This document shows, piece by piece, positions 1 to 64,000 of a stretch of DNA of 64,000 bases. A model generated the notes under the pieces. That model saw only the letters and a list, made by a program, of their open reading frames with translations. It was not told where the DNA came from and did no database searches. The stretch's first letter is position 1; each line of letters begins with the position of its first letter. Source of the DNA: Kofleriaceae bacterium. Its GTDB lineage: Bacteria; Myxococcota_A; Polyangia; Haliangiales; Haliangiaceae. Position numbers and translations under genes: made by a program. Location of the stretch: the NCBI GenBank assembly GCA_046597055.1, contig JBKJLC010000196.1, positions 1 to 64,000 of the forward strand, read 5' to 3'.

Positions 1-1
1 C

Positions 2-115
2 TACGACCAGAACCAGACCCGCCTGGTCCGCTCGGGCCCCGACGATCTGTTCCGCTACGAGTTCGGCGAGTTCAACCAGCTCGGCACCAACCTGACCCTG
101 CAGGCGAAGTTCTAG
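2..115 (+). CDS. 3' end of a gene entering from the left edge (YDQNQTRLVRSGPDDLFRYEFGEFNQLGTNLTLQAKF*), possibly an outer-membrane beta-barrel protein
   Basis: Open frame with host-like codon usage ending at TAG 113-115; alternating terminal strand ending in Phe resembles a beta-signal. Confidence 0.55.
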   Translation, partial: YDQNQTRLVRSGPDDLFRYEFGEFNQLGTNLTLQAKF

Positions 116-156
116 CCTCCTGGACCGCCTCGGTCCTTCCGGGGCGCGCTGCGCTC

Positions 157-1056
157 CTATCGCAGCAGCGTGGCGGCGTGACGTGCGAGATCCTCGTCGC
201 GGCCCGCCGCGGCCAGCGCGAGGACGGCGCCCGCCTCGGGCGTACCGAGCGCGGCGAGCTGATCGAGCACCTCGTCGGCGCGCGACGCCTCCGGGTCCTC
301 GACGGCAACCCGCCGGCCGAGGGCGAGCAGCAGCGCGGGTGGACCGTGCGCCAGGGCGTGCCCGATCGCGGCCTGCCACACGCGACGCTGCGGGCTCTGA
401 GCTGCGCGCGCGATGGCTGCGGTCGCGCGCGGGTCATCGAAGCGGGACAGCGCGTCCACGACCTTCTCGCCCAAGGTCCCGTCGAAGTCGTAGGCCGGCG
501 GGGCGTCGACGATCTGCACCAGCGCGTCGACCGCGCGCAGGTCGCCCATGTTGCCGAGAAGCTCGGCTACGTCCTCGTGCAGGTGCCAGCCAACCTCGCT
601 GACCAGCATCGTGCAGAGCAGGGGCAAGGCCTCGGGCGACGGGAACCAGAACATGGTCGCCAGGATGCGCGACACGCGTTCGGGGTCGCTCGTGTCGACG
701 GCGTCGGCAAGCGCCTCGGCGAGGTCGCGCGAAGTCGCACCGGCCCCGCGGAGCCGCACGGCCACGTCTTCGAACGTCCCGCCTGAGGCGCCGGGCGCGT
801 CGAGTGCGGCGAGGACGGGGTTGTGGCTGATGGCGTGATCATCGACGGGAAGGAACTCGAGCTCGGCGTACGACTCTGGCAGGCCTCGCTCCGCCAAGTA
901 GCAGGAGAGGTTGTCTTCGGCTTCGCGAGTCGGCTGGTCGCTGCCGTGCCACATGGAGTCACACTCGTTACAGAGCCAGATCGGCGTGCGATCGCGTTTG
1001 ATAACCGCGGGCAGGACCCAGCCTTGACCACAGTACGGACAGACGAACTTGCGCAT
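157..1056 (-). CDS. N-terminal CxxC...CxxC (zinc-ribbon-like) domain fused to a HEAT-repeat domain
   Basis: ATG at 1056 (MRKFVCPYCGQG...WLCNECDSMW); C-terminal helical repeats (HEDVAELLGNMGDLRAVDAL, VVDALSRFDDPRATAAIARA). The longer 513-aa ORF call overlaps the GT2 gene. Confidence 0.7.
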   Translation of the reverse strand: MRKFVCPYCGQGWVLPAVIKRDRTPIWLCNECDSMWHGSDQPTREAEDNLSCYLAERGLPESYAELEFLPVDDHAISHNPVLAALDAPGASGGTFEDVAVRLRGAGATSRDLAEALADAVDTSDPERVSRILATMFWFPSPEALPLLCTMLVSEVGWHLHEDVAELLGNMGDLRAVDALVQIVDAPPAYDFDGTLGEKVVDALSRFDDPRATAAIARAAQSPQRRVWQAAIGHALAHGPPALLLALGRRVAVEDPEASRADEVLDQLAALGTPEAGAVLALAAAGRDEDLARHAATLLR

Positions 1057-1094
1057 GATGGTGCTCTCCGCGTGAACGGGACGCTGCCACGAAC

Positions 1095-2855
1095 TCAGCC
1101 GGCGGCGGAGTCGCGGTGGGGCAGGACGCCGCCGCGCGGGCCGCGGCGGGTCGGGTCGGTCCAGCCGTCGTAGCCGTTGCGCGTCCACGGCGTGGCGTTC
1201 CAGCCGAGCCAGAACCAGCCGGGCGGGACGTCGCCGTGGCGGAGCGCGCGCCGGGTGAGCCCGACCAGGCGGCACAGGCGGTAGCTCAGGGCGACCCGGC
1301 CGGTGTGCGAGGCGGCCAGCGTCTCCTCGGGCGCGAAGCCCGTGTTCAGGCCGAAGCCGAAGAACTCGCGGCCCATGCCGACGATGGTGGTGGCCAGGTT
1401 GAAGACGGCGTGGAACACGCCGGCCAGCGGCAGCGCCAGCAGCTTGTGCCAGTGACCGCGGATGTCGTGGTCCTGCACCATGGCGAGGAAGGTGGCGGCG
1501 CCGCGCATGACGAAGTTGCTCAGATATCCCAGCGCGACCAGCGACAGCCACGCGGCCGGGCGGTCGACGAACGGCCAGGCGAACAGCGCGACCAGGATGA
1601 TCGCGTGGATGCCGACCAGCAGCACCGCGTCGAGCACGACCCACACGCCGACGTCCCACGCGAAGTACGGCATCCAGCCGAACTTCTGCAGAAGCCACGG
1701 CCGCGACGCGTTCCAGCGGACGCGCTGGCGGAACAGCGCCCGGATCGTGGTCGGGGTCGTGGTGTAGACCCGGGCCAGCGGGTCGTAGGCGATCGGCCGC
1801 ACGAAGAACGACCGGATCAGGCGGCCGAGCGCGTGCAGCGGCGAGCGGGGTAGCTCGAGGTCGAGCCGGCCGCCGCGCCAGCGCGCGCCCATCGCCAGCC
1901 AGGCCAGCCAGGTGTCGTCACCTTCGCCGGCGGTGGCCGCCACGTTGGGCGCTCCGGCGAACCCGGCGAAGCTCGGCGGCGCCTGCCCGATCCACCAGCG
2001 CAGCCAGTCACGCCGGTGCAGGGCCAGCATGAACGTGGCGTGGCGGGCCTGCTGATCGTGGAGCTCGGTCCACGTGCAGTAGAGCGCGCCCGACACCGCG
2101 GTCACCGGCAGGAGCCCGCTGTTGTGGCGGGCGACGCTGATCGACGTCATGTACTCGCGCGCGACTTGGAGCGCGAGCTGGCCGCGCACCGTGAAGAACG
2201 TGCGCCAGCCTTGCCAGTAGTGGGCGCGGCGGACCAGCACGTTCGACGCGACGATGATCGGGCGCTGCCGGGTCCAGCGACCAGGCGCGAGCAGCTTGGC
2301 GGCCATGCGCTCGAGGGCGCCGGCGCCCAGCGCGCTGTCGGCGTCCATGTTGAAGAAGACCGTCGGCACGCTGGCGATCTCGCCGGCGGCGGCCGCGGCC
2401 TGGGCGCGGTGCAGCCCGGCCGCGACCGCGACGCCCTTGCCGGCACGGCGCGCGGTCCGCGCTACCAGGATCGTCGTCGTGCCCCGCGGCTGGCGCGCCC
2501 AGCGCTCGAGCTCGCGGACCAGCCGGTCGTGGTCGTCGCTGCCGTCGATCGACAGGCACAGCACGACCGGGCCGGGATAGTGATTGTCGACCACCGAGGC
2601 CGCGGCCGCGTGGAGATCGGCGAGGTCGTCGCGACCGCGCAGGAGCGACGGGATGACCACCAGGATCGCCGGCGCTTGCGCGGGCGCGAAGCCACCGAAC
2701 GGCGGGGTCAGGCGCGCGGTGCGCGCCAGCGCGGCCAGCCACACGCCGAGGTACGACGACTGATAGAGGATCATCCCGATCAGGAACGGCTTCCACAGGG
2801 TGCCGAGGATCTCGATGCCGTCGGCACGGCCGATGCTCCACAGGAGCGCGTCCAT
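1095..2855 (-). CDS. Processive family 2 glycosyltransferase (polysaccharide synthase, PgaC/NodC/hyaluronan synthase-like)
   Basis: N-terminal TM; motifs SIDGS, AGKG, NMDADS (DxD), REY, AVSGAL, GEGDDT, RQRVRW (QxxRW); several C-terminal TM helices. Confidence 0.85.
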   Translation of the reverse strand: MDALLWSIGRADGIEILGTLWKPFLIGMILYQSSYLGVWLAALARTARLTPPFGGFAPAQAPAILVVIPSLLRGRDDLADLHAAAASVVDNHYPGPVVLCLSIDGSDDHDRLVRELERWARQPRGTTTILVARTARRAGKGVAVAAGLHRAQAAAAAGEIASVPTVFFNMDADSALGAGALERMAAKLLAPGRWTRQRPIIVASNVLVRRAHYWQGWRTFFTVRGQLALQVAREYMTSISVARHNSGLLPVTAVSGALYCTWTELHDQQARHATFMLALHRRDWLRWWIGQAPPSFAGFAGAPNVAATAGEGDDTWLAWLAMGARWRGGRLDLELPRSPLHALGRLIRSFFVRPIAYDPLARVYTTTPTTIRALFRQRVRWNASRPWLLQKFGWMPYFAWDVGVWVVLDAVLLVGIHAIILVALFAWPFVDRPAAWLSLVALGYLSNFVMRGAATFLAMVQDHDIRGHWHKLLALPLAGVFHAVFNLATTIVGMGREFFGFGLNTGFAPEETLAASHTGRVALSYRLCRLVGLTRRALRHGDVPPGWFWLGWNATPWTRNGYDGWTDPTRRGPRGGVLPHRDSAAG

Positions 2856-2864
2856 GGCGGACCG

Positions 2865-4091
2865 CTACCGCCGCACCCGCAGCACGCGCTCGCGGATGGC
2901 GTCGGTGTCGGCCAGCGCGAGGATCGCGAACTGGCCGCGGGCCATTTCGCCCCACGGATCCTGGGTGACCACCTCGCCCGGAAGGATCTCGGTGATCCGG
3001 CCGACCTCGTGGCAGCGGAACACCGCCCACGTGCAGTCCATGATGCGGGCCCCGGGCTGGACGCCGGCGAGCTGGTCGTACGGGACGAAGGCGATGTCGG
3101 TTGCGTTGGTCATCGCCCGGTACAGCGGGCGACCCTCGAGCTCGGCCAGCAGCGCGCGCTGGGTCGCCACGCTGGCGACCGCGGCCGCGCGCAGGGCCCG
3201 GTGGCCACGCTGCTCGGCGAGCAACTTCTGGATCTCGAGTTCGACCCGGGCGGCGTGCTCCTCGCCGGCGGCGACCTCGGGCATCTGGCCGACCGCGGGA
3301 GCGCCGCCCTGGCCCGTGCCGGCCCGGAGCGCGCGCAGCGCGGCCCGGTTGTGGGTGCGGAGCACCGTCGCCTCGGCCAGCTGCCGCTCGAGCTCGATCC
3401 GCTCCAGCTCGAGCTGGTCGCGGATCTGCTCCTCCCGGTCGAACGCCGCCCGATCGATGACGCCGGCGTCGAGGTCGGCGCGGGCGCGCGCGACCAGCGT
3501 GACCTGGCGGGTGTGCAGCTTGCCGAGCTGCACGATCTGGCGGCGGAGCAGGCCGGTGGCCGAGTCGAGGCCGCCGGCCTCGACCCGGCTGTGCTCGGCC
3601 TGCCAGGCCAGGGTCGCCTGCGAGCTGCCGCGCAGCTCGGACAGCCGGGCGACCGCGGTGTCGATCGCCTCGAGCTCGCCGTCGAGGCGGGTGACCTCGG
3701 CGTCGAGGCGGGCCTGCTCGGCCAGGGAACGCTGGTGCTGGAGCCGCAGCTGGGCGACCACCTCGCTCTGCGGCGACAGGTGGAGGGGCGCGATCCAGGC
3801 GTCGGTGAGCACCAGGTAGACCTGGGCGCCCGCCCACACCAGGCCGACCAGGGTCGCGATCAGGAGGGTGAGCGCGAACAGCCGGCCGCTCCACGACCGG
3901 CCCGGGGCCGCGTGGGTGGCGCCCGACAGCTCGGTGGTAGTGGTGACCACCGGCGTGTTCCACTGATCGTCGTCGGCCACCGACCGCGGCTCGACCAGGG
4001 CGATCCGGGCGGTGAAGTCGGCATCGACCGCGGTGGGCTCGTCGCTGAAGTCGGCGATGCGAAGGCGATGGCTACTCATGCTGCTGGTCAT
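2865..4091 (-). CDS. Single-TM coiled-coil protein with C-terminal beta domain, membrane-fusion/periplasmic-adaptor-like
   Basis: One TM (LFALTLLIATLVGLVWAG), long heptad-rich helical region, C-terminal IAFVPYDQLAGVQPG...VGRITEILPG; ATGA overlap with the upstream gene. Confidence 0.65.
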   Translation of the reverse strand: MTSSMSSHRLRIADFSDEPTAVDADFTARIALVEPRSVADDDQWNTPVVTTTTELSGATHAAPGRSWSGRLFALTLLIATLVGLVWAGAQVYLVLTDAWIAPLHLSPQSEVVAQLRLQHQRSLAEQARLDAEVTRLDGELEAIDTAVARLSELRGSSQATLAWQAEHSRVEAGGLDSATGLLRRQIVQLGKLHTRQVTLVARARADLDAGVIDRAAFDREEQIRDQLELERIELERQLAEATVLRTHNRAALRALRAGTGQGGAPAVGQMPEVAAGEEHAARVELEIQKLLAEQRGHRALRAAAVASVATQRALLAELEGRPLYRAMTNATDIAFVPYDQLAGVQPGARIMDCTWAVFRCHEVGRITEILPGEVVTQDPWGEMARGQFAILALADTDAIRERVLRVRR

Positions 4092-5188
4092 GGCGTGACT
4101 CCGGCAAGGGCGCGGCGGGCGGTGGCGAGGGCAACTACCGATGCGCGATGCGCGCCCAGCTCGATCCGCGCCACCGTCACGCGCGCGCGCAGCTGACGGG
4201 CGGCGTCGCCGTCGAGGCCGCCGAGGCGGGCGTGTTCGGTGGCGAGCTCGGCGAGCTCGGTGTCGAGGTCCTGTTGTTCGTGATCGAGCTCGGTGACGCT
4301 GTCGCGCATCGCGGTGCGCAGCCGATCGAGCTGGATCGCGACCCCACGCGGGTCACGATCGAGCTCGTCGGCCCGGGCCGCCACCACCTGGCGCTCGGCC
4401 CGGCGTTGCCAGGGCTGCCCGAAGGAGTAGCCGACCGCGGCCACGGCGTACCAGTCGGTACGCTCGCCGCCGGCGACCCCGGCGCGCACGTCGAAGCGCC
4501 ACGCCGCTAGCGTGCGGACGTCACCGCGCCGGCGCTCGGCGTCGAGCGCGGCGCGACGGTAGTCGGTGGCCAGGCGATCGAGCCGGGCCGGCGCGATCAC
4601 GTCGCCGTCGAGCGCCTCGAGCAGGGCCCGGGTCTGGCGCAGCTCGGCGACCCGGGCGCGGAGGCCGGTGCGGCGGGTGCGCAGGTCGTCGACCTCGAGC
4701 GCGGTGGCGCGCTGGCGCTCGAACCGCGCCGCGACCTCGGTGATCAGGGCGTCGATCTCGGGCAGGTGCTGGTCGAGGTACGCCAGCTCGGCGCGGGTGG
4801 CGGCGAGCTGCCCGTAGCGAGCGCCGACCGTGAGCACGTCGTCGAGCCGGTCGCCGATGGCGATCCGAGCGCACTCGGCGGCCGCAACCCGCTGCACCGC
4901 GCGGCCGCGCAGCATGTCGACCGGCGACAGCGCCAGGGCGACCCGGGCCTGCAGGCCGTCGCTCGCGCGCGCGGCCGGATCGGTGGCGTCGATCACGATC
5001 GGCGCGCGCGCGCCCTCGAGCTCGAGCCGGGGCGCGTAGAGCAGCGCCGCCTCCGAACGCGCTTCGGCGCGCAGGCGGTCACAGGTCGCGGCGCCCACGT
5101 CTGCACTGGCAGAGGCGGTGGCGGCAGCGAGCAGGAGCGGGACGACGACGGACGATGAGAGACTGAAGGGGTGTGACTGCGGCGACAA
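4088..5188 (-). CDS. Exported alpha-helical protein, outer-membrane efflux (TolC)-like
   Basis: Probable TTG start at 5188 after GGAG; signal-peptide-like VVVPLLLAAATASASA; two repeats of beta-hairpin plus long helices (PRLELEG...LQARVALALSP; WRFDVRAG...WYAVAAVGYSF). Confidence 0.55.
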   Translation of the reverse strand: MSPQSHPFSLSSSVVVPLLLAAATASASADVGAATCDRLRAEARSEAALLYAPRLELEGARAPIVIDATDPAARASDGLQARVALALSPVDMLRGRAVQRVAAAECARIAIGDRLDDVLTVGARYGQLAATRAELAYLDQHLPEIDALITEVAARFERQRATALEVDDLRTRRTGLRARVAELRQTRALLEALDGDVIAPARLDRLATDYRRAALDAERRRGDVRTLAAWRFDVRAGVAGGERTDWYAVAAVGYSFGQPWQRRAERQVVAARADELDRDPRGVAIQLDRLRTAMRDSVTELDHEQQDLDTELAELATEHARLGGLDGDAARQLRARVTVARIELGAHRASVVALATARRALAGVTP

Positions 5189-5616
5189 GGCGAGACTCCG
5201 TGACCACGAAACGGCAGCGCGATGCGATCGCGCTCGCCGTTCGGGTTGTTCCCGTAACACCCGAGCCTCGAGAATGAGCCTGGCAAAGTATGTCTAACTC
5301 CGTCGAATCACGTTCTTTCCGGTCAGACGCAACCAGCGCGGACGGTGCACGATAGGCGGGCGCTTCGCGAGCATGACTGACCGGCACCGGCGCCTCGATC
5401 GCGTGATCCGGACAGCCGATCTCGAACACGACAACGAAGGTGCGCTGGAGATCGACAATCGCCGGGACGACCTGCCGGCCGCGCCGCCGGCGCGCGCCTC
5501 GAGTCGGGCCGGGCGTCCGGGGGGGCGACCCGGCGCGGCGACCGGCCCGCAGCGCCTGACATGGACTGTGAGGACGGTCGTCAGACCCGCGGCGGGGGGG
5601 AGGCGTCGGCGAGAGG

Positions 5617-6414
5617 ATGTTCGACCGCGTCATCGAGAAGCCCCGCCCGCGCCCCTGGACCACCGTCGTCATCATCGGATCTGCGATCGCCCACGGGCTG
5701 GCGCTGGCTGTGTTGATCGTGGCGGGGATGTGGAAGATCGACAAGTTGCAGTACACGAACACCACCGACATCACGTTCTCGCCGCGACCGCCCCCGGGCG
5801 ACGCCGGGCGCGCACCGGGCAAGAAGCTCGACGTCCTGCGGCCCAAGGTGGTGACGCTGGAGAAGAAGGTCGTGAAGGACACCCAGCCAGCGCTCCTGGC
5901 CGCGGTGGTTCCGCCGGTCGCGGCCACCCCGCCCGACGCGGCGCCGGGCGACGGCGACGGTCCCGGCGATGGCCCGGGCGACGGCGACGGGCCTGACGGC
6001 GACGGGACCACCGGGACCGGCGACTGTCCGGTCGCGCCCTGCGCGCCCGACCGGACCGGCGACGAGCCGGCCGAGCCGGACGTGGTCCCGGACGTGGTCA
6101 AGCCGGTCAACCTGCCACCGCAGGTGGCGCGCGGTTTGCGCATCAGTGGCAACGAGAAGATCTATCCGCCCGAGTCGGTGAAGGTCGACATGCTCCACCA
6201 GGGCAAGGACACGCTCCAGGGCACGTTCCAGATCTGCGTCGGCACCCGCGGGCTGATCGAGAGCGTGCGGATCATGAAGTCGACCGGGTACCGCTCCTAC
6301 GACGACGAGCTGACCGGCGAGATGCGCCAGTGGCGGTACCGCCCGTACCTGGTCGGCGGGTTGGCCTCGCCGATGTGCGCGGTCGAGGTGGTCGTGTTCC
6401 GCATGCGCAAGTAG
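5617..6414 (+). CDS. TonB family energy transducer protein
   Basis: N-terminal TM with SxxxH (GSAIAHGL); Pro/Gly/Asp-rich linker; TonB-C-like YP...G...ICVGTRG...STGY...QWRYRP. Confidence 0.8.
   Translation: MFDRVIEKPRPRPWTTVVIIGSAIAHGLALAVLIVAGMWKIDKLQYTNTTDITFSPRPPPGDAGRAPGKKLDVLRPKVVTLEKKVVKDTQPALLAAVVPPVAATPPDAAPGDGDGPGDGPGDGDGPDGDGTTGTGDCPVAPCAPDRTGDEPAEPDVVPDVVKPVNLPPQVARGLRISGNEKIYPPESVKVDMLHQGKDTLQGTFQICVGTRGLIESVRIMKSTGYRSYDDELTGEMRQWRYRPYLVGGLASPMCAVEVVVFRMRK
5947..6006 (+). repeat. Low-complexity GD/GP coding repeat (GDGDGPGDGPGDGDGPDGDG) in the TonB linker
   Basis: Imperfect GGCGAC/GGCCCG repeats in frame. Confidence 0.6.
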
Positions 6415-6496
6415 GACAGTGGCGGCGATCGGTCGGCCGCCTGATGGCCGACGGCGCGGATCGTGACGGTGGTATACCGCCGGCGTGCGAGGTCCC

Positions 6497-9304
6497 ATGC
6501 CGAACGTCCATCCGCGCTCCGCCCTGCTGATTGCACTCATCCCGTCGCTGGTCGCCTGTGGCACTGCCCGCGTCGCCGAGCCACCGGCCCGGCCGATCGC
6601 GTCGGTGGTGGCGGTCACACCGCCGCCCACCACGGCCGAGGCGACGGCCGCGGCGCCACCGGCGCCGGTGAAGATCCGGTCGGTCGAGGGCATCGACGAG
6701 TACGTGCTCGGCAACGGCATGTCCGTGCTGCTGTTCCCCGATGCCACCCAGTCGACGGTGACGGTGAACATCACCTACTTCGTCGGCTCGAAGCACGAGG
6801 GCTTCGGCGAGACCGGCATGGCGCACCTGCTCGAGCACATGCTGTTCAAGGGCACGCCGCGTCATCGCAACGTGCTGAAGCTGCTCGACGAACGCGGCGG
6901 GTTCGCCAACGGCACGACCTGGACCGATCGCACCAACTACTACGAGACCTTGCCGGCCACCGCCGCCAACCTGACGTGGGCGCTCGGCCTCGAGGCCGAT
7001 CGCATGCTCCACGCCTCGATCTCGGACGACGACCTGAAGACCGAGTTCAGCGTGGTCCGCAACGAGCTCGAGATCGGCGAGAACGATCCGGCCGCGATCC
7101 TCGAGGAGCGCGTGGTCTCGACCGCGTACCTCTGGCACAACTACGGCAAGTCGACGATCGGCTCGCGCAGCGACGTCGAGAACGTCCCGACCACCCGGCT
7201 GCGCATCTTCTACCAGCAGTACTACCAGCCCGACAACGCGATGCTGGTGGTCGCCGGCAAGTTCGACCCGGCGATGGCGCTCGACGAGATCAACCGTAGC
7301 TTCGGCGTGCTGCCCCGACCGACCCGCACGCTGCCACCGAGCTACACGGTCGAGCCGGTCCAGGATGGCGAGCGCTCGGTCACCCTGCGCCGCACCGGCG
7401 ACGTGCACCTGGTGCTCGCGCTCTACCACGCGGTCGCCGCCGCCGATCCCGACCACGTCGCGTTCGACGCGCTCGAGGACCTCCTGACCGGCGAGCCGAG
7501 TGGTCGGCTCTACCGCAAGCTGGTCGAGCCCGGCCTCGCCTCCAACGTCGATGGCAGCCACTACCTCTGGCGCGACCCGACCTTCCTGGCGATCCGGCTC
7601 CGCGCCAAGGACGGCGCCGCCGTCGCCAAGGCCCGGTCTGCGGCGCTCGGCGTGATCGAGGGCTTCGCCAAGCAGCCGGTCACCACCGCCGAGGTCGAGC
7701 GCTGGAAGGCCCGGAGGCTCAAGGAGCTCGCGATGCTGGCCAGCGACAGCCGGCGCGTCGCGGTCGACCTGTCGGAGTGGGCGGCCGCCGGCGACTGGCG
7801 GCTGCTGTTCGTCTACCGCGATCGGGTCAAGGCGCTCACCGCCGCCGACGTGCAGCGGGTCGCGCTCGCCTACCTCAAGCCATCGAACCGCACCCTCGGT
7901 GAGTTCATCCCGACCCCGGCGCCGGATCGGGCCCCGTCGCCACGCGCGGTCGACGTCGGGGCGGCGGTCGCGACCATCGCCGCCGGCATGACCGACGACG
8001 GCGAGGCGTTCGTCGCCAGCCTCGACAACCTGACCGCGCGCACCACGATGCGCCAGCTGGCCGGCGGACTGCGCGCCGCGTTCCTGGCCAAGAAGACCCG
8101 CGGCAACAAGGTCGTGCTCACGCTGACCTTCCGGCACGGCGATGCGACGTCGCTGGTCGGCAAGCGCGAGATCGCGGCGCTGACCGCGGCCCTGGTCGAG
8201 CGCGGGACCCGGGGCAAGAGCTTCGAGCAGCTCGAGGACGCCAAGAACGCGCTGACCGCGAACGTCGATATCGGCGGTGGCGCCGGCGCCATCAGCGTGC
8301 GCATCAAGACCGTTCGCACCTCGCTGCCAGCCGTCATCGACCTGCTCGCCGAGGTCCTGCAGCAGCCGGCGCTCAAGCCGGCCGAGCTCGAGGTGGTTCG
8401 GCGTCAGGCGCTCGCGGACCTGGAGGAGCAGCGCCAGGACCCCAACGCGGTGGCGTACAACCGCTTCCTGCGGCTGCTGGCGCCGTGGCCGAAGTCGGAC
8501 GTGCGCGCCACGCCGACCCTCGATGAGGAGGTCCGGTCGCTCAAGGCGGTCACCATCGGCCAGATCCGCGCCTACCATCAGACCTTCTGGGGCGCCGGCG
8601 ATGGCGAGATCGTGGCGGTCGGCGACTTCGACTCCGACGCGCTCGCCACCCAGCTCGAGCGCCACTTCGGCGGCTGGAAGCGCAAGGCCAGCTACGCTCG
8701 CCTGGTCGACCGGACCTTCGGAGCGGCCCCGGTGACCGAGCAGCTCGACACCAAGGACAAGGAGATGGCGATCATCGTCGGGGGCCACGACGTCGCGCTG
8801 CGCGACGACCATGTCGACATGCCCGCGCTGATCCTCGCGTCGCATGTTTTTGGCGATTCGAGCGCCTCGCGCTTGTGGATGCGGCTGCGCGAGAAAGAAG
8901 GCCTCTCCTACAGCACCTGGGGCTACATCAGCCCCGGTCAGCTCGACCCGGTCGGCCAGGTCGGCTTCGCCGCGATGCTCGCGCCGCAGAACCTCGGCAA
9001 GGGCAAGGCCGCGCTCCTCGAGGAGCTGGCGCGGCTCATCAAGGACGGCGTCACCGACGCCGAGGTCAACGCCGCCCGGGTCGCGTGGCGCGAGCAGCAG
9101 GACAACCTGCTCGCGAACGACGAGCGGCTGGTCAGCGTGCTGGCCCGCGACCGCTTCCTCGGCCGCGACTTCGCCTGGCACCAGGACCTGCGAGCGCGGG
9201 TGGCCAAGGTCACCGCCGCCGACGTCAACCGCGTGCTGAAGACCTGGCTCACGCCCGACCGCCTGATCATCGTGTCGGCCGGCGACCTGTCGAAGACCAA
9301 GTAG
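6497..9304 (+). CDS. M16 family zinc metallopeptidase (pitrilysin-like), probable lipoprotein
   Basis: Inverted zinc motif HLLEH; ANGTTWTDRTNYYE; RLREKEGLSY; lipobox LVAC. Confidence 0.93.
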   Translation: MPNVHPRSALLIALIPSLVACGTARVAEPPARPIASVVAVTPPPTTAEATAAAPPAPVKIRSVEGIDEYVLGNGMSVLLFPDATQSTVTVNITYFVGSKHEGFGETGMAHLLEHMLFKGTPRHRNVLKLLDERGGFANGTTWTDRTNYYETLPATAANLTWALGLEADRMLHASISDDDLKTEFSVVRNELEIGENDPAAILEERVVSTAYLWHNYGKSTIGSRSDVENVPTTRLRIFYQQYYQPDNAMLVVAGKFDPAMALDEINRSFGVLPRPTRTLPPSYTVEPVQDGERSVTLRRTGDVHLVLALYHAVAAADPDHVAFDALEDLLTGEPSGRLYRKLVEPGLASNVDGSHYLWRDPTFLAIRLRAKDGAAVAKARSAALGVIEGFAKQPVTTAEVERWKARRLKELAMLASDSRRVAVDLSEWAAAGDWRLLFVYRDRVKALTAADVQRVALAYLKPSNRTLGEFIPTPAPDRAPSPRAVDVGAAVATIAAGMTDDGEAFVASLDNLTARTTMRQLAGGLRAAFLAKKTRGNKVVLTLTFRHGDATSLVGKREIAALTAALVERGTRGKSFEQLEDAKNALTANVDIGGGAGAISVRIKTVRTSLPAVIDLLAEVLQQPALKPAELEVVRRQALADLEEQRQDPNAVAYNRFLRLLAPWPKSDVRATPTLDEEVRSLKAVTIGQIRAYHQTFWGAGDGEIVAVGDFDSDALATQLERHFGGWKRKASYARLVDRTFGAAPVTEQLDTKDKEMAIIVGGHDVALRDDHVDMPALILASHVFGDSSASRLWMRLREKEGLSYSTWGYISPGQLDPVGQVGFAAMLAPQNLGKGKAALLEELARLIKDGVTDAEVNAARVAWREQQDNLLANDERLVSVLARDRFLGRDFAWHQDLRARVAKVTAADVNRVLKTWLTPDRLIIVSAGDLSKTK

Positions 9305-9310
9305 CCGGCC

Positions 9311-9382
9311 CGCGGCGGGATAGGAGGACAGCCACACCCCGCGGCTGCCGGCCTGCACGCCCGCGGCTGTCTGCCCGCCGCG
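9311..9382. terminator. GC-rich long hairpin between convergent genes (possible bidirectional terminator or REP-like)
   Basis: CGCGGCGGG (9311-9319) / CCCGCCGCG (9374-9382) and GACAGCC (9327-9333) / GGCTGTC (9365-9371); no U-tract. Confidence 0.45.
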
Positions 9383-9412
9383 CGGCGGACGCGGCGATCG
9401 CGCCGTCGGGCG

Positions 9413-11002
<1,590 letters not shown>

Positions 11003-11111
11003 AAGGAGTGCCTCTGGGGGGCGGGGTTCGGTTTGGTATACACCAGCGACGTGTCGGCCGGCACCGTTCGCGCAGGGACAGCCGGTCGCAGCTCGGCGTG
11101 CAACTATGCGA

Positions 11112-11135
11112 AAACGCCACCGGGATCCCGGTGGC
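11112..11135 (-). terminator. Intrinsic terminator downstream of the SMI1/KNR4 gene
   Basis: Perfect 20-bp palindrome GCCACCGGGATCCCGGTGGC (11116-11135) followed by GTTTT on the minus strand, 7 nt after the stop codon. Confidence 0.7.
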
Positions 11136-11142
11136 CACAGAC

Positions 11143-11664
11143 TCAGGCGCTGGAGCCGTTGTCGGGACTGAGGCTGTCCTCGACGAACTCGAGGACTTCC
11201 CGCAGCATGGCACCGAAGTCGTCGTAGAAGACCTGATCGACGTGGTTGTCGCGGGCGTCGAACAGGACCACCGGCAGCTCGCCGCTCTCCTGCGGGCGGG
11301 CTGCGTCGAGACAGAACCACTCGGCGGCCTGGGCGCCCAGGCCGACCACCAGCAGGTTGGGGCCGATCCGGTTCTCGGCGCGCGCGGCCAGGGTCTGCTC
11401 CACCACGTTGCACGGCTCGGTGGTCTTGCTCGCGTCCTTGGGGATGCCGATGAAGTCGTGAACGACGGCAATGTCACTCGGGAGCGCGAGTGTGCCGAAG
11501 CGGAGCACGAACTCGCGATACGACGGCGGGAACGGGTAGCCGAGCTTCTCCTCGGCCGCGGCGACCACCTCCTCGGAGACGGGCCCGGCGATCACGCAAC
11601 GCTGGTCGACCTCGTGGAGGCGGCGACGCACGCGCTCGATCAGGTCGTTGGTCTGGGACTGCAC
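11143..11664 (-). CDS. SMI1/KNR4 (SUKH) family protein
   Basis: GPVSEEVVAAAEEKLGYPFPPSYREFVLRFG...WFCLD...PVVLFD...DFGAML; start uncertain (GTG 11664 or 11679). Confidence 0.88.
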   Translation of the reverse strand: MQSQTNDLIERVRRRLHEVDQRCVIAGPVSEEVVAAAEEKLGYPFPPSYREFVLRFGTLALPSDIAVVHDFIGIPKDASKTTEPCNVVEQTLAARAENRIGPNLLVVGLGAQAAEWFCLDAARPQESGELPVVLFDARDNHVDQVFYDDFGAMLREVLEFVEDSLSPDNGSSA

Positions 11665-11709
11665 GCCGCGATTATGCACGGGGACCCGGTCCCTGGCACG
11701 CGCGTGATC

Positions 11710-13014
11710 TCACCGATCGGTCGGGGCGCCGTCGGCGAGCGTAGGTTCGAGCGTGCGCTGCCGCGCGCTCCAGATCGCTTGACAGAAGCGGTGAACCCCG
11801 TGCACGGCCACGACGCTGCGCAGGCTCGGGAACAGCTCGAACGCGTGCTGCGCGCCGGGCAGCTCGATCCACCCGACCGGCGCGGCGCTCACCGCGGCCA
11901 GCGCGTCGCGGAACCGCCGGGCCTGCGCGATCGGCGCCAGGCTGTCGCGATCGCCGTGGACCAGCAGGAACGGCGGCGCGTCGGCCCGGACCTGGCACAC
12001 CGGTGACGCCCGCTGGTAGGCCGCGCGGTTGGTGGAGATCCGCTGCTTCATCACGATGCGGGCGAGCAGGAGATCATGGAACGCGCGGTGCTGGAACGCG
12101 CGGTCGTCGTCGACGAAGTCGTAGACGCCGTAGTACGAGACGCACCCCTGCACGCGCAGGTCGACGTCGGTGAAGCCGGGCTGGTACTCGGGGCAGCCGG
12201 CGGTGAGCGCGGCCAGGCTGGCCAGGTGGCCGCCGGCCGAGCCGCCCCCGATCACGACGAAGTCGGGGTCGCCGCCGTAGGTCGCGATGTTGACCTTGAC
12301 CCAGGCCAGCGCTCGCTTCACGTCGATCAGGTGATCGGGAAAGGTCGCGCGCGGCGACAGCCGGTAGTTCACCGATACGCACACCCAGCCGCCGGCAGCG
12401 AGGTCGTGGACGGTGAGCCGGCCCTGCTGGCCCTTGTTGCCGATCACCCACCCGCCGCCGTGGATGTAGACGAACACCGGCCGCGCGGTGGTCAGGTGGT
12501 CGGGCTCGGGCGATCGGTACACGTCGAGCTGCAGGCGCAGCTTGCCCTCGCGGTGGTACTCGACGTGGCGCACGCGCTTGACCGTGTGGGGCTGGAACGG
12601 GAACACCGTCGCCAGCCGCCGCCAGCTGATCGACGGATCGTAGGTGGCCTTGAGCGCGGGATCGATGCGGTCGTGGTAGTCGCGGCCGAGCGCGCCCTGC
12701 AGGCCGCGCTCGACGGCCTGGGTGGTGCGGGCGGCCAGGATCAGATGATGGCGAAGCCCGACCAGCGACACCGCGAGCCCGCCGAGCCCGACCCAGCCCG
12801 GCCAGGCCTCGAGCCCGCCGGTGGCGGCGAACCACACGCCGAGCCCGAGCTGGAGCGCGATGTGATGAAGGGGCAGCTCCCCGACCACCCACCCGATGAA
12901 CCAGCCTCCCAGGGCGATGACCCCGGGCCGCATCGGCGGACGGAGCGAGACCAGGGTCGCGGCCGCGCAGGCGAGGCCGAAGACGCAGAGGGTCCAGGGC
13001 ACGGTGCCGATCAT
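11710..13014 (-). CDS. Membrane-anchored alpha/beta hydrolase (HSL family esterase/lipase)
   Basis: N-terminal TM helices; HGGGW, GGSAGG, HGDRDS, GAQHAF. Confidence 0.9.
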   Translation of the reverse strand: MIGTVPWTLCVFGLACAAATLVSLRPPMRPGVIALGGWFIGWVVGELPLHHIALQLGLGVWFAATGGLEAWPGWVGLGGLAVSLVGLRHHLILAARTTQAVERGLQGALGRDYHDRIDPALKATYDPSISWRRLATVFPFQPHTVKRVRHVEYHREGKLRLQLDVYRSPEPDHLTTARPVFVYIHGGGWVIGNKGQQGRLTVHDLAAGGWVCVSVNYRLSPRATFPDHLIDVKRALAWVKVNIATYGGDPDFVVIGGGSAGGHLASLAALTAGCPEYQPGFTDVDLRVQGCVSYYGVYDFVDDDRAFQHRAFHDLLLARIVMKQRISTNRAAYQRASPVCQVRADAPPFLLVHGDRDSLAPIAQARRFRDALAAVSAAPVGWIELPGAQHAFELFPSLRSVVAVHGVHRFCQAIWSARQRTLEPTLADGAPTDR

Positions 13015-13074
13015 GCGGCGGAGCCGGGCTCAGGACAACCGGCGAATGGCCCTCTCGCGGTTATGATGCGCGCC

Positions 13075-13359
13075 ATGGCCAAGAACCCCTGCCCCGTCAC
13101 GCGTGATCAGTTCGCCGACAAAGCCACGCCGCTCAAGGTCGTCATCAATGGCCAGGAGCTGCAGGCCGAGGTGAAGGAGTTCTCGACCGGATCGTTCGGC
13201 TGGTACCTCAACGGCAAGATCCTCGTCCCGATCGATGGCAAGACCGTCTCGGTGCAGATCGGCATGAACCTCACGATCGTCGGCAGCAAGGACGCGCCGC
13301 CCAAGGCCGCGGGCAAGGACGCAGCGGCGGCACCCGCCGACGCCGCCTCCGACGACTAA
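13075..13359 (+). CDS. Small conserved-looking hypothetical protein (94 aa)
   Basis: ATG 13075; strong host codon bias; beta-rich KEFSTGSFGWYLNGK...VQIGMNLTIVGSK. Confidence 0.75.
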   Translation: MAKNPCPVTRDQFADKATPLKVVINGQELQAEVKEFSTGSFGWYLNGKILVPIDGKTVSVQIGMNLTIVGSKDAPPKAAGKDAAAAPADAASDD

Positions 13360-13363
13360 AGGC

Positions 13364-14254
13364 TCAGCGGGTCGGGCGCGGCAGCTGGGCCGGAAAGCCG
13401 GCCGCGTCGGTCGCCGCCAGCTCCATGTCGGCGTCGCCGATCTGGAAGGCGCGCTGGACCAGGGCGAGGAACGGGATGAAGCGCCACCGGACCAGGTTGG
13501 TCGGCTGCTCGGCGCACATCGTGTAGACGACCATCCAGTAGCGATCGACCGGGTCGGGCAGGCTCGCCGCCATCTGCGCGAGCTCGGCTTCGACGCCGAT
13601 GCCGGCGCGGGTCTTCTTGAAGGACTGGTAGAGCAGGCCCTCGATCTCGTGGTCGCGCAGGGCCATGTCGGGGATGGCCACCAGGAAGTCGCGCAGCTCG
13701 AAGCGGTGGTCGTCGGCGATCTTGCCGAGGGTCAGCGCGCGCAGCGTGAACACCTCGACCACCACCGGGACCAGGCCGCGCAGGCGCAGCAGCCGATCGT
13801 CGAGGTAGCGCAGGCCGCGACGCTCGCGCGCGGCGGCGAACATCTCCTGGGCCTCGTAGGGTGCGATGCGCAGGGCCAGCCGCAAGTTCTCGAGGTACGC
13901 GAGCTCGCTGGCGGCCACGTCGGCGTCGGCAACGACGATCTCGCACGCCATGGTCATCGCGGTGATGCGGTGCAGCCGGGCCGGCAGGCCCTTGGCCAGC
14001 GCCGGGACCCGCGCGATCGAGCCGCCGGCGAAATTGATCGCGTCGTTCGCGAGCTCCAGCAGGAGCTTCTGGTTGGCGGCGGAGAGCCCGGAGAACATCT
14101 CGTGCTCGTCGAGATGGCGGTTCATGACCAGCTGCTCGCGCTCGTCGAGCTTCCCGTCGGCCGACATGGCGCCGATCATGGCCTCGACGAGGAAACGGCG
14201 GGGATCATTGGGCCGCAGGGCCCCCGCGATGACGTCGCGGGCACGCTTGTCCAT
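13364..14254 (-). CDS. TerB-like (tellurite resistance) two-domain protein
   Basis: AMSADGKLDEREQ and IVVADADVAASELAYLENLRLAL motifs; second helical domain follows; ATG 14254. Confidence 0.75.
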   Translation of the reverse strand: MDKRARDVIAGALRPNDPRRFLVEAMIGAMSADGKLDEREQLVMNRHLDEHEMFSGLSAANQKLLLELANDAINFAGGSIARVPALAKGLPARLHRITAMTMACEIVVADADVAASELAYLENLRLALRIAPYEAQEMFAAARERRGLRYLDDRLLRLRGLVPVVVEVFTLRALTLGKIADDHRFELRDFLVAIPDMALRDHEIEGLLYQSFKKTRAGIGVEAELAQMAASLPDPVDRYWMVVYTMCAEQPTNLVRWRFIPFLALVQRAFQIGDADMELAATDAAGFPAQLPRPTR

Positions 14255-14270
14255 CAGGGGGACACTAACA

Positions 14271-15236
14271 TCACTTGGGCGCGAGAGCGTCGATGACACC
14301 GACCGTGAGAGCCGCGACCGCGGCCGATGTGACGGCCCACCTCACCGCCCGCCATGACAGTTCCACCGTTTGCCAGGTCCCGGCCCGCGGGCGACCCAGC
14401 AAGGTCCCGAGGATCGCGGCCGCCGCGACCGCGATCAGCGCGAGCGGGGCGAGCGACCGCGCCGGTCGGGCACGCTCGAGCCGCCGGCGCTCGACGTTCA
14501 CCCCGCGGTGGTCGGGGGCCCGGCCGCGCGCGGCCTCGCTCCGCGCCCAGCGCTCCAGGTCGCGCTCGATCGTTCGTTCGCGCTCGGTCGTCATGATCGC
14601 CGCGTAGGTCGGGCTGGGCCGGACCCGGAGCTCGATCGCGGCGAGGCCGGCGTGCGCGCCCCCGGCCGCGCCGAGGGCGACCGCCAGCCCGACGACCTGT
14701 GCGGTGCCGGCGAGCGGCAACCAGCCGCGGACCACCCGGGCCAGGCGGCGGGCGCCGAGGAAGGCGAGCACGGCGAGCGCGAGCGTGATCGCGAGGCACG
14801 GCCCGAGCCGGTCGTCGCCGAGGGCGCGGTGCAGGAGGGTGCCGTCGCCGAAGCCATCGAGAGTGCCGGTGACCAGGTAGAGCCCGCCGTGCAGCGCGAG
14901 CCCGAGCGCGGCGCCGGCGAGCCCGACCGCGAGCGGGCCCTGGCAGCGGCGGGCCGCGAGCGCGAGCGCGCCGGCGAGGAGCAGCTCGACCGCGATCCCG
15001 CCCAGCTGCACGGTCAGCGCGCCGGTCCCGGTCCAGGGTCCGTCGCGCTGGTAGCCGATCCAGCCGCCGGCGAACCAGTACAGGCGCCAGGTGTCGACCT
15101 CGGCGCCGAACCCGGTCGCGAGCGCGCCATGTCCGAGCAGCTCGTGCGCGATCAGGCCGACGCGGCTCGTGACCAGCGCCACACCGAACGCGTACAGCGC
15201 GAGCCGCGCGATCGCCACCCACGGGGACGCCGCCAT
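14271..15236 (-). CDS. Multi-pass membrane protein with HExxxH motif (site-2/M50-like metalloprotease fold possible)
   Basis: AHELLGH, QLGG, GFGDG motifs and about 7-8 hydrophobic segments. Confidence 0.6.
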   Translation of the reverse strand: MAASPWVAIARLALYAFGVALVTSRVGLIAHELLGHGALATGFGAEVDTWRLYWFAGGWIGYQRDGPWTGTGALTVQLGGIAVELLLAGALALAARRCQGPLAVGLAGAALGLALHGGLYLVTGTLDGFGDGTLLHRALGDDRLGPCLAITLALAVLAFLGARRLARVVRGWLPLAGTAQVVGLAVALGAAGGAHAGLAAIELRVRPSPTYAAIMTTERERTIERDLERWARSEAARGRAPDHRGVNVERRRLERARPARSLAPLALIAVAAAAILGTLLGRPRAGTWQTVELSWRAVRWAVTSAAVAALTVGVIDALAPK

Positions 15237-15264
15237 CCCGGCGAGGATCGCATATCATCCGCGC

Positions 15265-16536
15265 GTGCTGCGCTCCTTGACCATCCTCGTCGCGGCCGCG
15301 CTGCTGCTCGCCGTGGCGCCGAGCCGGGCCCACGCCGGCAAGGCGCGCGCGGTCCGCATCGAGAGCGACCCGAGCGGCGCGCAGGTCTACCTCGGCGACA
15401 AGGAGCAGGGCGGCCGTGGCCAGACGCCGCTCGACCTCGAGCTGGAGCCCGGCGAGTACGTCGTGATCATCGAGCTCGACGGTCACATCCCCGCGTTCCA
15501 GACCCTGATCGTCGACGATCTGCGCGGCAAGAAGCCGACCGGCCCGGTCCGGCTCGACGTGGTCCTGGTCTCTGGCGTGTCGGTGCTCGAGATCCGCGGC
15601 GCGGCGCCGCCCGACGCGCGGGTGCTGGTCGACGGCAAGGACCGCGGGACCCTGCCGGTGAAGGTCGAGCTCGAGCCCGGTGCCCACCAGGTGCGGATCC
15701 TGATGGCCGGCCGCGAGCCCTACGAGCAGTGGATCGAGCTCGAAGGCGGACAGGCGCACCAGGTGACGGTCGCGCTCGCCGACCTGCCGGCGCCCGAGCG
15801 GCCGGTGGTGAAGGGCGCGCGCGGGCCGCGGCCGCCGCTGGCGATCGTCCGCCTCGGTCCCCGGGTGATCTGGCGCAGCTTCTCGTACCAGGGCGCGCCC
15901 GACGACGACAACACGCCGCCGTACCGCAGCAGCGGCCAGGTCATGTTCCGCGCCGAGGCCGAGCTCGCGCCGTGGCGCACCACCGCGAAGGCGTCGCGCC
16001 TGTGGCCGCTGGCGCTGGTGATCGGCGCCGGCATCACGCCGACCGCGACCGCGGCCCGGCCCGAGGAAGCGGCGAACTACAACCAGCGCGAGCTCGAGGC
16101 GGGCCTGCGCTACCGGCTCGGGCTGATGCCGCGGCTGGCGCTCGCGTTCGACGTCGGCTGGGCGGCGCTGCTCTACAACTTCCGCGGCGAGCTCGCCTAC
16201 GCGCTGCCCGACGTCGACTACAACCTGGTCCGGCTCGGCGTGCGCGCCGAGGGCCGGGCCGGGCCCGCGACCGGCTGGTTCGGCATCGAGAACCGCCTGG
16301 TCGCGGGGGGCGGCGATCTCGGCGGTCGCTTCAAGGCGGCGAGCGCCGACGGCTTTGCCGTGCGGCTCGGCGGGTCGGCCCGGCTGTGGCGCGACCGCGT
16401 CGAGGTCGGCGCCGAGTACAGCCTGGTCCGGTTCGGCTGGAGCTTCGAGCCCGAGGACAACAGCCCGATGTACGTGGCCGATGGCGCCACCGACACGTTC
16501 CACAATCTCGGGCTCTGGGTCGGCGGCGCGTACTGA
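15265..16536 (+). CDS. PEGA domain protein with C-terminal outer-membrane beta-barrel
   Basis: GTG start, signal peptide (AHA); IESDPSGAQVYL...GQTPL...PGEY and a second PEGA (ARVLVDG...PGAHQV); amphipathic strands ending LGLWVGGAY. Confidence 0.8.
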   Translation: MLRSLTILVAAALLLAVAPSRAHAGKARAVRIESDPSGAQVYLGDKEQGGRGQTPLDLELEPGEYVVIIELDGHIPAFQTLIVDDLRGKKPTGPVRLDVVLVSGVSVLEIRGAAPPDARVLVDGKDRGTLPVKVELEPGAHQVRILMAGREPYEQWIELEGGQAHQVTVALADLPAPERPVVKGARGPRPPLAIVRLGPRVIWRSFSYQGAPDDDNTPPYRSSGQVMFRAEAELAPWRTTAKASRLWPLALVIGAGITPTATAARPEEAANYNQRELEAGLRYRLGLMPRLALAFDVGWAALLYNFRGELAYALPDVDYNLVRLGVRAEGRAGPATGWFGIENRLVAGGGDLGGRFKAASADGFAVRLGGSARLWRDRVEVGAEYSLVRFGWSFEPEDNSPMYVADGATDTFHNLGLWVGGAY

Positions 16537-16571
16537 GCCGGGGCGGGCGCGGCCCCCCGAGTGTTCTGGAC

Positions 16572-16607
16572 AAGAACATGTTCTAGTTGCGACTGAAACA
16601 TGTTTCA
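16572..16607. promoter_or_regulatory. Two tandem palindromic operator sites upstream of the GMC oxidoreductase
   Basis: AGAACATGTTCT (16573-16584) and TGAAACATGTTTCA (16594-16607); both perfect palindromes, centres 22 bp apart, in an AT-rich island. Confidence 0.8.
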
Positions 16608-16615
16608 CTCGCGGC

Positions 16616-18220
16616 GTGAACGAAGCTGACTACATCGTCGTCGGCGCGGGCAGCGCCGGGTGCATCGTCGCCAGTCGCCTGGCCAAGGGGGAGGCCAAGG
16701 TCCTCCTGCTGGAGGCGGGCGGGGCCGACCAGTCGCGGTTCCTGCGCATCCCCGGGATGATCTCGATCGTCCACACGGTTCCCCAGATCAAGAAGAAGTT
16801 CGACTGGGGCTACTACACGGTGCCGCAGAAGCACGCGCTCGGCCGCCGGATCCCGACCGTGCGCGGCAAGGTGCTGGGCGGCTCCAGCTCGATCAACGGG
16901 CTCCTGTTCGTGCGCGGCCACCGCAGCAACTACGACAGCTGGGCCGCCGAGGGCTGCGCCGGCTGGAGCTTCGCGGACGTGCTGCCGGCCTTCAAGCGGC
17001 TCGAGGACTGGGAGGGTGGCGCCAGCGACCTGCGCGGGGCCGGCGGGCCGATCGCGGTCACTCGCCAGCAGGGGCTGACCCCGGCGTCGCACGCGTTCCT
17101 CGAGGCGCTGAGCGAGTCGATCGGCGTGCCGATCAACCAGGACTACAACGGCGCGTCGCAGGAGGGCGCGACCATCTTCCAGCAGAGCGCGCGCGGCGGC
17201 GTGCGGTTCAGCTCGTCGAAGGGCTACCTCGGCGCGGGCCAGGGCAACCTCACGGTCGAGACCGGCGTGACGGTCGCGCGGGTCGTGATGGAGGGCACCC
17301 GCGCGGTGGGCGTCGAGATCATCGACGGCAAGGGCGCGCGCCGCGTCGTGCGCGCGACCCAGGAGATCGTGCTCGCGGCCGGCGTGTTCGGCTCGCCCCA
17401 GATCCTGATGCTGTCGGGGGTCGGCCCGGCGGCGCACCTGCGGACGCTCGGCATCCCGGTGGTCGCCGATCTCCCGGTCGGCCAGAACCTCCACGATCAC
17501 CTGTTCATGCCGATGACGTTCCTGGCGCCGACCGCGGTGCACCGGGGTACGCCGCTGCACTTCCTGGGCGGCATGATCGCCGAGGCGACCCGGGGCGGGA
17601 CCTGGTTCGGTCGCACCGTGTTCGAGGGCGCCGGCTTCGTGCGGTCGAAGCACGCCAACGGCTGCCCCGACCTGCAGATCCACACGCTGCCGTGGTCGTA
17701 CCCGACGCCCAACCAGGACCAGCCGATCCGGCCGGTGGTCGACACCCGTCCGGCGATCACGGTCATGCCGACGCTCATCTATCCGAAGAGCCGCGGCGAG
17801 GTGCGGCTGGCCTCGACCGACCCGAACGCGCCGCCGCTGATCGATCCCAACTACCTGGCCGAGTCGGCCGACGCCCGCTTCTTGCTCGACGGGATGAAGA
17901 TGGTGCGCGAGGTGATGGCCAGCAAGCGGTTGGCCGGCGTGGTCACCGGCGAGCTCCTGCCCGGGCCCGACTTCGCCGACGACGCCGCGCTCGCCCGCGA
18001 GCTCCCCAACCGCATCCACACCGTCTATCACCCGGTCGGCACCTGCCGGATGGGCGTCGACGAACGCGCGGTGGTCGACCCGCTGCTGCGGGTCCGCGGC
18101 ATCCTCGGGCTGCGGGTCGCCGACGCGTCGATCATGCCGAGCATCACCGGCGGCAACACCAACGCACCCGCGCTCATGATCGGCGAGCGCTGCGCCGAGC
18201 TGATGGGCGCGGACCGCTGA
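16616..18220 (+). CDS. GMC family FAD oxidoreductase (choline dehydrogenase-like)
   Basis: GTG start; [51 protein letters not shown]. Confidence 0.93.
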
Positions 18221-18232
18221 CCGCGCGGGCGG

Positions 18233-20305
18233 CTACCAGACGGTGCAGGTCGCGGCCGGCGCCATCGCCTGGCCGCGCTTGCAGCCGAACGCCTGGGCGA
18301 ACTGCGGCAGGTTGCTGAGCGTGCCGTTGACGCGCCAGCGCGGCGGCGCGTGCACGTCGGCGGTCAGCCGCCGCAGCGCCTCTTCGGGCCGGTCCTTCGA
18401 GCACCAGGCCTGGCCGACCGCGACGAAGAACTGCTGATCTTCGGACAGGCCGTCGGCGATCACCGGCGCGGCGCCGGTGCGGAGCTTGCGATAGGCGAGG
18501 AACGCGTGCTTGACCCCGCCGAAGTCGGCGATGTTCTCGCCGAGCGTCAGCTCGCCGTTGACGTTCTTGCCGGGCAGGGTCTCGAACGTCGCGTACTGCT
18601 TGGCCACGCACTGACCCTTGGCCTGAAACTGGGCGAGGTCGGCGGGCTGCCACCAGTTGGCCAGGTTGCCCTTGGCGTCGAACTGCGCGCCCTGATCGTC
18701 GAAGCCGTGGGTGAGCTCGTGGCCGACCACCATGCCGATGCCGCCGAGGTTGGCCGCGACCGACCGGTTGGCCCCGAAGAACGGCGGCTGCAGGATGCCG
18801 GCGGGGAGCCCGCTGTTGTTGGCGCTCGGGTTGTAGTACGCGTTGACCAGATAGGCGGGCATGCCCCACTCGGACCGGTCGTAGGGCTGGCCGGCCTTGA
18901 GGAAGTTGCGGTGGGCGTCGAACGCCGCCGCGCGCAGGCCGTTGCCGGCGAAGTCGGCGCGCTCGACCGGGTAGTCGTAGGTCTTCCAGACGTCGGGGTA
19001 GCCGATCAGGGCCTCGATCTTGGCCAGCTTGCCGCGGGCCTGGACCTTGGTCGCCTCGCTCATCCAGTCGAGCGTGCCCATCTGGTCGTTCATGACGCTG
19101 GCGATCGCGGCGAACAGCTTGGTCGCCTCGGCCTTCGACGCGCCCGGGAAGTGGGCGGCGACGTAGGGCTGGCCCAGGTACTCGGGCATCGCGAGCGTGG
19201 TCGCGTCGACGCAGCGGCGCCAGCGATCCTTCTGCTGCTCGACGCCGCTCACGACCTGGGCGAGCTTGAAGACCTCGGCGTCGATCGCCTTGGGCAGCGC
19301 GAGGTCGGTGGCATGGATGACCCGCGCGGTGAGGTACGCCCGCCAGATCTCGGGCTTCACCGAGGACATCACGCCGGGCAGGGCCTGGAAGTAGGCCGGG
19401 GTGGTCAGCGCGAGCTTGCCGGGCGTGGCGTTGCCGAGCGCCGCGAAGTACGGACCCCAGGCGATGCCCGGGGCGGTCTTGCCGAGGCCGGCGACGTCGG
19501 TCGGGTTGTACATCTTCGGTATGTCGCGGCGCTCGACGCCGGTCTTGGTCTTGCTGGCGAGCTGGGTCTCGAGCGCCATCACGCCCTTGGCCAGCGCGGC
19601 GGCGGCCTTGCCCTTGCCGAGCAGGCCGAACAGGCGGGTCAGGTGCTCGACGTAGGCGGTGCGGGCCGGGGCGAACTGCTCGAGCACGTAGAAGTCGCGG
19701 TCGGGCAGGCCGAGGCCGCCGCTGTCGAGATAGAGGATGTTGGTCGTCGAGTCGGCCAGGTCGGGCTCGATCCCGAGCGCCCAGGCCGCGGTGATGCGGT
19801 GCCGGTGCAGCTCGCCGAGCGCGGTCTGCAGCGACTTGCGGTCCTTGACCCTGTCGACGATCGCGAGCAGCGGCTTGATGCCGGCCAGCCCGCGCGCCTC
19901 GATGCCGGCCTCGTCGACGCACGAGCCGTAGAAGTCGCCGAGCTTCTGGTTGACGGGGTTGTCGCCGGGCGCGGCCGCGAGCCCCTCGAGGATCGCCTTG
20001 AGCGCGAGCTCGTTGCGGACGGTGATCTCGGTGAACCGCGCCCAGCGCGCGCGGTCGGCCGGGATCTCGTTGGCGGCCAGCCAGCCACCGCAGGCGTACT
20101 GGTAGAAGTCGACGCACGGGTCGGCGGTGCGATCGAGCGAGGCCGACTCCAGACCCACCTCGGCGAGCGAGACCTTGGTCGCGCCGGGTGGGTCGGGATT
20201 GGCGGGGTCAGGCCCGCCGGTGGCGGGCTTCTTGCCGGGTGAGCCGCAGGCCACGGCGGTCACCGTGGCCAGGGCAACGAACGAGCGAGACAGACGAGCG
20301 ATCAT
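18233..20305 (-). CDS. M13 family metallopeptidase (neprilysin/PepO-like), lipoprotein
   Basis: DPCVDFYQYACGGW, VNAYY, GHELTHGFD, GENIADFGG; lipobox AVAC. Confidence 0.95.
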   Translation of the reverse strand: MIARLSRSFVALATVTAVACGSPGKKPATGGPDPANPDPPGATKVSLAEVGLESASLDRTADPCVDFYQYACGGWLAANEIPADRARWARFTEITVRNELALKAILEGLAAAPGDNPVNQKLGDFYGSCVDEAGIEARGLAGIKPLLAIVDRVKDRKSLQTALGELHRHRITAAWALGIEPDLADSTTNILYLDSGGLGLPDRDFYVLEQFAPARTAYVEHLTRLFGLLGKGKAAAALAKGVMALETQLASKTKTGVERRDIPKMYNPTDVAGLGKTAPGIAWGPYFAALGNATPGKLALTTPAYFQALPGVMSSVKPEIWRAYLTARVIHATDLALPKAIDAEVFKLAQVVSGVEQQKDRWRRCVDATTLAMPEYLGQPYVAAHFPGASKAEATKLFAAIASVMNDQMGTLDWMSEATKVQARGKLAKIEALIGYPDVWKTYDYPVERADFAGNGLRAAAFDAHRNFLKAGQPYDRSEWGMPAYLVNAYYNPSANNSGLPAGILQPPFFGANRSVAANLGGIGMVVGHELTHGFDDQGAQFDAKGNLANWWQPADLAQFQAKGQCVAKQYATFETLPGKNVNGELTLGENIADFGGVKHAFLAYRKLRTGAAPVIADGLSEDQQFFVAVGQAWCSKDRPEEALRRLTADVHAPPRWRVNGTLSNLPQFAQAFGCKRGQAMAPAATCTVW

Positions 20306-20471
20306 GGCGGCTCCCATCGGGGCGGACGCTATCACGGGCTCGCGACCGCGATTCCCGAGGAAGACCGCGACCGCGCGGCGTCGCAGGGTGTCGCGGGGCG
20401 ATCGAGCGCGCGGGCGTGGCACCGGGTGCGGAAGTGGCGACCACGCGAGGTCGGTGGTATCCGAGATCGAG

Positions 20472-21254
20472 ATGCGACGACCGGCCAAGATCGGCCTGGG
20501 GCTCGGCGTCGCCGCCGGGGTCTACCTGCTCGGCCTGCTGATCGCCGGGGGGCTCGCGTCCGGGCTCATCGCCGACCGGGTGCAGTCGCGGCTCGCCGAG
20601 GGCTTCGACGCCGAGGCCAAGGTCGGCGGCGCGAGCGTGAGCCTGGTGACCGGGTCGGTGACCCTGTCGAACGTCGAGGTCACCCGCGACGTGATCGATC
20701 ATCTGGGGCTGACCGTGCCCTCGCTCGAGATCGACATCGCGCCGCTGGGTGCGGTGGTGTTCGATCGGGCCCCACGTCGGGTCCGGATCCGGGGCGGCCG
20801 GCTGGTGCTGACCGGCGCCGGCGCGCTGGCGCTGCCGCATCGGGTGCACAGCAAGCCGATCCGGGTCGGCGCGCTCGAGCTCGACGACATCGCGGTCGAT
20901 CTGATGGCGACCGGCTACTGGCCGGGCCTGGCCCGCATCGTCATCACGATCGAGCGGGCCCGATCGGGGCCGACCACGCTCCGCACCGGCCTGTCGTGGC
21001 TGTTCACGCTCGAGGAGCTGGTTGCGCGCGTCGATCTGCCGGCCGGCATCGCGATCCGCCTGAGCTACGGCGGCGGCGTGCTCGCGGTCAGCGGCGCCTT
21101 CTTCGGCCAGACCCCGGTGGTGATCCCGTTCACCATGCCGAGCCTCGACGGCTCGAGCGAGGTGCAGCAGCTGGTCGGCCTCGGCAAGGAGCTCGGCAAG
21201 CGGCTCGCCGTCGAGCGGGCCCGGCGCTGGCTGTATCGCTACCTGGCCCGGTAG
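20472..21254 (+). CDS. Hypothetical N-terminally anchored beta-rich protein (AsmA-like N-terminus possible)
   Basis: ATG 20472; TM helix followed by beta-rich KVGGASVSLVTGSVTLSNVEV. Confidence 0.6.
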   Translation: MRRPAKIGLGLGVAAGVYLLGLLIAGGLASGLIADRVQSRLAEGFDAEAKVGGASVSLVTGSVTLSNVEVTRDVIDHLGLTVPSLEIDIAPLGAVVFDRAPRRVRIRGGRLVLTGAGALALPHRVHSKPIRVGALELDDIAVDLMATGYWPGLARIVITIERARSGPTTLRTGLSWLFTLEELVARVDLPAGIAIRLSYGGGVLAVSGAFFGQTPVVIPFTMPSLDGSSEVQQLVGLGKELGKRLAVERARRWLYRYLAR

Positions 21255-21312
21255 CCCGCGCGGGCCCTTCGACACGCAAGCGCCGCCGAACGAGGCTGGG
21301 TGGCAGCCGCTG

Positions 21313-22848
21313 CTACCCCCGGTAGGAGTCGTCTTGTTCGATCTTGGACAAGATCCAGTCGAACTCGCCGGCGGTGACGTGGGCGCCGCAGTGCAAGCAG
21401 GCGCCGGCCATGGACACGACCAGCGGCGCGCCGCAGTGGCCGCAGCTGGTGTCGGGGCGCGGGGGGCCGCGGCGGGCGGCCGAGCGGATCAGCGTCCAGT
21501 ACTCGGAGTAGCGTCGGTCGCGCCGCGCCGAGCCGCGGACGTGGGCGCCGTCGGCGAGCTGGATGACGTGGTCGCGACCGGTCGCCCAGATGCGCACGGT
21601 GATCGCGTCGTACCAGCGATCGCGGGTCAGCTTGACCGGCGCCTGGTGGGTGATGCGCATGTGCGCCAGCACGTTGCGCAGGCCCTGCGCGCGGTATGCG
21701 CTGAGCCAGTAGGCCAGGTAGTCGTAGAGGCCGTCGGAGATCAGGCCGCGCACCGGCGTGAGGTCGTTGGCGGTCCAGCCGAGGTTGAGCGTGGTGTAGA
21801 TGTGGTGCAGCCGCGTGATCAGCGAGGCGTCGCTCAGCGCCGGGTCGTCGCGGAGCAGGCCGAGCCAGCGCTGGTCGAAGCTGGGCTGGAGGTAGCTGGG
21901 CAGGTCGGTGCCGCGCTCGGGGACCTCGGTGGTGAGGGTCGGCGCCTGGTCGCGCTCGTGGCGCAGCACGACCTGCTCGACCTGCCAGTCGAAGCGACCG
22001 TTGTCGACGACCTCGCCGCAGTAGCTGCACTTCTGGTTGCGGCCGGCGTCGACGTCCTGCCAGGGCGCGCCGCAGTTGGGGCACGGGAAGGTCTTGCTCG
22101 CGCTCGGCGGCTTGGTCCGGGCGGTGACGCTGCGGCCGAGCAGCCAGCTCTCGACCGCGTACCGGGTGCGCTGGGCGCCGGGCGCGCCCACCGTGTAGTT
22201 GCTCTCGAAGTCGAGCCCGATCCGGCACCGGGTCTCGCTGCCGCTCGCGATCGCTTCCGGGTCGGGCACGTCGACGCGGTACAGCCGCATCGCGCCGACC
22301 ACCACGCCCGTGACCGGCGCGCCGACCGGCGGACGCTGGGCCAGCGCGGTCTGGGCCGCGGGCGCGAGATACGGCGCAAGCTCGGCCAGCCCGCCGTGCC
22401 GACCGCGGGCCTGGTGCGCGGTCGCGTAGAGGCGGAACGCGAAGTCCTCGAACAGCACCTGCGAGAAGTCGGGATCGACCCGGGTCAGGCTCTCCACGCT
22501 GGTCGAGCGCTCGAGCGGCACCGGCGGGCCGCTGTCCCAGTCCTTGTTCTTCGCCTTCTGCATCCAGGTGTAGATGAAGAAGCCGGCCACGATGACGACG
22601 ATCGGGATGCCGATCTTCGGGTAGTAGATGCACAGGCGGATGAGCTGGAAGATCAGCTCGCCGATCCCGCTCGCGTCGCCGCCACCGCCGCCGCTGCCCC
22701 CACCGCCGCCACCATCGCCGCTGCCCCCGTGGCCGCCGCCGCCGGAGTAGCTGTCGCCACCGCCGGGGCGGGCGAGCGCGAGCGCCGGCACCAGCCACAG
22801 CGTGAGCGTGGCCGCGACCGCCAGCCAGCGAGTCGGGCGCTGCCTCAT
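21313..22848 (-). CDS. Tim44-like domain protein with Gly-rich N-terminus and two double zinc ribbons
   Basis: Signal peptide, ARPGGGDSYSGGGG, TM, DPDFS...F domain, CPNCGAP...CSYCG, second domain with YSEYWTLIR, CGHCGAP...CLHCG. Confidence 0.8.
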   Translation of the reverse strand: MRQRPTRWLAVAATLTLWLVPALALARPGGGDSYSGGGGHGGSGDGGGGGGSGGGGGDASGIGELIFQLIRLCIYYPKIGIPIVVIVAGFFIYTWMQKAKNKDWDSGPPVPLERSTSVESLTRVDPDFSQVLFEDFAFRLYATAHQARGRHGGLAELAPYLAPAAQTALAQRPPVGAPVTGVVVGAMRLYRVDVPDPEAIASGSETRCRIGLDFESNYTVGAPGAQRTRYAVESWLLGRSVTARTKPPSASKTFPCPNCGAPWQDVDAGRNQKCSYCGEVVDNGRFDWQVEQVVLRHERDQAPTLTTEVPERGTDLPSYLQPSFDQRWLGLLRDDPALSDASLITRLHHIYTTLNLGWTANDLTPVRGLISDGLYDYLAYWLSAYRAQGLRNVLAHMRITHQAPVKLTRDRWYDAITVRIWATGRDHVIQLADGAHVRGSARRDRRYSEYWTLIRSAARRGPPRPDTSCGHCGAPLVVSMAGACLHCGAHVTAGEFDWILSKIEQDDSYRG

Positions 22849-23504
22849 GGGGCCTCCGCGTCGCTCACGCGCGGCGTGCGCGGGGCACCGTCGTCGAGCG
22901 CGTCGGGCAGCTCGTTGACGTCGTCGCTGCTGCGCGGCAGCGCCCGCGCGCACAGCGGCGCCAGCTGGGCGAGCTGGGTCGCGGTCGCGAGCCCACCCGC
23001 GGCGACCGCGCGGTCGATCGCCCGGAGCGCGGTCTGCCAGCGCGCGGGATCGATCGTCTGCAGCACGCCGTCGTCGCCGACCACCTCGGCCATCTGCTCG
23101 GTGACCGCGATGTAGACCAGCACGCCGGTGCGGCCGCGGGTGTGGTGAACGCCGCGCTCGTAGAAGGTCGAGCGCGCGGCCTCGACCACCGCCCGGCGCC
23201 GGACCCGGCTCGGGGTCAGCGCCCGCGCGACCGCCGGCACCAGCGCGCTGAGCGCCCCGGCCACCGCGCCGACCAGCAGCGGATCGATCAGGAACGACGG
23301 CAGGGCGAACGGGTGGTCCGCGAACAGCATGAACGCCAGCGCCGCCCAGGTGGCGACCATCCCGACGATCAGGTGCGCGTGCAGCCAGCGGCGGGTCCGG
23401 GCGCGGACCGCGATCACGACCTCGACCGCCGAACTCGCCTCGATCGCGCCCACCGCGTCGGCGAACGACTTGCGGGCGGCGTCGTCGAGGAATCCGGCGG
23501 CCAT
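22845..23504 (-). CDS. TPM domain membrane protein
   Basis: AIEASSAVEVVIAV, two TMs, GVHHTRGRTGVLVYIAVTE, DVNELPD; ATGA overlap with the downstream gene. Confidence 0.85.
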   Translation of the reverse strand: MAAGFLDDAARKSFADAVGAIEASSAVEVVIAVRARTRRWLHAHLIVGMVATWAALAFMLFADHPFALPSFLIDPLLVGAVAGALSALVPAVARALTPSRVRRRAVVEAARSTFYERGVHHTRGRTGVLVYIAVTEQMAEVVGDDGVLQTIDPARWQTALRAIDRAVAAGGLATATQLAQLAPLCARALPRSSDDVNELPDALDDGAPRTPRVSDAEAP

Positions 23505-23618
23505 CGCGGTCACTCTATATCGGTGCGTCGCCCGGGTGCGACCTCGGGGTCGCGGCGATCGATGCGCTGTCAGGGCCGCGGCGTTGTCGCCGGCACCGGC
23601 GGCGCAGAAGCTGACGAG

Positions 23619-24068
23619 ATGAGGTGGATCGCCGGGATGATCGTCGCCGGGTGCCTGCTCGCCGCGGCGCCCGCGCCGGCCGAGGTCGCTGCGATCAGCG
23701 TGCCGATCATCGACGAGCGCGGCGATGCGGTCTACTGCACCCGCGACGCCAGCGCCGGCCGGGCTCGGCCCGAGGCTGGCGGCGGCTACCGCTTCACCGG
23801 CCTCCGACCGGGCCGCTGGATCGTGTCGATCGATCTGCCGCACGAGCGCATCGACGTGCTGGTCTCGGTGGCCGCGGGCGGCGAGGTGGTGGTGCCACCG
23901 GTGGTCGCGCGCGGCCGCTGTCAGCGCCTTGCGCTGCGGCGTCGATCCGACCTCGGCGAGCTCGTCGGCCGCCCGCCATCGTCGAGCTGGGCGCTGCGCT
24001 ACCGGCGCACCTTCCGCACCGGCCCGGGCCTGGTCGCCCAGGGGTTCCGCGCGCCGACGTCGAGGTGA
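23619..24068 (+). CDS. Small exported protein with carboxypeptidase-regulatory-like (transthyretin-fold) domain
   Basis: Signal peptide; GGYRFTGLRPGRWIVSI. Confidence 0.55.
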   Translation: MRWIAGMIVAGCLLAAAPAPAEVAAISVPIIDERGDAVYCTRDASAGRARPEAGGGYRFTGLRPGRWIVSIDLPHERIDVLVSVAAGGEVVVPPVVARGRCQRLALRRRSDLGELVGRPPSSSWALRYRRTFRTGPGLVAQGFRAPTSR

Positions 24069-24129
24069 GCTGGCTCGGAACCGGGACGCGGGGCGGAGGC
24101 CCGCCGCCTGCCCTCGGGATCCCGCACAT

Positions 24130-24268
24130 CTTTCCCGGTGTCCCTGAGCCAGGGCGAGCGCAAGCGAGCCCGCCGTCGAAGGGCAGCCCGTCGAAGATCA
24201 CGGGCGGCACCTTGGCGCTCTGCCCTTCGACACGGCGCCTGCGGCGCCGGCTCGGCGACACCGGAAAG
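24130..24268. repeat. REP-like palindromic element (multi-arm cruciform) between convergent genes
   Basis: Outer arms CTTTCCCGGTGTC / GACACCGGAAAG; perfect inner stem GTCGAAGGGCAG (24175-24186) / CTGCCCTTCGAC (24220-24231); extra side hairpins. Confidence 0.75.
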
Positions 24269-24321
24269 TTCAGCGCTGGCGATCCCTGCCCGATGGGTCA
24301 TTTCGCCGGGCGCGGCACGGC

Positions 24322-26619
<2,298 letters not shown>

Positions 26620-26621
26620 GG

Positions 26622-27538
<917 letters not shown>

Positions 27539-27542
<4 letters not shown>

Positions 27543-28393
27543 GGGTAGCGCCGGAACTTGCGGAAGTTCGGCTTCCGCTTCTCGAGGAACGCCTCCTTGC
27601 CCTCCTTGCCCTCCTCGGTGAGGTAGTAGAGCAGGGTCGCCGAGCCGGCGAGATCCTGGAGCCCCGCCTGGCCGTCGCAGTCGGCGTTGAGCGCGCTCTT
27701 CAGGAAGCGCAGCGCCATCGGCGACAGCGCCAGCATCTCGCGGCACCAGGTGACCGTCTCGCGCTCGAGCTCGGCCAGCGGCACGACCTTGTTGACCAGG
27801 CCCATGTCGAGTGCCTCCTGCGCGCCGTACTGGCGGCACAGGAACCAGATCTCGCGCGCCTTCTTCTGGCCGACGATGCGGGCCAGGTACGACGAGCCGT
27901 AGCCGGCGTCGAAGCTGCCGACCCGGGGACCGGTCTGGCCGAACTGCGCGTTGTCGGCGGCGATGGTCAGATCGCACACGACGTGCAGCACGTGCCCGCC
28001 GCCGATCGCGAAGCCGGCGACCGCGGCGACCACCGGCTTGGGCAGGTAGCGGATCCGCTTCTGCAGATCGAGCACGTTGAGGCGGGGCACGCCGTCGCCG
28101 CCGACGTAGCCGCCGGCGCCGCGCACGCGCTGATCGCCGCCCGAGCAGAACGCGTCGGAGCCCTGACCGGTCAGGACGACCACGCCGATGTCGCCGTCGT
28201 CGCGGGCGTCGTCGAACGCGCGGATCATCTCGGCCACGGTCTGGGGCCGGAACGCGTTGTGGACCTCGGGCCGGTTGATGGTCACCCGGGCGATGCCCTC
28301 GGCCGACTTGTCGTACTTGATGTCCTCGTAGCCGGCGACGCTGGTCCAGAGGACGTCGCTGGGCTCGATCGTGATGGTGCTGCGCTTGGTCAT
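27539..28393 (-). CDS. menB: 1,4-dihydroxy-2-naphthoyl-CoA synthase
   Basis: [54 protein letters not shown]. Confidence 0.98.
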
Positions 28394-28415
28394 GAGCGTT
28401 CTCCGGGTGCTGCGA

Positions 28416-30179
28416 TCAAGATGAGCGGGCTGCGGTCGAATCGTTGGCGGGCAGGGCGGCGAGTTCGGCCAGCGCGGCGGCGCGGGCGGTGCGGGCGCTG
28501 GTCGGCGCGACCGGGACGTGGACGACCCCGCCGCCGCCGGCGAGGGCGGCCCGGATCGCGGCCGGCAGCTCGTCCGGCGACCGGACCCGGGCGCCGACCA
28601 ACCCGAACGCGCGGGCGGCGGCGACCGCGTCGACCGCGGGCGGCGTGCGCCACAGGCGCTCGAACGCGCCGTCGGGCAGGGTGCTGGCGGCGACCGGCAG
28701 GTCGTCGAAGATGCGGCCGCCGCCGTTGTCGATGACGACGATCGCGAGGGGCCGGCCGCCGACGCACGCCAGCGCGCCGAGGTCGTGCGCGAAGCTGACG
28801 TCGCCCAGCACCAGCACGGTGGGCCGACCGGCCGCGGCGGCCCCGGCCGCGCCCGCGATCAGGCCGTCGATCCCGGCGGCGCCGCGCTGGGTGAGGACGG
28901 TGAGGTCGCGACCGCCGTCGGCGACCTCGTCGGCGACCCGCACCGGCAGGCTGTTGCCGAGCACGAGCTGGCCGCCGTCGGGCACCGCGCCGATCGCCGC
29001 GGCCACCGCGGCCCCCTCGGCGCCGGGGCTGACCAGCGCGCGGTCCATCGCGGCGCGGGCGGCGCGGTCGGCGTCGGCCCAGGCCCGGGTCCACGCCCCG
29101 CGCAGGCGCGGCGACGGCAGCGCGGCCACGATCCGGCCCAGCGTGTCGGCGACGTCGCCGAGCAGCACGGCCTCGGCGGTCGAGTCGCCGTCGGGCCAGC
29201 CGTGCTCGGCGAGCACGAACCGGCGCGCGCGGCCCGCCGCAAACCCGGTCCAGCCCATCGCCACCGGCTCGCCGCCGAGCTGGACGATGAGCTCGGGGCC
29301 GAGGTCGCGGGCGAGCGGCGCGCTCACCACCAGGCCGAACCGGTCGATCGCCACCACGTCGTCCGGGCGGGTCGCGAACCGCAGGCCGCTGCCGGCCTCG
29401 GCCAGCAGCGGATACCCCGCCCGGCTGGCCAGCGTGAACGCCGACGCGCGGGCGGCGGCGCGGGTGGCCGGGCCCGCGGTGGCGACGATCAAGCCACGCG
29501 GCGCCGACGCGATCGCGCTGGCGACCCGGTCGATCAAGCTGTCCGGAACCCGGACAGTCGCCGGCGCCACCGGCAGCGCGGTCTTGACCAGCCGGGCCGC
29601 CTCGGCCGCCGCGGCCCGCTCCGGCTCGGTCCCCGGCGCGGCCGGCTCGAGCGGCTTGCGCAGCGGCACGTTGAGGTGGACCGGGCCCGGCGTTGGCCCC
29701 CGCGCGGCGGCCACCGCCTGCGCCACCTTGCGCCGCAGCGCGCGCAGCGCCAGCGGCGAGCCCTCGGGCGGGCCCAGGTCGTCGAACCGGCGCACGAAGC
29801 CGCCGAACAGCCGCAGCTGATCGATCGTCTGCGAGGCGCCCGCGCCGTGCAGCTCGGGCGGGCGGTCGGCCGACACGATCACCAGCGGGATGCCGGCCAG
29901 CGCGGCCTCGATCACCGCCGGCAGGTAATGGGCGGCGGCGGTGCCCGACGTGCAGATCAGCGCGACCGGCGTCGCCGCGGCCCGGGCCAGCCCGAGCGCG
30001 AAGAACCCGGCCGCGCGCTCGTCGATCACGGGGTGCGCGCGCAGCAGCGCCTCGCGCGCCAGCGCCGCCACCAGCGGGGTCGACCGCGAGCCGGGGCTGA
30101 CCACCACGTCGGCGACGCCGGCGTCGGCCAGGCTGGCGAGCAGGAGCTCGGCCCACACCGTCTGGATCGCCGCGGTCAC
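28416..30179 (-). CDS. menD: SEPHCHC synthase (thiamine diphosphate dependent)
   Basis: [46 protein letters not shown]...NGGGRIF; GTGA overlap with menF. Confidence 0.95.
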
Positions 30180-31608
30180 GGCCGCGGCACCTCGTCGGCC
30201 TGGGCCGGGACCTCGGCCAGATCGACGTCGAGCCCGAGCGCGCCCGACAGCGCCCGCAGCTTGACCTCGGTCTCGGCCCACTCGGCGCTGGCGTCCGAAT
30301 CCCGGACGATGCCGGCCCCGGCATACAGGGTCGCGGTGACGCCCTCGAGCAGACCCGACCGGATCGCGACGGTCAGGTCGCCGTCGCCGGCGGCGTCGAA
30401 CCACCCGACCGGCGCCGCGTACCAGCCGCGCGCGGTCGGCTCGTGGCGCGCGATCCAGTCGAGCGCGGCCGCGGTCGGGGTCCCGCCCACCGCCGGGGTC
30501 GGGTGCAGCGCCGCCGCCAGCGCCAGCACGTGGCGCGGGGTGAACAGGGTGCCGTGCACCGGCGTGTGCAGGTGCAGCACGTGGCGCAGCGTGCGCACGG
30601 TCGGCGCCGCGGGCACCTCGAGCTGATGGCACCACGGCGCCAGCGCGTGCTCGATGGCACGCACGACCAGATCGTGCTCGCCGCGATCCTTGCTCGACGC
30701 CAGCAGCTCGGCCCCGGCCCGCGCGTCGTCGCCGCCGCGCGCGATCGAGCCGGCCAGCGCCTCGGCATCGACCTGGTCGCCGCGCCGGCGCACCAGCCGC
30801 TCGGGGCTGGCGCCGACGAACGCGACTCCGCCCCGGCGCACGCCGAACCGCGTGCACTCCGGGTGGCGGCGGCCCAGCTCGGCCAGCACCGCGGCCGCGT
30901 CGATCGGCCGGGCCAGCTCGACCCGGCGCGCCCGCGCCGCGACCACCTTGCGGCAGCGACCGGCGCCGATCTCGGCGCGGATGCCCTCGACCGCGTCGCG
31001 CCAGCGGCTCGGCGCCAGCTCGGCGCGCGCCACCGCGTGCCCACGCGGCTCGGGCAGGGGCGTGGCCAGCGCGGCCAGCGCGGCCGCCAGCTCGGCATGG
31101 ACGCGTCGGTGATCCCGGGCCTCGTCCGCGCCGAGCGCGACGGTCAACCAGGCACCGCCGCCGTGGCGCTGGTAGGTCCAGCGCGGCAGCACGAACCAGG
31201 CGTCGCCGAACGAGGCCCACGCCTCGCCGGCGCGCCCGGGGGTGAAGGCGAAGCCGCCGAGCAGCCGGGGCGCCGGGCCCCCGCCGATCGCGACCAGCCG
31301 CGGCCACAGCGCGGCGGCGCGCTCGGCCACCGTGGTGAAGCGGGCGGCGCCGTCGGCGCTGATCGCGGCGGCCACGCCGACGCCGGCGATCGCCAGCTCG
31401 GCATCGCGCGGCTCCCACAGCACCGCGTCACCGCCGAGCTGCCACAGCGCGGCGGCGTGGGCGACCGGCGCCGGCACCGCGATCACCGCGATCGCGTCGG
31501 CGGCCAGGCCGCTGGCCTCGACCAGCCCGCGCTCGAGCGCCGCCGCGGCGGGCCGAGCGCCCTGATCGAGCCCGCGCTCGACCAGCGCGGTGGCGGCCGG
31601 CGCCACGC

Positions 31609-31612
<4 letters not shown>
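30176..31612 (-). CDS. menF: Isochorismate synthase
   Basis: KVVAAR, GASPERL, ALAGS, KDRGEH, LHPTPAVGG, RGWYAAPVGW, YAGAGIV. Confidence 0.93.
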
Positions 31613-34726
<3,114 letters not shown>

Positions 34727-34800
34727 TCGGATGTTTCAAAGATTCATGAAACCTCTTGAGATTCCAAGTGGAATTCAGAAAAATCGCGCAAGGCAGCGAC
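34727..34800. promoter_or_regulatory. AT-rich divergent promoter region with inverted repeats
   Basis: GTTTCA-N8-TGAAAC (34733-34752) and ATTCCA-AG-TGGAAT (34761-34774) between the men operon and the PilZ-REC gene. Confidence 0.55.
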
Positions 34801-34912
34801 ACCGTTGGTGAATCGTAGTCACCTGCAGAACCGCTCATGGAACGCCGGCAACGAGCGGTTTGCGTTCTCAAGCCCGCGAAAGAGCTGACGGCCCTCGGCT
34901 ATCCTCACCTTC

Positions 34913-35995
34913 GTGCGCTCTCGACCCCACCAGCGCGAGCCCCGGGTGGTGGCCCGCTGCCACGTGTCGTTCGAGCGCCTCGACGAGATCGTCACTGCCG
35001 AGTCCGAGGACCTGTCGCGGCGCGGCATCTTCGTCCGCACCGAGGAGCTGCTGCCGGTCGGGGCGGTGACCGAGGTCGACATCACGCTGCCCGACGGGGC
35101 CGGCTTCCGCGTGTTCGCGCGGGTCGCCCACCTGCTGTCGCCGTCGTCAGCGCGCGCGCTCGGCCGCCACTGCGGCATGGGCTTCGAGTTCCTCGACACC
35201 GACGCCGGTGGCATCGAGGCGCTCGCCGCCTACCTCGACGGCCTGATCGAGGACCTGACGCCGATCCCGGCGTCGATTCCAACCACGCTCCTCATTTATG
35301 TGGCCGAGCCGTCCGAGCCGTTGCGCGACCGCATCGCCAGCGCGCTCGAGCCGGCCGGGTTCGTGGTCGAGTGCTTCGTGGACGGCGCCGAGGCGTACGC
35401 GGCGTGCGTGGAGCGGTCGCCGCAGGTGCTGATCGCCGCGACCTCGATGCCGGCGATGGACGGCCTCACGCTGGTGCGCGCGATGTCGGTGCACCCGCGG
35501 CTGTCGCGGGTGCCGGTGGTGCTCACCAGCGACGACCCGTCGGATCTGACCCGGCTCGAGGCGTTCCGGCTGGGCGTGCGCGACTACATCTCCAAGCCGT
35601 TCCTCGAGGAGGAGCTGCTGATCCGCGTGCACCGGGTCGCGCTGACCGCGCCGGCCGGCCCGGCCGAGACCGCGATGCTGCGCGGCAACCTGGCCGAGAT
35701 CTCCTTGCCGACCCTGCTGTCGCTGCTCGAGTTCGAGCGCAAGTCCGGCATCCTGGTGGTGCTGTCGAAGCATCAGGCCGCGCGCCTGTTCGTCGCGGCC
35801 GGGCGGGTGGTCAAGATCGAGGCCGACAGCGACCAGCCGCCGCGGGAGCGGCTGATGAGCCTGCTCGACTGGGAGAGCGGTCAGTTCGAGTTCACCGGCT
35901 GCGAGGTGATCGGGACCGATGAGCTGGGCCTGGGCACCTCGCAGCTCCTGATCGAGCACGCCCGGGTCCGCGACGAAGAGCGACGGTCGTCGTAG
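34913..35995 (+). CDS. PilZ-like / receiver-like / DUF4388 signalling protein
   Basis: QREPR...DLSRRGIFV (PilZ-like); MPAMDGL...VPVVLTS...DYISKPF (REC fold); LRGNLAEISLPTLLSLLEFERKSG...LDWESGQFEF (DUF4388). Confidence 0.88.
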   Translation: MRSRPHQREPRVVARCHVSFERLDEIVTAESEDLSRRGIFVRTEELLPVGAVTEVDITLPDGAGFRVFARVAHLLSPSSARALGRHCGMGFEFLDTDAGGIEALAAYLDGLIEDLTPIPASIPTTLLIYVAEPSEPLRDRIASALEPAGFVVECFVDGAEAYAACVERSPQVLIAATSMPAMDGLTLVRAMSVHPRLSRVPVVLTSDDPSDLTRLEAFRLGVRDYISKPFLEEELLIRVHRVALTAPAGPAETAMLRGNLAEISLPTLLSLLEFERKSGILVVLSKHQAARLFVAAGRVVKIEADSDQPPRERLMSLLDWESGQFEFTGCEVIGTDELGLGTSQLLIEHARVRDEERRSS

Positions 35996-36135
35996 ACCGC
36001 CTGCCGGGCAGGCGACCGGGTGTGGCAGCCGATGCCAGCGCCGGCCGGTTCTCGCCGGGCTTCACCGACATCTGGCGCGCGCCACCCGCGGGGAATGCGC
36101 AATCCCCGCGTACGGTCTGGTGTCCACCGAGGACG

Positions 36136-38793
36136 ATGCTCGCGCCTCCTGTCCACATGTCGCTCCCGTCTGGTCCACGGATGTGCGTGATCGCCGCGGC
36201 GGTCCTGATCGGCCCCGCGCTGGCGCGGGCGGCCCCGCCACTCGCCCCGAGCGCGCGCGCGGTGCGCCGGACCGGGCCGGTCCGGGTCGACGGGCGGCTC
36301 GACGACGCCGCGTGGCAGGCCGCGCCGGCGCAGGGCGACTTCTGGCAGCAGGCGCCCAAGGAAGGCGTGGCGCCGACCCATCGCACCGAGTTCCGCATCC
36401 TCTATGACGACGACGCGCTCTACGTCGGGTTCCGCGCCTGGGACGTCGACCATCGTCAGATCCGTCCGTTGCTGCACCGCCGCGATCAGGCGTCCGACGC
36501 CGACTGGGTGGGCATCATGCTCGACTCGTATCACGACCGCCGCACCGCCTTTGCCTTCGGCATCAACGCGGCCGGCGTGCAGCGCGACGTGCTCCTGTAC
36601 GACGACGTCGCCGAGGATCAGAGCTGGGACGCGGTGTGGACCGGCGCCAGCGCGATCGACGCCGACGGCTGGACCGCCGAGCTCCGGATCCCGCTCGGCC
36701 AGCTGCGCTACGCCTCCGACGGCGCGCAGGTGTGGGGCATCCAGGCGATGCGGCTGGTCGGTCGCGACGGCGAGCAGAGCCTGTGGTCGCCGTCGCCGCG
36801 CGAGCGCCGCGGCTTCGTGTCGAACTTCGGCCAGCTCGAGGGCCTGGTCGGGCTGCAGGCCCGGCGCCGGCTCGAGATCTTGCCCTACGCGAGCGCTGGC
36901 CTGAGCGCGGCCGCCGACGCCGACGTCGACCCGCTGCGCGATCCGCTCGATCCCCGCGCCAGCGCCGGCCTCGATGTCCGGGTCGGCCTCAGCTCGGCGA
37001 TGACCCTGTCGGCGACGATCAACCCCGACTTCGGCCAGGTCGAGGCCGATCCGTCGCAGGTCAACCTGACCGCGAACGAGACCTTCTTCGCCGAGCAGCG
37101 GCCGTTCTTCGTCGAGGGCACCGAGATCCTGCGGTTCGGGATCGGCCAGGGCGACGGCAACGGCGCGTCGGACACGCTGTTCTACACCCGCCGCATCGGC
37201 GCGGCGCCGCACCGCGAGCTCGACGGCGACTTCGTCGACAGCCCGGCCGGCACCACGATCTACGGTGCCGCCAAGGTCAGCGGCAAGACCGCCAGCGGCT
37301 GGTCGCTGGGCCTGCTCGAGACGGTGACCGCCGAGGAGCAGGGCACCGCGATCGACGGCGCTGGCCGGCGCACCACCGCGGTGGTCGAGCCGATGACCAA
37401 CTACGCGCTGGGTCGGGTCAAGAAGGACCTGCGCGAGGGCAAGACCACGCTCGGTGCGGCGGTGACCCACGTCGCCCGCCGCCTCGACGCCACCGGCCTC
37501 GAGGACGAGCTGCACGACCACGCGATCACCAGCGGCGCCGAGCTCGACCACAAGTTCGGCAAGGACGACCGCTGGTTCCTGTCGACCCGCCTCGCCGGCA
37601 GCTGGGTCCACGGCTCACCGGACGCGATCCTCGCGACCCAGACCCAGTTCCGCCATCTCTACCAGCGGCCCGATGCCGAGCACGTCGAGGTCGACCCGAC
37701 CCGGACCAGCCTCGCCGGCGTCGCCGCGGTGTGGAGCCTCGGCAGCCAGGGCAAGCACTGGAGCTACGCGGTCGGCGGCGACGGTCGCACGCCCGGGTTC
37801 GAGGCCAACGACCTCGGCTACCACGGCGGCGTCGACTCCTACGTGCAGTGGGGCTGGGCCCAGTACCGCCAGCCCGACGCCGGCGTCCACTTCCTGTCGT
37901 GGGCGGTCAACACCAACGTGTGGGGCTCCGCGACCACGGGCGGCGAGCTGCTGGGCAGCGGCGGCAGCGTCGACGTGAGCGGGCAGCTCCTCAACTTCTG
38001 GAACGCCCGCGTCGGCGTCGCGCTCGAGAACCTGGCGCTCGATCCCGGCGCGCTGCGCGGCGGACCGGCGCTGCGGGTCGATCCGTTCGTCAACGGCTGG
38101 GTCGGGATCTCGAGCGACGGCCGCAAGGCGGTGTCGGTGCAGGCCAACGCCGGCATGGCGCGCACGCCCGCCGACGACTCGTTCCGCGGCAACGTGTCGG
38201 GCACGGTCACGGTCCAGGCCCGCTCCAACCTCGAGCTGGCGCTGGGCCCCAGCTACGCGGTCGGCTCGAACGGCACCCAGTACGTCGACGAGGTCGCCGA
38301 CCTCGACGGCATGGCCCACCACGTCTTCGCGCGCATCCGCCAGAAGACGCTGGCGCTGACCGTGCGTGGGGCCTGGACGTTCACGCCCGATCTCAGCTTG
38401 CAGGTGTACGCCCAGCCGTTCATCGCCGCCGGCGCCTACGAGGACCTCAAGCAGGCGAGCGACACCCACGCCGCGTCGTACCAGGACCGCTTCGCCGAGT
38501 ACGGATCCGAGCTGAGCCGCGACGGCGACACCTACCACGTCGATCAGGACGGCGACCGCGCCCCCGACTACTCGTTCGGCGTGCCCGACTTCAACCTCCA
38601 CGAGCTGCGCTCGACCGTGGTCCTGCGCTGGCAGTACCGGCCGGGCTCGACCGTGTTCTTCATCTGGAGCCACGGCCGCGGCGCCCAGCTCGACGACGGC
38701 CACCTCGAGCTCGGCCGCGACCTGCGCGGCCTGGCCGACGCCCCCGGCGCGCACGCGGTGATGGTGAAGGCCAACTTCTGGCTGGGCTTGTAA
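36136..38793 (+). CDS. CBM9-like domain plus DUF5916 outer-membrane protein
   Basis: VDGRLDDAAW, YDDDALYV, WDAVW, GWTAELRIP, NPDFGQVEADP, FFAEQRPFFVEG, LFYTRRIG; start uncertain. Confidence 0.85.
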   Translation: MLAPPVHMSLPSGPRMCVIAAAVLIGPALARAAPPLAPSARAVRRTGPVRVDGRLDDAAWQAAPAQGDFWQQAPKEGVAPTHRTEFRILYDDDALYVGFRAWDVDHRQIRPLLHRRDQASDADWVGIMLDSYHDRRTAFAFGINAAGVQRDVLLYDDVAEDQSWDAVWTGASAIDADGWTAELRIPLGQLRYASDGAQVWGIQAMRLVGRDGEQSLWSPSPRERRGFVSNFGQLEGLVGLQARRRLEILPYASAGLSAAADADVDPLRDPLDPRASAGLDVRVGLSSAMTLSATINPDFGQVEADPSQVNLTANETFFAEQRPFFVEGTEILRFGIGQGDGNGASDTLFYTRRIGAAPHRELDGDFVDSPAGTTIYGAAKVSGKTASGWSLGLLETVTAEEQGTAIDGAGRRTTAVVEPMTNYALGRVKKDLREGKTTLGAAVTHVARRLDATGLEDELHDHAITSGAELDHKFGKDDRWFLSTRLAGSWVHGSPDAILATQTQFRHLYQRPDAEHVEVDPTRTSLAGVAAVWSLGSQGKHWSYAVGGDGRTPGFEANDLGYHGGVDSYVQWGWAQYRQPDAGVHFLSWAVNTNVWGSATTGGELLGSGGSVDVSGQLLNFWNARVGVALENLALDPGALRGGPALRVDPFVNGWVGISSDGRKAVSVQANAGMARTPADDSFRGNVSGTVTVQARSNLELALGPSYAVGSNGTQYVDEVADLDGMAHHVFARIRQKTLALTVRGAWTFTPDLSLQVYAQPFIAAGAYEDLKQASDTHAASYQDRFAEYGSELSRDGDTYHVDQDGDRAPDYSFGVPDFNLHELRSTVVLRWQYRPGSTVFFIWSHGRGAQLDDGHLELGRDLRGLADAPGAHAVMVKANFWLGL

Positions 38794-38849
38794 GGCGACG
38801 CAACCATCACCCCCGTTGACAGCGCGGGGGCCTCGGATACCTTTCCGAC

Positions 38850-39596
38850 ATGGCGCCGCGCAATGCATTCCTCGGCGTCGTGGCGGTCGTGGGCATCGTC
38901 GGGGCCGGCTGGCTCTATCGCGACAATCGCCGGCTCGAGGACGAGCTGGCGCGGGCGCGGCGCGCGGTGGCCGCGACCGACACCTGGAAGGTCGCACCGG
39001 TGGTGGCAGCGGCGACCCCGTCGTCGCGGCCGGTGATGCCGATGCGGCTGCCGCGCCTGGTCGGCGGCGCCGGCATGGACGCGCCCAAGGCCGAGGAGGC
39101 ACCCAAGGAGAGCCGGCTCGACCGCCGGCTCCGCCGCCAGCGCGAGATGGCCGACCTGCTCGGTCGCGATCCCGACGAGTCCGAGGACGACTATCGCTCG
39201 CGGATCCTGCCGTTCATGCAGCTCGCGCTCGAGAAGCCGCGCCAGACCGTCGACGAGATGCGCAAGGCGGCCGAGGCGGCGGCCAAGGTCAGCGAGACGC
39301 AGAGCAAGGAGCTCGACGCCGCGTTCGACGAGGTCTACACCGAGTTGCTCGACTACACCAACGGCGCGATCACCGACGGCCAGCTCACGCCCTACGAGCG
39401 CAACGTGAAGGGGCTGCTGCAGTACGCGGGCGGCCTGGGCGCGATCCTCGAGGGCGCCGAGGGCAAGGTCGGGAAGATCCTGTCGGCCGAGCAGGTCCGC
39501 CAGATGTCCGACGCCGGGTTCGAGTGGGGCGAGTACCTCGGGGTCCGCGCGCCGTGGGAGAACCTGCGGCCGCCGCCCCCGCGGCCCGGCGGCTGA
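38850..39596 (+). CDS. Hypothetical N-terminally anchored helical protein
   Basis: TM followed by coiled coil; strong host codon bias. Confidence 0.75.
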   Translation: MAPRNAFLGVVAVVGIVGAGWLYRDNRRLEDELARARRAVAATDTWKVAPVVAAATPSSRPVMPMRLPRLVGGAGMDAPKAEEAPKESRLDRRLRRQREMADLLGRDPDESEDDYRSRILPFMQLALEKPRQTVDEMRKAAEAAAKVSETQSKELDAAFDEVYTELLDYTNGAITDGQLTPYERNVKGLLQYAGGLGAILEGAEGKVGKILSAEQVRQMSDAGFEWGEYLGVRAPWENLRPPPPRPGG

Positions 39597-39659
39597 CCGC
39601 CCCACCAACGCATCACCCGGCCGCGAACACTGGCGCCCGCGACCGCTCGCGCGATATAA

Positions 39660-40625
<966 letters not shown>

Positions 40626-40766
40626 CCAGGACCGGGCCTTCCGGAGCCGGCACGACGCCGGCGATCGCGACCGGGTAGAACGGTGCTGACCTCCGTGGCA
40701 CACTGACGCCCCATGGCGCTCCCCCCTGACGTCCACCGCACCGCGGCGGCGCGCGACTCGGCGGCG

Positions 40767-41864
40767 ATGACCAAGGTGCTGGCGGTGCTGCTCCTGCTGG
40801 TCGCGGGCGCGCTCGTCTTCACCGTGTTCCGCCAGCGTGGCGCGCAGCCGGAGATCGTCTACGAGCCGCGGGCGGTGACCCTGCCGGCCGGCGATCTCGG
40901 CGCCGACGAAAAGGCGACCATCGCGGTGTTCGAGGCGGCCTCGCCATCGGTCGTCCACATCACCAACGTGGCGAGCCGGCGCGACGCCTACACGATGGAC
41001 GTCACCGAGATCCCGCGCGGCACCGGCTCGGGCTTCGTGTGGGACGAGCACGGCCACGTGGTCACCAACTTCCACGTGATCGAGGGCGCCACCACCACCC
41101 GGGTCACGCTGTCCGACGGCACGACCTACGAGGGTGTGATCGTGGGCTCGGCGCCCGACAACGACCTCGCGGTGGTCAAGATCGATGCGCCGCCGTCGAA
41201 GCTGCACAAGATCGCGGTCGGTGACTCGTCGTCGCTCAAGGTCGGGCAGACCGTGCTCGCGATCGGCAACCCGTTCGGCCTCGACCAGACGCTGACCACG
41301 GGCGTCATCAGCGGGCTCGGCCGCGAGATCAAGAGCGTCACCCAGCGGACGATCTACAACGTGGTGCAGACCGATGCGCCGATCAACCCGGGCAACAGCG
41401 GCGGGCCGCTGCTCGACAGCCACGGCCGGCTGATCGGCGTCAACACGGCGATCTACAGCCCGTCGGGCGCCTCGGCTGGCATCGGCTTCGCGGTCCCGGT
41501 CGACACGGTGAACCGGATCATCCCGCAGATCCTCCAGTACCGGCGGGTGGTCCGGCCCGCGCTCGGCATCAACATCGGCACCGACCAGATGGCCAAACAG
41601 CTCGGCGTCACCGGCATCGTCATCATGAAGGTCGTCAACGGCGGCCCGGCCGCGCGCGCCGGCATGGCCGGCCTGACCCAGTCGCCGCGCGGCGGCTGGA
41701 TCGTCGGCGACGTCATCACCAAGATCGACGGCACGCCGCTGACCCGGTCCGACGACCTGTTCCAGGCGCTCGACAAGCGGTCGATCGGCGACGTCGTCAA
41801 GCTCGAGGTCGTCAACGGCGGCCGGACCCGGACCGTCGAGGTCAAGCTCGAGGCTGCACCCTAG
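40767..41864 (+). CDS. HtrA/DegP-family serine protease with one PDZ domain
   Basis: GSGF, VTNFHV, DLAV, IGNPFG, INPGNSGGPL; C-terminal PDZ. Confidence 0.95.
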   Translation: MTKVLAVLLLLVAGALVFTVFRQRGAQPEIVYEPRAVTLPAGDLGADEKATIAVFEAASPSVVHITNVASRRDAYTMDVTEIPRGTGSGFVWDEHGHVVTNFHVIEGATTTRVTLSDGTTYEGVIVGSAPDNDLAVVKIDAPPSKLHKIAVGDSSSLKVGQTVLAIGNPFGLDQTLTTGVISGLGREIKSVTQRTIYNVVQTDAPINPGNSGGPLLDSHGRLIGVNTAIYSPSGASAGIGFAVPVDTVNRIIPQILQYRRVVRPALGINIGTDQMAKQLGVTGIVIMKVVNGGPAARAGMAGLTQSPRGGWIVGDVITKIDGTPLTRSDDLFQALDKRSIGDVVKLEVVNGGRTRTVEVKLEAAP

Positions 41865-42776
41865 GTGCTCCGCGATCGACGACGCGTCGTCGACGCGAAC
41901 TCGAGCGTGGTGCGCCAGCGGGCTCCGACCCGGTCCCGCGCCGCGGCCTTGCTGGCCGTCGGTCTGGCCGGGTGCGGCGGCCTCGACCGGAGCCAGACCG
42001 AGCAGCGGATCGAGGCGCAGTGCGTGGCGACGGTCGACACCCGGGCCGGCACCCGGATGCTCGACGTCGAGACCGACTACCTGCCGCGCGTGATCGCGTG
42101 CGAGAACGGCGCGGCCGCGCAGGGCGCGCTGATGGTGCAGGCGGTCGCCGCGCGCAGCTACCTGTACTACCGGCTCGCGCGCACCGGCTCGATCGGCGAC
42201 GGCACCGGCGATCAGGTCTACACCTGCGCGCGCCCGCCGACCGCGGCCCACCTGCGCGCCGCCGCCGACACCGCGGGCGTGGTGCTGCGCTACCCGCCCG
42301 ACAGCGAGGCGGTGCAGGTCGCGGCGTTCTTCGTGGCCGGCGCGCTGCCCGACCCGACCACCTGCCGCGGCGGCGGCAGCGACCCGACCAGCACCGAGCG
42401 CTACGTGACCTACAACCAGGGCCGGTCGGCCACCGAGGTGGTCCAGACCCCGCTCGGGCTGGTCAACCCGACCAACCTCGCCAACCGCGGCTGCATGTCC
42501 CAGAACGGCTCGGACTGCCTGGCCGAGCAGGGCCGCGACTACCAGGACATCCTGCGCTTCTACTACGGCGAGGACATCGCGATCGTCCGCGCCACCGGGC
42601 CGTGCGTGCCCGAACCGGTCGGGCCCGACGGCGGTGTCGACGTGGTGCCGCCGGGGGACAACCAGCTGGGCGGTGGCTGTGCGGCCGGCGGCGGCGCGGG
42701 CCTGCTCGCGCTGGTGGTGCTGGGCTCGGTGCCGTGGCGGTTGCGCCGGCGTCGCCGGCGCCGGCGTCGGCTATAG
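41865..42776 (+). CDS. SpoIID/LytB-domain protein with MYXO-CTERM-like tail
   Basis: YLPRVIACENG...QAVAARSY...DQVY; GCMSQNG...YQDILRFYY; lipobox-like LAGC; tail GGGCAAGGGAGLLALVVL...RRRRRRRR; start uncertain. Confidence 0.75.
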   Translation: MLRDRRRVVDANSSVVRQRAPTRSRAAALLAVGLAGCGGLDRSQTEQRIEAQCVATVDTRAGTRMLDVETDYLPRVIACENGAAAQGALMVQAVAARSYLYYRLARTGSIGDGTGDQVYTCARPPTAAHLRAAADTAGVVLRYPPDSEAVQVAAFFVAGALPDPTTCRGGGSDPTSTERYVTYNQGRSATEVVQTPLGLVNPTNLANRGCMSQNGSDCLAEQGRDYQDILRFYYGEDIAIVRATGPCVPEPVGPDGGVDVVPPGDNQLGGGCAAGGGAGLLALVVLGSVPWRLRRRRRRRRRL

Positions 42777-42784
42777 TTCGCACG

Positions 42785-43789
42785 ATGTCCTCGTCGCCTG
42801 CGCGTGAGTCCACCGCGCCCGACCCGGTCCCGCGCGGGTCGCGCGCCGCGCGCCTGCGGGGCGCGCTTGCGCACCGGGTCTCGAGCCTGTTCGTCCATGG
42901 CCTGTCGCGCGCCGGGCGGCTCCACCCGGCCAGCGATCCGCGCCGGCACCGAGTCGAGGTGCTCCGCGACCTCCGCTACCGCGACGGCGCCGCGCCCGAG
43001 CACGTGCTCGACGTGTACCGGCCGACCGGCCGGCCGGGCCCGCTGCCGATCGTCTTCTACGTGCACGGCGGTGCCTTCCAGATCCTGTCGAAGGACACCC
43101 ACTGGCTCATGGGCCTGGCGTTCGCGCGCCACGGCTACCTGGTGGTGAACATCTCCTACCGGCTCGCGCCGCGGCACCGGTTCCCGGCCGCCATCGAGGA
43201 CACCTGCGCGGCGTGGGGTTGGCTGCTGGCCGAGGCCGAGCGCCTCGGCGGCGATCTCGGCCGGATCGCGGTGGCCGGTGAGTCGGCCGGCGGCAACCTG
43301 GTGACCGCGCTGACGCTGGCCGCGTGCCAGCGCCGCGACGAGCCGTTCGCGCGGGCGGTGTTCGACGCCGGCGTGGTGCCGCGGGTGGCGATGCCATTCT
43401 GCGCGATCCTCGAGGTGTCGCGGCCCGAGCGGTTCGGCCGCCGGCCGCTGCCCGGCTGGATCCACGGCATGCTGCGCGGCATCTCGACGTCGTACCTGGG
43501 CCCGATCCCGCGTGGCGGCGGCCGCGATCTCGCCGACCCGCTGATCGTCCTCGAGCGCGGCCAGGCGCTCGATCGACCGCTGCCGCCGTTCTTCGCGCCG
43601 GTCGGCACCCGCGACCCGCTGCTCGACGACACGCGCCGGCTCGAAAAGGCGCTCGCCACCCTCGGTGTGCCGTGCGAAGCGCGGTATTACCCCGGCGGAA
43701 TCCATGCATTCCACGCCCTGGTCTGGCAGCAACTTGCCAAGCACTGCTGGCGCGACGCGCTGGCCTTCCTCGATCGCCACATGCGTTGA
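42785..43789 (+). CDS. Alpha/beta hydrolase (HSL family esterase)
   Basis: HGGAF, YRLAP, GESAGG, DPLLDD, HAFH. Confidence 0.9.
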   Translation: MSSSPARESTAPDPVPRGSRAARLRGALAHRVSSLFVHGLSRAGRLHPASDPRRHRVEVLRDLRYRDGAAPEHVLDVYRPTGRPGPLPIVFYVHGGAFQILSKDTHWLMGLAFARHGYLVVNISYRLAPRHRFPAAIEDTCAAWGWLLAEAERLGGDLGRIAVAGESAGGNLVTALTLAACQRRDEPFARAVFDAGVVPRVAMPFCAILEVSRPERFGRRPLPGWIHGMLRGISTSYLGPIPRGGGRDLADPLIVLERGQALDRPLPPFFAPVGTRDPLLDDTRRLEKALATLGVPCEARYYPGGIHAFHALVWQQLAKHCWRDALAFLDRHMR

Positions 43790-43833
43790 CCCGGGCGCCG
43801 AGCGTCCGGTCGCCGGACGTCCCGCGAGCGCGC

Positions 43834-45207
43834 ATGCGCGGTGACCGCCGCGGCAGCCTCGGCCTGTGGTCGGGGGTCGGCATCGTGATCGCCAACATGA
43901 TCGGGGCCGGCGTGCTGACCACGCCGGGCTTCATGGCGATGAACCTGGCGCCGTCGCACATCTTGCTGGCCTGGCTGGTCGGCGGGGTGGGGGCGCTGGC
44001 CGGCGCCCGCGCCTACGCCGCGGTCGCCCACGCCATCCCGCGCTCGGGCGGCGAGTACCGGTACCTGTCGACCCTGTGGCACCCGCTGCTCGGCTACCTG
44101 GCGGGCTGGACGTCGCTCCTGGTCGGCTTCTCGCAGCCGGTCGCGCTCGACGCCCAGCTGGTCGGCTTCTACGTCGGCACGCTCGGGATCGACGTCCCCT
44201 GGCGGGTGGTGACGGTCGCGGTGATCGCCGGGGTGACGCTGCTGCACGCGGTGAACCTGCGCGCGTCGCGCCGCGGCCAGAACGTGCTGGTGGTGATCAA
44301 GGTCGTGCTGGTGGTCGGGTTCGTCGCGGTCGGGCTGGTGGCCGGGGCCAACGCGTGGCCGACCTGGCGTCCGGCGGCGGCCGCGCACGGGCTGCCGATC
44401 GCCCCGTTCTTCCAGTCGCTGGTGTTCATCGCCTTCTGCTACAGCGGCTGGAACGCGGCGATCTACGCCAGCGAGGAGTTCGCCGACGCGCGCCGCGACG
44501 TCCCGCGCGCGATGCTGATCGGCTGCAGCGTGGTGATCGTGCTGTACCTGCTGGTGAACTGGGTGTTCGTCGCCAACCTGACCCCGGCCCACTACGGCGC
44601 GTGGATCGGCGACGATCCCGACCGGATCACGCTCGGCCACGTCGTCATGCACGACATCGTCGGCGCCACCGGCGCCAAGATCATGTCGGTGTTCATGATC
44701 ATCGCGCTCTTGTCGGCGGCCAGCGCGATGACCATGATCGGCCCCCGGGTGTACGCGGCGATGGCGCGCGACGGCTATCTGCCGCGGGTGTTCGCCGGCA
44801 CCGACGGGCGGCCGCCGGTGTGGTCGGTGGTGCTCCAGGGCGCGATCGCGGTCACGGTGGCGATGACCACCAGCTTCATCAAGGCGATCGCCACGGTCGG
44901 CACCGTGCTGACGCTGATGGCCGCGCTCACCGCGCTCGGGGTGTTCAAGCTGCAGCTCGACGCCCGCCAGACCGAGAAGCCGGGGCCGTCGGCGCTGGTC
45001 GCCGCGACCGTCTTCGTCGGGCTGGCCGGCTGGATGTTGTACTTTGCGTTCACCAGCCCGCTGCTCAACACGGTGCAGTTGCCGGTCGTCGGCAAGGTGT
45101 CGTCGCCGCTGGTGTGGCTGGTCTTCATCGCGCTGGTCACGTTGCTGTACGCGGGCTGGGTCGCGGTGCGCGGGCCCCGGCCGGCGACGCCCGGCGACGA
45201 CCGGTGA
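43834..45207 (+). CDS. APC family amino acid permease
   Basis: ANMIGAGV, PRSGGEYRY, YSGWNAA, PRVYAAMARDG; about 12 TMs. Confidence 0.92.
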   Translation: MRGDRRGSLGLWSGVGIVIANMIGAGVLTTPGFMAMNLAPSHILLAWLVGGVGALAGARAYAAVAHAIPRSGGEYRYLSTLWHPLLGYLAGWTSLLVGFSQPVALDAQLVGFYVGTLGIDVPWRVVTVAVIAGVTLLHAVNLRASRRGQNVLVVIKVVLVVGFVAVGLVAGANAWPTWRPAAAAHGLPIAPFFQSLVFIAFCYSGWNAAIYASEEFADARRDVPRAMLIGCSVVIVLYLLVNWVFVANLTPAHYGAWIGDDPDRITLGHVVMHDIVGATGAKIMSVFMIIALLSAASAMTMIGPRVYAAMARDGYLPRVFAGTDGRPPVWSVVLQGAIAVTVAMTTSFIKAIATVGTVLTLMAALTALGVFKLQLDARQTEKPGPSALVAATVFVGLAGWMLYFAFTSPLLNTVQLPVVGKVSSPLVWLVFIALVTLLYAGWVAVRGPRPATPGDDR

Positions 45208-45249
45208 ATGACGGGCGGCGAGCCGGCGCCGGCGTGGCACACTGACCGC

Positions 45250-46092
45250 GTGCGCGCCGCCGTTCTCGCGCTGATCACGGTCGGGCTGGTCAGCCGCGCG
45301 ACGCCGGGGGTCGCCGAGCCGTGGGTCGAGCCGGACCCGGCGGCGGTGGTCGGCCGCTGGACCGGGCCCGCGACCTGGCGTCAGTGTGCGGTCACCGGTG
45401 AGGCCCGACCGGTCCTGGTGGTCGCACGCGACGGCGGCGGCTATCGGGTCGACCTCGCCGCCGCGCTCGACGGGCTGGGCACCGAGCTGCTGGCGCCGGT
45501 CGGCGGCCGCGAGCTGACCGCGACCCGCCACGACCTCACCGTGAGCTGGGTGCTCGGCTCGCCCGGCCACGCGCGGGTGCGGCTCGGCTTCGCGTCGGGC
45601 TGCGAGGGGACGCTGGTCCTCGCGCGCGACACCACCGGGGCCGCGGCCTGCGACGAGCTGGTCGCGCTGCGGGCGATCGCCGGAGGCTGTCCCGCGGCGA
45701 CCGTGCCCGCGACGGAGCCGCGCGCACCGCCCGGGCGCCGGCTGCGTGGCAAGCCGCTGGCGGCGCTGGCCGCGGGCTGTCGGCGCGACGCGGCGCCCCT
45801 GCGCGCGGGCCTGATCGAGGCCGGGTGCGTGCCGGCGCCGCTCCCGGCGATCAGCGCGACCACCCGCGTGCCCGAGTGCGACGCGCTGCTGGCATCGGTC
45901 GACCGGCTGATGCGGTGCGACCGGGTCCCGGTCGCGACCAAGCAGCGCCTGCGGATCGCGATGGGGCAGGTCGACCGCTGGGCCACCGCCGATCGCGACG
46001 ACGCCGAGGCCCGCCGCACCTCGGCGGCGACCTGCCAGGAGACCCGCGACGAGCTGGTCCGCACGATGGTCGTGCTCGGCTGCAGCCCCTGA
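45250..46092 (+). CDS. Hypothetical exported protein with two Cys-rich helical repeats
   Basis: Signal-like VRAAVLALITVGL; ACDEL...CP...GC...GC and ECDAL...CD...TC...GC; alternative start ATG 45208. Confidence 0.6.
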   Translation: MRAAVLALITVGLVSRATPGVAEPWVEPDPAAVVGRWTGPATWRQCAVTGEARPVLVVARDGGGYRVDLAAALDGLGTELLAPVGGRELTATRHDLTVSWVLGSPGHARVRLGFASGCEGTLVLARDTTGAAACDELVALRAIAGGCPAATVPATEPRAPPGRRLRGKPLAALAAGCRRDAAPLRAGLIEAGCVPAPLPAISATTRVPECDALLASVDRLMRCDRVPVATKQRLRIAMGQVDRWATADRDDAEARRTSAATCQETRDELVRTMVVLGCSP

Positions 46093-46252
46093 CCTGCGGC
46101 GCGAGCGGTGCACGGGTGTCACCGCGGCGCAGCACGGGTAAGCCGGCGGCGACAAGCGAGATCGGGGGCGATCGGGCCCCGATCAACGACGGGTAGCCCA
46201 AGGACAGGGCTCGCGCGTTTGTCTATCATCGACCCTTCACGGGGAGGCTTCC

Positions 46253-47785
46253 ATGACGATCAAGGGATGGACGGCGGCAGCGATCTGCGCCGTCCTGGCC
46301 ACGGTTCCGACCGCGGCCCACGCGTTCTGCGGGTTCTATATCAACGGTGCCGGCGGCGAGATGTTCAACAACGCGACCCAGGTCGTGCTGATGCGCCAGG
46401 GCACGCGGACGGTCCTGTCGATGCAGAACAACTACCAGGGACCGCCCACCGATTTCGCGATGGTGGTGCCGGTCCCGGTCGTCCTGCAGCAGGACAACGT
46501 CAAGACGCTGCCACACGACGTCTTCGCCAAGGTCGATCAGATGGGCGCGCCGCGCCTGGTCGAATACTGGGAGCAAGACCCGTGTCAGGTGATGGATCGG
46601 TTCGCCGACGACTGCCCCAACTGCGGGGCCATGCCCACCGGGGCACCCAGCGTGGCCATGGAGTCGGGCGCGGCTGACTACGGCGTCAAGATCGAGGCGC
46701 AGTTCGAGGTCGGCGAGTACCAGATCGTGATCCTGTCGGCCAAGGACGCGGCCGGGCTCGACGGCTGGCTGCGCGCCGAGAAGTACCAGATTCCGCCCGG
46801 CGCCGAGCCGCTGCTGCGGCCCTACGTCGAGAGTGGCATGAAGTTCTTCGTCGCCAAGGTCGACCCCAAGAAGGTCACCTTCGCCAAGGGGATGGCGACC
46901 TTGTCGCCGCTCCGCTTCCACTACGACAGCGAGGAGTTCTCGCTGCCGATCCGGCTGGGCCTGGCCAACTCGAATGGCACCCAGGACCTGATCGTCAACA
47001 TCCTGGCGCGGAGCCAGCGCTACGAGGTCGCCAACTACAAGAACGTCACGATCCCGACCAACCTCGACGTGAAGCCCGAGGCGCGGACCCGGTTCGGCGA
47101 GTTCTACGCGGCGCTGTTCGACCGCACGCTGGAGAAGAACCCGGGCGCGGTCGTGACCGAGTACGCCTGGGACGCGATGACGTGTGACCCGTGCCCGGGG
47201 CCCACGCTCGATGGCAGTGACCTGGCCACGCTTGGCACCGACGTGATCGGCGACGGCGCCGGGATGGTGCTGACGCGCCTGCACGCGCGCTACGGCGCGG
47301 CCGATATGAAGGAGGACCTGGTGTTCCGGTCCGGCTCGGCCATCGCGGGCGGCCGCGAGCTGCGCGGGTTCGGCGATCGGCTCGAGGAGCGGGCCAGTCC
47401 GTCCGACTACAACAACTTCCAGGGTCGCTACGCGATCCGCCACACCTGGGCCGGGCCGATCGTGTGCAAGGCGCCGGTGCGCGGCCGCTGGGGCGGACCG
47501 CCCGCCGGTCAGGAGCTCGCCGGGGGCGGCGCGCCGCTGGCCGCGACCAACGTCGCGTTCGCGCCCCGCGGGGCGATCGAGCTGCCGATGGTGGTGGTGC
47601 ACGACGTGCCCGAGATCGAGGTGAAGGCCGGCGAGGCGCTGCCGGCCGCGGCCGCCGCGGTCGACAAGAAGGCCTATCCCGGCTGCACGTGCGGCGCCGG
47701 GCGCGGCGGCGGCGCCGCGAGCGCGGTCGGTGGCGCGGTGGTGATGGGCGTGGTGCTGCGTCGCCGTCGGCGCGCGCGGCGCTGA
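46253..47785 (+). CDS. DUF2330 domain protein, paralogue 1, with MYXO-CTERM-like tail
   Basis: GGAGG RBS; signal peptide AHA|FCGFY; MQNNYQGPP, APRLVEYWEQDPC, PLRFHYDS, TEYAW, CDPC, LTRLHARY; tail GCTCG...VLRRRRR. Confidence 0.9.
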   Translation: MTIKGWTAAAICAVLATVPTAAHAFCGFYINGAGGEMFNNATQVVLMRQGTRTVLSMQNNYQGPPTDFAMVVPVPVVLQQDNVKTLPHDVFAKVDQMGAPRLVEYWEQDPCQVMDRFADDCPNCGAMPTGAPSVAMESGAADYGVKIEAQFEVGEYQIVILSAKDAAGLDGWLRAEKYQIPPGAEPLLRPYVESGMKFFVAKVDPKKVTFAKGMATLSPLRFHYDSEEFSLPIRLGLANSNGTQDLIVNILARSQRYEVANYKNVTIPTNLDVKPEARTRFGEFYAALFDRTLEKNPGAVVTEYAWDAMTCDPCPGPTLDGSDLATLGTDVIGDGAGMVLTRLHARYGAADMKEDLVFRSGSAIAGGRELRGFGDRLEERASPSDYNNFQGRYAIRHTWAGPIVCKAPVRGRWGGPPAGQELAGGGAPLAATNVAFAPRGAIELPMVVVHDVPEIEVKAGEALPAAAAAVDKKAYPGCTCGAGRGGGAASAVGGAVVMGVVLRRRRRARR

Positions 47786-47817
47786 CGCGGCGGTCGACGA
47801 TCACATCAGGAGCAGCG

Positions 47818-49403
<1,586 letters not shown>

Positions 49404-49407
<4 letters not shown>

Positions 49408-50993
49408 ACCGGGCGATGACGCGCGCGGTGCTGGCCGGGATGATGCTCGTGGCGACCGCGGGCACCGCCCAGGCCTTCTGCGGGTTCTACGTGAACGGCG
49501 CCGGCAGCGAGATGTACAACGACGCGACCCAGGTCGTCCTCATGCGGATGGGCACGCGCACCGTGCTGTCGATGCAGAACAACTACCAGGGGCCGCCCGA
49601 GGCGTTCGCGCTGGTCATCCCGGTGCCGACGGTGCTGCAGGAGGCGGACGTCAAGACGCTGCCGCGCGAGGTGTTCGGGCGGGTCGATCAGATGGGCGCG
49701 CCGCGGCTGGTCGAGTACTGGGAGGTGGACCCGTGCGGCCGGCCCTACCAAGAGGACGGCCGCGTGAGGAGGGCGGAGAGCGCAGGCGGGCCGCGTCCGA
49801 CCACGTCACGACCGGCCAACGGCCATGGCGTCACGGTCGAGGCCCAGTTCGAGGTCGGCGAGTACCAGATCGTGATCCTGAGCGCGAAGGACGCGGCCGG
49901 GCTCGACACCTGGCTCCGCGCCGAGAAGTACCAGATCCCGCCCGGGGCCGAGCCGTACCTGCGGCCGTACGTCGAGAGCGGGATGAAGTTCTTCGTGGCC
50001 AAGGTCGACCCGAAGAAGGTCAGCTTCGACGCCGACCAGCGGGTGAAGCTGTCGCCGCTCCGGTTCCACTACGACAGCGAGGAGTTCAACCTGCCGATCC
50101 GGCTCGGCCTCGCCAACTCGAGCGGCACCCAGGATCTGATCGTCAGCATCCTGGCGCCCAACCAGCGCTACGACGTCGCCAACTACAAGAACGTCACCAT
50201 CCCGACCAACCTCGACGTCAAGGACGAGGTCCGCGACCGGTTCGGCGAGTTCTACGCGGCGCTGTTCGATCGCACGATCGAGAAGAACGTCGGCGCGGTG
50301 GTCACCGAGTACGCGTGGCAGGCGAGCACGTGCGATCCGTGTCCGGGCCCCAATCTCGGCGGTGGCGACTTCGCGACGCTCGGGGCCGACGTCCTGGCCG
50401 GCGCACCCGGCAAGCCGGCGCCGTACCAGGGCTGGGACCTGGTGCTGACCCGGCTCCATGCGCGCTACGGCAAGACCGTCACCGAGGACCTGGTGTTCAA
50501 GCAGGCCGACCCGATCGTTGGCGGCCGCGAACACCTGCAGGCCAGCGGCAAGCTGGAGGAGCGATCGCAGCCGTCGGGCACCAACAACTTCCAGGCCCGC
50601 TACGCGATCCGGCATCCGTGGACCGGCGAGATCACCTGCAAGGACCCGGTGCGCGGTCGCTGGGGGGGGCCGCCGGCCGGGGTCACCGGCGGTGGCGTGA
50701 AACCGGCGCTCGACCTGGCGTTTGCGCCGCGCGGCAAGGCGGCGCTGGCCCAGCTGGTCGGTCAGGACATCCCCGAGCTCGCGATCAAGGCTGCCGGCGG
50801 GCTGCCGGCGACCGCCGGGACGCCGCCGGCGTCGCCCGGTCAGACCCGGCCGCCAGCTGGGACGTCTGACCCGGGAACCAAGAAGAAGACCGGCTGTGGC
50901 TGTTCGTCCGGTGGCCCCGGCGGCAAGCTCGCCGGGGCCGGCACCGGCCTCCTGCTGCTCGCGCTGGTGTCACGTCGTCGTCAACGCACCTGA
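49404..50993 (+). CDS. DUF2330 domain protein, paralogue 3, with MYXO-CTERM-like tail
   Basis: ATGA overlap; AQA|FCGFY; tail KKTGCGCSS...LLLLALVSRRRQR. Confidence 0.9.
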
Positions 50994-51006
50994 GACCGGA
51001 GGAACC

Positions 51007-52605
51007 ATGCAACCCATCGTGATCCTGAGACTGGCCGCTCTCGTCGGCGCGGTGGTATGCGCCGCGCCCCAGGCGGCCGATGCTTTCTGCGGCTTCTACA
51101 TCAATGGTGCTGGCAGCGAGATGTTCAACGACGCGACGCAGGTCGTGATGATGCGCAAGGGCACGCGCACCGTGCTGTCGATGCAGAACAACTACCAGGG
51201 GCCGCCGGCGGCGTTCGCGATGGTGATTCCGGTGCCGACAATCCTGCAGGAGGCCGACGTCAAGACGCTGCCAAAGGACGTGTTCGGGCGGGTCGACATC
51301 ATGGGCGCGCCGCGGCTGGTCGAGTACTGGGAGCAGGACCCTTGCGGACGAGACGACTGGGATCGTCGCGAGCGCCGCATGCCGCTGAAGCGGAGCGCGC
51401 CGCCCGCGATGGGCATGGCCGGCGCGACGGCGGAGGACCTCGGGGTGACGGTCGAGGCGAAGTTCGAGGTGGGCGAGTACCAGATCGTGATCTTGAGCGC
51501 GAAGGACGCGAGCGGGCTCGACACGTGGCTGCGGCGCGAGCAGTACCAGATCCCGAAGGGGGCGCAGCCGTTCCTGCGGCCGTACGTCGAGAGCGGGATG
51601 AAGTTTTTCGTGGCGAAGGTCGACCCGAAGAAGGTGGCGTTCGACGCCGACGGGCGAGCGGCGCTGTCGCCGCTGCGGTTCCACTACGACAGCGAGGACT
51701 TCAACCTGCCGATCCGGCTGGGGCTGGTGAACTCGAGCGGGACGCAGGATCTGATCGTGAGCATCCTGGCGCCCAACCAGCGCTACCAGGTCGCGAACTA
51801 CCAGAACGTGACGATCCCGACCAACCTCGACGTGCGCGACGCGGTGCGGACCAGCTTCGGATCGTTCTACGCGTCGCTGTACGACGCGACGGTGAAGAAG
51901 CACCCGGGCGCGGTGGTGACCGAGTACGCGTGGGCGGCGTCGACCTGCGATCCCTGTCCGGGGCCGACCCTGGGCGGCAACGACTTCGCGCTGCTCGGGG
52001 CCGACGTGCTCGAGGGCACCACCGCCAAGCCGGCGCCGTACGGCGGCTGGGACTTCGTGCTGACCCGGCTGCACGCGCGCTACGGCAAGAACATCAGCGA
52101 GGACCTGGTGTTCAAGGTGGCCGATCCGATCGTCGGTGGCCGCGAGCAGCGGGGCAGCGGCGGCCGGCTCGAGGCGCGCGCGCAGGTGTCGAGCATCAAC
52201 AACTTCCAGGCCCGGTACGCGATCCGGCACTGGTGGACCGGCAGTATCACGTGCAAGGCGCCGCGGCGTGGGGTGTGGGGCGGACCGCCCAACGGCCGCG
52301 GGGTCCGGCCGACGCCGGCGCTCGGCCTGGCGTTCGCCAAGCGCGGCAAGAGCCTGCCGGGGCTGCTGGTCTCGAACGTGCCGGAGATCGGGATCAAGGC
52401 CTACCGCAAGAAGCCCAAGCCGAAGGCGGCCAAGCCACCGCCGGCGCCGCCCCGGCCCGCGGTCGAGGCGCCCGACCCGACCGTGAAGGGCGCGCCGATG
52501 GGAGCCCTGCGTCAGGGCTGCAGCACGGGTGGGACGCCGGACCTCGGCGCGCTCGCGGCGGTGGCGGCGATGCTGGTGGCCACGCGCCGCCGGAAGCGGA
52601 GCTGA
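51007..52605 (+). CDS. DUF2330 domain protein, paralogue 4, with MYXO-CTERM-like tail
   Basis: GGAGG RBS; ADA|FCGFY; tail QGCSTGG...AMLVATRRRKRS. Confidence 0.9.
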   Translation: MQPIVILRLAALVGAVVCAAPQAADAFCGFYINGAGSEMFNDATQVVMMRKGTRTVLSMQNNYQGPPAAFAMVIPVPTILQEADVKTLPKDVFGRVDIMGAPRLVEYWEQDPCGRDDWDRRERRMPLKRSAPPAMGMAGATAEDLGVTVEAKFEVGEYQIVILSAKDASGLDTWLRREQYQIPKGAQPFLRPYVESGMKFFVAKVDPKKVAFDADGRAALSPLRFHYDSEDFNLPIRLGLVNSSGTQDLIVSILAPNQRYQVANYQNVTIPTNLDVRDAVRTSFGSFYASLYDATVKKHPGAVVTEYAWAASTCDPCPGPTLGGNDFALLGADVLEGTTAKPAPYGGWDFVLTRLHARYGKNISEDLVFKVADPIVGGREQRGSGGRLEARAQVSSINNFQARYAIRHWWTGSITCKAPRRGVWGGPPNGRGVRPTPALGLAFAKRGKSLPGLLVSNVPEIGIKAYRKKPKPKAAKPPPAPPRPAVEAPDPTVKGAPMGALRQGCSTGGTPDLGALAAVAAMLVATRRRKRS

Positions 52606-52763
52606 TGAGCGAGGTCGGTCTGCGACGCCGGGCCCCGATGCTGGCGCCGCTGCGCGCGAGCACCGGCGGCCGCACCAGCGGCCGCGCCGACCGGGGCGCG
52701 CGGGCCGGGCTGGCAACCGTGGCGGCGATCACGCGGCGTCGTCGGCGCGACCGCCCGGCGTGA
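52605..52763 (+). pseudogene. 52-codon ORF resembling a degenerate copy of the paralogue 4 C-terminal tail
   Basis: TGATG overlap; APMLAPLRASTGG...ATVAAITRRRRR versus APMGALRQGCSTGG...AAVAAMLVATRRRKR. Confidence 0.35.
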
Positions 52764-52776
52764 GCGGGGCAGTAGG

Positions 52777-55077
52777 ATGACGGCGATGGCTCACCGGTGG
52801 TGCGTGCTGGTCGGGGTGGCGGCGCTGGGCGCGTGTTCGGGCTCCGGCAGCCCGGCCGGGCCGCCGGTGATCGGGGGTGGGAGCGCGCCGATCGACGCAC
52901 CGACCGCGGCGATCGAGGCCAGCCTGCCGCGCGCGCCCGGCCGGTTCGCCCCGTCGCTGGCGGCGATCGAGGGCGGCGGCACCATCGACGGCAACCAGCT
53001 CGGAGACATCGATACCTGCGAGACCTGCCACAGCGCGGTCACCAGCCAGTGGAAGTCGGGGATCCACTCGTTCGCGTCGTTCGGCAACCCGATCTACCGG
53101 TTCAACGTCGAGCTCGCCCGGCGCGAGCTCGGCAAGCGCCAGAGCCAGCACTGCGGCGGCTGTCACGACATGCCGCTGCAGGTCGACGGCGCGATGCTCG
53201 CCGAGGTCCAGGCCGACGACCTGCGCGCCCACACCGGGGTGTCGTGCCGCGTCTGCCACGCGATCCGGGCCGCCACCACCGACGGCAACGGCAGCTACAC
53301 GCTGTCCGCGGGCGAGCTGCCGACCCCCAACGTCGACGATCCGGCCTCGGTCGCGCGCCATCGCGCGGCGGTGACCGTGAAGCCGCTCGGCAGCGAGCTG
53401 TGCGTGTCGTGTCACCGCGGCTTCCTGTCGCCCGACGTCGACGTGCCGGTCCACCTGTCGGGCATCGACGAGCCGACCGCGTGGCGGAGCTCGCCGTACA
53501 CCGGCAACGGCATGGCCCGGGTCGACCAGGTCGAGCCGCAGGACTGCATCGGCTGCCACATGCCCGAGGTCGCGGTCGGTCCCGACCAGTACGCCGGTGA
53601 CGGCAAGGTGCGCGCGCACTGGTTCGCCGGGGGCCACACGTGGATGGCGTCGATGCGCAACGATCCGGCCCAGCTCGAGCGGATCCGGGCGATGCTGCGC
53701 GGCGCCGCGTCGATCGATATCGCCGGCGCGATCCTCATGCGCGACCTGGCCGCGCCGATCGGGACCGGTCGTGGTCCCGACACCGTCGGCGGCCGCTGGC
53801 ACCTGCCGGCCGATGCCGCGCCGGTCGGCCCCGGCCAGCGGATCCTGCTCGACGTCGTCCTGCGCAACCGGCTGGTCGGTCACCGCTTCCCGGGGGGCGT
53901 CAACGACATGCAGGACACCTGGGTCGAGGTCGAGGCGCGCGCTGGCAGCGGCCGGCTGCTCGCCAGCTCCGGGCTGCGCCACGAGCACGACCTCACGGAC
54001 GACGAGACCCACGTGCTACGCGCGTATCCGGTCGATCAGCACGGCCACATCCAGGAGGAGCACGAGCTGCCGCGCTTCCGCGCGATCATCGCCAACCACA
54101 CGCTGGCGGCGCGCGAGGCCCAGGCGGTCCGCTACGTCCTCGTCGTGCCGGTCGGCGCGGCCATGCCGATCGAGGTGCGGGCTCGCCTGCGCCATCGCAG
54201 CCGCGGCCTGCTGGCCCAGCGCGCGGTGTGCGCGGAGGCGCGGACCAAGGTCGGCGCGACGTTCCTGCGCCAGGCCGAGGAGATCCGCGACATGACGGTC
54301 GACCCGTGCAAGCCGCAGCCGGTGACCGAGATCGCGCGCACCGTGACCTGGATCGGCGACGGGGCCGCGGCCGCGATCGCCCGGGCCGGTGCCGCGGCCC
54401 GCGCCGACAGCGGCGCCGCGCCCGGGCAAGCGTGGGAGCGCAGCTACGAGCACGGCATGGCGCTGACCTCGGTGGTCACCGAACGGCTCGACGAGCCGCG
54501 CCAGGTGCTCGAGCACGCGCTGGCGCTCCTGCCGGTGTCGGCCGAGACCGCGCGCAGCCGCGCCATGGTGCTGGTCCAGCTGGGCGTGGTCGCCTCCCGC
54601 CAGGGCCGCACCGAGGACGCGCTGGGCCTGCTCGACCAGGCGCGCGCCCTCCTGCCGGCGCCGCAGCCGCCGGTGCTCGACGCGGTGGCCGCCGACGCGC
54701 TGGCCCGGGTCTGGCGCTGGGCCGACGCCACGCCGTTCGCCCGTGCCGCCGCCGCCAAGGCGCCGGCCAACACCAACGCGTGGGTCATGCTGGCGCGCAT
54801 CCTCGGCAGCGCCCACGACAACCACGGCGCGCTGGCGGCGGCGCGCGCCGGCCTGGCGCTCGCCCCGCGCGACGCCGACCTCCTGCGCAGCCAGTCGGCC
54901 GCGCTCGCCGAGCTGATGCCGGGCAGCCCGCTGGCCGAGCAGGCGCTGGCCGCCTACGACCGGTTCCGCGCCCCCGACAACACCGCCGCCCTGCGGATCG
55001 CATGCGCGGCGGAGAGCCCGCGGTGCGCGCGGGAGCGGGAGATGGGGCACTTGCACGCGCTGACGCCCGCGCGGTGA
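52777..55077 (+). CDS. Pentaheme c-type cytochrome lipoprotein with C-terminal TPR-like repeats
   Basis: Lipobox LGAC; five CxxCH (CETCH, CGGCH, CRVCH, CVSCH, CIGCH); VGHRFPGG; helical repeats at the C-terminus. Confidence 0.88.
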   Translation: MTAMAHRWCVLVGVAALGACSGSGSPAGPPVIGGGSAPIDAPTAAIEASLPRAPGRFAPSLAAIEGGGTIDGNQLGDIDTCETCHSAVTSQWKSGIHSFASFGNPIYRFNVELARRELGKRQSQHCGGCHDMPLQVDGAMLAEVQADDLRAHTGVSCRVCHAIRAATTDGNGSYTLSAGELPTPNVDDPASVARHRAAVTVKPLGSELCVSCHRGFLSPDVDVPVHLSGIDEPTAWRSSPYTGNGMARVDQVEPQDCIGCHMPEVAVGPDQYAGDGKVRAHWFAGGHTWMASMRNDPAQLERIRAMLRGAASIDIAGAILMRDLAAPIGTGRGPDTVGGRWHLPADAAPVGPGQRILLDVVLRNRLVGHRFPGGVNDMQDTWVEVEARAGSGRLLASSGLRHEHDLTDDETHVLRAYPVDQHGHIQEEHELPRFRAIIANHTLAAREAQAVRYVLVVPVGAAMPIEVRARLRHRSRGLLAQRAVCAEARTKVGATFLRQAEEIRDMTVDPCKPQPVTEIARTVTWIGDGAAAAIARAGAAARADSGAAPGQAWERSYEHGMALTSVVTERLDEPRQVLEHALALLPVSAETARSRAMVLVQLGVVASRQGRTEDALGLLDQARALLPAPQPPVLDAVAADALARVWRWADATPFARAAAAKAPANTNAWVMLARILGSAHDNHGALAAARAGLALAPRDADLLRSQSAALAELMPGSPLAEQALAAYDRFRAPDNTAALRIACAAESPRCAREREMGHLHALTPAR

Positions 55078-55544
55078 TGGCGCCGACGCGAGCGGCCACC
55101 ACCCGGTGGTGGGGCGGCCTGGTCACCGTGGGGCTGCTCGCCGCGGTGGCGTGGCCGGTCACCCGGGCGCCGCTCGCCGGCGACAGCTTCCCGCTGTCGA
55201 CCTACCCGATGTTCGCGGCGCCCCGGGTCGGCGGGCGGGTCGCGATCGACTACGTGATCGCGTTCGGGCCGGATGGCGCGCGCCGCCACGTGCCGCCGGC
55301 GCTGGTGGTCAACCCCGAGGTGATGCAGGCGATGATGACGATCCGGCGCGCGGTCCAGCGTCGCGAGGCGCCGGCGCTGTGCGCGGAGGTCGCGGCCCGG
55401 CTGGCCGGCGATCCGCGGTTCGCGGCGATGGACACGGTCGCGGTGGTGTTCGGCGATCACCGCGCCGCCGCCTACTTGCTCGACGGCGTGCGCGGCACCG
55501 AGCGCGAGCACGCGCGCTGCCCGATCCCGCGGGGGCCGCGGTGA
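55077..55544 (+). CDS. Small single-TM protein, partner of the HTTM protein
   Basis: TGATG and GTGA coupling on both sides; TM then DSFPLSTYPMFA; two Cys. Confidence 0.75.
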   Translation: MAPTRAATTRWWGGLVTVGLLAAVAWPVTRAPLAGDSFPLSTYPMFAAPRVGGRVAIDYVIAFGPDGARRHVPPALVVNPEVMQAMMTIRRAVQRREAPALCAEVAARLAGDPRFAAMDTVAVVFGDHRAAAYLLDGVRGTEREHARCPIPRGPR

Positions 55545-56431
55545 TCGAGCGCGTCCTCGCCGGGTGGTTTCGGCCGGTGCCGGCGGCGCGGCTGGCCGCG
55601 CTGCGCCTCCTGGTCGGTGGCTTCGCGCTGGGCTACCTGGTCGCCCGGCTGCCGATGTGGCTCGGCCTGGCCCGGTTCGCGCCGCGTGATTTTCAGCCGC
55701 TCGGGGTGGTCGCGCTGGTGCTCGAGCGGCCGCTCGGCGCGGGCGCGATCGTGGCGCTCACGGTCGCGACGATCGGCCTGGCGGTCACGTTCGTGGCCGG
55801 GGTCGGGCACCGGGTGCTGGCGCCGCTGTTCGCGGTCGCGCTGCTGGGGCTGACCAGCTACCGCAACTCGTGGGGCATGCCGTTCCACACCGAGAACCTG
55901 CTGGTGCTCCACGTCCTCGTGCTGGCGCTGGCACCGGCCGCCGATGCCTGGTCGGTTGACGCCTGGCGACGACCAGCGCCGGCCGCCGAGCGCTCGGGCT
56001 GGCCGCTCCGACTCATGGCCGCGATCACGATCCTGACCTACGTGCTCGCGGGCATCGCCAAGCTGCGGCTGGGCGGGCTCGAGTGGGCCCAGGGCGTGGC
56101 GCTGCGCGATCAGGTCGCGGTCGACAACCTGCGCAAGCTCCTGCTCGGCGCGTCGACGAGCCCGATCGCGATGCCGTTCCTGCGCCACCCGTGGCTGTTC
56201 GAGGGCCTGGCGATCGGGACCCTGGTGGTCGAGCTGGGCGCGCCGCTGGCGCTGCTCGGTCGTCGGCTCGCGTGGGCGTGGGCGCTGGCCGCGTGGGGCT
56301 TCCACCTCGGCGTGCTGGCGCTGATGACGATCGTCTTCCCATACTCGCTCGGGTTCCTCGCCTACGCGCCGCTGTTCGCCTGCGAGCGGCCGCTGGCGTG
56401 GCTCGGCGCGCGGCTGCGTCGCCGTCGGTAG
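55541..56431 (+). CDS. HTTM domain membrane protein (vitamin K-dependent gamma-carboxylase-like / SdpB-like)
   Basis: PAARLAALRLLVG, WSVDAW, WPLRLM, YVLAGIAKL...W..G..L, VELGAPL, FHLGV. Confidence 0.8.
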   Translation: MIERVLAGWFRPVPAARLAALRLLVGGFALGYLVARLPMWLGLARFAPRDFQPLGVVALVLERPLGAGAIVALTVATIGLAVTFVAGVGHRVLAPLFAVALLGLTSYRNSWGMPFHTENLLVLHVLVLALAPAADAWSVDAWRRPAPAAERSGWPLRLMAAITILTYVLAGIAKLRLGGLEWAQGVALRDQVAVDNLRKLLLGASTSPIAMPFLRHPWLFEGLAIGTLVVELGAPLALLGRRLAWAWALAAWGFHLGVLALMTIVFPYSLGFLAYAPLFACERPLAWLGARLRRRR

Positions 56432-56451
56432 CGACCGGGATCAGCGGGCGA

Positions 56452-58698
56452 TCAGAACGCGCCGCGCACGCCGAGGGCCGGGACGAACGGCAGGTCCTCG
56501 ATGGGCTGGCGGTTGGTGAAGTCGTAGTTGTACGAGTAGCCGAGCACGCGGGCGTGGGCGTAGACGTTGGTGACGTCGAGGTACGCCGACAGGTTCCACG
56601 ACCTGAACTTCCACCGGCGGTCGACGCGGACGTCGAGCTGGTGGGCGCTCTCCATGCGGGTCGAGTTCACCGCGCCGTACTGCGGGATGTACGCGTTGAG
56701 ATCGGCCAGGTAGATCGAGCCGACCACCGGGGTCTGCGGCTGCCCGGTGGAGTACTGCCACTTGCCGCCGAGCTCCCACGCGCCCAGCCGCCAGCTGGCG
56801 ACCGCGAGCAGGTTGTGGGTCTGGTCGAAGTCGAACAGACGGCGGTCGAGCATCGGCCCGTCGATCCGGTCCGAGCGCGAGAAGGTGTACGAGATCCAGC
56901 CGAAGAACCGGTCGGCCCTGGCCTTGACCAGGTACTCGGCGCCGTACGAGCGGCCGACGCCGCGGTTGACGTACTGATCGATCGGCGAGGTCTCGGCCAG
57001 CAGGGGATCCTGGACCAGCAGCTCCGAGCGGCGGGTGTAGAAGCCCGAGCCCGACGCGGTCAGCACGTCCGACAACCGGACCTCGGCGCCGGCCACGTAC
57101 TGGGTCGCGAGCTCGGGATCGATGTTGGTCGGCACGCTCTCGGCCTGCTCGAAGCCGCGGCTGTAGCGGCCGACCGCAGCGCGCAGCGTGAGGTCGCGGC
57201 CGACCTCCTGGGTCAATTGCAGGCGCGGCGCGAAGGTGGTCGCGCTGATGTGGTCGTAGCGATCGACGCGGCCGCCGAGGCTGACCGTGGTCGAGCTGGT
57301 CGGCCTGAGGTCACCGGCCAGGTACGTGCCCAGGACGTCGTTGTTGTTCTCGAGCATGTACGTGACCAGCGGCGCGCTCGAGAAGTTGCTGGGCGGCGGC
57401 TGCCCCTCCTGCGGCGGCGCCGGGAAGCGCACGTTCAGCTCGCGCGGATTCCAGCGGCCCTCGACGCCGGCCCGCAGCCGGAGCCGCGGATGGAGCTGCC
57501 AGGCCACGTCGTCGCGGACCTCGGCCGTGAACTGGTTCGCACGGACGTAGCGATCGGCGCCGATCTCGACCCGGAAGCCGGTGGTGCCGGTCGAGGCGAC
57601 CAGGCGGTTGGAGAGCTTGCCGACCGTCTTGCTCCACTGCGCGATCGCACGGGTGAACGAGGTCTCGTTGTCGAAGCCGGTGAAGTCGGGCTCGTTGGGA
57701 TCGAGGTTGTCGTTGACCAGCGACAGGAGATCGAAGCTGGTGAACGCGAGCAGCGACAGCCGGTCGCCCTCGCTGCGGCGCCAGTCCACCCGGACCTGGG
57801 CGTCGTAGTACTGCGGCGCGGTCGTGAAGTTGACGGTGTCGGGCACCACCGCCGGCAAGATGAAGTCGATCAGCGACCGACGCGCGGCGGCGGTCAGGGT
57901 CAGACCGTGCTTCAGCGAGAGCGGGGTCTGGATGAACGCGGCGATGTTGATGAACGACAGCTCGGCGAAGCCGGTGGTGTCGGGCGCCGCCTCGGCGCGT
58001 GTGACGACGTTGATGACGCCGCCGGTGGCGCGACCCTCCTCGGCGCCGAAGCCGCCCGGCGAGAACTCGATGTTCTGGATGAACTCCGACGGCAGCACGC
58101 TCTGCAGTCCGAAGAAGTGGTAGAGGACCGGCACCTCGATGCCGTCGATCGTGATCTTGGAATCCTCGGGCGCCGCGCCGCGGATCACGATCAGGCCGGG
58201 TCCGGACCCGCCGCCGCCGCCGAAGGTGTTGGCGACGCCGGGGAGCGACCGCACGGCGGTGAGCGCGTCGCCGCGGGTACCGGGGATGCGCGTGATCACC
58301 TCGCGGCCGAGGTCCTGGCGACCGACGGTGGGCGGCACCGGCGCCTCGTCCTCGACTTCGATGGTCTCGACCGCGGCGCCCGGCCGGTAGACGAGCAGGA
58401 TGTGCTCGGTGAGGCCGCCCGCCGGGACCGCCACATCCTCGAATGAATCCTCATAACCCGGGGCGCGGACGGTGAGCGCGGCCGTGCCCGGCGGCACGTC
58501 GAGCTTGAAGGCACCGGCGCGGTCGGTCTTCACGGTCGTGCCGTCGGGCGCGCTCACCGTGGCGCCGCGCACCGGTGCGAGCGTCAGCCCATCGAGGACG
58601 TTACCAGCCAGCGGATCGGCCCACGCTGGCCCGGCGGCGAGCGCGACCAGCGAAGTCAGCGATGACGCGACCAGAACCACCAAGACGGAGCGCGTCAT
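56452..58698 (-). CDS. TonB-dependent receptor with N-terminal carboxypeptidase-like domain
   Basis: Signal peptide; plug motifs IPGTRGD...LPGV, IRGAAPEDS, IDG, GGVINV; barrel ending LGVRGAF. Confidence 0.92.
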   Translation of the reverse strand: MTRSVLVVLVASSLTSLVALAAGPAWADPLAGNVLDGLTLAPVRGATVSAPDGTTVKTDRAGAFKLDVPPGTAALTVRAPGYEDSFEDVAVPAGGLTEHILLVYRPGAAVETIEVEDEAPVPPTVGRQDLGREVITRIPGTRGDALTAVRSLPGVANTFGGGGGSGPGLIVIRGAAPEDSKITIDGIEVPVLYHFFGLQSVLPSEFIQNIEFSPGGFGAEEGRATGGVINVVTRAEAAPDTTGFAELSFINIAAFIQTPLSLKHGLTLTAAARRSLIDFILPAVVPDTVNFTTAPQYYDAQVRVDWRRSEGDRLSLLAFTSFDLLSLVNDNLDPNEPDFTGFDNETSFTRAIAQWSKTVGKLSNRLVASTGTTGFRVEIGADRYVRANQFTAEVRDDVAWQLHPRLRLRAGVEGRWNPRELNVRFPAPPQEGQPPPSNFSSAPLVTYMLENNNDVLGTYLAGDLRPTSSTTVSLGGRVDRYDHISATTFAPRLQLTQEVGRDLTLRAAVGRYSRGFEQAESVPTNIDPELATQYVAGAEVRLSDVLTASGSGFYTRRSELLVQDPLLAETSPIDQYVNRGVGRSYGAEYLVKARADRFFGWISYTFSRSDRIDGPMLDRRLFDFDQTHNLLAVASWRLGAWELGGKWQYSTGQPQTPVVGSIYLADLNAYIPQYGAVNSTRMESAHQLDVRVDRRWKFRSWNLSAYLDVTNVYAHARVLGYSYNYDFTNRQPIEDLPFVPALGVRGAF

Positions 58699-58806
58699 TT
58701 AGCCCTCAGTGTGGCGAGGCCGCACGATCCGTCAAGCACCGGTCGCTGCGGTATCAGGGCGCATGTGGTTTCGTCACCTGGCCCACGGTTCGCATAGAAG
58801 CTGGTC

Positions 58807-60306
58807 ATGCCCGCCCCGATGATCGGAAACTACATCATCAAGCGGCTGCTCGGTCAGGGCGGCATGGGCGCGGTGTACCTGGCGGAGCACGCGCTGCTGG
58901 GACGGCCGGCCGCGGTGAAGATCCTTCTGCCGACCGTCTCCTCCGAGGAGGAGATCGTCCAGCGGTTCTTCGACGAGGCCCGCGCGACCACGTCCATCAA
59001 CGATCCGGGCATCGTGCAGGTGTTCGACTTCGGCTACCACGTCGATGGCAGCGCCTACATCGTGATGGAGTATCTGGACGGCGAGACGCTCGACATGCGG
59101 CTCGAGCATGAGGGTCCGCTCCAGGCCATCCCGGCCCTCCGCATCGCGCGCCAGGTGGCGATGTCACTGCATGCCGCCCACCTGCGCGGCATCGTGCACC
59201 GCGACCTCAAGCTCGAGAACGTCCTGCTGGTCACCGACCCGGCAGTCCCGGGCGGCGAGCGCGCCAAGATCCTGGACTTCGGCATCGCGAAGCTGTCGCG
59301 CGACGAGGGGCGCCACTCGCGCACCCGCACCGGGTCGATCCTCGGCACGCCGATCTACATGTCCCCCGAGCAGTGCCGCGGCGCCCACGACGTCGACGGC
59401 CGCGCCGACATCTACGCGCTCGGCTGCCTGCTGTTCTGCCTGGTGACCGGCCGCCCGCCGTTCGACTACCCGTCCAACGCCGAGGTCATCGCCGCGCACC
59501 TCAAGGAGGCCGCCCCGCGCGCCTCCAGCCGCGCGCCCGGGCTGGCGCCCGAGGTCGACGAGATCATCGCGAACTGCCTCGCCAAGGACCCCAACCGTCG
59601 CTACCGGTCGATGGCCGAGCTCGCCGCCGACATCACGGAGTTGCTCACGGTCACCGACCGCTCGATCACGTCGCCGCCGGTGGGACGGCCGTCGTCGCGC
59701 CGCCGGCGCCCGACCACGCTCTCGAGCGCGATCCGCTCGCCGCTCCTCAAGAGCACCAGCCCGACCGCTCCCACCGTTCATGGCCCCCGGCGCGGCCGGA
59801 TCGCGATGTTCGGCAGCATGTCTGCCGCGGTCCTGACGCTCCTGGTGGCGGCCGGCGCGACCTGGCGCCGCGACGCGCGGGCGCTGCCGGGCCCGACGAG
59901 CGACAGCGCACAGATGAGCGAGACGGCTCAGGGTGCGCCCATGCCACGCGCAGTGGAGGTCACCGCGGCCCGGACGCCCATGGGCGCAGGGTTCGTCCCG
60001 GTGGGTCTGCCCGTGGCCGACACCCTGAGCGCGGCCACCGCGCTCGACGAGTCGGCGACGCACGACGAGGCGTCCCTGGACGATGTCACCGTCGAGCCTT
60101 CGGCCTCCTCCGAGTCAGCTGAGCGGGTCCAGGTCCGCCTGGTGAAGCGTACTCGGCCGGTCCGCGCGGGCGCCACGTCGTCGCGTCCGGCATCCTCGCA
60201 GGTCGCCGCGCCGCGGGCACGGCGAGTGCTTCCTGATGGACCTCGTGATGTCAGCCCGACCACTGCCCCGGTCCTCCGTGTTCGCGATGTCGACCGCGGC
60301 GACTAA
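58807..60306 (+). CDS. Hanks-type Ser/Thr protein kinase with TM and low-complexity extracytoplasmic tail
   Basis: LGQGGMGAVY, AVK, HRDLKLEN, DFG, GTPIYMSPE, DIYALG; TM IAMFGSMSAAVLTLLVAAG. Confidence 0.95.
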   Translation: MPAPMIGNYIIKRLLGQGGMGAVYLAEHALLGRPAAVKILLPTVSSEEEIVQRFFDEARATTSINDPGIVQVFDFGYHVDGSAYIVMEYLDGETLDMRLEHEGPLQAIPALRIARQVAMSLHAAHLRGIVHRDLKLENVLLVTDPAVPGGERAKILDFGIAKLSRDEGRHSRTRTGSILGTPIYMSPEQCRGAHDVDGRADIYALGCLLFCLVTGRPPFDYPSNAEVIAAHLKEAAPRASSRAPGLAPEVDEIIANCLAKDPNRRYRSMAELAADITELLTVTDRSITSPPVGRPSSRRRRPTTLSSAIRSPLLKSTSPTAPTVHGPRRGRIAMFGSMSAAVLTLLVAAGATWRRDARALPGPTSDSAQMSETAQGAPMPRAVEVTAARTPMGAGFVPVGLPVADTLSAATALDESATHDEASLDDVTVEPSASSESAERVQVRLVKRTRPVRAGATSSRPASSQVAAPRARRVLPDGPRDVSPTTAPVLRVRDVDRGD

Positions 60307-61237
60307 CGTCACGCTCGTCGTCGCCTGCCTCCTCGGCCTCGCCGCACCTGCGTCCGCGCAGAACGCCGAGGCTGAAACGTTGTTTCGCGAGGGCAGCCGC
60401 ATGATGGACACCGGCCGGCTGGTCGAGGCCTGCGCCGCCTTCGAGGCGTCGAACCGGATCGAGCCCCGGGCGGGCACGCTGCTGCGGCTCGGCGACTGCC
60501 ACGAGGCGCGCGGTCAGCTGGCGTCGGCCTGGTCGGCGTACAACGACGCCAAGGCCCGGGCGACCGACCCTCGCAAGAAGAAGCTGGCGACCGGGCGCGT
60601 CAACGCGATCGAGCCGCGGCTGTCGCAGATCACCATCGTGGTCAAAGAGCCCCGTCGCATCGAGGGCCTGGTCATCAGCCGCAACGGGGTCGCGGTGGAT
60701 CCGGCGCTGTGGAATCGCGCGGTCCCGGTCGACGGCGGCAAGAGCCTGATCGAAGGGCGCGCGCCCGGCCACGAGCCGTGGTCGAAGACCGTCGAGGTCC
60801 CGATCGAGAAGGGCACCGTCCGCGTCGAGGTGCCCTCGTTGGTGGTGCGCCCGGTCGCGGAACCCGAGCGCCCGACGGCGGCGCCGCCGCCGCGCGGCCT
60901 CACTGGTCGGCGCAAGGCGGCGATCGGCTTCGCGACGGTCGGCGTGCTGGTCGGCGCCGGCGCCGGCGTGCTCGGATACCAGTCGCAGCAGCTGGTCACC
61001 GACGCGGCGACGATGTGCCCGACCACGACCTGTCCGCGCTCGGCCGAGGCCAACGATCTGATCGAGCGCGCCCGCCAGCGCGCGCTCTTCGCCAACCTCG
61101 GGTATGGCGTCGCCGGCGCCGCGATCGTCGGCGGCGGCGTGCTGTGGCTGACCGGCGCGCGCACCGAGGCTGCGGTGACGCTCAGGCCGATGCTGACCAG
61201 CGGTGGCGCCGGTGTCAGCCTCCGCGGGAGCTTCTGA
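60287..61237 (+). CDS. Exported TPR plus PEGA-like protein with C-terminal membrane segments
   Basis: ASA|QNAEAETLFREG...EACAAFEAS...GTLLRLGDC; VPVDGG...APGHEPW; ends GVSLRGSF; start uncertain (60236, 60248 or 60287). Confidence 0.8.
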   Translation: MSTAATNVTLVVACLLGLAAPASAQNAEAETLFREGSRMMDTGRLVEACAAFEASNRIEPRAGTLLRLGDCHEARGQLASAWSAYNDAKARATDPRKKKLATGRVNAIEPRLSQITIVVKEPRRIEGLVISRNGVAVDPALWNRAVPVDGGKSLIEGRAPGHEPWSKTVEVPIEKGTVRVEVPSLVVRPVAEPERPTAAPPPRGLTGRRKAAIGFATVGVLVGAGAGVLGYQSQQLVTDAATMCPTTTCPRSAEANDLIERARQRALFANLGYGVAGAAIVGGGVLWLTGARTEAAVTLRPMLTSGGAGVSLRGSF

Positions 61238-64000
61238 TGCGGCGCTCCGGCCGGCTCCCGATCATCGTCACCCTGGTCGCGAGCGCGGCGTGCACGGTCG
61301 ATGCGCCGCTGTACCTGCCCGGGGCCGGCGATGGCGACGGCGGGGTCGACGCCAGCGTCGATGCGCCGCCCAACGGCGCGTACGTGCAAGTCAGCCCCGG
61401 CGACATCACCGTCGGCGAAGGCGCCCAGGTGGTCGTGCGGGTCCGGCTGTCGGAGCCGCCGCCGGCCGATGCGACCGTCACGGTGCAGCCGATCGACCCC
61501 GCGCGGCTGACCGCGTCGCCGGCCAGCCTGACCTTCACCCAGAGTAACTGGCACGTCGAGCGGGTGGTGACGCTGCTGTCGACCGCCGACGACGACGCCG
61601 GCGACGACCGGGTCACGGTGGTGTTCGACGGCGCCGGCGTGGTCGCCGACGGCAGCGCGCTGGTCACGGTCACCGACGACGATCTGATGCGCCTGATCGT
61701 GGCGCCCGAGCTCACGCTGGGCGTCGGCGAGGCGCAGCCGGCGGCGGTGCAGGTCCGGTTGTCGGCGCGCCCGGCCGGCCCCGTGACCGTCGCCGCCAGC
61801 GCCACCCCGGGCGGCGCGATGGGCTTCGCGCCCGGGACGCTCACCTTCACGCCCACCAACTGGAGCAACGATCAGGCCCTCACCGTGACCGGTATCGACG
61901 ACGTCGACACCCTCGACGAGGCGGTCCGGCTCACGCTGGATCCCGACCTCGATGGCGTCGCGAGCCACGCGGTCGAGGTCACCGTGATCGACGACGACAT
62001 CCTCAACATCCTGGCCACGCCGGGCAGTCTCGGCGCGCTGACCGAGAACGGCGCGGCGCGCGCGCTCGAGGTGCGCCTGACCCAGCAGCCGGCGGGCACG
62101 GTCACCGTCGCGCTCGGCGCGGCGCCGACCGGCGCGGTGACGCTGTCGCGCACGAGCTTGACCTTCGACGGTGGCAACTGGTCGACGCCGCAGCCGGTCG
62201 CGGTGGCGGCGCCGTCCGACCCCGACGTCGACGACGCCGCGGTGACGATCACGTTGACCTCGGCCGGGCTCACCAGCCGCACGGTGATGGCGGTGGTCGA
62301 GGACGACGACACCCAGGCCATCCTCGCCTCCCCGACGGCGCTGACCGCCATGGCCGAGGGCACCAGCCGCGCGGTCGGTGTGCGGCTCGCGTACCAGCCG
62401 AGCGGTCCCACCGTGGTTCGGGTCAGCAGCCTGGATCCGGCGCGGGTCGGCGTCGACGTCGACCTGCTGACGTTCACGACGGCGACCTATGCGACCGCGC
62501 ATGCCGTCGCGGTCACCGCGCTCCACGATCCCGATCTGGTCGGCGGCACCACCACCGTGCGCCTCCACGTCGACGCCGACGGCGTCACCCGCGACATCCC
62601 GGTCGACTTCACTGACGACGACACCCAGTCGATCGTGGTCGACACCACCACGCTGGCGATCGCCGAGGCGACCACCGCGAGCCTCGCCGTCCACCTCGCG
62701 TTCGAACCGGCGGCGCCGGTCACCGTCGCGGTGACGTCGAGCGATGATCGCGCGATCGGGGTCAGCCCGGCCACGTTGACGTTCACGCCGACCAACTACG
62801 GGACCGCGCAGCCGGTCGCCGTGACCGGACGCGACGACCCCGATGCCAACAACGAGGCGGGCACCGTCACGCTGGAGGCGACCGGCATCGGCCCCCGGCT
62901 GGTCAACGTGACGGTCAACGACGACGACGTCCGGGCGGTGCGGGTCGCGCCGTCGTCGCTGACCCTGGTCGAGGGTGGCAGCGCCGGGGAGCTCTCGGTG
63001 CAGCTCGGCGCCCAGCCCAGCGCGCCGGTGACGGTGTCGGTCACGGTCCACCCGCCCGGCGCGGCGGCGGCGGTGCCGGCCTCGATGACGTTCGACCCCA
63101 CCACCTGGGACACGCCCCAGACGGTCACCGTGCGCGCCAGCCAGGACGCCGACGTCGCCAACGGGACCGCGACGGTGTCGCTGACCGCGCCCGGGCTGGC
63201 GGCGCGCGCGGCGACCGCGACGATCCACGACGACGACGTGCTGACGCCGGTGCTCGACCCGGCGGTGGTGACGGTGGCCGAGGGCCAGACCGCGACCCGC
63301 ACGGTGCGGCTGTCGCACGATCCCGGCGGCACCATCACGGTGGTCGCCGCCGGGGTCGGGCTCGACCTGGCCACCGTCAGCCCGCCGCAGCTGTCGTTCA
63401 CGTCGACGTCGTGGACCCAGCCGCAGCCGATCGCGGTCACCGCTCGCACCGACGACGACGACCTCGGCGGCATCACCACGATGCGCTTCACCGCCGCCGG
63501 CGGCGGCGCCGCCGATCTGACGATCACGGTGACCGACCCGACCCTGATCGTTGGCTTCCGGCCGCCGCATCCGTCGCCGCCGACCGCGTCGCCGGGCGTG
63601 TTGCGGGCGTTCGCGGTGCCCGCGCCGGCAGGCGTGCCGGCGTGTCTCGTGATCGAGAAGATCCTGGTCGCGGTGACCGAGGTGCCGGCGGCCGGGCCGG
63701 CCCAGGTGCGGGTCGGGCTCTACGCCGCCCAGGGCGACCAGCCGCGCGAGCTGGTGCTCGCCGACCCGCCGCGCACGGTGACGGTCGGCACCCACGGCTT
63801 CGCGGTCGGCGCGGCGGTGCGGACCGGGTGGCCGCTGTGGATCGCCATCGAGGCGACCCCCGGCGTGTCGTTCGCGACCGGCGCCAGCCCGGTGGCGCAG
63901 TGCGCACGCATGCACGACTTCAGCACCGGGCTGCCGGCGCGCTTCGATCGGGGCCCCGGGCAGTGCGCGCCGCGGCGGCCCTCGGCCGTGTGGATCGTGG
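61237..64000 (+). CDS. Large surface lipoprotein with seven ~100-aa Calx-beta/Ig-like repeats (runs off the window; absent from the ORF track)
   Basis: TGATG coupling; MRRSGRLPIIVTLVASAAC lipobox; repeats LTFTQSNW, LTFTPTNW, LTFDGGNW, LTFTTATY, LTFTPTNY, MTFDPTTW, LSFTSTSW, most ending in an xDDD motif; no in-frame stop to 64000. Confidence 0.88.
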   Translation, partial: MRRSGRLPIIVTLVASAACTVDAPLYLPGAGDGDGGVDASVDAPPNGAYVQVSPGDITVGEGAQVVVRVRLSEPPPADATVTVQPIDPARLTASPASLTFTQSNWHVERVVTLLSTADDDAGDDRVTVVFDGAGVVADGSALVTVTDDDLMRLIVAPELTLGVGEAQPAAVQVRLSARPAGPVTVAASATPGGAMGFAPGTLTFTPTNWSNDQALTVTGIDDVDTLDEAVRLTLDPDLDGVASHAVEVTVIDDDILNILATPGSLGALTENGAARALEVRLTQQPAGTVTVALGAAPTGAVTLSRTSLTFDGGNWSTPQPVAVAAPSDPDVDDAAVTITLTSAGLTSRTVMAVVEDDDTQAILASPTALTAMAEGTSRAVGVRLAYQPSGPTVVRVSSLDPARVGVDVDLLTFTTATYATAHAVAVTALHDPDLVGGTTTVRLHVDADGVTRDIPVDFTDDDTQSIVVDTTTLAIAEATTASLAVHLAFEPAAPVTVAVTSSDDRAIGVSPATLTFTPTNYGTAQPVAVTGRDDPDANNEAGTVTLEATGIGPRLVNVTVNDDDVRAVRVAPSSLTLVEGGSAGELSVQLGAQPSAPVTVSVTVHPPGAAAAVPASMTFDPTTWDTPQTVTVRASQDADVANGTATVSLTAPGLAARAATATIHDDDVLTPVLDPAVVTVAEGQTATRTVRLSHDPGGTITVVAAGVGLDLATVSPPQLSFTSTSWTQPQPIAVTARTDDDDLGGITTMRFTAAGGGAADLTITVTDPTLIVGFRPPHPSPPTASPGVLRAFAVPAPAGVPACLVIEKILVAVTEVPAAGPAQVRVGLYAAQGDQPRELVLADPPRTVTVGTHGFAVGAAVRTGWPLWIAIEATPGVSFATGASPVAQCARMHDFSTGLPARFDRGPGQCAPRRPSAVWIV

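Follow-up and report, generated by a model that had tools for sequence, protein, structure and literature searches.

A conserved myxobacterial gene triad predicted to encode a synthase, an adaptor and a TolC-type channel for polysaccharide export

Three linked genes on a Kofleriaceae contig (JBKJLC010000196.1), studied here within a window of 64,000 nucleotides (positions 1 to 64,000 of the contig), probably encode a synthase-driven export machine that works without a separate pump, a reading based on predicted folds, genomic linkage and precedent; the triad likely makes and exports a polysaccharide. In the mechanism that we propose, a family-2 synthase would build a chain from a nucleotide sugar and drive it across the inner membrane, an anchored adaptor would span the periplasm as a tube, and a predicted TolC-type trimer would serve as the exit through the outer membrane. 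Known tripartite pumps suggest that chain elongation would supply the driving force, and that trimer, adaptor ring and tip-to-tip docking would be arranged as they are there. More tentatively, the single transmembrane helix of the adaptor might complete the four-helix synthase, like co-polymerase subunits elsewhere, and the product might contain an amino sugar and, in many hosts, a uronic acid. We infer both the identity of the product and a direct coupling of synthase to adaptor.

Gene layout, conservation and neighbours

The three tightly linked open reading frames lie on the minus strand (Table 1), with an ATGA overlap of the channel and adaptor genes at 4088-4091 and a 9-nt gap between adaptor and synthase, exactly where the first-pass annotation had placed them. 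Because their third-position G+C (0.90-0.96) far exceeds that of the second position (0.50-0.54), these frames behave like real genes. The TTG start of the channel gene at 5188 is also that of database protein P0110, and a 390-aa GTG reading from 5260 was dropped in its favour. Neither a sigma-70 promoter nor a terminator was found above chance at the triad. Here the triad adjoins genes for a HEAT-repeat protein and for a protein with a TonB C-terminal domain; as had been claimed, none of its direct neighbours encodes an ABC/RND transporter, a deacetylase or a TPR-porin.

Table 1. Features of the triad in the window, and the basis of each assignment.
Feature	Position	Strand	Basis
Channel subunit, short TolC/OEP-fold, 366 aa (predicted)	4088..5188	-	model, Foldseek, profile match
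GGAG Shine-Dalgarno-like site, 7 nt ahead of TTG start	5196..5199	-	sequence
Adaptor-like protein, membrane-anchored, periplasmic, 408 aa (predicted)	2865..4091	-	model, Foldseek
Adaptor transmembrane helix, residues 67-96	3804..3893	-	sequence and model
Adaptor C-terminal beta domain, residues 331-407	2871..3101	-	model; Cys353/Cys360 conservation
Synthase, divergent processive family-2 glycosyltransferase, 586 aa	1095..2855	-	motifs, homologue alignment
DADS (DxD) motif of synthase	2334..2345	-	sequence
GDD motif of synthase, predicted catalytic base D314	1914..1922	-	sequence; D314 invariant
QRVRW (QxxRW) motif of synthase	1713..1727	-	sequence

The three genes stay linked across dozens of myxobacterial genomes, as gene-neighbourhood surveys showed. 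With the qualification that related genomes are not independent samples, 37 of the 38 genome loci with enough flank in an adaptor-anchored survey carry all three genes (33 in this order and 4 rearranged), while in a synthase-anchored survey 24/24 metagenome loci with 3 kb upstream carry the adaptor, and 22 of them the channel as well. In nearly all loci the synthase gene lies directly beside that of the adaptor, and the two remain neighbours where the channel gene has moved (L048, L050, L184, L186, L199, L210). Congruence of the three gene trees (rho 0.82-0.90 over 38 loci) was not counted as evidence, because shared descent explains it. Of 20 further regions, 14 combine the same adaptor/channel pair with another synthase, of HAS/NodC-like type, and such a combination also occurs in Paraburkholderia; as the pair also accompanies this second synthase type, it follows polymer synthases and not transporters. 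At C260 a GT2 gene also neighbours OEP and HlyD genes, but this case was set aside, since the gene belongs next to an RND pump.

Neighbour clustering (50 + 77 loci) revealed no transporter family recurring beside the triad, and the genes that do recur are glycan-related. A nucleotide-sugar dehydrogenase occurs in 13 of 127 loci (1.13 Mb covered), with one copy in the triad's own 8.4-Mb genome, and a TviB-like model was the best for three of the four such neighbours tested; GH16-like (beta-glucanase-like) genes stand beside some loci; and a lipoprotein gene is present in 23/40, its nearest named Atlas clusters being DUF4015 and GH18 at 0.86-0.88, a kinship that we treat as a lead only. None of these accessory genes adjoins the triad copy described here, and the recurring lipoprotein was not found in its genome. 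An apparent lipoprotein match at L019 was rejected as an opposite-strand frame.

These loci also bear on a NodC-like route, in which the synthase would make short amino-sugar oligomers or a lipid-linked product and a transporter encoded elsewhere would feed the adaptor-channel duct. Such a route would suit a synthase with four hydrophobic segments only, the closeness of the sister synthase family to NodC (99.95%, 33% identity), the ABC gene nodI that NodC adjoins, and a genome rich in other pump parts (25 OEP and 21 HlyD_3 matches). We nonetheless hold it to be quite improbable, given that no transporter recurs in the clustered loci, that synthase and adaptor remain neighbours even where the channel has moved, and that the putative glycan hydrolases among the recurring neighbours fit a long chain.

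Predicted folds of channel and adaptor

In the synthase-driven model that we prefer, the exit would be a predicted TolC/OEP-type outer-membrane channel subunit, which from its fold would form a homotrimer in the outer membrane. Its model (pLDDT 91) contains two helix-strand-strand-helix-helix-helix repeats, the beta-hairpin/long-helix repeats that had been claimed, and four predicted barrel strands per subunit. Foldseek returned 39 matches at E<=0.001 (best E 9e-10), and all among those listed are outer-membrane factors of the TolC family, as the proposed TolC/OEP fold would have it; TM-scores range between 0.35 and 0.50 and rmsd between 8 and 11 A, and the protein is ~60-100 residues shorter than solved outer-membrane factors. 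In profile comparisons it matched OEP repeats of the same genome at 91% and 60% (reversed controls, 0.7% and 6.6%), but the adaptor coiled coil reached 76% against channel repeat 1 in this same test, and helical noise is therefore real in it. Between repeats 1 and 2 sequence similarity is not significant (5.6%, profile comparison). The channel has no Pfam OEP match (PF02321), and among its homologues this family is above cut-off in 1 of the 3 in one set, while in the other set it matches 3/86, with 2/86 above cut-off. The signal peptide was judged by eye and hydropathy only. Cys36 and Cys106 are conserved, and two near-invariant polar residues, Gln80 (143/150 homologues) and Arg82 (150/150), alternate with hydrophobic residues along a predicted barrel strand, as those of a substrate-facing lumen would if the strand is oriented as we infer.

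The second protein has a predicted adaptor-like fold, with weaker support than that of the channel. Its model (pLDDT 87.5) shows the single transmembrane helix, long coiled coil and C-terminal beta domain that the first-pass annotation had described, with one strand besides and a very long helical hairpin (helices 110-209, 214-258 and 271-319). This layout may correspond to the inner-membrane anchor, long alpha-hairpin and beta-barrel closed by an N-terminal strand of a periplasmic adaptor, with Foldseek TM-scores <=0.24. EmrA is the best structural match; EmrA/MacA chains take the first eight ranks (best E 8.6e-7, TM-score 0.15-0.24), and coiled coils fill the list from rank 9 on. The proposed kinship with membrane-fusion proteins agrees with the top matches, but is tempered by these low TM-scores and by a probability of only 17% for the beta domain against HlyD_3 domains of the same genome. 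No half-motifs of a lipoyl (barrel-sandwich) domain were seen in the model, where strand 98-105 runs directly into helix 110, and helix 322-328 directly into strand 331. The adaptor has no Pfam/NCBIfam adaptor match, and an Atlas search retrieved only unnamed Myxococcota clusters; Cys353 and Cys360 are kept in 101/102. Profiles of channel, adaptor, synthase and lipoprotein gave coiled-coil or chance matches only, or none, against PDB sequences. Complex prediction for synthase and adaptor scored 0.01, which is no evidence either way.

The missing lipoyl domain of the adaptor and the shortness of the channel could also be read as signs of a scaffold: the polymer would end up in the periplasm or at the outer membrane, by release or by assembly, as a wall, coat or slime layer, with the two proteins as its anchor and not as a through-duct. 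A third locus type, with an adaptor ~100 residues shorter beside the synthase and no neighbouring channel (G000 C277, L091, L098), would agree with this. We consider it very improbable, however, because the channel matches outer-membrane factors over its whole length, with four barrel strands, and because of the Gln80/Arg82 pattern.

The synthase and its product

The synthase carries the processive GT2 motif set (D, DxD, (T/G)(E/D)D, QxxRW), with all the motifs listed in the first-pass annotation in place: DADS at residue 171, REY at 233, AVSG at 253, GDD at 312 and QRVRW at 377. Across 44 aligned synthases QRxRW, DxD, E234, K140 and D314 are each found in 44/44 and Y235 in 39/44; an E(Y/F) is conserved ahead of the SG motif, and the GDD position reads G(D/E)D; the A of AVSG is atypical (GVSGA in 22/44, GASGA in 13/44). 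Two insertions flank the GDD, and the C-terminal tail is conserved and Arg/Trp-rich. Pfam GT2 families score below cut-off, NCBIfam models reach 25-27 bits where the cut-offs are 422 and 550, and cellulose-synthase and PilZ models find no match in the protein; its profile has no match in PDB and no plasmid match.

No family model above cut-off places the synthase among Pga/Ica, NodC or hyaluronan synthases, and the PgaABD, NodABIJ and HasB partners are not among its neighbours. It shares homology with the family of HAS/NodC-like paralogues (93.7%), and its profile, compared with single sequences, ranks PgaC (96%), HasA (92%), IcaA (83%) and NodC (65%) above the S. meliloti BgsA candidate (3.7%), which, like that for BgsB, was picked by position and content in an unannotated record. 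The lineage thus appears nearer to amino-sugar synthases than to BgsA. The GlcNAc polymer proposed earlier is plausible as product, but weakly so, as the comparisons are with single sequences.

A neutral glucan (cellulose-, curdlan- or MLG-like) from a divergent Bgs/Xcs system seems unlikely to us: the architecture is that of BgsAB-TolC and GH16 beta-glucanase-like genes lie beside some loci, but the profile ranking, a G(D/E)D where BgsA has TED, the conserved E(Y/F) before the SG motif and the recurrence of nucleotide-sugar dehydrogenases all argue against it. It is an alternative for the product, and the export model could hold alongside it.

Significance and comparison with known systems

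A wider proposal, which we put forward only tentatively, is that an unannotated, self-contained module of lipoyl-free adaptor and own short TolC-type channel could be, across myxobacteria, Burkholderiaceae and Acidobacteria, the outer-membrane exit for amino-sugar/amino-uronate polymers of hyaluronan/chitin-class synthases; it would have been exchanged among two or more synthase lineages, of which that of the triad would make a new polysaccharide. If true, this would be the first TolC-type route that our searches found for such synthases and, with three genes, the smallest trans-envelope polymer machine that could be reconstituted. Because the Bgs and Xcs systems rely on a general TolC, indirect effects are difficult to rule out in them, an ambiguity that an operon-encoded channel kept with its synthase removes. 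The triad offers a three-gene test, with Labilithrix luteola DSM 27648 (L035) as cultured host and cultured Paraburkholderia for the sister type, and points to surface polymers of myxobacteria that live in sludge, soil and water, as well as to families now annotated only as hypothetical proteins.

The architecture itself is not new, because synthase, adaptor and TolC are already in print together. TolC is needed genetically for the rhizobial mixed-linkage glucan made by BgsA/BgsB in Sinorhizobium meliloti (PMC13438883), and a synthase, HlyD-like adaptor and TolC were proposed for cyanobacterial cellulose by Maeda et al. 2018, in the XcsAB-TolC layout that the relevant review passages call a model not validated (PMC12430437, PMC8892547). 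In the sections of PMC13438883 and PMC12430437 that deal with them, no complex is shown for either system, and both borrow a general TolC. Going by those sections, the two systems contradict the earlier premise that all characterised Gram-negative synthase systems exit by a TPR protein and porin, and of the claim to a new export system what stands concerns the protein families, which are not described there. Alg44 is treated in the relevant part of PMC8892547 as an adaptor-like co-polymerase, but alginate exits via a TPR protein and porin (the porin also in PMC13438883). What is new in the triad would be the operon-encoded short channel, the predicted lipoyl-free adaptor and the synthase lineage.

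Like BgsA-BgsB-TolC, the triad places a processive GT2 next to a membrane-fusion-type adaptor, with a TolC-type exit and no dedicated pump, on genomic and predicted grounds. The rhizobial tolC, however, is an unlinked general channel, an HlyD-like domain is present in BgsB, and BgsA carries seven transmembrane segments and a c-di-GMP-binding C-terminus. With single-sequence templates the adaptor scores 0.9% against the BgsB candidate, to which it is not similar in sequence, and the synthase 3.7% against that for BgsA. XcsA-XcsB-TolC(-XcsC) shares the proposed tripartite layout and an associated glycoside hydrolase, but by its description in the review passages differs in a cellulose synthase with PilZ and a tolC outside the operon. 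EmrAB-TolC and MacAB-TolC resemble the triad in adaptor and channel fold, whereas the triad has no transporter gene and both its parts are reduced, below Pfam detection. The bacterial chitin-synthase operons, compared by the available part of their description (PMC5122149), have DUF1501/DUF1800 partners in place of the triad. With class I hyaluronan synthase, NodC and PgaC/IcaA the synthase, although far more divergent, shares DxD, G(D/E)D and QxxRW, and the sister synthase served by this adaptor/channel pair is clearly HAS/NodC-like; export in the Pga system runs through a TPR-porin.

The predicted channel, the putative adaptor and the synthase

Re-reading of the sequence placed the three minus-strand genes where the first-pass annotation had put them, as it did their two junctions (an ATGA overlap and a gap of 9 nt) and all five synthase motifs (DADS, REY, AVSG, GDD and QRVRW), and codon-position G+C gave a real-gene signature in all three ORFs. 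Library scans returned GT2 matches for the synthase, all sub-threshold, and no relevant match for channel or adaptor. Named relatives are found in Kofleriaceae/Haliangiales, Sandaracinaceae, Labilithrix and Polyangiaceae, which makes a myxobacterial host most likely.

The TolC/OEP fold proposed for the first protein was supported by a model (pLDDT 91) built on 150 sequences from a search yielding 486 representatives at E<=0.001, in which two repeats of helix, beta-hairpin and long helices are seen. Foldseek gave 39 matches at E<=0.001, all outer-membrane factors among the matches listed, including VceC (8.9e-10), TolC, CmeC, OprM and CusC; their TM-scores lie between 0.35 and 0.50, at an rmsd of 8-11 A. 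In profile comparisons with 24 OEP repeats drawn from the window's own genome, repeat 1 reached 91% over 135 columns (reversed decoy, 0.7%) and repeat 2 reached 60% (reversed decoy, 6.6%), values to be read with caution given that the adaptor coiled coil reached 76% against repeat 1. The Pfam OEP cut-off was reached by one of three channel homologues in one set and two of 86 in another. Members of the channel family are short, with a median length of 366 aa versus about 400-490 residues in the matched chains, and the missing part would be the equatorial domain. Cys36 and Cys106 are retained in 142 of the 150 sequences, while Gln80 and Arg82, which lie on a barrel strand of the model, are nearly invariant, so that a polar or acidic substrate would suit this channel.

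For the second protein, the expected adaptor fold held in its layout: the model (102 sequences, pLDDT 87.5) comprises a TM helix, one strand, a helical hairpin of ~210 residues and a C-terminal beta domain, and EmrA and MacA chains occupy Foldseek ranks 1-8 (best 8.6e-7; four matches at E<=0.001). TM-scores, however, are just 0.15-0.24, generic coiled coils fill the following ranks, and no strands occur at the positions expected for a lipoyl domain. When compared with HlyD_3 domains of this genome, the beta domain reached 17% and a decoy 0.4%. The hairpin turn, which may resemble the channel-binding tip of adaptors, is conserved (Leu207 in 81/102, Gly210 in 100/102). This protein would work like an adaptor, with incomplete membership of the adaptor family.

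The synthase is remote from all solved or annotated proteins compared, and tblastn of its own genome did not recover the other GT2 genes. It has four hydrophobic segments, two insertions flanking GDD and a conserved Arg/Trp-rich C-terminal tail; its catalytic motifs are invariant across 44 homologues, hence the enzyme is likely active. In profile comparison it reached 93.7% against the HAS/NodC-like sister family, whose top PDB matches are hyaluronan synthases. Its profile ranking (PgaC 96%, HasA 92%, IcaA 83%, NodC 65%, S. meliloti BgsA candidate 4%) is weak, because templates are single sequences and each of the five gives 99-100% with the sister family. We tentatively consider an amino-sugar-containing product more likely than a neutral glucan; the glucan appears unlikely.

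Conservation and neighbours of the triad

Conservation of the triad was evident. Among 50 adaptor-anchored genome loci, 38 had enough flank (the 12 short loci were excluded from the count), and 37 of these carry both partners, 33 in the window order and four rearranged; the sole exception, L049, has no channel within the locus DNA examined. Of 77 synthase-anchored metagenome loci, a few of them near duplicates, 24 had 3 kb upstream, and the adaptor is present in 24/24 and the channel in 22/24; with 1.5 kb upstream, the adaptor is present in 30/31. The synthase and lipoprotein profiles derive from the genome loci, which influences detection, not adjacency. The synthase match is broken across frames at two loci (frameshift or assembly error). 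Copies also occur under non-myxobacterial labels, in records labelled as a Ca. Eisenbacteria MAG (L045) and a Pseudobdellovibrionaceae MAG (L050; order adaptor-synthase-channel).

In a phylum sample of 301 genomes, the adaptor was matched in at least 19. Twenty regions from these include two of window type, 14 with HAS/NodC-like synthase, adaptor and channel, two in which that synthase is accompanied by a short adaptor but no channel, and two with the short adaptor only. All three locus types exist in the window's own genome (contigs C161, C177 and C277). In its second system, the genes for adaptor, channel and a beta-rich secreted protein diverge from that of the HAS/NodC-like GT2; in third-type loci (C277/L100, L091, L098) the HAS-like GT2 is paired with an adaptor of 260-285 aa, ~100 residues shorter, and a channel gene does not adjoin them.

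A Paraburkholderia sp. PGU19 plasmid carries consecutive genes for adaptor, channel, TviB-like dehydrogenase, GH16-like protein and sister synthase; in these cultured Burkholderiaceae, the row is a candidate operon for a uronic-acid/amino-sugar polymer. For its adaptor, 145 homologues were recovered, those named being from Paraburkholderia, Trinickia, Caballeronia, Ralstonia, Cupriavidus and Terracidiphilus, and the window adaptor profile matches 119 of 120 among the matches listed.

Coordinates of the features discussed (L, homologous loci; C, contigs of the window's own genome, G000)
Feature	Position	Strand
Channel, 366 aa	window 4088-5188	-
Adaptor, 408 aa	window 2865-4091	-
Synthase (GT2), 586 aa	window 1095-2855	-
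HEAT-repeat protein	window 157-1056	
TonB C-terminal-domain gene	window 5617-6414	
Second system of the genome (L099)	C177:4915-9854	
Third-type locus (L100)	C277:39073-41255	
Paraburkholderia plasmid candidate operon	L148:2783-8212	
Lipoprotein	L001:4888-5715	
Broken synthase match	L021:8025-9753	
Broken synthase match	L227:3772-4430	
Channel C-terminally fused to beta-rich accessory domain (separate gene elsewhere)	L081:7578-9425	
Same fusion	L083:4720-6459	
Same fusion	L084:7668-9434	
Same fusion	L097:1394-3103	

Around the 127 window-type loci, a nucleotide-sugar dehydrogenase lies near 13, a beta-rich domain is found at 21, and three families that look secreted recur at six, 16 and eight. 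The beta-rich domain also occurs in 12 of the 20 regions described above, some of which have it as a fusion with the channel. We labelled accessory families "lectin-like" and "glycoside-hydrolase-like barrel" on an assumption from motif likeness; family scans returned no match for them. In 23 of 40 genome loci, a lipoprotein that lacks annotation and shares a conserved acidic motif is encoded divergently from the channel gene; Atlas offered DUF4015/GH18, a lead only. None of the recurring accessory genes adjoins the window's triad: the lipoprotein's place is occupied by a TonB C-terminal-domain gene, the lipoprotein has no match in this genome (94% complete), and one dehydrogenase of the recurring kind lies elsewhere (C79). 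On the other side, 38 nt past the synthase, lies the gene of a HEAT-repeat protein that carries a CxxC...CxxC element near its N-terminus; this gene is absent from the recurring neighbours of triad loci. In two database proteins (P0259 and P0314), the channel forms the C-terminus of a long protein (fusion or read-through), the middle of which, perhaps a polysaccharide deacetylase by its looks, had no family match.

A proposed export model and comparison with known systems

Clustering of neighbours across genome and metagenome loci revealed no recurring transporter beside the triad, in agreement with the earlier observation that no ABC/RND transporter gene adjoins it in the window. An oligomer product handled by an unlinked pump appears unlikely, and a periplasmic scaffold slightly less likely still. 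Synthase-driven export, in which the polymer would pass the adaptor and then the dedicated channel, is the best reading and a probable one.

Literature searches found no paper on this triad family, most subscription papers being outside their coverage. The accessible text of PMC12475490 does not mention TolC, and that of PMC5122149 states that some bacterial chitin synthase genes neighbour porin or efflux genes. The adaptor showed no similarity to the S. meliloti BgsB candidate in profile comparison. Disruption of tolC abolished mixed-linkage glucan (MLG) in S. meliloti, and a tripartite BgsA-BgsB-TolC assembly was proposed for MLG (PMC13438883); XcsAB-TolC is described as a proposal of Maeda et al. 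2018, unvalidated (PMC12430437, PMC8892547). The first-pass interpretation was right on the nature of the parts and too strong on novelty, as this architecture had already been proposed for BgsA-BgsB-TolC and XcsAB-TolC: the triad is a variant of it, not a new layout.

Follow-up and report, generated by a model that had tools for sequence, protein, structure and literature searches.

Do the three overlapping genes at 52777..56431 of this Kofleriaceae contig encode one extracytoplasmic machine, or do they belong to different systems that stand side by side? The window, by which we mean the whole stretch of 64,000 nucleotides that was analysed, carries a pentaheme c-type cytochrome lipoprotein of 766 aa (52777..55077, + strand), a small partner protein of 155 aa (55077..55544, +) and an HTTM membrane protein of 296 aa (55541..56431, +). 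The first two genes overlap via TGATG and the last two via GTGA, as the sequence-only reading had described. That reading joined all three into one machine. We consider it probable that they instead represent two separate extracytoplasmic modules, lying next to each other within an ancient gene order found in part of one myxobacterial family: module A, made of DUF2330 proteins and the pentaheme cytochrome, and module B, a GGCX-like pair made of the small protein and the HTTM protein.

The overlaps themselves are weak evidence, because -1 or -4 overlaps join 169 of the 732 same-strand neighbour pairs in a rough gene call over 25 contigs of the source genome. The small gene and the HTTM gene share a -4 overlap in 33 of 44 loci. 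The overlap of the cytochrome gene with the small gene, from which translational coupling had been proposed, is kept in none of seven related loci.

Module B is recognizable by obligate pairing, a conserved lysine and weak profile homology to GGCX. The small gene lies upstream of the HTTM gene in all 47 loci, so that the "split HTTM pair" of the earlier reading is a fixed pair that resembles a split GGCX. The HTTM assignment is secure (PF05090, E 4e-15, 56.5 bits against a cut-off of 27.7), and the profile of the HTTM family finds human GGCX with an E of 1e-4. The predicted motif YVLAGIAKL..W is present, and its lysine, Lys174, aligns with the catalytic Lys218 of human GGCX and is kept in 45/46 homologues. 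By sequence alignment, not by superposition, Glu231 corresponds to Asp263, and the equivalents of the quinone pocket are conserved as had been expected (E231, H255, M262, I264 and F266 in 46/46 HTTM proteins; M45 of the small protein in 159/159). The HTTM protein also carries a motif particular to this subfamily, DNLRK. His116 of the HTTM protein is invariant and probably equivalent to GGCX His160, though HMMER placed the gap differently. Two full-length GGCX homologues are encoded elsewhere in the source genome, on contig C104.

The small protein consists of an N-terminal helix, a DSFPLSTYPMF motif (the FPLSTYPMF noted earlier) and a beta-alpha-beta domain, with two invariant cysteines (102 and 148). 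It belongs to a family of at least 385 sequences that has no Pfam or NCBIfam entry and no earlier description in the literature searched. A profile comparison with the C-termini of bacterial GGCX proteins gave a colinear match over 97 columns (P 2.3e-4), with a score of 30.5, where none of 30 shuffles exceeded 15.1, and a probability of only 45%. From this comparison, the small protein is the probable counterpart of the last transmembrane helix and lumenal domain of GGCX. The small protein gives no Pfam match to the GGCX lumenal domain, PF22777. The low profile probability and the fold searches count against the split-GGCX interpretation: the model of the small protein (pLDDT 89) has no Foldseek match at E <= 0.001, and the best hit of a wide VIA fold search is an unrelated phosphodiesterase (Z 5.2), GGCX being absent from both lists. 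A PDB sequence search with its profile returned nothing significant, and its matches in the ESM Atlas are to unnamed clusters only. Fused or longer forms were absent from 8000 candidates in the protein collection, which is weak evidence. Natural HTTM fusions to a similar domain (L023, L026 and L027) occur among weaker HTTM matches and favour the split-GGCX interpretation; that these three fused domains find no direct match in the GGCX alignment (P 0.58) counts against it.

What chemistry might such a pair perform? We hypothesize that the small protein joins the HTTM protein to form a GGCX-like enzyme that would bind menaquinol. Lys174 would deprotonate the menaquinol, O2 would then yield a strong base and an epoxide as in GGCX, and the base would act on an exported or lipid substrate rather than on a protein glutamate guided by a propeptide. 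The places aligned with GGCX Asn158, Asn159 and Tyr395 hold Gly112, Phe115 and Pro39, so the glutamate pocket is not kept. There is also no propeptide-binding domain within these 296 + 155 aa in two genes, and no third conserved gene to supply one. The +44 Da modification anticipated by the sequence-only reading is weakened, because the residues of the glutamate pocket are missing. Judged by these alignments, the pair is most likely a split, menaquinol-using GGCX-like enzyme and not a classical glutamate carboxylase.

It is nevertheless possible, if on the doubtful side, that module B is a genuine vitamin K-dependent carboxylase which, like MloH, acts on Glu or Asp through a remodelled substrate site. 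Equivalents of K218, W223, D263 (as Glu), H287, F299, M401 and probably H160 are near-invariant, and F299 is the residue that stacks CO2 in GGCX (PMC12647623). Moreover, the small protein would supply the 393-404 segment, which is absent from the viral epoxidase-only forms (PMC13486548). The loss of the glutamate pocket and of the propeptide-binding domain argues the other way, but the pocket losses are not decisive, since Tyr395 and Arg436 are missing from L070 too, a bacterial homologue of full length. A candidate partner for such a carboxylase is F10, an unnamed membrane-anchored protein of 750 aa that flanks the pair in 7/20 loci and lies directly upstream in 11 of the 13 HTTM genomes of one family. 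F10 is common anyway (82/151 genomes), however, and sits on a separate contig in the source genome. It belongs to no Pfam or NCBIfam family and gives a weak hint of squalene-hopene cyclase (E 0.54). A TonB-dependent receptor (beside the pair in 6 loci) and a rhomboid (3 loci) were too sporadic to be retained as partners.

Less likely still is that module B keeps the fold and the lysine without quinol chemistry, serving as a membrane maturation factor, a base catalyst or a scaffold. The same may be true of SdpAB and of the HTTM proteins of linaridin systems, which have no clear mechanism; HTTM proteins are found in clusters for peptide maturation with no established mechanism (PMC9927463, PMC5719810), and the lack of a fold match between the small protein and GGCX would also fit. 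This reading leaves unexplained, however, why the residues in contact with vitamin K in GGCX are conserved as a set on the two chains, and the loci show no recurrent gene for a precursor peptide next to the pair. In locus L080, furthermore, the pair closes a men operon. That is 1 of 47 loci, a low number that also weighs against the split-GGCX interpretation, and it supports a menaquinone link of the pair by one independent genomic case. The window has its own menaquinone operon at 24322-32358. The full vitamin K2 operon reported there earlier is borne out for menF, menB and menE (called by NCBIfam) and for menD and menA (which cluster with annotated homologues), but menH was not identified.

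Module A rests on the fold of the cytochrome and on its genomic coupling to DUF2330. The five CxxCH motifs lie at residues 81, 126, 157, 209 and 257, as claimed, and follow a lipobox (LGAC20) whose column holds a cysteine in 28/31 homologues. In the predicted model (pLDDT 82, pTM 0.84), residues 69-526 form a helical cap for the five hemes together with the Ig-like stem that bears it, and a C-terminal TPR domain follows. It superimposes on Thermochromatium c552 (5ZE8) with Z 16.4 and rmsd 3.8 over 338 of 385 residues, and Foldseek likewise returns the pentaheme c552/PHC fold (E 5e-9). The TPR-like repeats proposed from the sequence are upheld by helices at about 550-735, but every Pfam TPR match falls below its cut-off. 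Four further invariant histidines (97, 195, 281 and 369) would fit four bis-His hemes. Gene 1 was rejected as NrfB (29.7 bits against a cut-off of 166.6) and as ExtKL (14 against 250), both by NCBIfam, and as an MccSep polysulfide reductase, as neither the catalytic Cys nor the Sec is kept. The Cys that is the distal ligand of heme 2 in MccSep has no counterpart in the heme 4-5 linker of 30/31 homologues. The position of Sec325, aligned by eye from the D-G-U-P of the MccSep preprint and the 5ZE8 loop, corresponds to cytochrome residue 375, which is V, T, A or L in 31/31.

Four DUF2330 genes do precede the cytochrome, all on the + strand. Copy 1 (46253..47785) has a signal peptide, a mature N-terminus FCG, a CDPC motif and a C-terminal anchor. 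Copies 2 (47818..49407, its start taken from the translation), 3 (49404..50993) and 4 (51007..52605, searched as 50998-52605 with three additional N-terminal residues) were tested for the C-terminal MYXO-CTERM signal, TIGR03901. Two of these three pass the cut-off of 20, copy 3 with 26.7 bits and copy 4 with 20.9, and copy 2 scores 18.7. An ORF of 52 codons (52605..52763, +) in the gap before the cytochrome, with a hydrophobic stretch and RRRRR at its end, matches no family and is possibly the remnant of a lost DUF2330 copy. A sigma-70-like promoter match at 46201..46229 (+) is the sole one within 45000-59000, where 0.3 are expected by chance. As a consensus match only, it would allow DUF2330 copy 1 through the HTTM gene to be transcribed as one unit.

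DUF2330 is present in all 37 cytochrome-bearing genomes, with a close subtype in 34, and lies directly upstream of the cytochrome in at least 23 genomes from nine families. The sequence-only reading had offered the DUF2330 proteins as substrates of the HTTM enzyme; they are better read as partners of the cytochrome, because it is the cytochrome that they steadily accompany. When residues 56-530 of the cytochrome, without TPR domain and hemes, were modelled together with copy 4, the complex prediction scored 0.00 against a mark of 0.32 and gave no answer. DUF2330 matches only unnamed clusters in the ESM Atlas, and the literature searched held no paper on it and no earlier description of its link to a pentaheme protein. 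It thus gains, by genomics and alignments only, its first specific partner, from a fold family in which polysulfide reduction was recently demonstrated, though gene 1 is without that family's catalytic residues.

We propose that the MYXO-CTERM-anchored DUF2330 proteins, with their conserved N-terminal Cys and CDPC, work with the pentaheme-TPR lipoprotein in a thiol- or sulfur-linked redox system. Four bis-His hemes would wire electrons to heme 2, whose distal site has neither the Cys nor the Sec found in MccSep; DUF2330 would be engaged by the TPR or the heme face. As a long shot, DUF2330 would be the cytochrome's missing catalytic subunit, its N-terminal Cys or CDPC giving heme 2 in trans the sulfur that MccSep provides in cis. 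The result would be a cell-surface thiol/sulfur oxidoreductase with specificity varied by tandem copies; in lineages with the whole operon, the menaquinone pool would link it to a split enzyme, dependent on vitamin K, for the modification of exported proteins.

Do the modules nevertheless travel together? The trio is adjacent in 17 of the 88 same-order genomes that hold both ends, in four genera only, and in 3 of the 15 class-sample genomes with both, all three from its own genus. By the names of close homologues, the family with the trio is Kofleriaceae-like. In the genomes searched, the trio was never adjacent outside this family; within the family, distantly related genera have the arrangement in common (cytochrome identity 46-50%). 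Most genomes separate the cytochrome from the HTTM pair. A longer block surrounds the trio, with protease, hydrolase, permease and BlaI/BlaR1-like genes. It breaks between the cytochrome and the small gene (L082-L090 versus L099, L102, L104 and L109), unrelated neighbours remaining with each half; module A is missing from L077 and module B from L066. Among 151 genomes of the class, 22 have the cytochrome only, 10 the HTTM protein only and 15 both, a co-occurrence above independence (odds ratio 7, Fisher p 3e-5, inflated by kinship).

A single machine, in which the HTTM pair and the pentaheme protein exchange electrons, the TPRs recruit a DUF2330 substrate and an ancestral link was later scattered, would draw on the co-directional adjacency in 17 genomes, the positive co-occurrence, the possible shared transcript and another HTTM protein fused to TPRs on contig C57 of the source genome, but we regard it as improbable given the many genomes with one part only, the confinement of adjacency to one family, the lost overlap and the position of the break. 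The pentaheme protein is accordingly not retained as a third subunit. For two independent modules, between which electron transfer is not required, the co-occurrence, the adjacency in distant genera and the possible shared transcript remain points against, and a substrate has been identified for neither.

Comparison with known systems places both modules among relatives. Gene 1 shares the five-CxxCH cap and Ig-like stem with c552 (5ZE8), Geobacter MccSep/ExtKL, cable-bacteria PHC and PtdA; unlike these, it is a lipoprotein, carries a C-terminal TPR domain and is coupled to DUF2330. Module B shares with GGCX and its full-length bacterial homologues (HTTM + PF22777; MloH) the HTTM domain and the equivalents of Lys218, Ala214, Trp223, Asp263 (as Glu), His287, Phe299 and Met401. 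It differs in its two chains in reverse gene order, the absence of a propeptide-binding domain and the loss of Asn158/Asn159/Tyr395. As in Bacillus SdpA/SdpB, a small gene precedes a membrane gene. SdpB is presumably an HTTM relative, consistent with the PF05090 control match in B. subtilis. The earlier comparison holds as an analogy, but PF17418 and TIGR04033 find no match here though both match in B. subtilis, and no SdpC-like exported precursor recurs among the called genes of the loci (genes under 70 aa were not called). The names SdpA/SdpB are also used for unrelated staphylococcal proteins (PMC13559823).

Giant-virus truncated gamma-carboxylase-like epoxidases, proposed to perform vitamin K epoxidation without carboxylation, are likewise HTTM-only chains with Lys218 and Glu for Asp263; they are without any 374-418 segment and are linked to a desaturase (PMC13486548), whereas here a second gene would supply a remodelled version. 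The DUF5819 + HTTM-DCC1 pair (bioRxiv 10.64898/2026.08.19.745780) also joins a small TM-anchored partner to an HTTM protein and is predicted to re-form a menaquinol pocket like that of GGCX, with Leu59 and Phe60 of the partner at it. Our HTTM protein, in contrast, has no DCC1 domain and its own DNLRK motif. None of 17 aligned small proteins matches PF19136, a profile that found no match in the source genome and passed its cut-off in no control genome either. Split GGCX-like pairs are already described (DUF5819, SdpAB). Among the bacterial relatives of the vitamin K-dependent carboxylase, most of whose jobs are unknown, module B would be a two-chain version of 451 aa in total with an unnamed partner family; by appearing, from genomics and alignments only, to keep the quinol-activating residues and to drop substrate recognition, it may offer a small test case for bacterial quinol/O2 base chemistry.

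Three forward-strand genes in the window, encoding a 766-aa pentaheme-TPR lipoprotein (52777-55077), a 155-aa small protein (55077-55544) and a 296-aa HTTM membrane protein (55541-56431), had been interpreted as one extracytoplasmic redox or modification machine. The open reading frames, motifs and overlaps behind this interpretation are all present: the cytochrome has a lipobox and five CxxCH motifs, the HTTM protein scores over the Pfam cut-off, and the small protein matches no family in Pfam or NCBIfam. Named close homologues belong to Myxococcota, in records that carry the label Kofleriaceae, Haliangiales or Myxococcales. We propose that the trio likely comprises two separate modules, the cytochrome with its neighbouring DUF2330 proteins and the small protein with the HTTM protein; confidence in rival accounts of the latter pair is compatible with this proposal, not exclusive of it.

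That the three genes form a single machine is unlikely. In an order-level sample of 147 genomes, including the unpublished G336 and G337 (no claim depends on those two alone), the HTTM gene occurs in 96, the cytochrome in 120 and both in 88. Among the cytochrome matches listed, beyond which there are 33 more, the two are adjacent in 17 of these 88, spread over four genera; another 25 are separated, with more than 3.5 kb upstream of the HTTM gene, and the remaining 46 are undecided by this rule (cytochrome coordinates scripted for 29 genomes, the remainder compared by eye via contig number). In a class-level sample of 151 genomes, the cytochrome occurs in 37, HTTM in 25 and both in 15, with the trio adjacent in three of the 15, every one from the source genus. 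Co-occurrence remains positive in this sample (odds ratio 7), but 19 of the 25 HTTM genomes belong to two families. Also against a single machine is the fate of the longer block to which the trio belongs, which runs from a trypsin-PDZ protease, hydrolase, permease and DUF2330 copies through the trio to a 3D-domain gene, BlaI, a BlaR1-like gene, a thioredoxin-like gene and a RegB-like kinase. In the largest genus this block is split between cytochrome and small gene, unrelated neighbours staying with each half; at one locus (L077) the permease immediately precedes the small gene, and at another (L066) the cytochrome is present without the HTTM pair. The TGATG overlap of cytochrome and small gene is kept in none of seven related loci, all of which have gaps of 26-94 bases. 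Short overlaps are frequent in the source genome (169 of 732 same-strand neighbours by a rough gene call; completeness 94%, contamination 7.6%). The arrangement of the trio appears to be an inherited gene order, as judged from gene neighbourhoods. At loci L082-L090 of the largest genus, a TonB C-terminal-domain gene precedes the pair, and BlaI, a BlaR1-like gene, a thioredoxin-like lipoprotein, a RegB-like kinase and this kinase's regulator lie downstream.

In the class sample, DUF2330 is found in 37 of 37 cytochrome genomes versus 78 of 151 overall, and 34 of the 36 genomes with the close DUF2330 subtype, delimited post hoc at an E-value gap (<=4e-56 versus >=2e-38), also carry the cytochrome. 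DUF2330 lies immediately upstream in at least 23 of the 37, from nine families, by coordinates compared by eye among the matches listed (145 others exist); five genomes of genus g7 are among those where it is not next to the cytochrome. In 15 of 24 loci, at most 20 bases separate the two. Cytochrome-linked DUF2330 proteins have a signal peptide and MYXO-CTERM, with a Cys opening the mature chain in 43/45 and CDPC in 43/45, and we hypothesize a thiol-linked redox partnership. Tandem arrays vary from four copies in the window (46253-52605) to seven in genome G150 (L069:2732-14205), with up to 15 matches in one class genome. A 52-codon ORF (52605-52763), TGATG-coupled to the fourth copy and ending like a MYXO-CTERM tail, is possibly a relic.

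The cytochrome structure model is confident (pLDDT 82, pTM 0.84), and residues 69-526 match Thermochromatium pentaheme cytochrome c552 (5ZE8), the TPR helices following. To this fold family also belong the polysulfide reductase MccSep/ExtKL, in which four hemes are bis-His, heme 2 is His/Cys and Sec325 is present (bioRxiv 2025.11.18.688581), the PHCs of cable bacteria (PMC11976967) and PtdA (bioRxiv 2023.11.21.568154). Across 31 homologues His97, 195, 281 and 369 and Asp231, Asp377 and Asp380 are invariant. The cytochrome has an MccSep-like scaffold but, judging by its sequence, is not an MccSep member, because the heme 4-5 linker lacks Cys in 30 of the 31 homologues and the loop position aligned by eye with Sec325 is V/T/A/L. 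The source genome also encodes a shorter lipoprotein paralogue with five CxxCH motifs and no TPR domain (C51:24442-25803).

The small gene lies upstream of the HTTM gene in all 47 loci from the window and the source and comparison genomes (44 by gene call, three by profile, one of these frameshifted) and likewise in all 16 loci that make up a second, possibly overlapping set; the 4-base overlap occurs in 33 of 44 called pairs, with starts from our own gene caller. As the sequence-only reading anticipated of its Lys, Lys174 aligns by profile with Lys218 of human GGCX, the gamma-glutamyl carboxylase that depends on vitamin K, and Trp182 with Trp223. Glu231, His255, Met262, Ile264 and Phe266, invariant in 46 sequences, correspond to GGCX Asp263, His287, Phe294, Ile296 and Phe299 in a sequence alignment bridged by the source genome's own full-length homologue. 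Residue roles follow bioRxiv 2025.02.09.637231, PMC12647623 and PMC13486548, the last reporting that D263E retains 25% activity.

A weak alignment over 97 columns places the small protein on 17 full-length bacterial GGCX homologues, where it covers their last helix and lumenal domain (P 2.3e-4; reversed 0.38) and sets Tyr43, Met45 and Phe46 on Trp399, Met401 and Met402. Natural fusions at L023, L026 and L027 carry a small-protein-like domain behind HTTM (best single match E 6e-4, profile P 6e-9, statistics partly circular in that the profile helped select these loci). Speaking against this relationship, the fused domains have no direct match to the GGCX alignment, and GGCX is absent from the results of fold searches with a good small-protein model. 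A second split pair in the source genome (C57:328-2443) consists of an HTTM protein with fused TPR repeats and an overlapping 144-aa gene; the latter contains RFAWRMF and is nearer to full-length GGCX (P 5e-6). Contig C104 (11731-28535, partly L070) holds two full-length HTTM and lumenal-domain genes; one is flanked by an imelysin gene and a TonB-dependent receptor, and the second comes after similar-looking genes. More distant HTTM proteins (L022:1186-2835, L024:1489-2841) have a C-terminal CxxC domain that is putatively DCC1-like, and the small genes before them carry WPFxxYPM/FPM motifs.

At one of the 47 loci (L080 in G440, 2-7989), menF, menD, menH, menB, menA, probable menC and menE lie on one strand, and the pair begins 18 bases past menE as the last two genes of this menaquinone operon. 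The window's own menaquinone operon (24322-34726) has polyprenyl synthase and HMG-CoA reductase at its head and menC and menE apparently as one 765-aa ORF; menH was not seen within it. A VKOR gene is also present in the genome. Outside the source family, the commonest neighbour of the pair is F10, an unnamed 750-aa protein that is widespread (82 of 151 class genomes) and in the source genome lies away from the pair (C229:10496-12472). Its family (650-800 aa, membrane-anchored, with PGLDG, RxAGT, YWxxFFxEExWxC and IRIDxVQH) adjoins the pair in three families (e.g. L032:9884-12124, L038:9981-12173, L046:6478-8730). At L046 alone, a fatty acid hydroxylase/desaturase gene (10382-11566) follows the HTTM gene, a neighbourhood resembling the viral epoxidase-desaturase pairing.

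No paper in the literature searched, which is mostly non-subscription, describes the small-partner family or the DUF2330-cytochrome link, though the tables of the DUF-screen preprint could list a DUF2330 pair. A split GGCX-like pair has already been proposed for DUF5819 with HTTM-DCC1 (bioRxiv 10.64898/2026.08.19.745780); SdpAB offers an earlier example with two genes (PMC5719810). The suggested likeness to SdpA/SdpB is one of analogy, the pair matching neither the DUF5819 nor the SdpAB family models. In the proposed DUF2330-cytochrome module, a known fold acquires a new partner. The small protein-HTTM pair varies a known architecture in a new way; it is putatively GGCX-like and differs from GGCX in having Glu-pocket Asn158, Asn159 and Tyr395 replaced and in lacking the propeptide domain.
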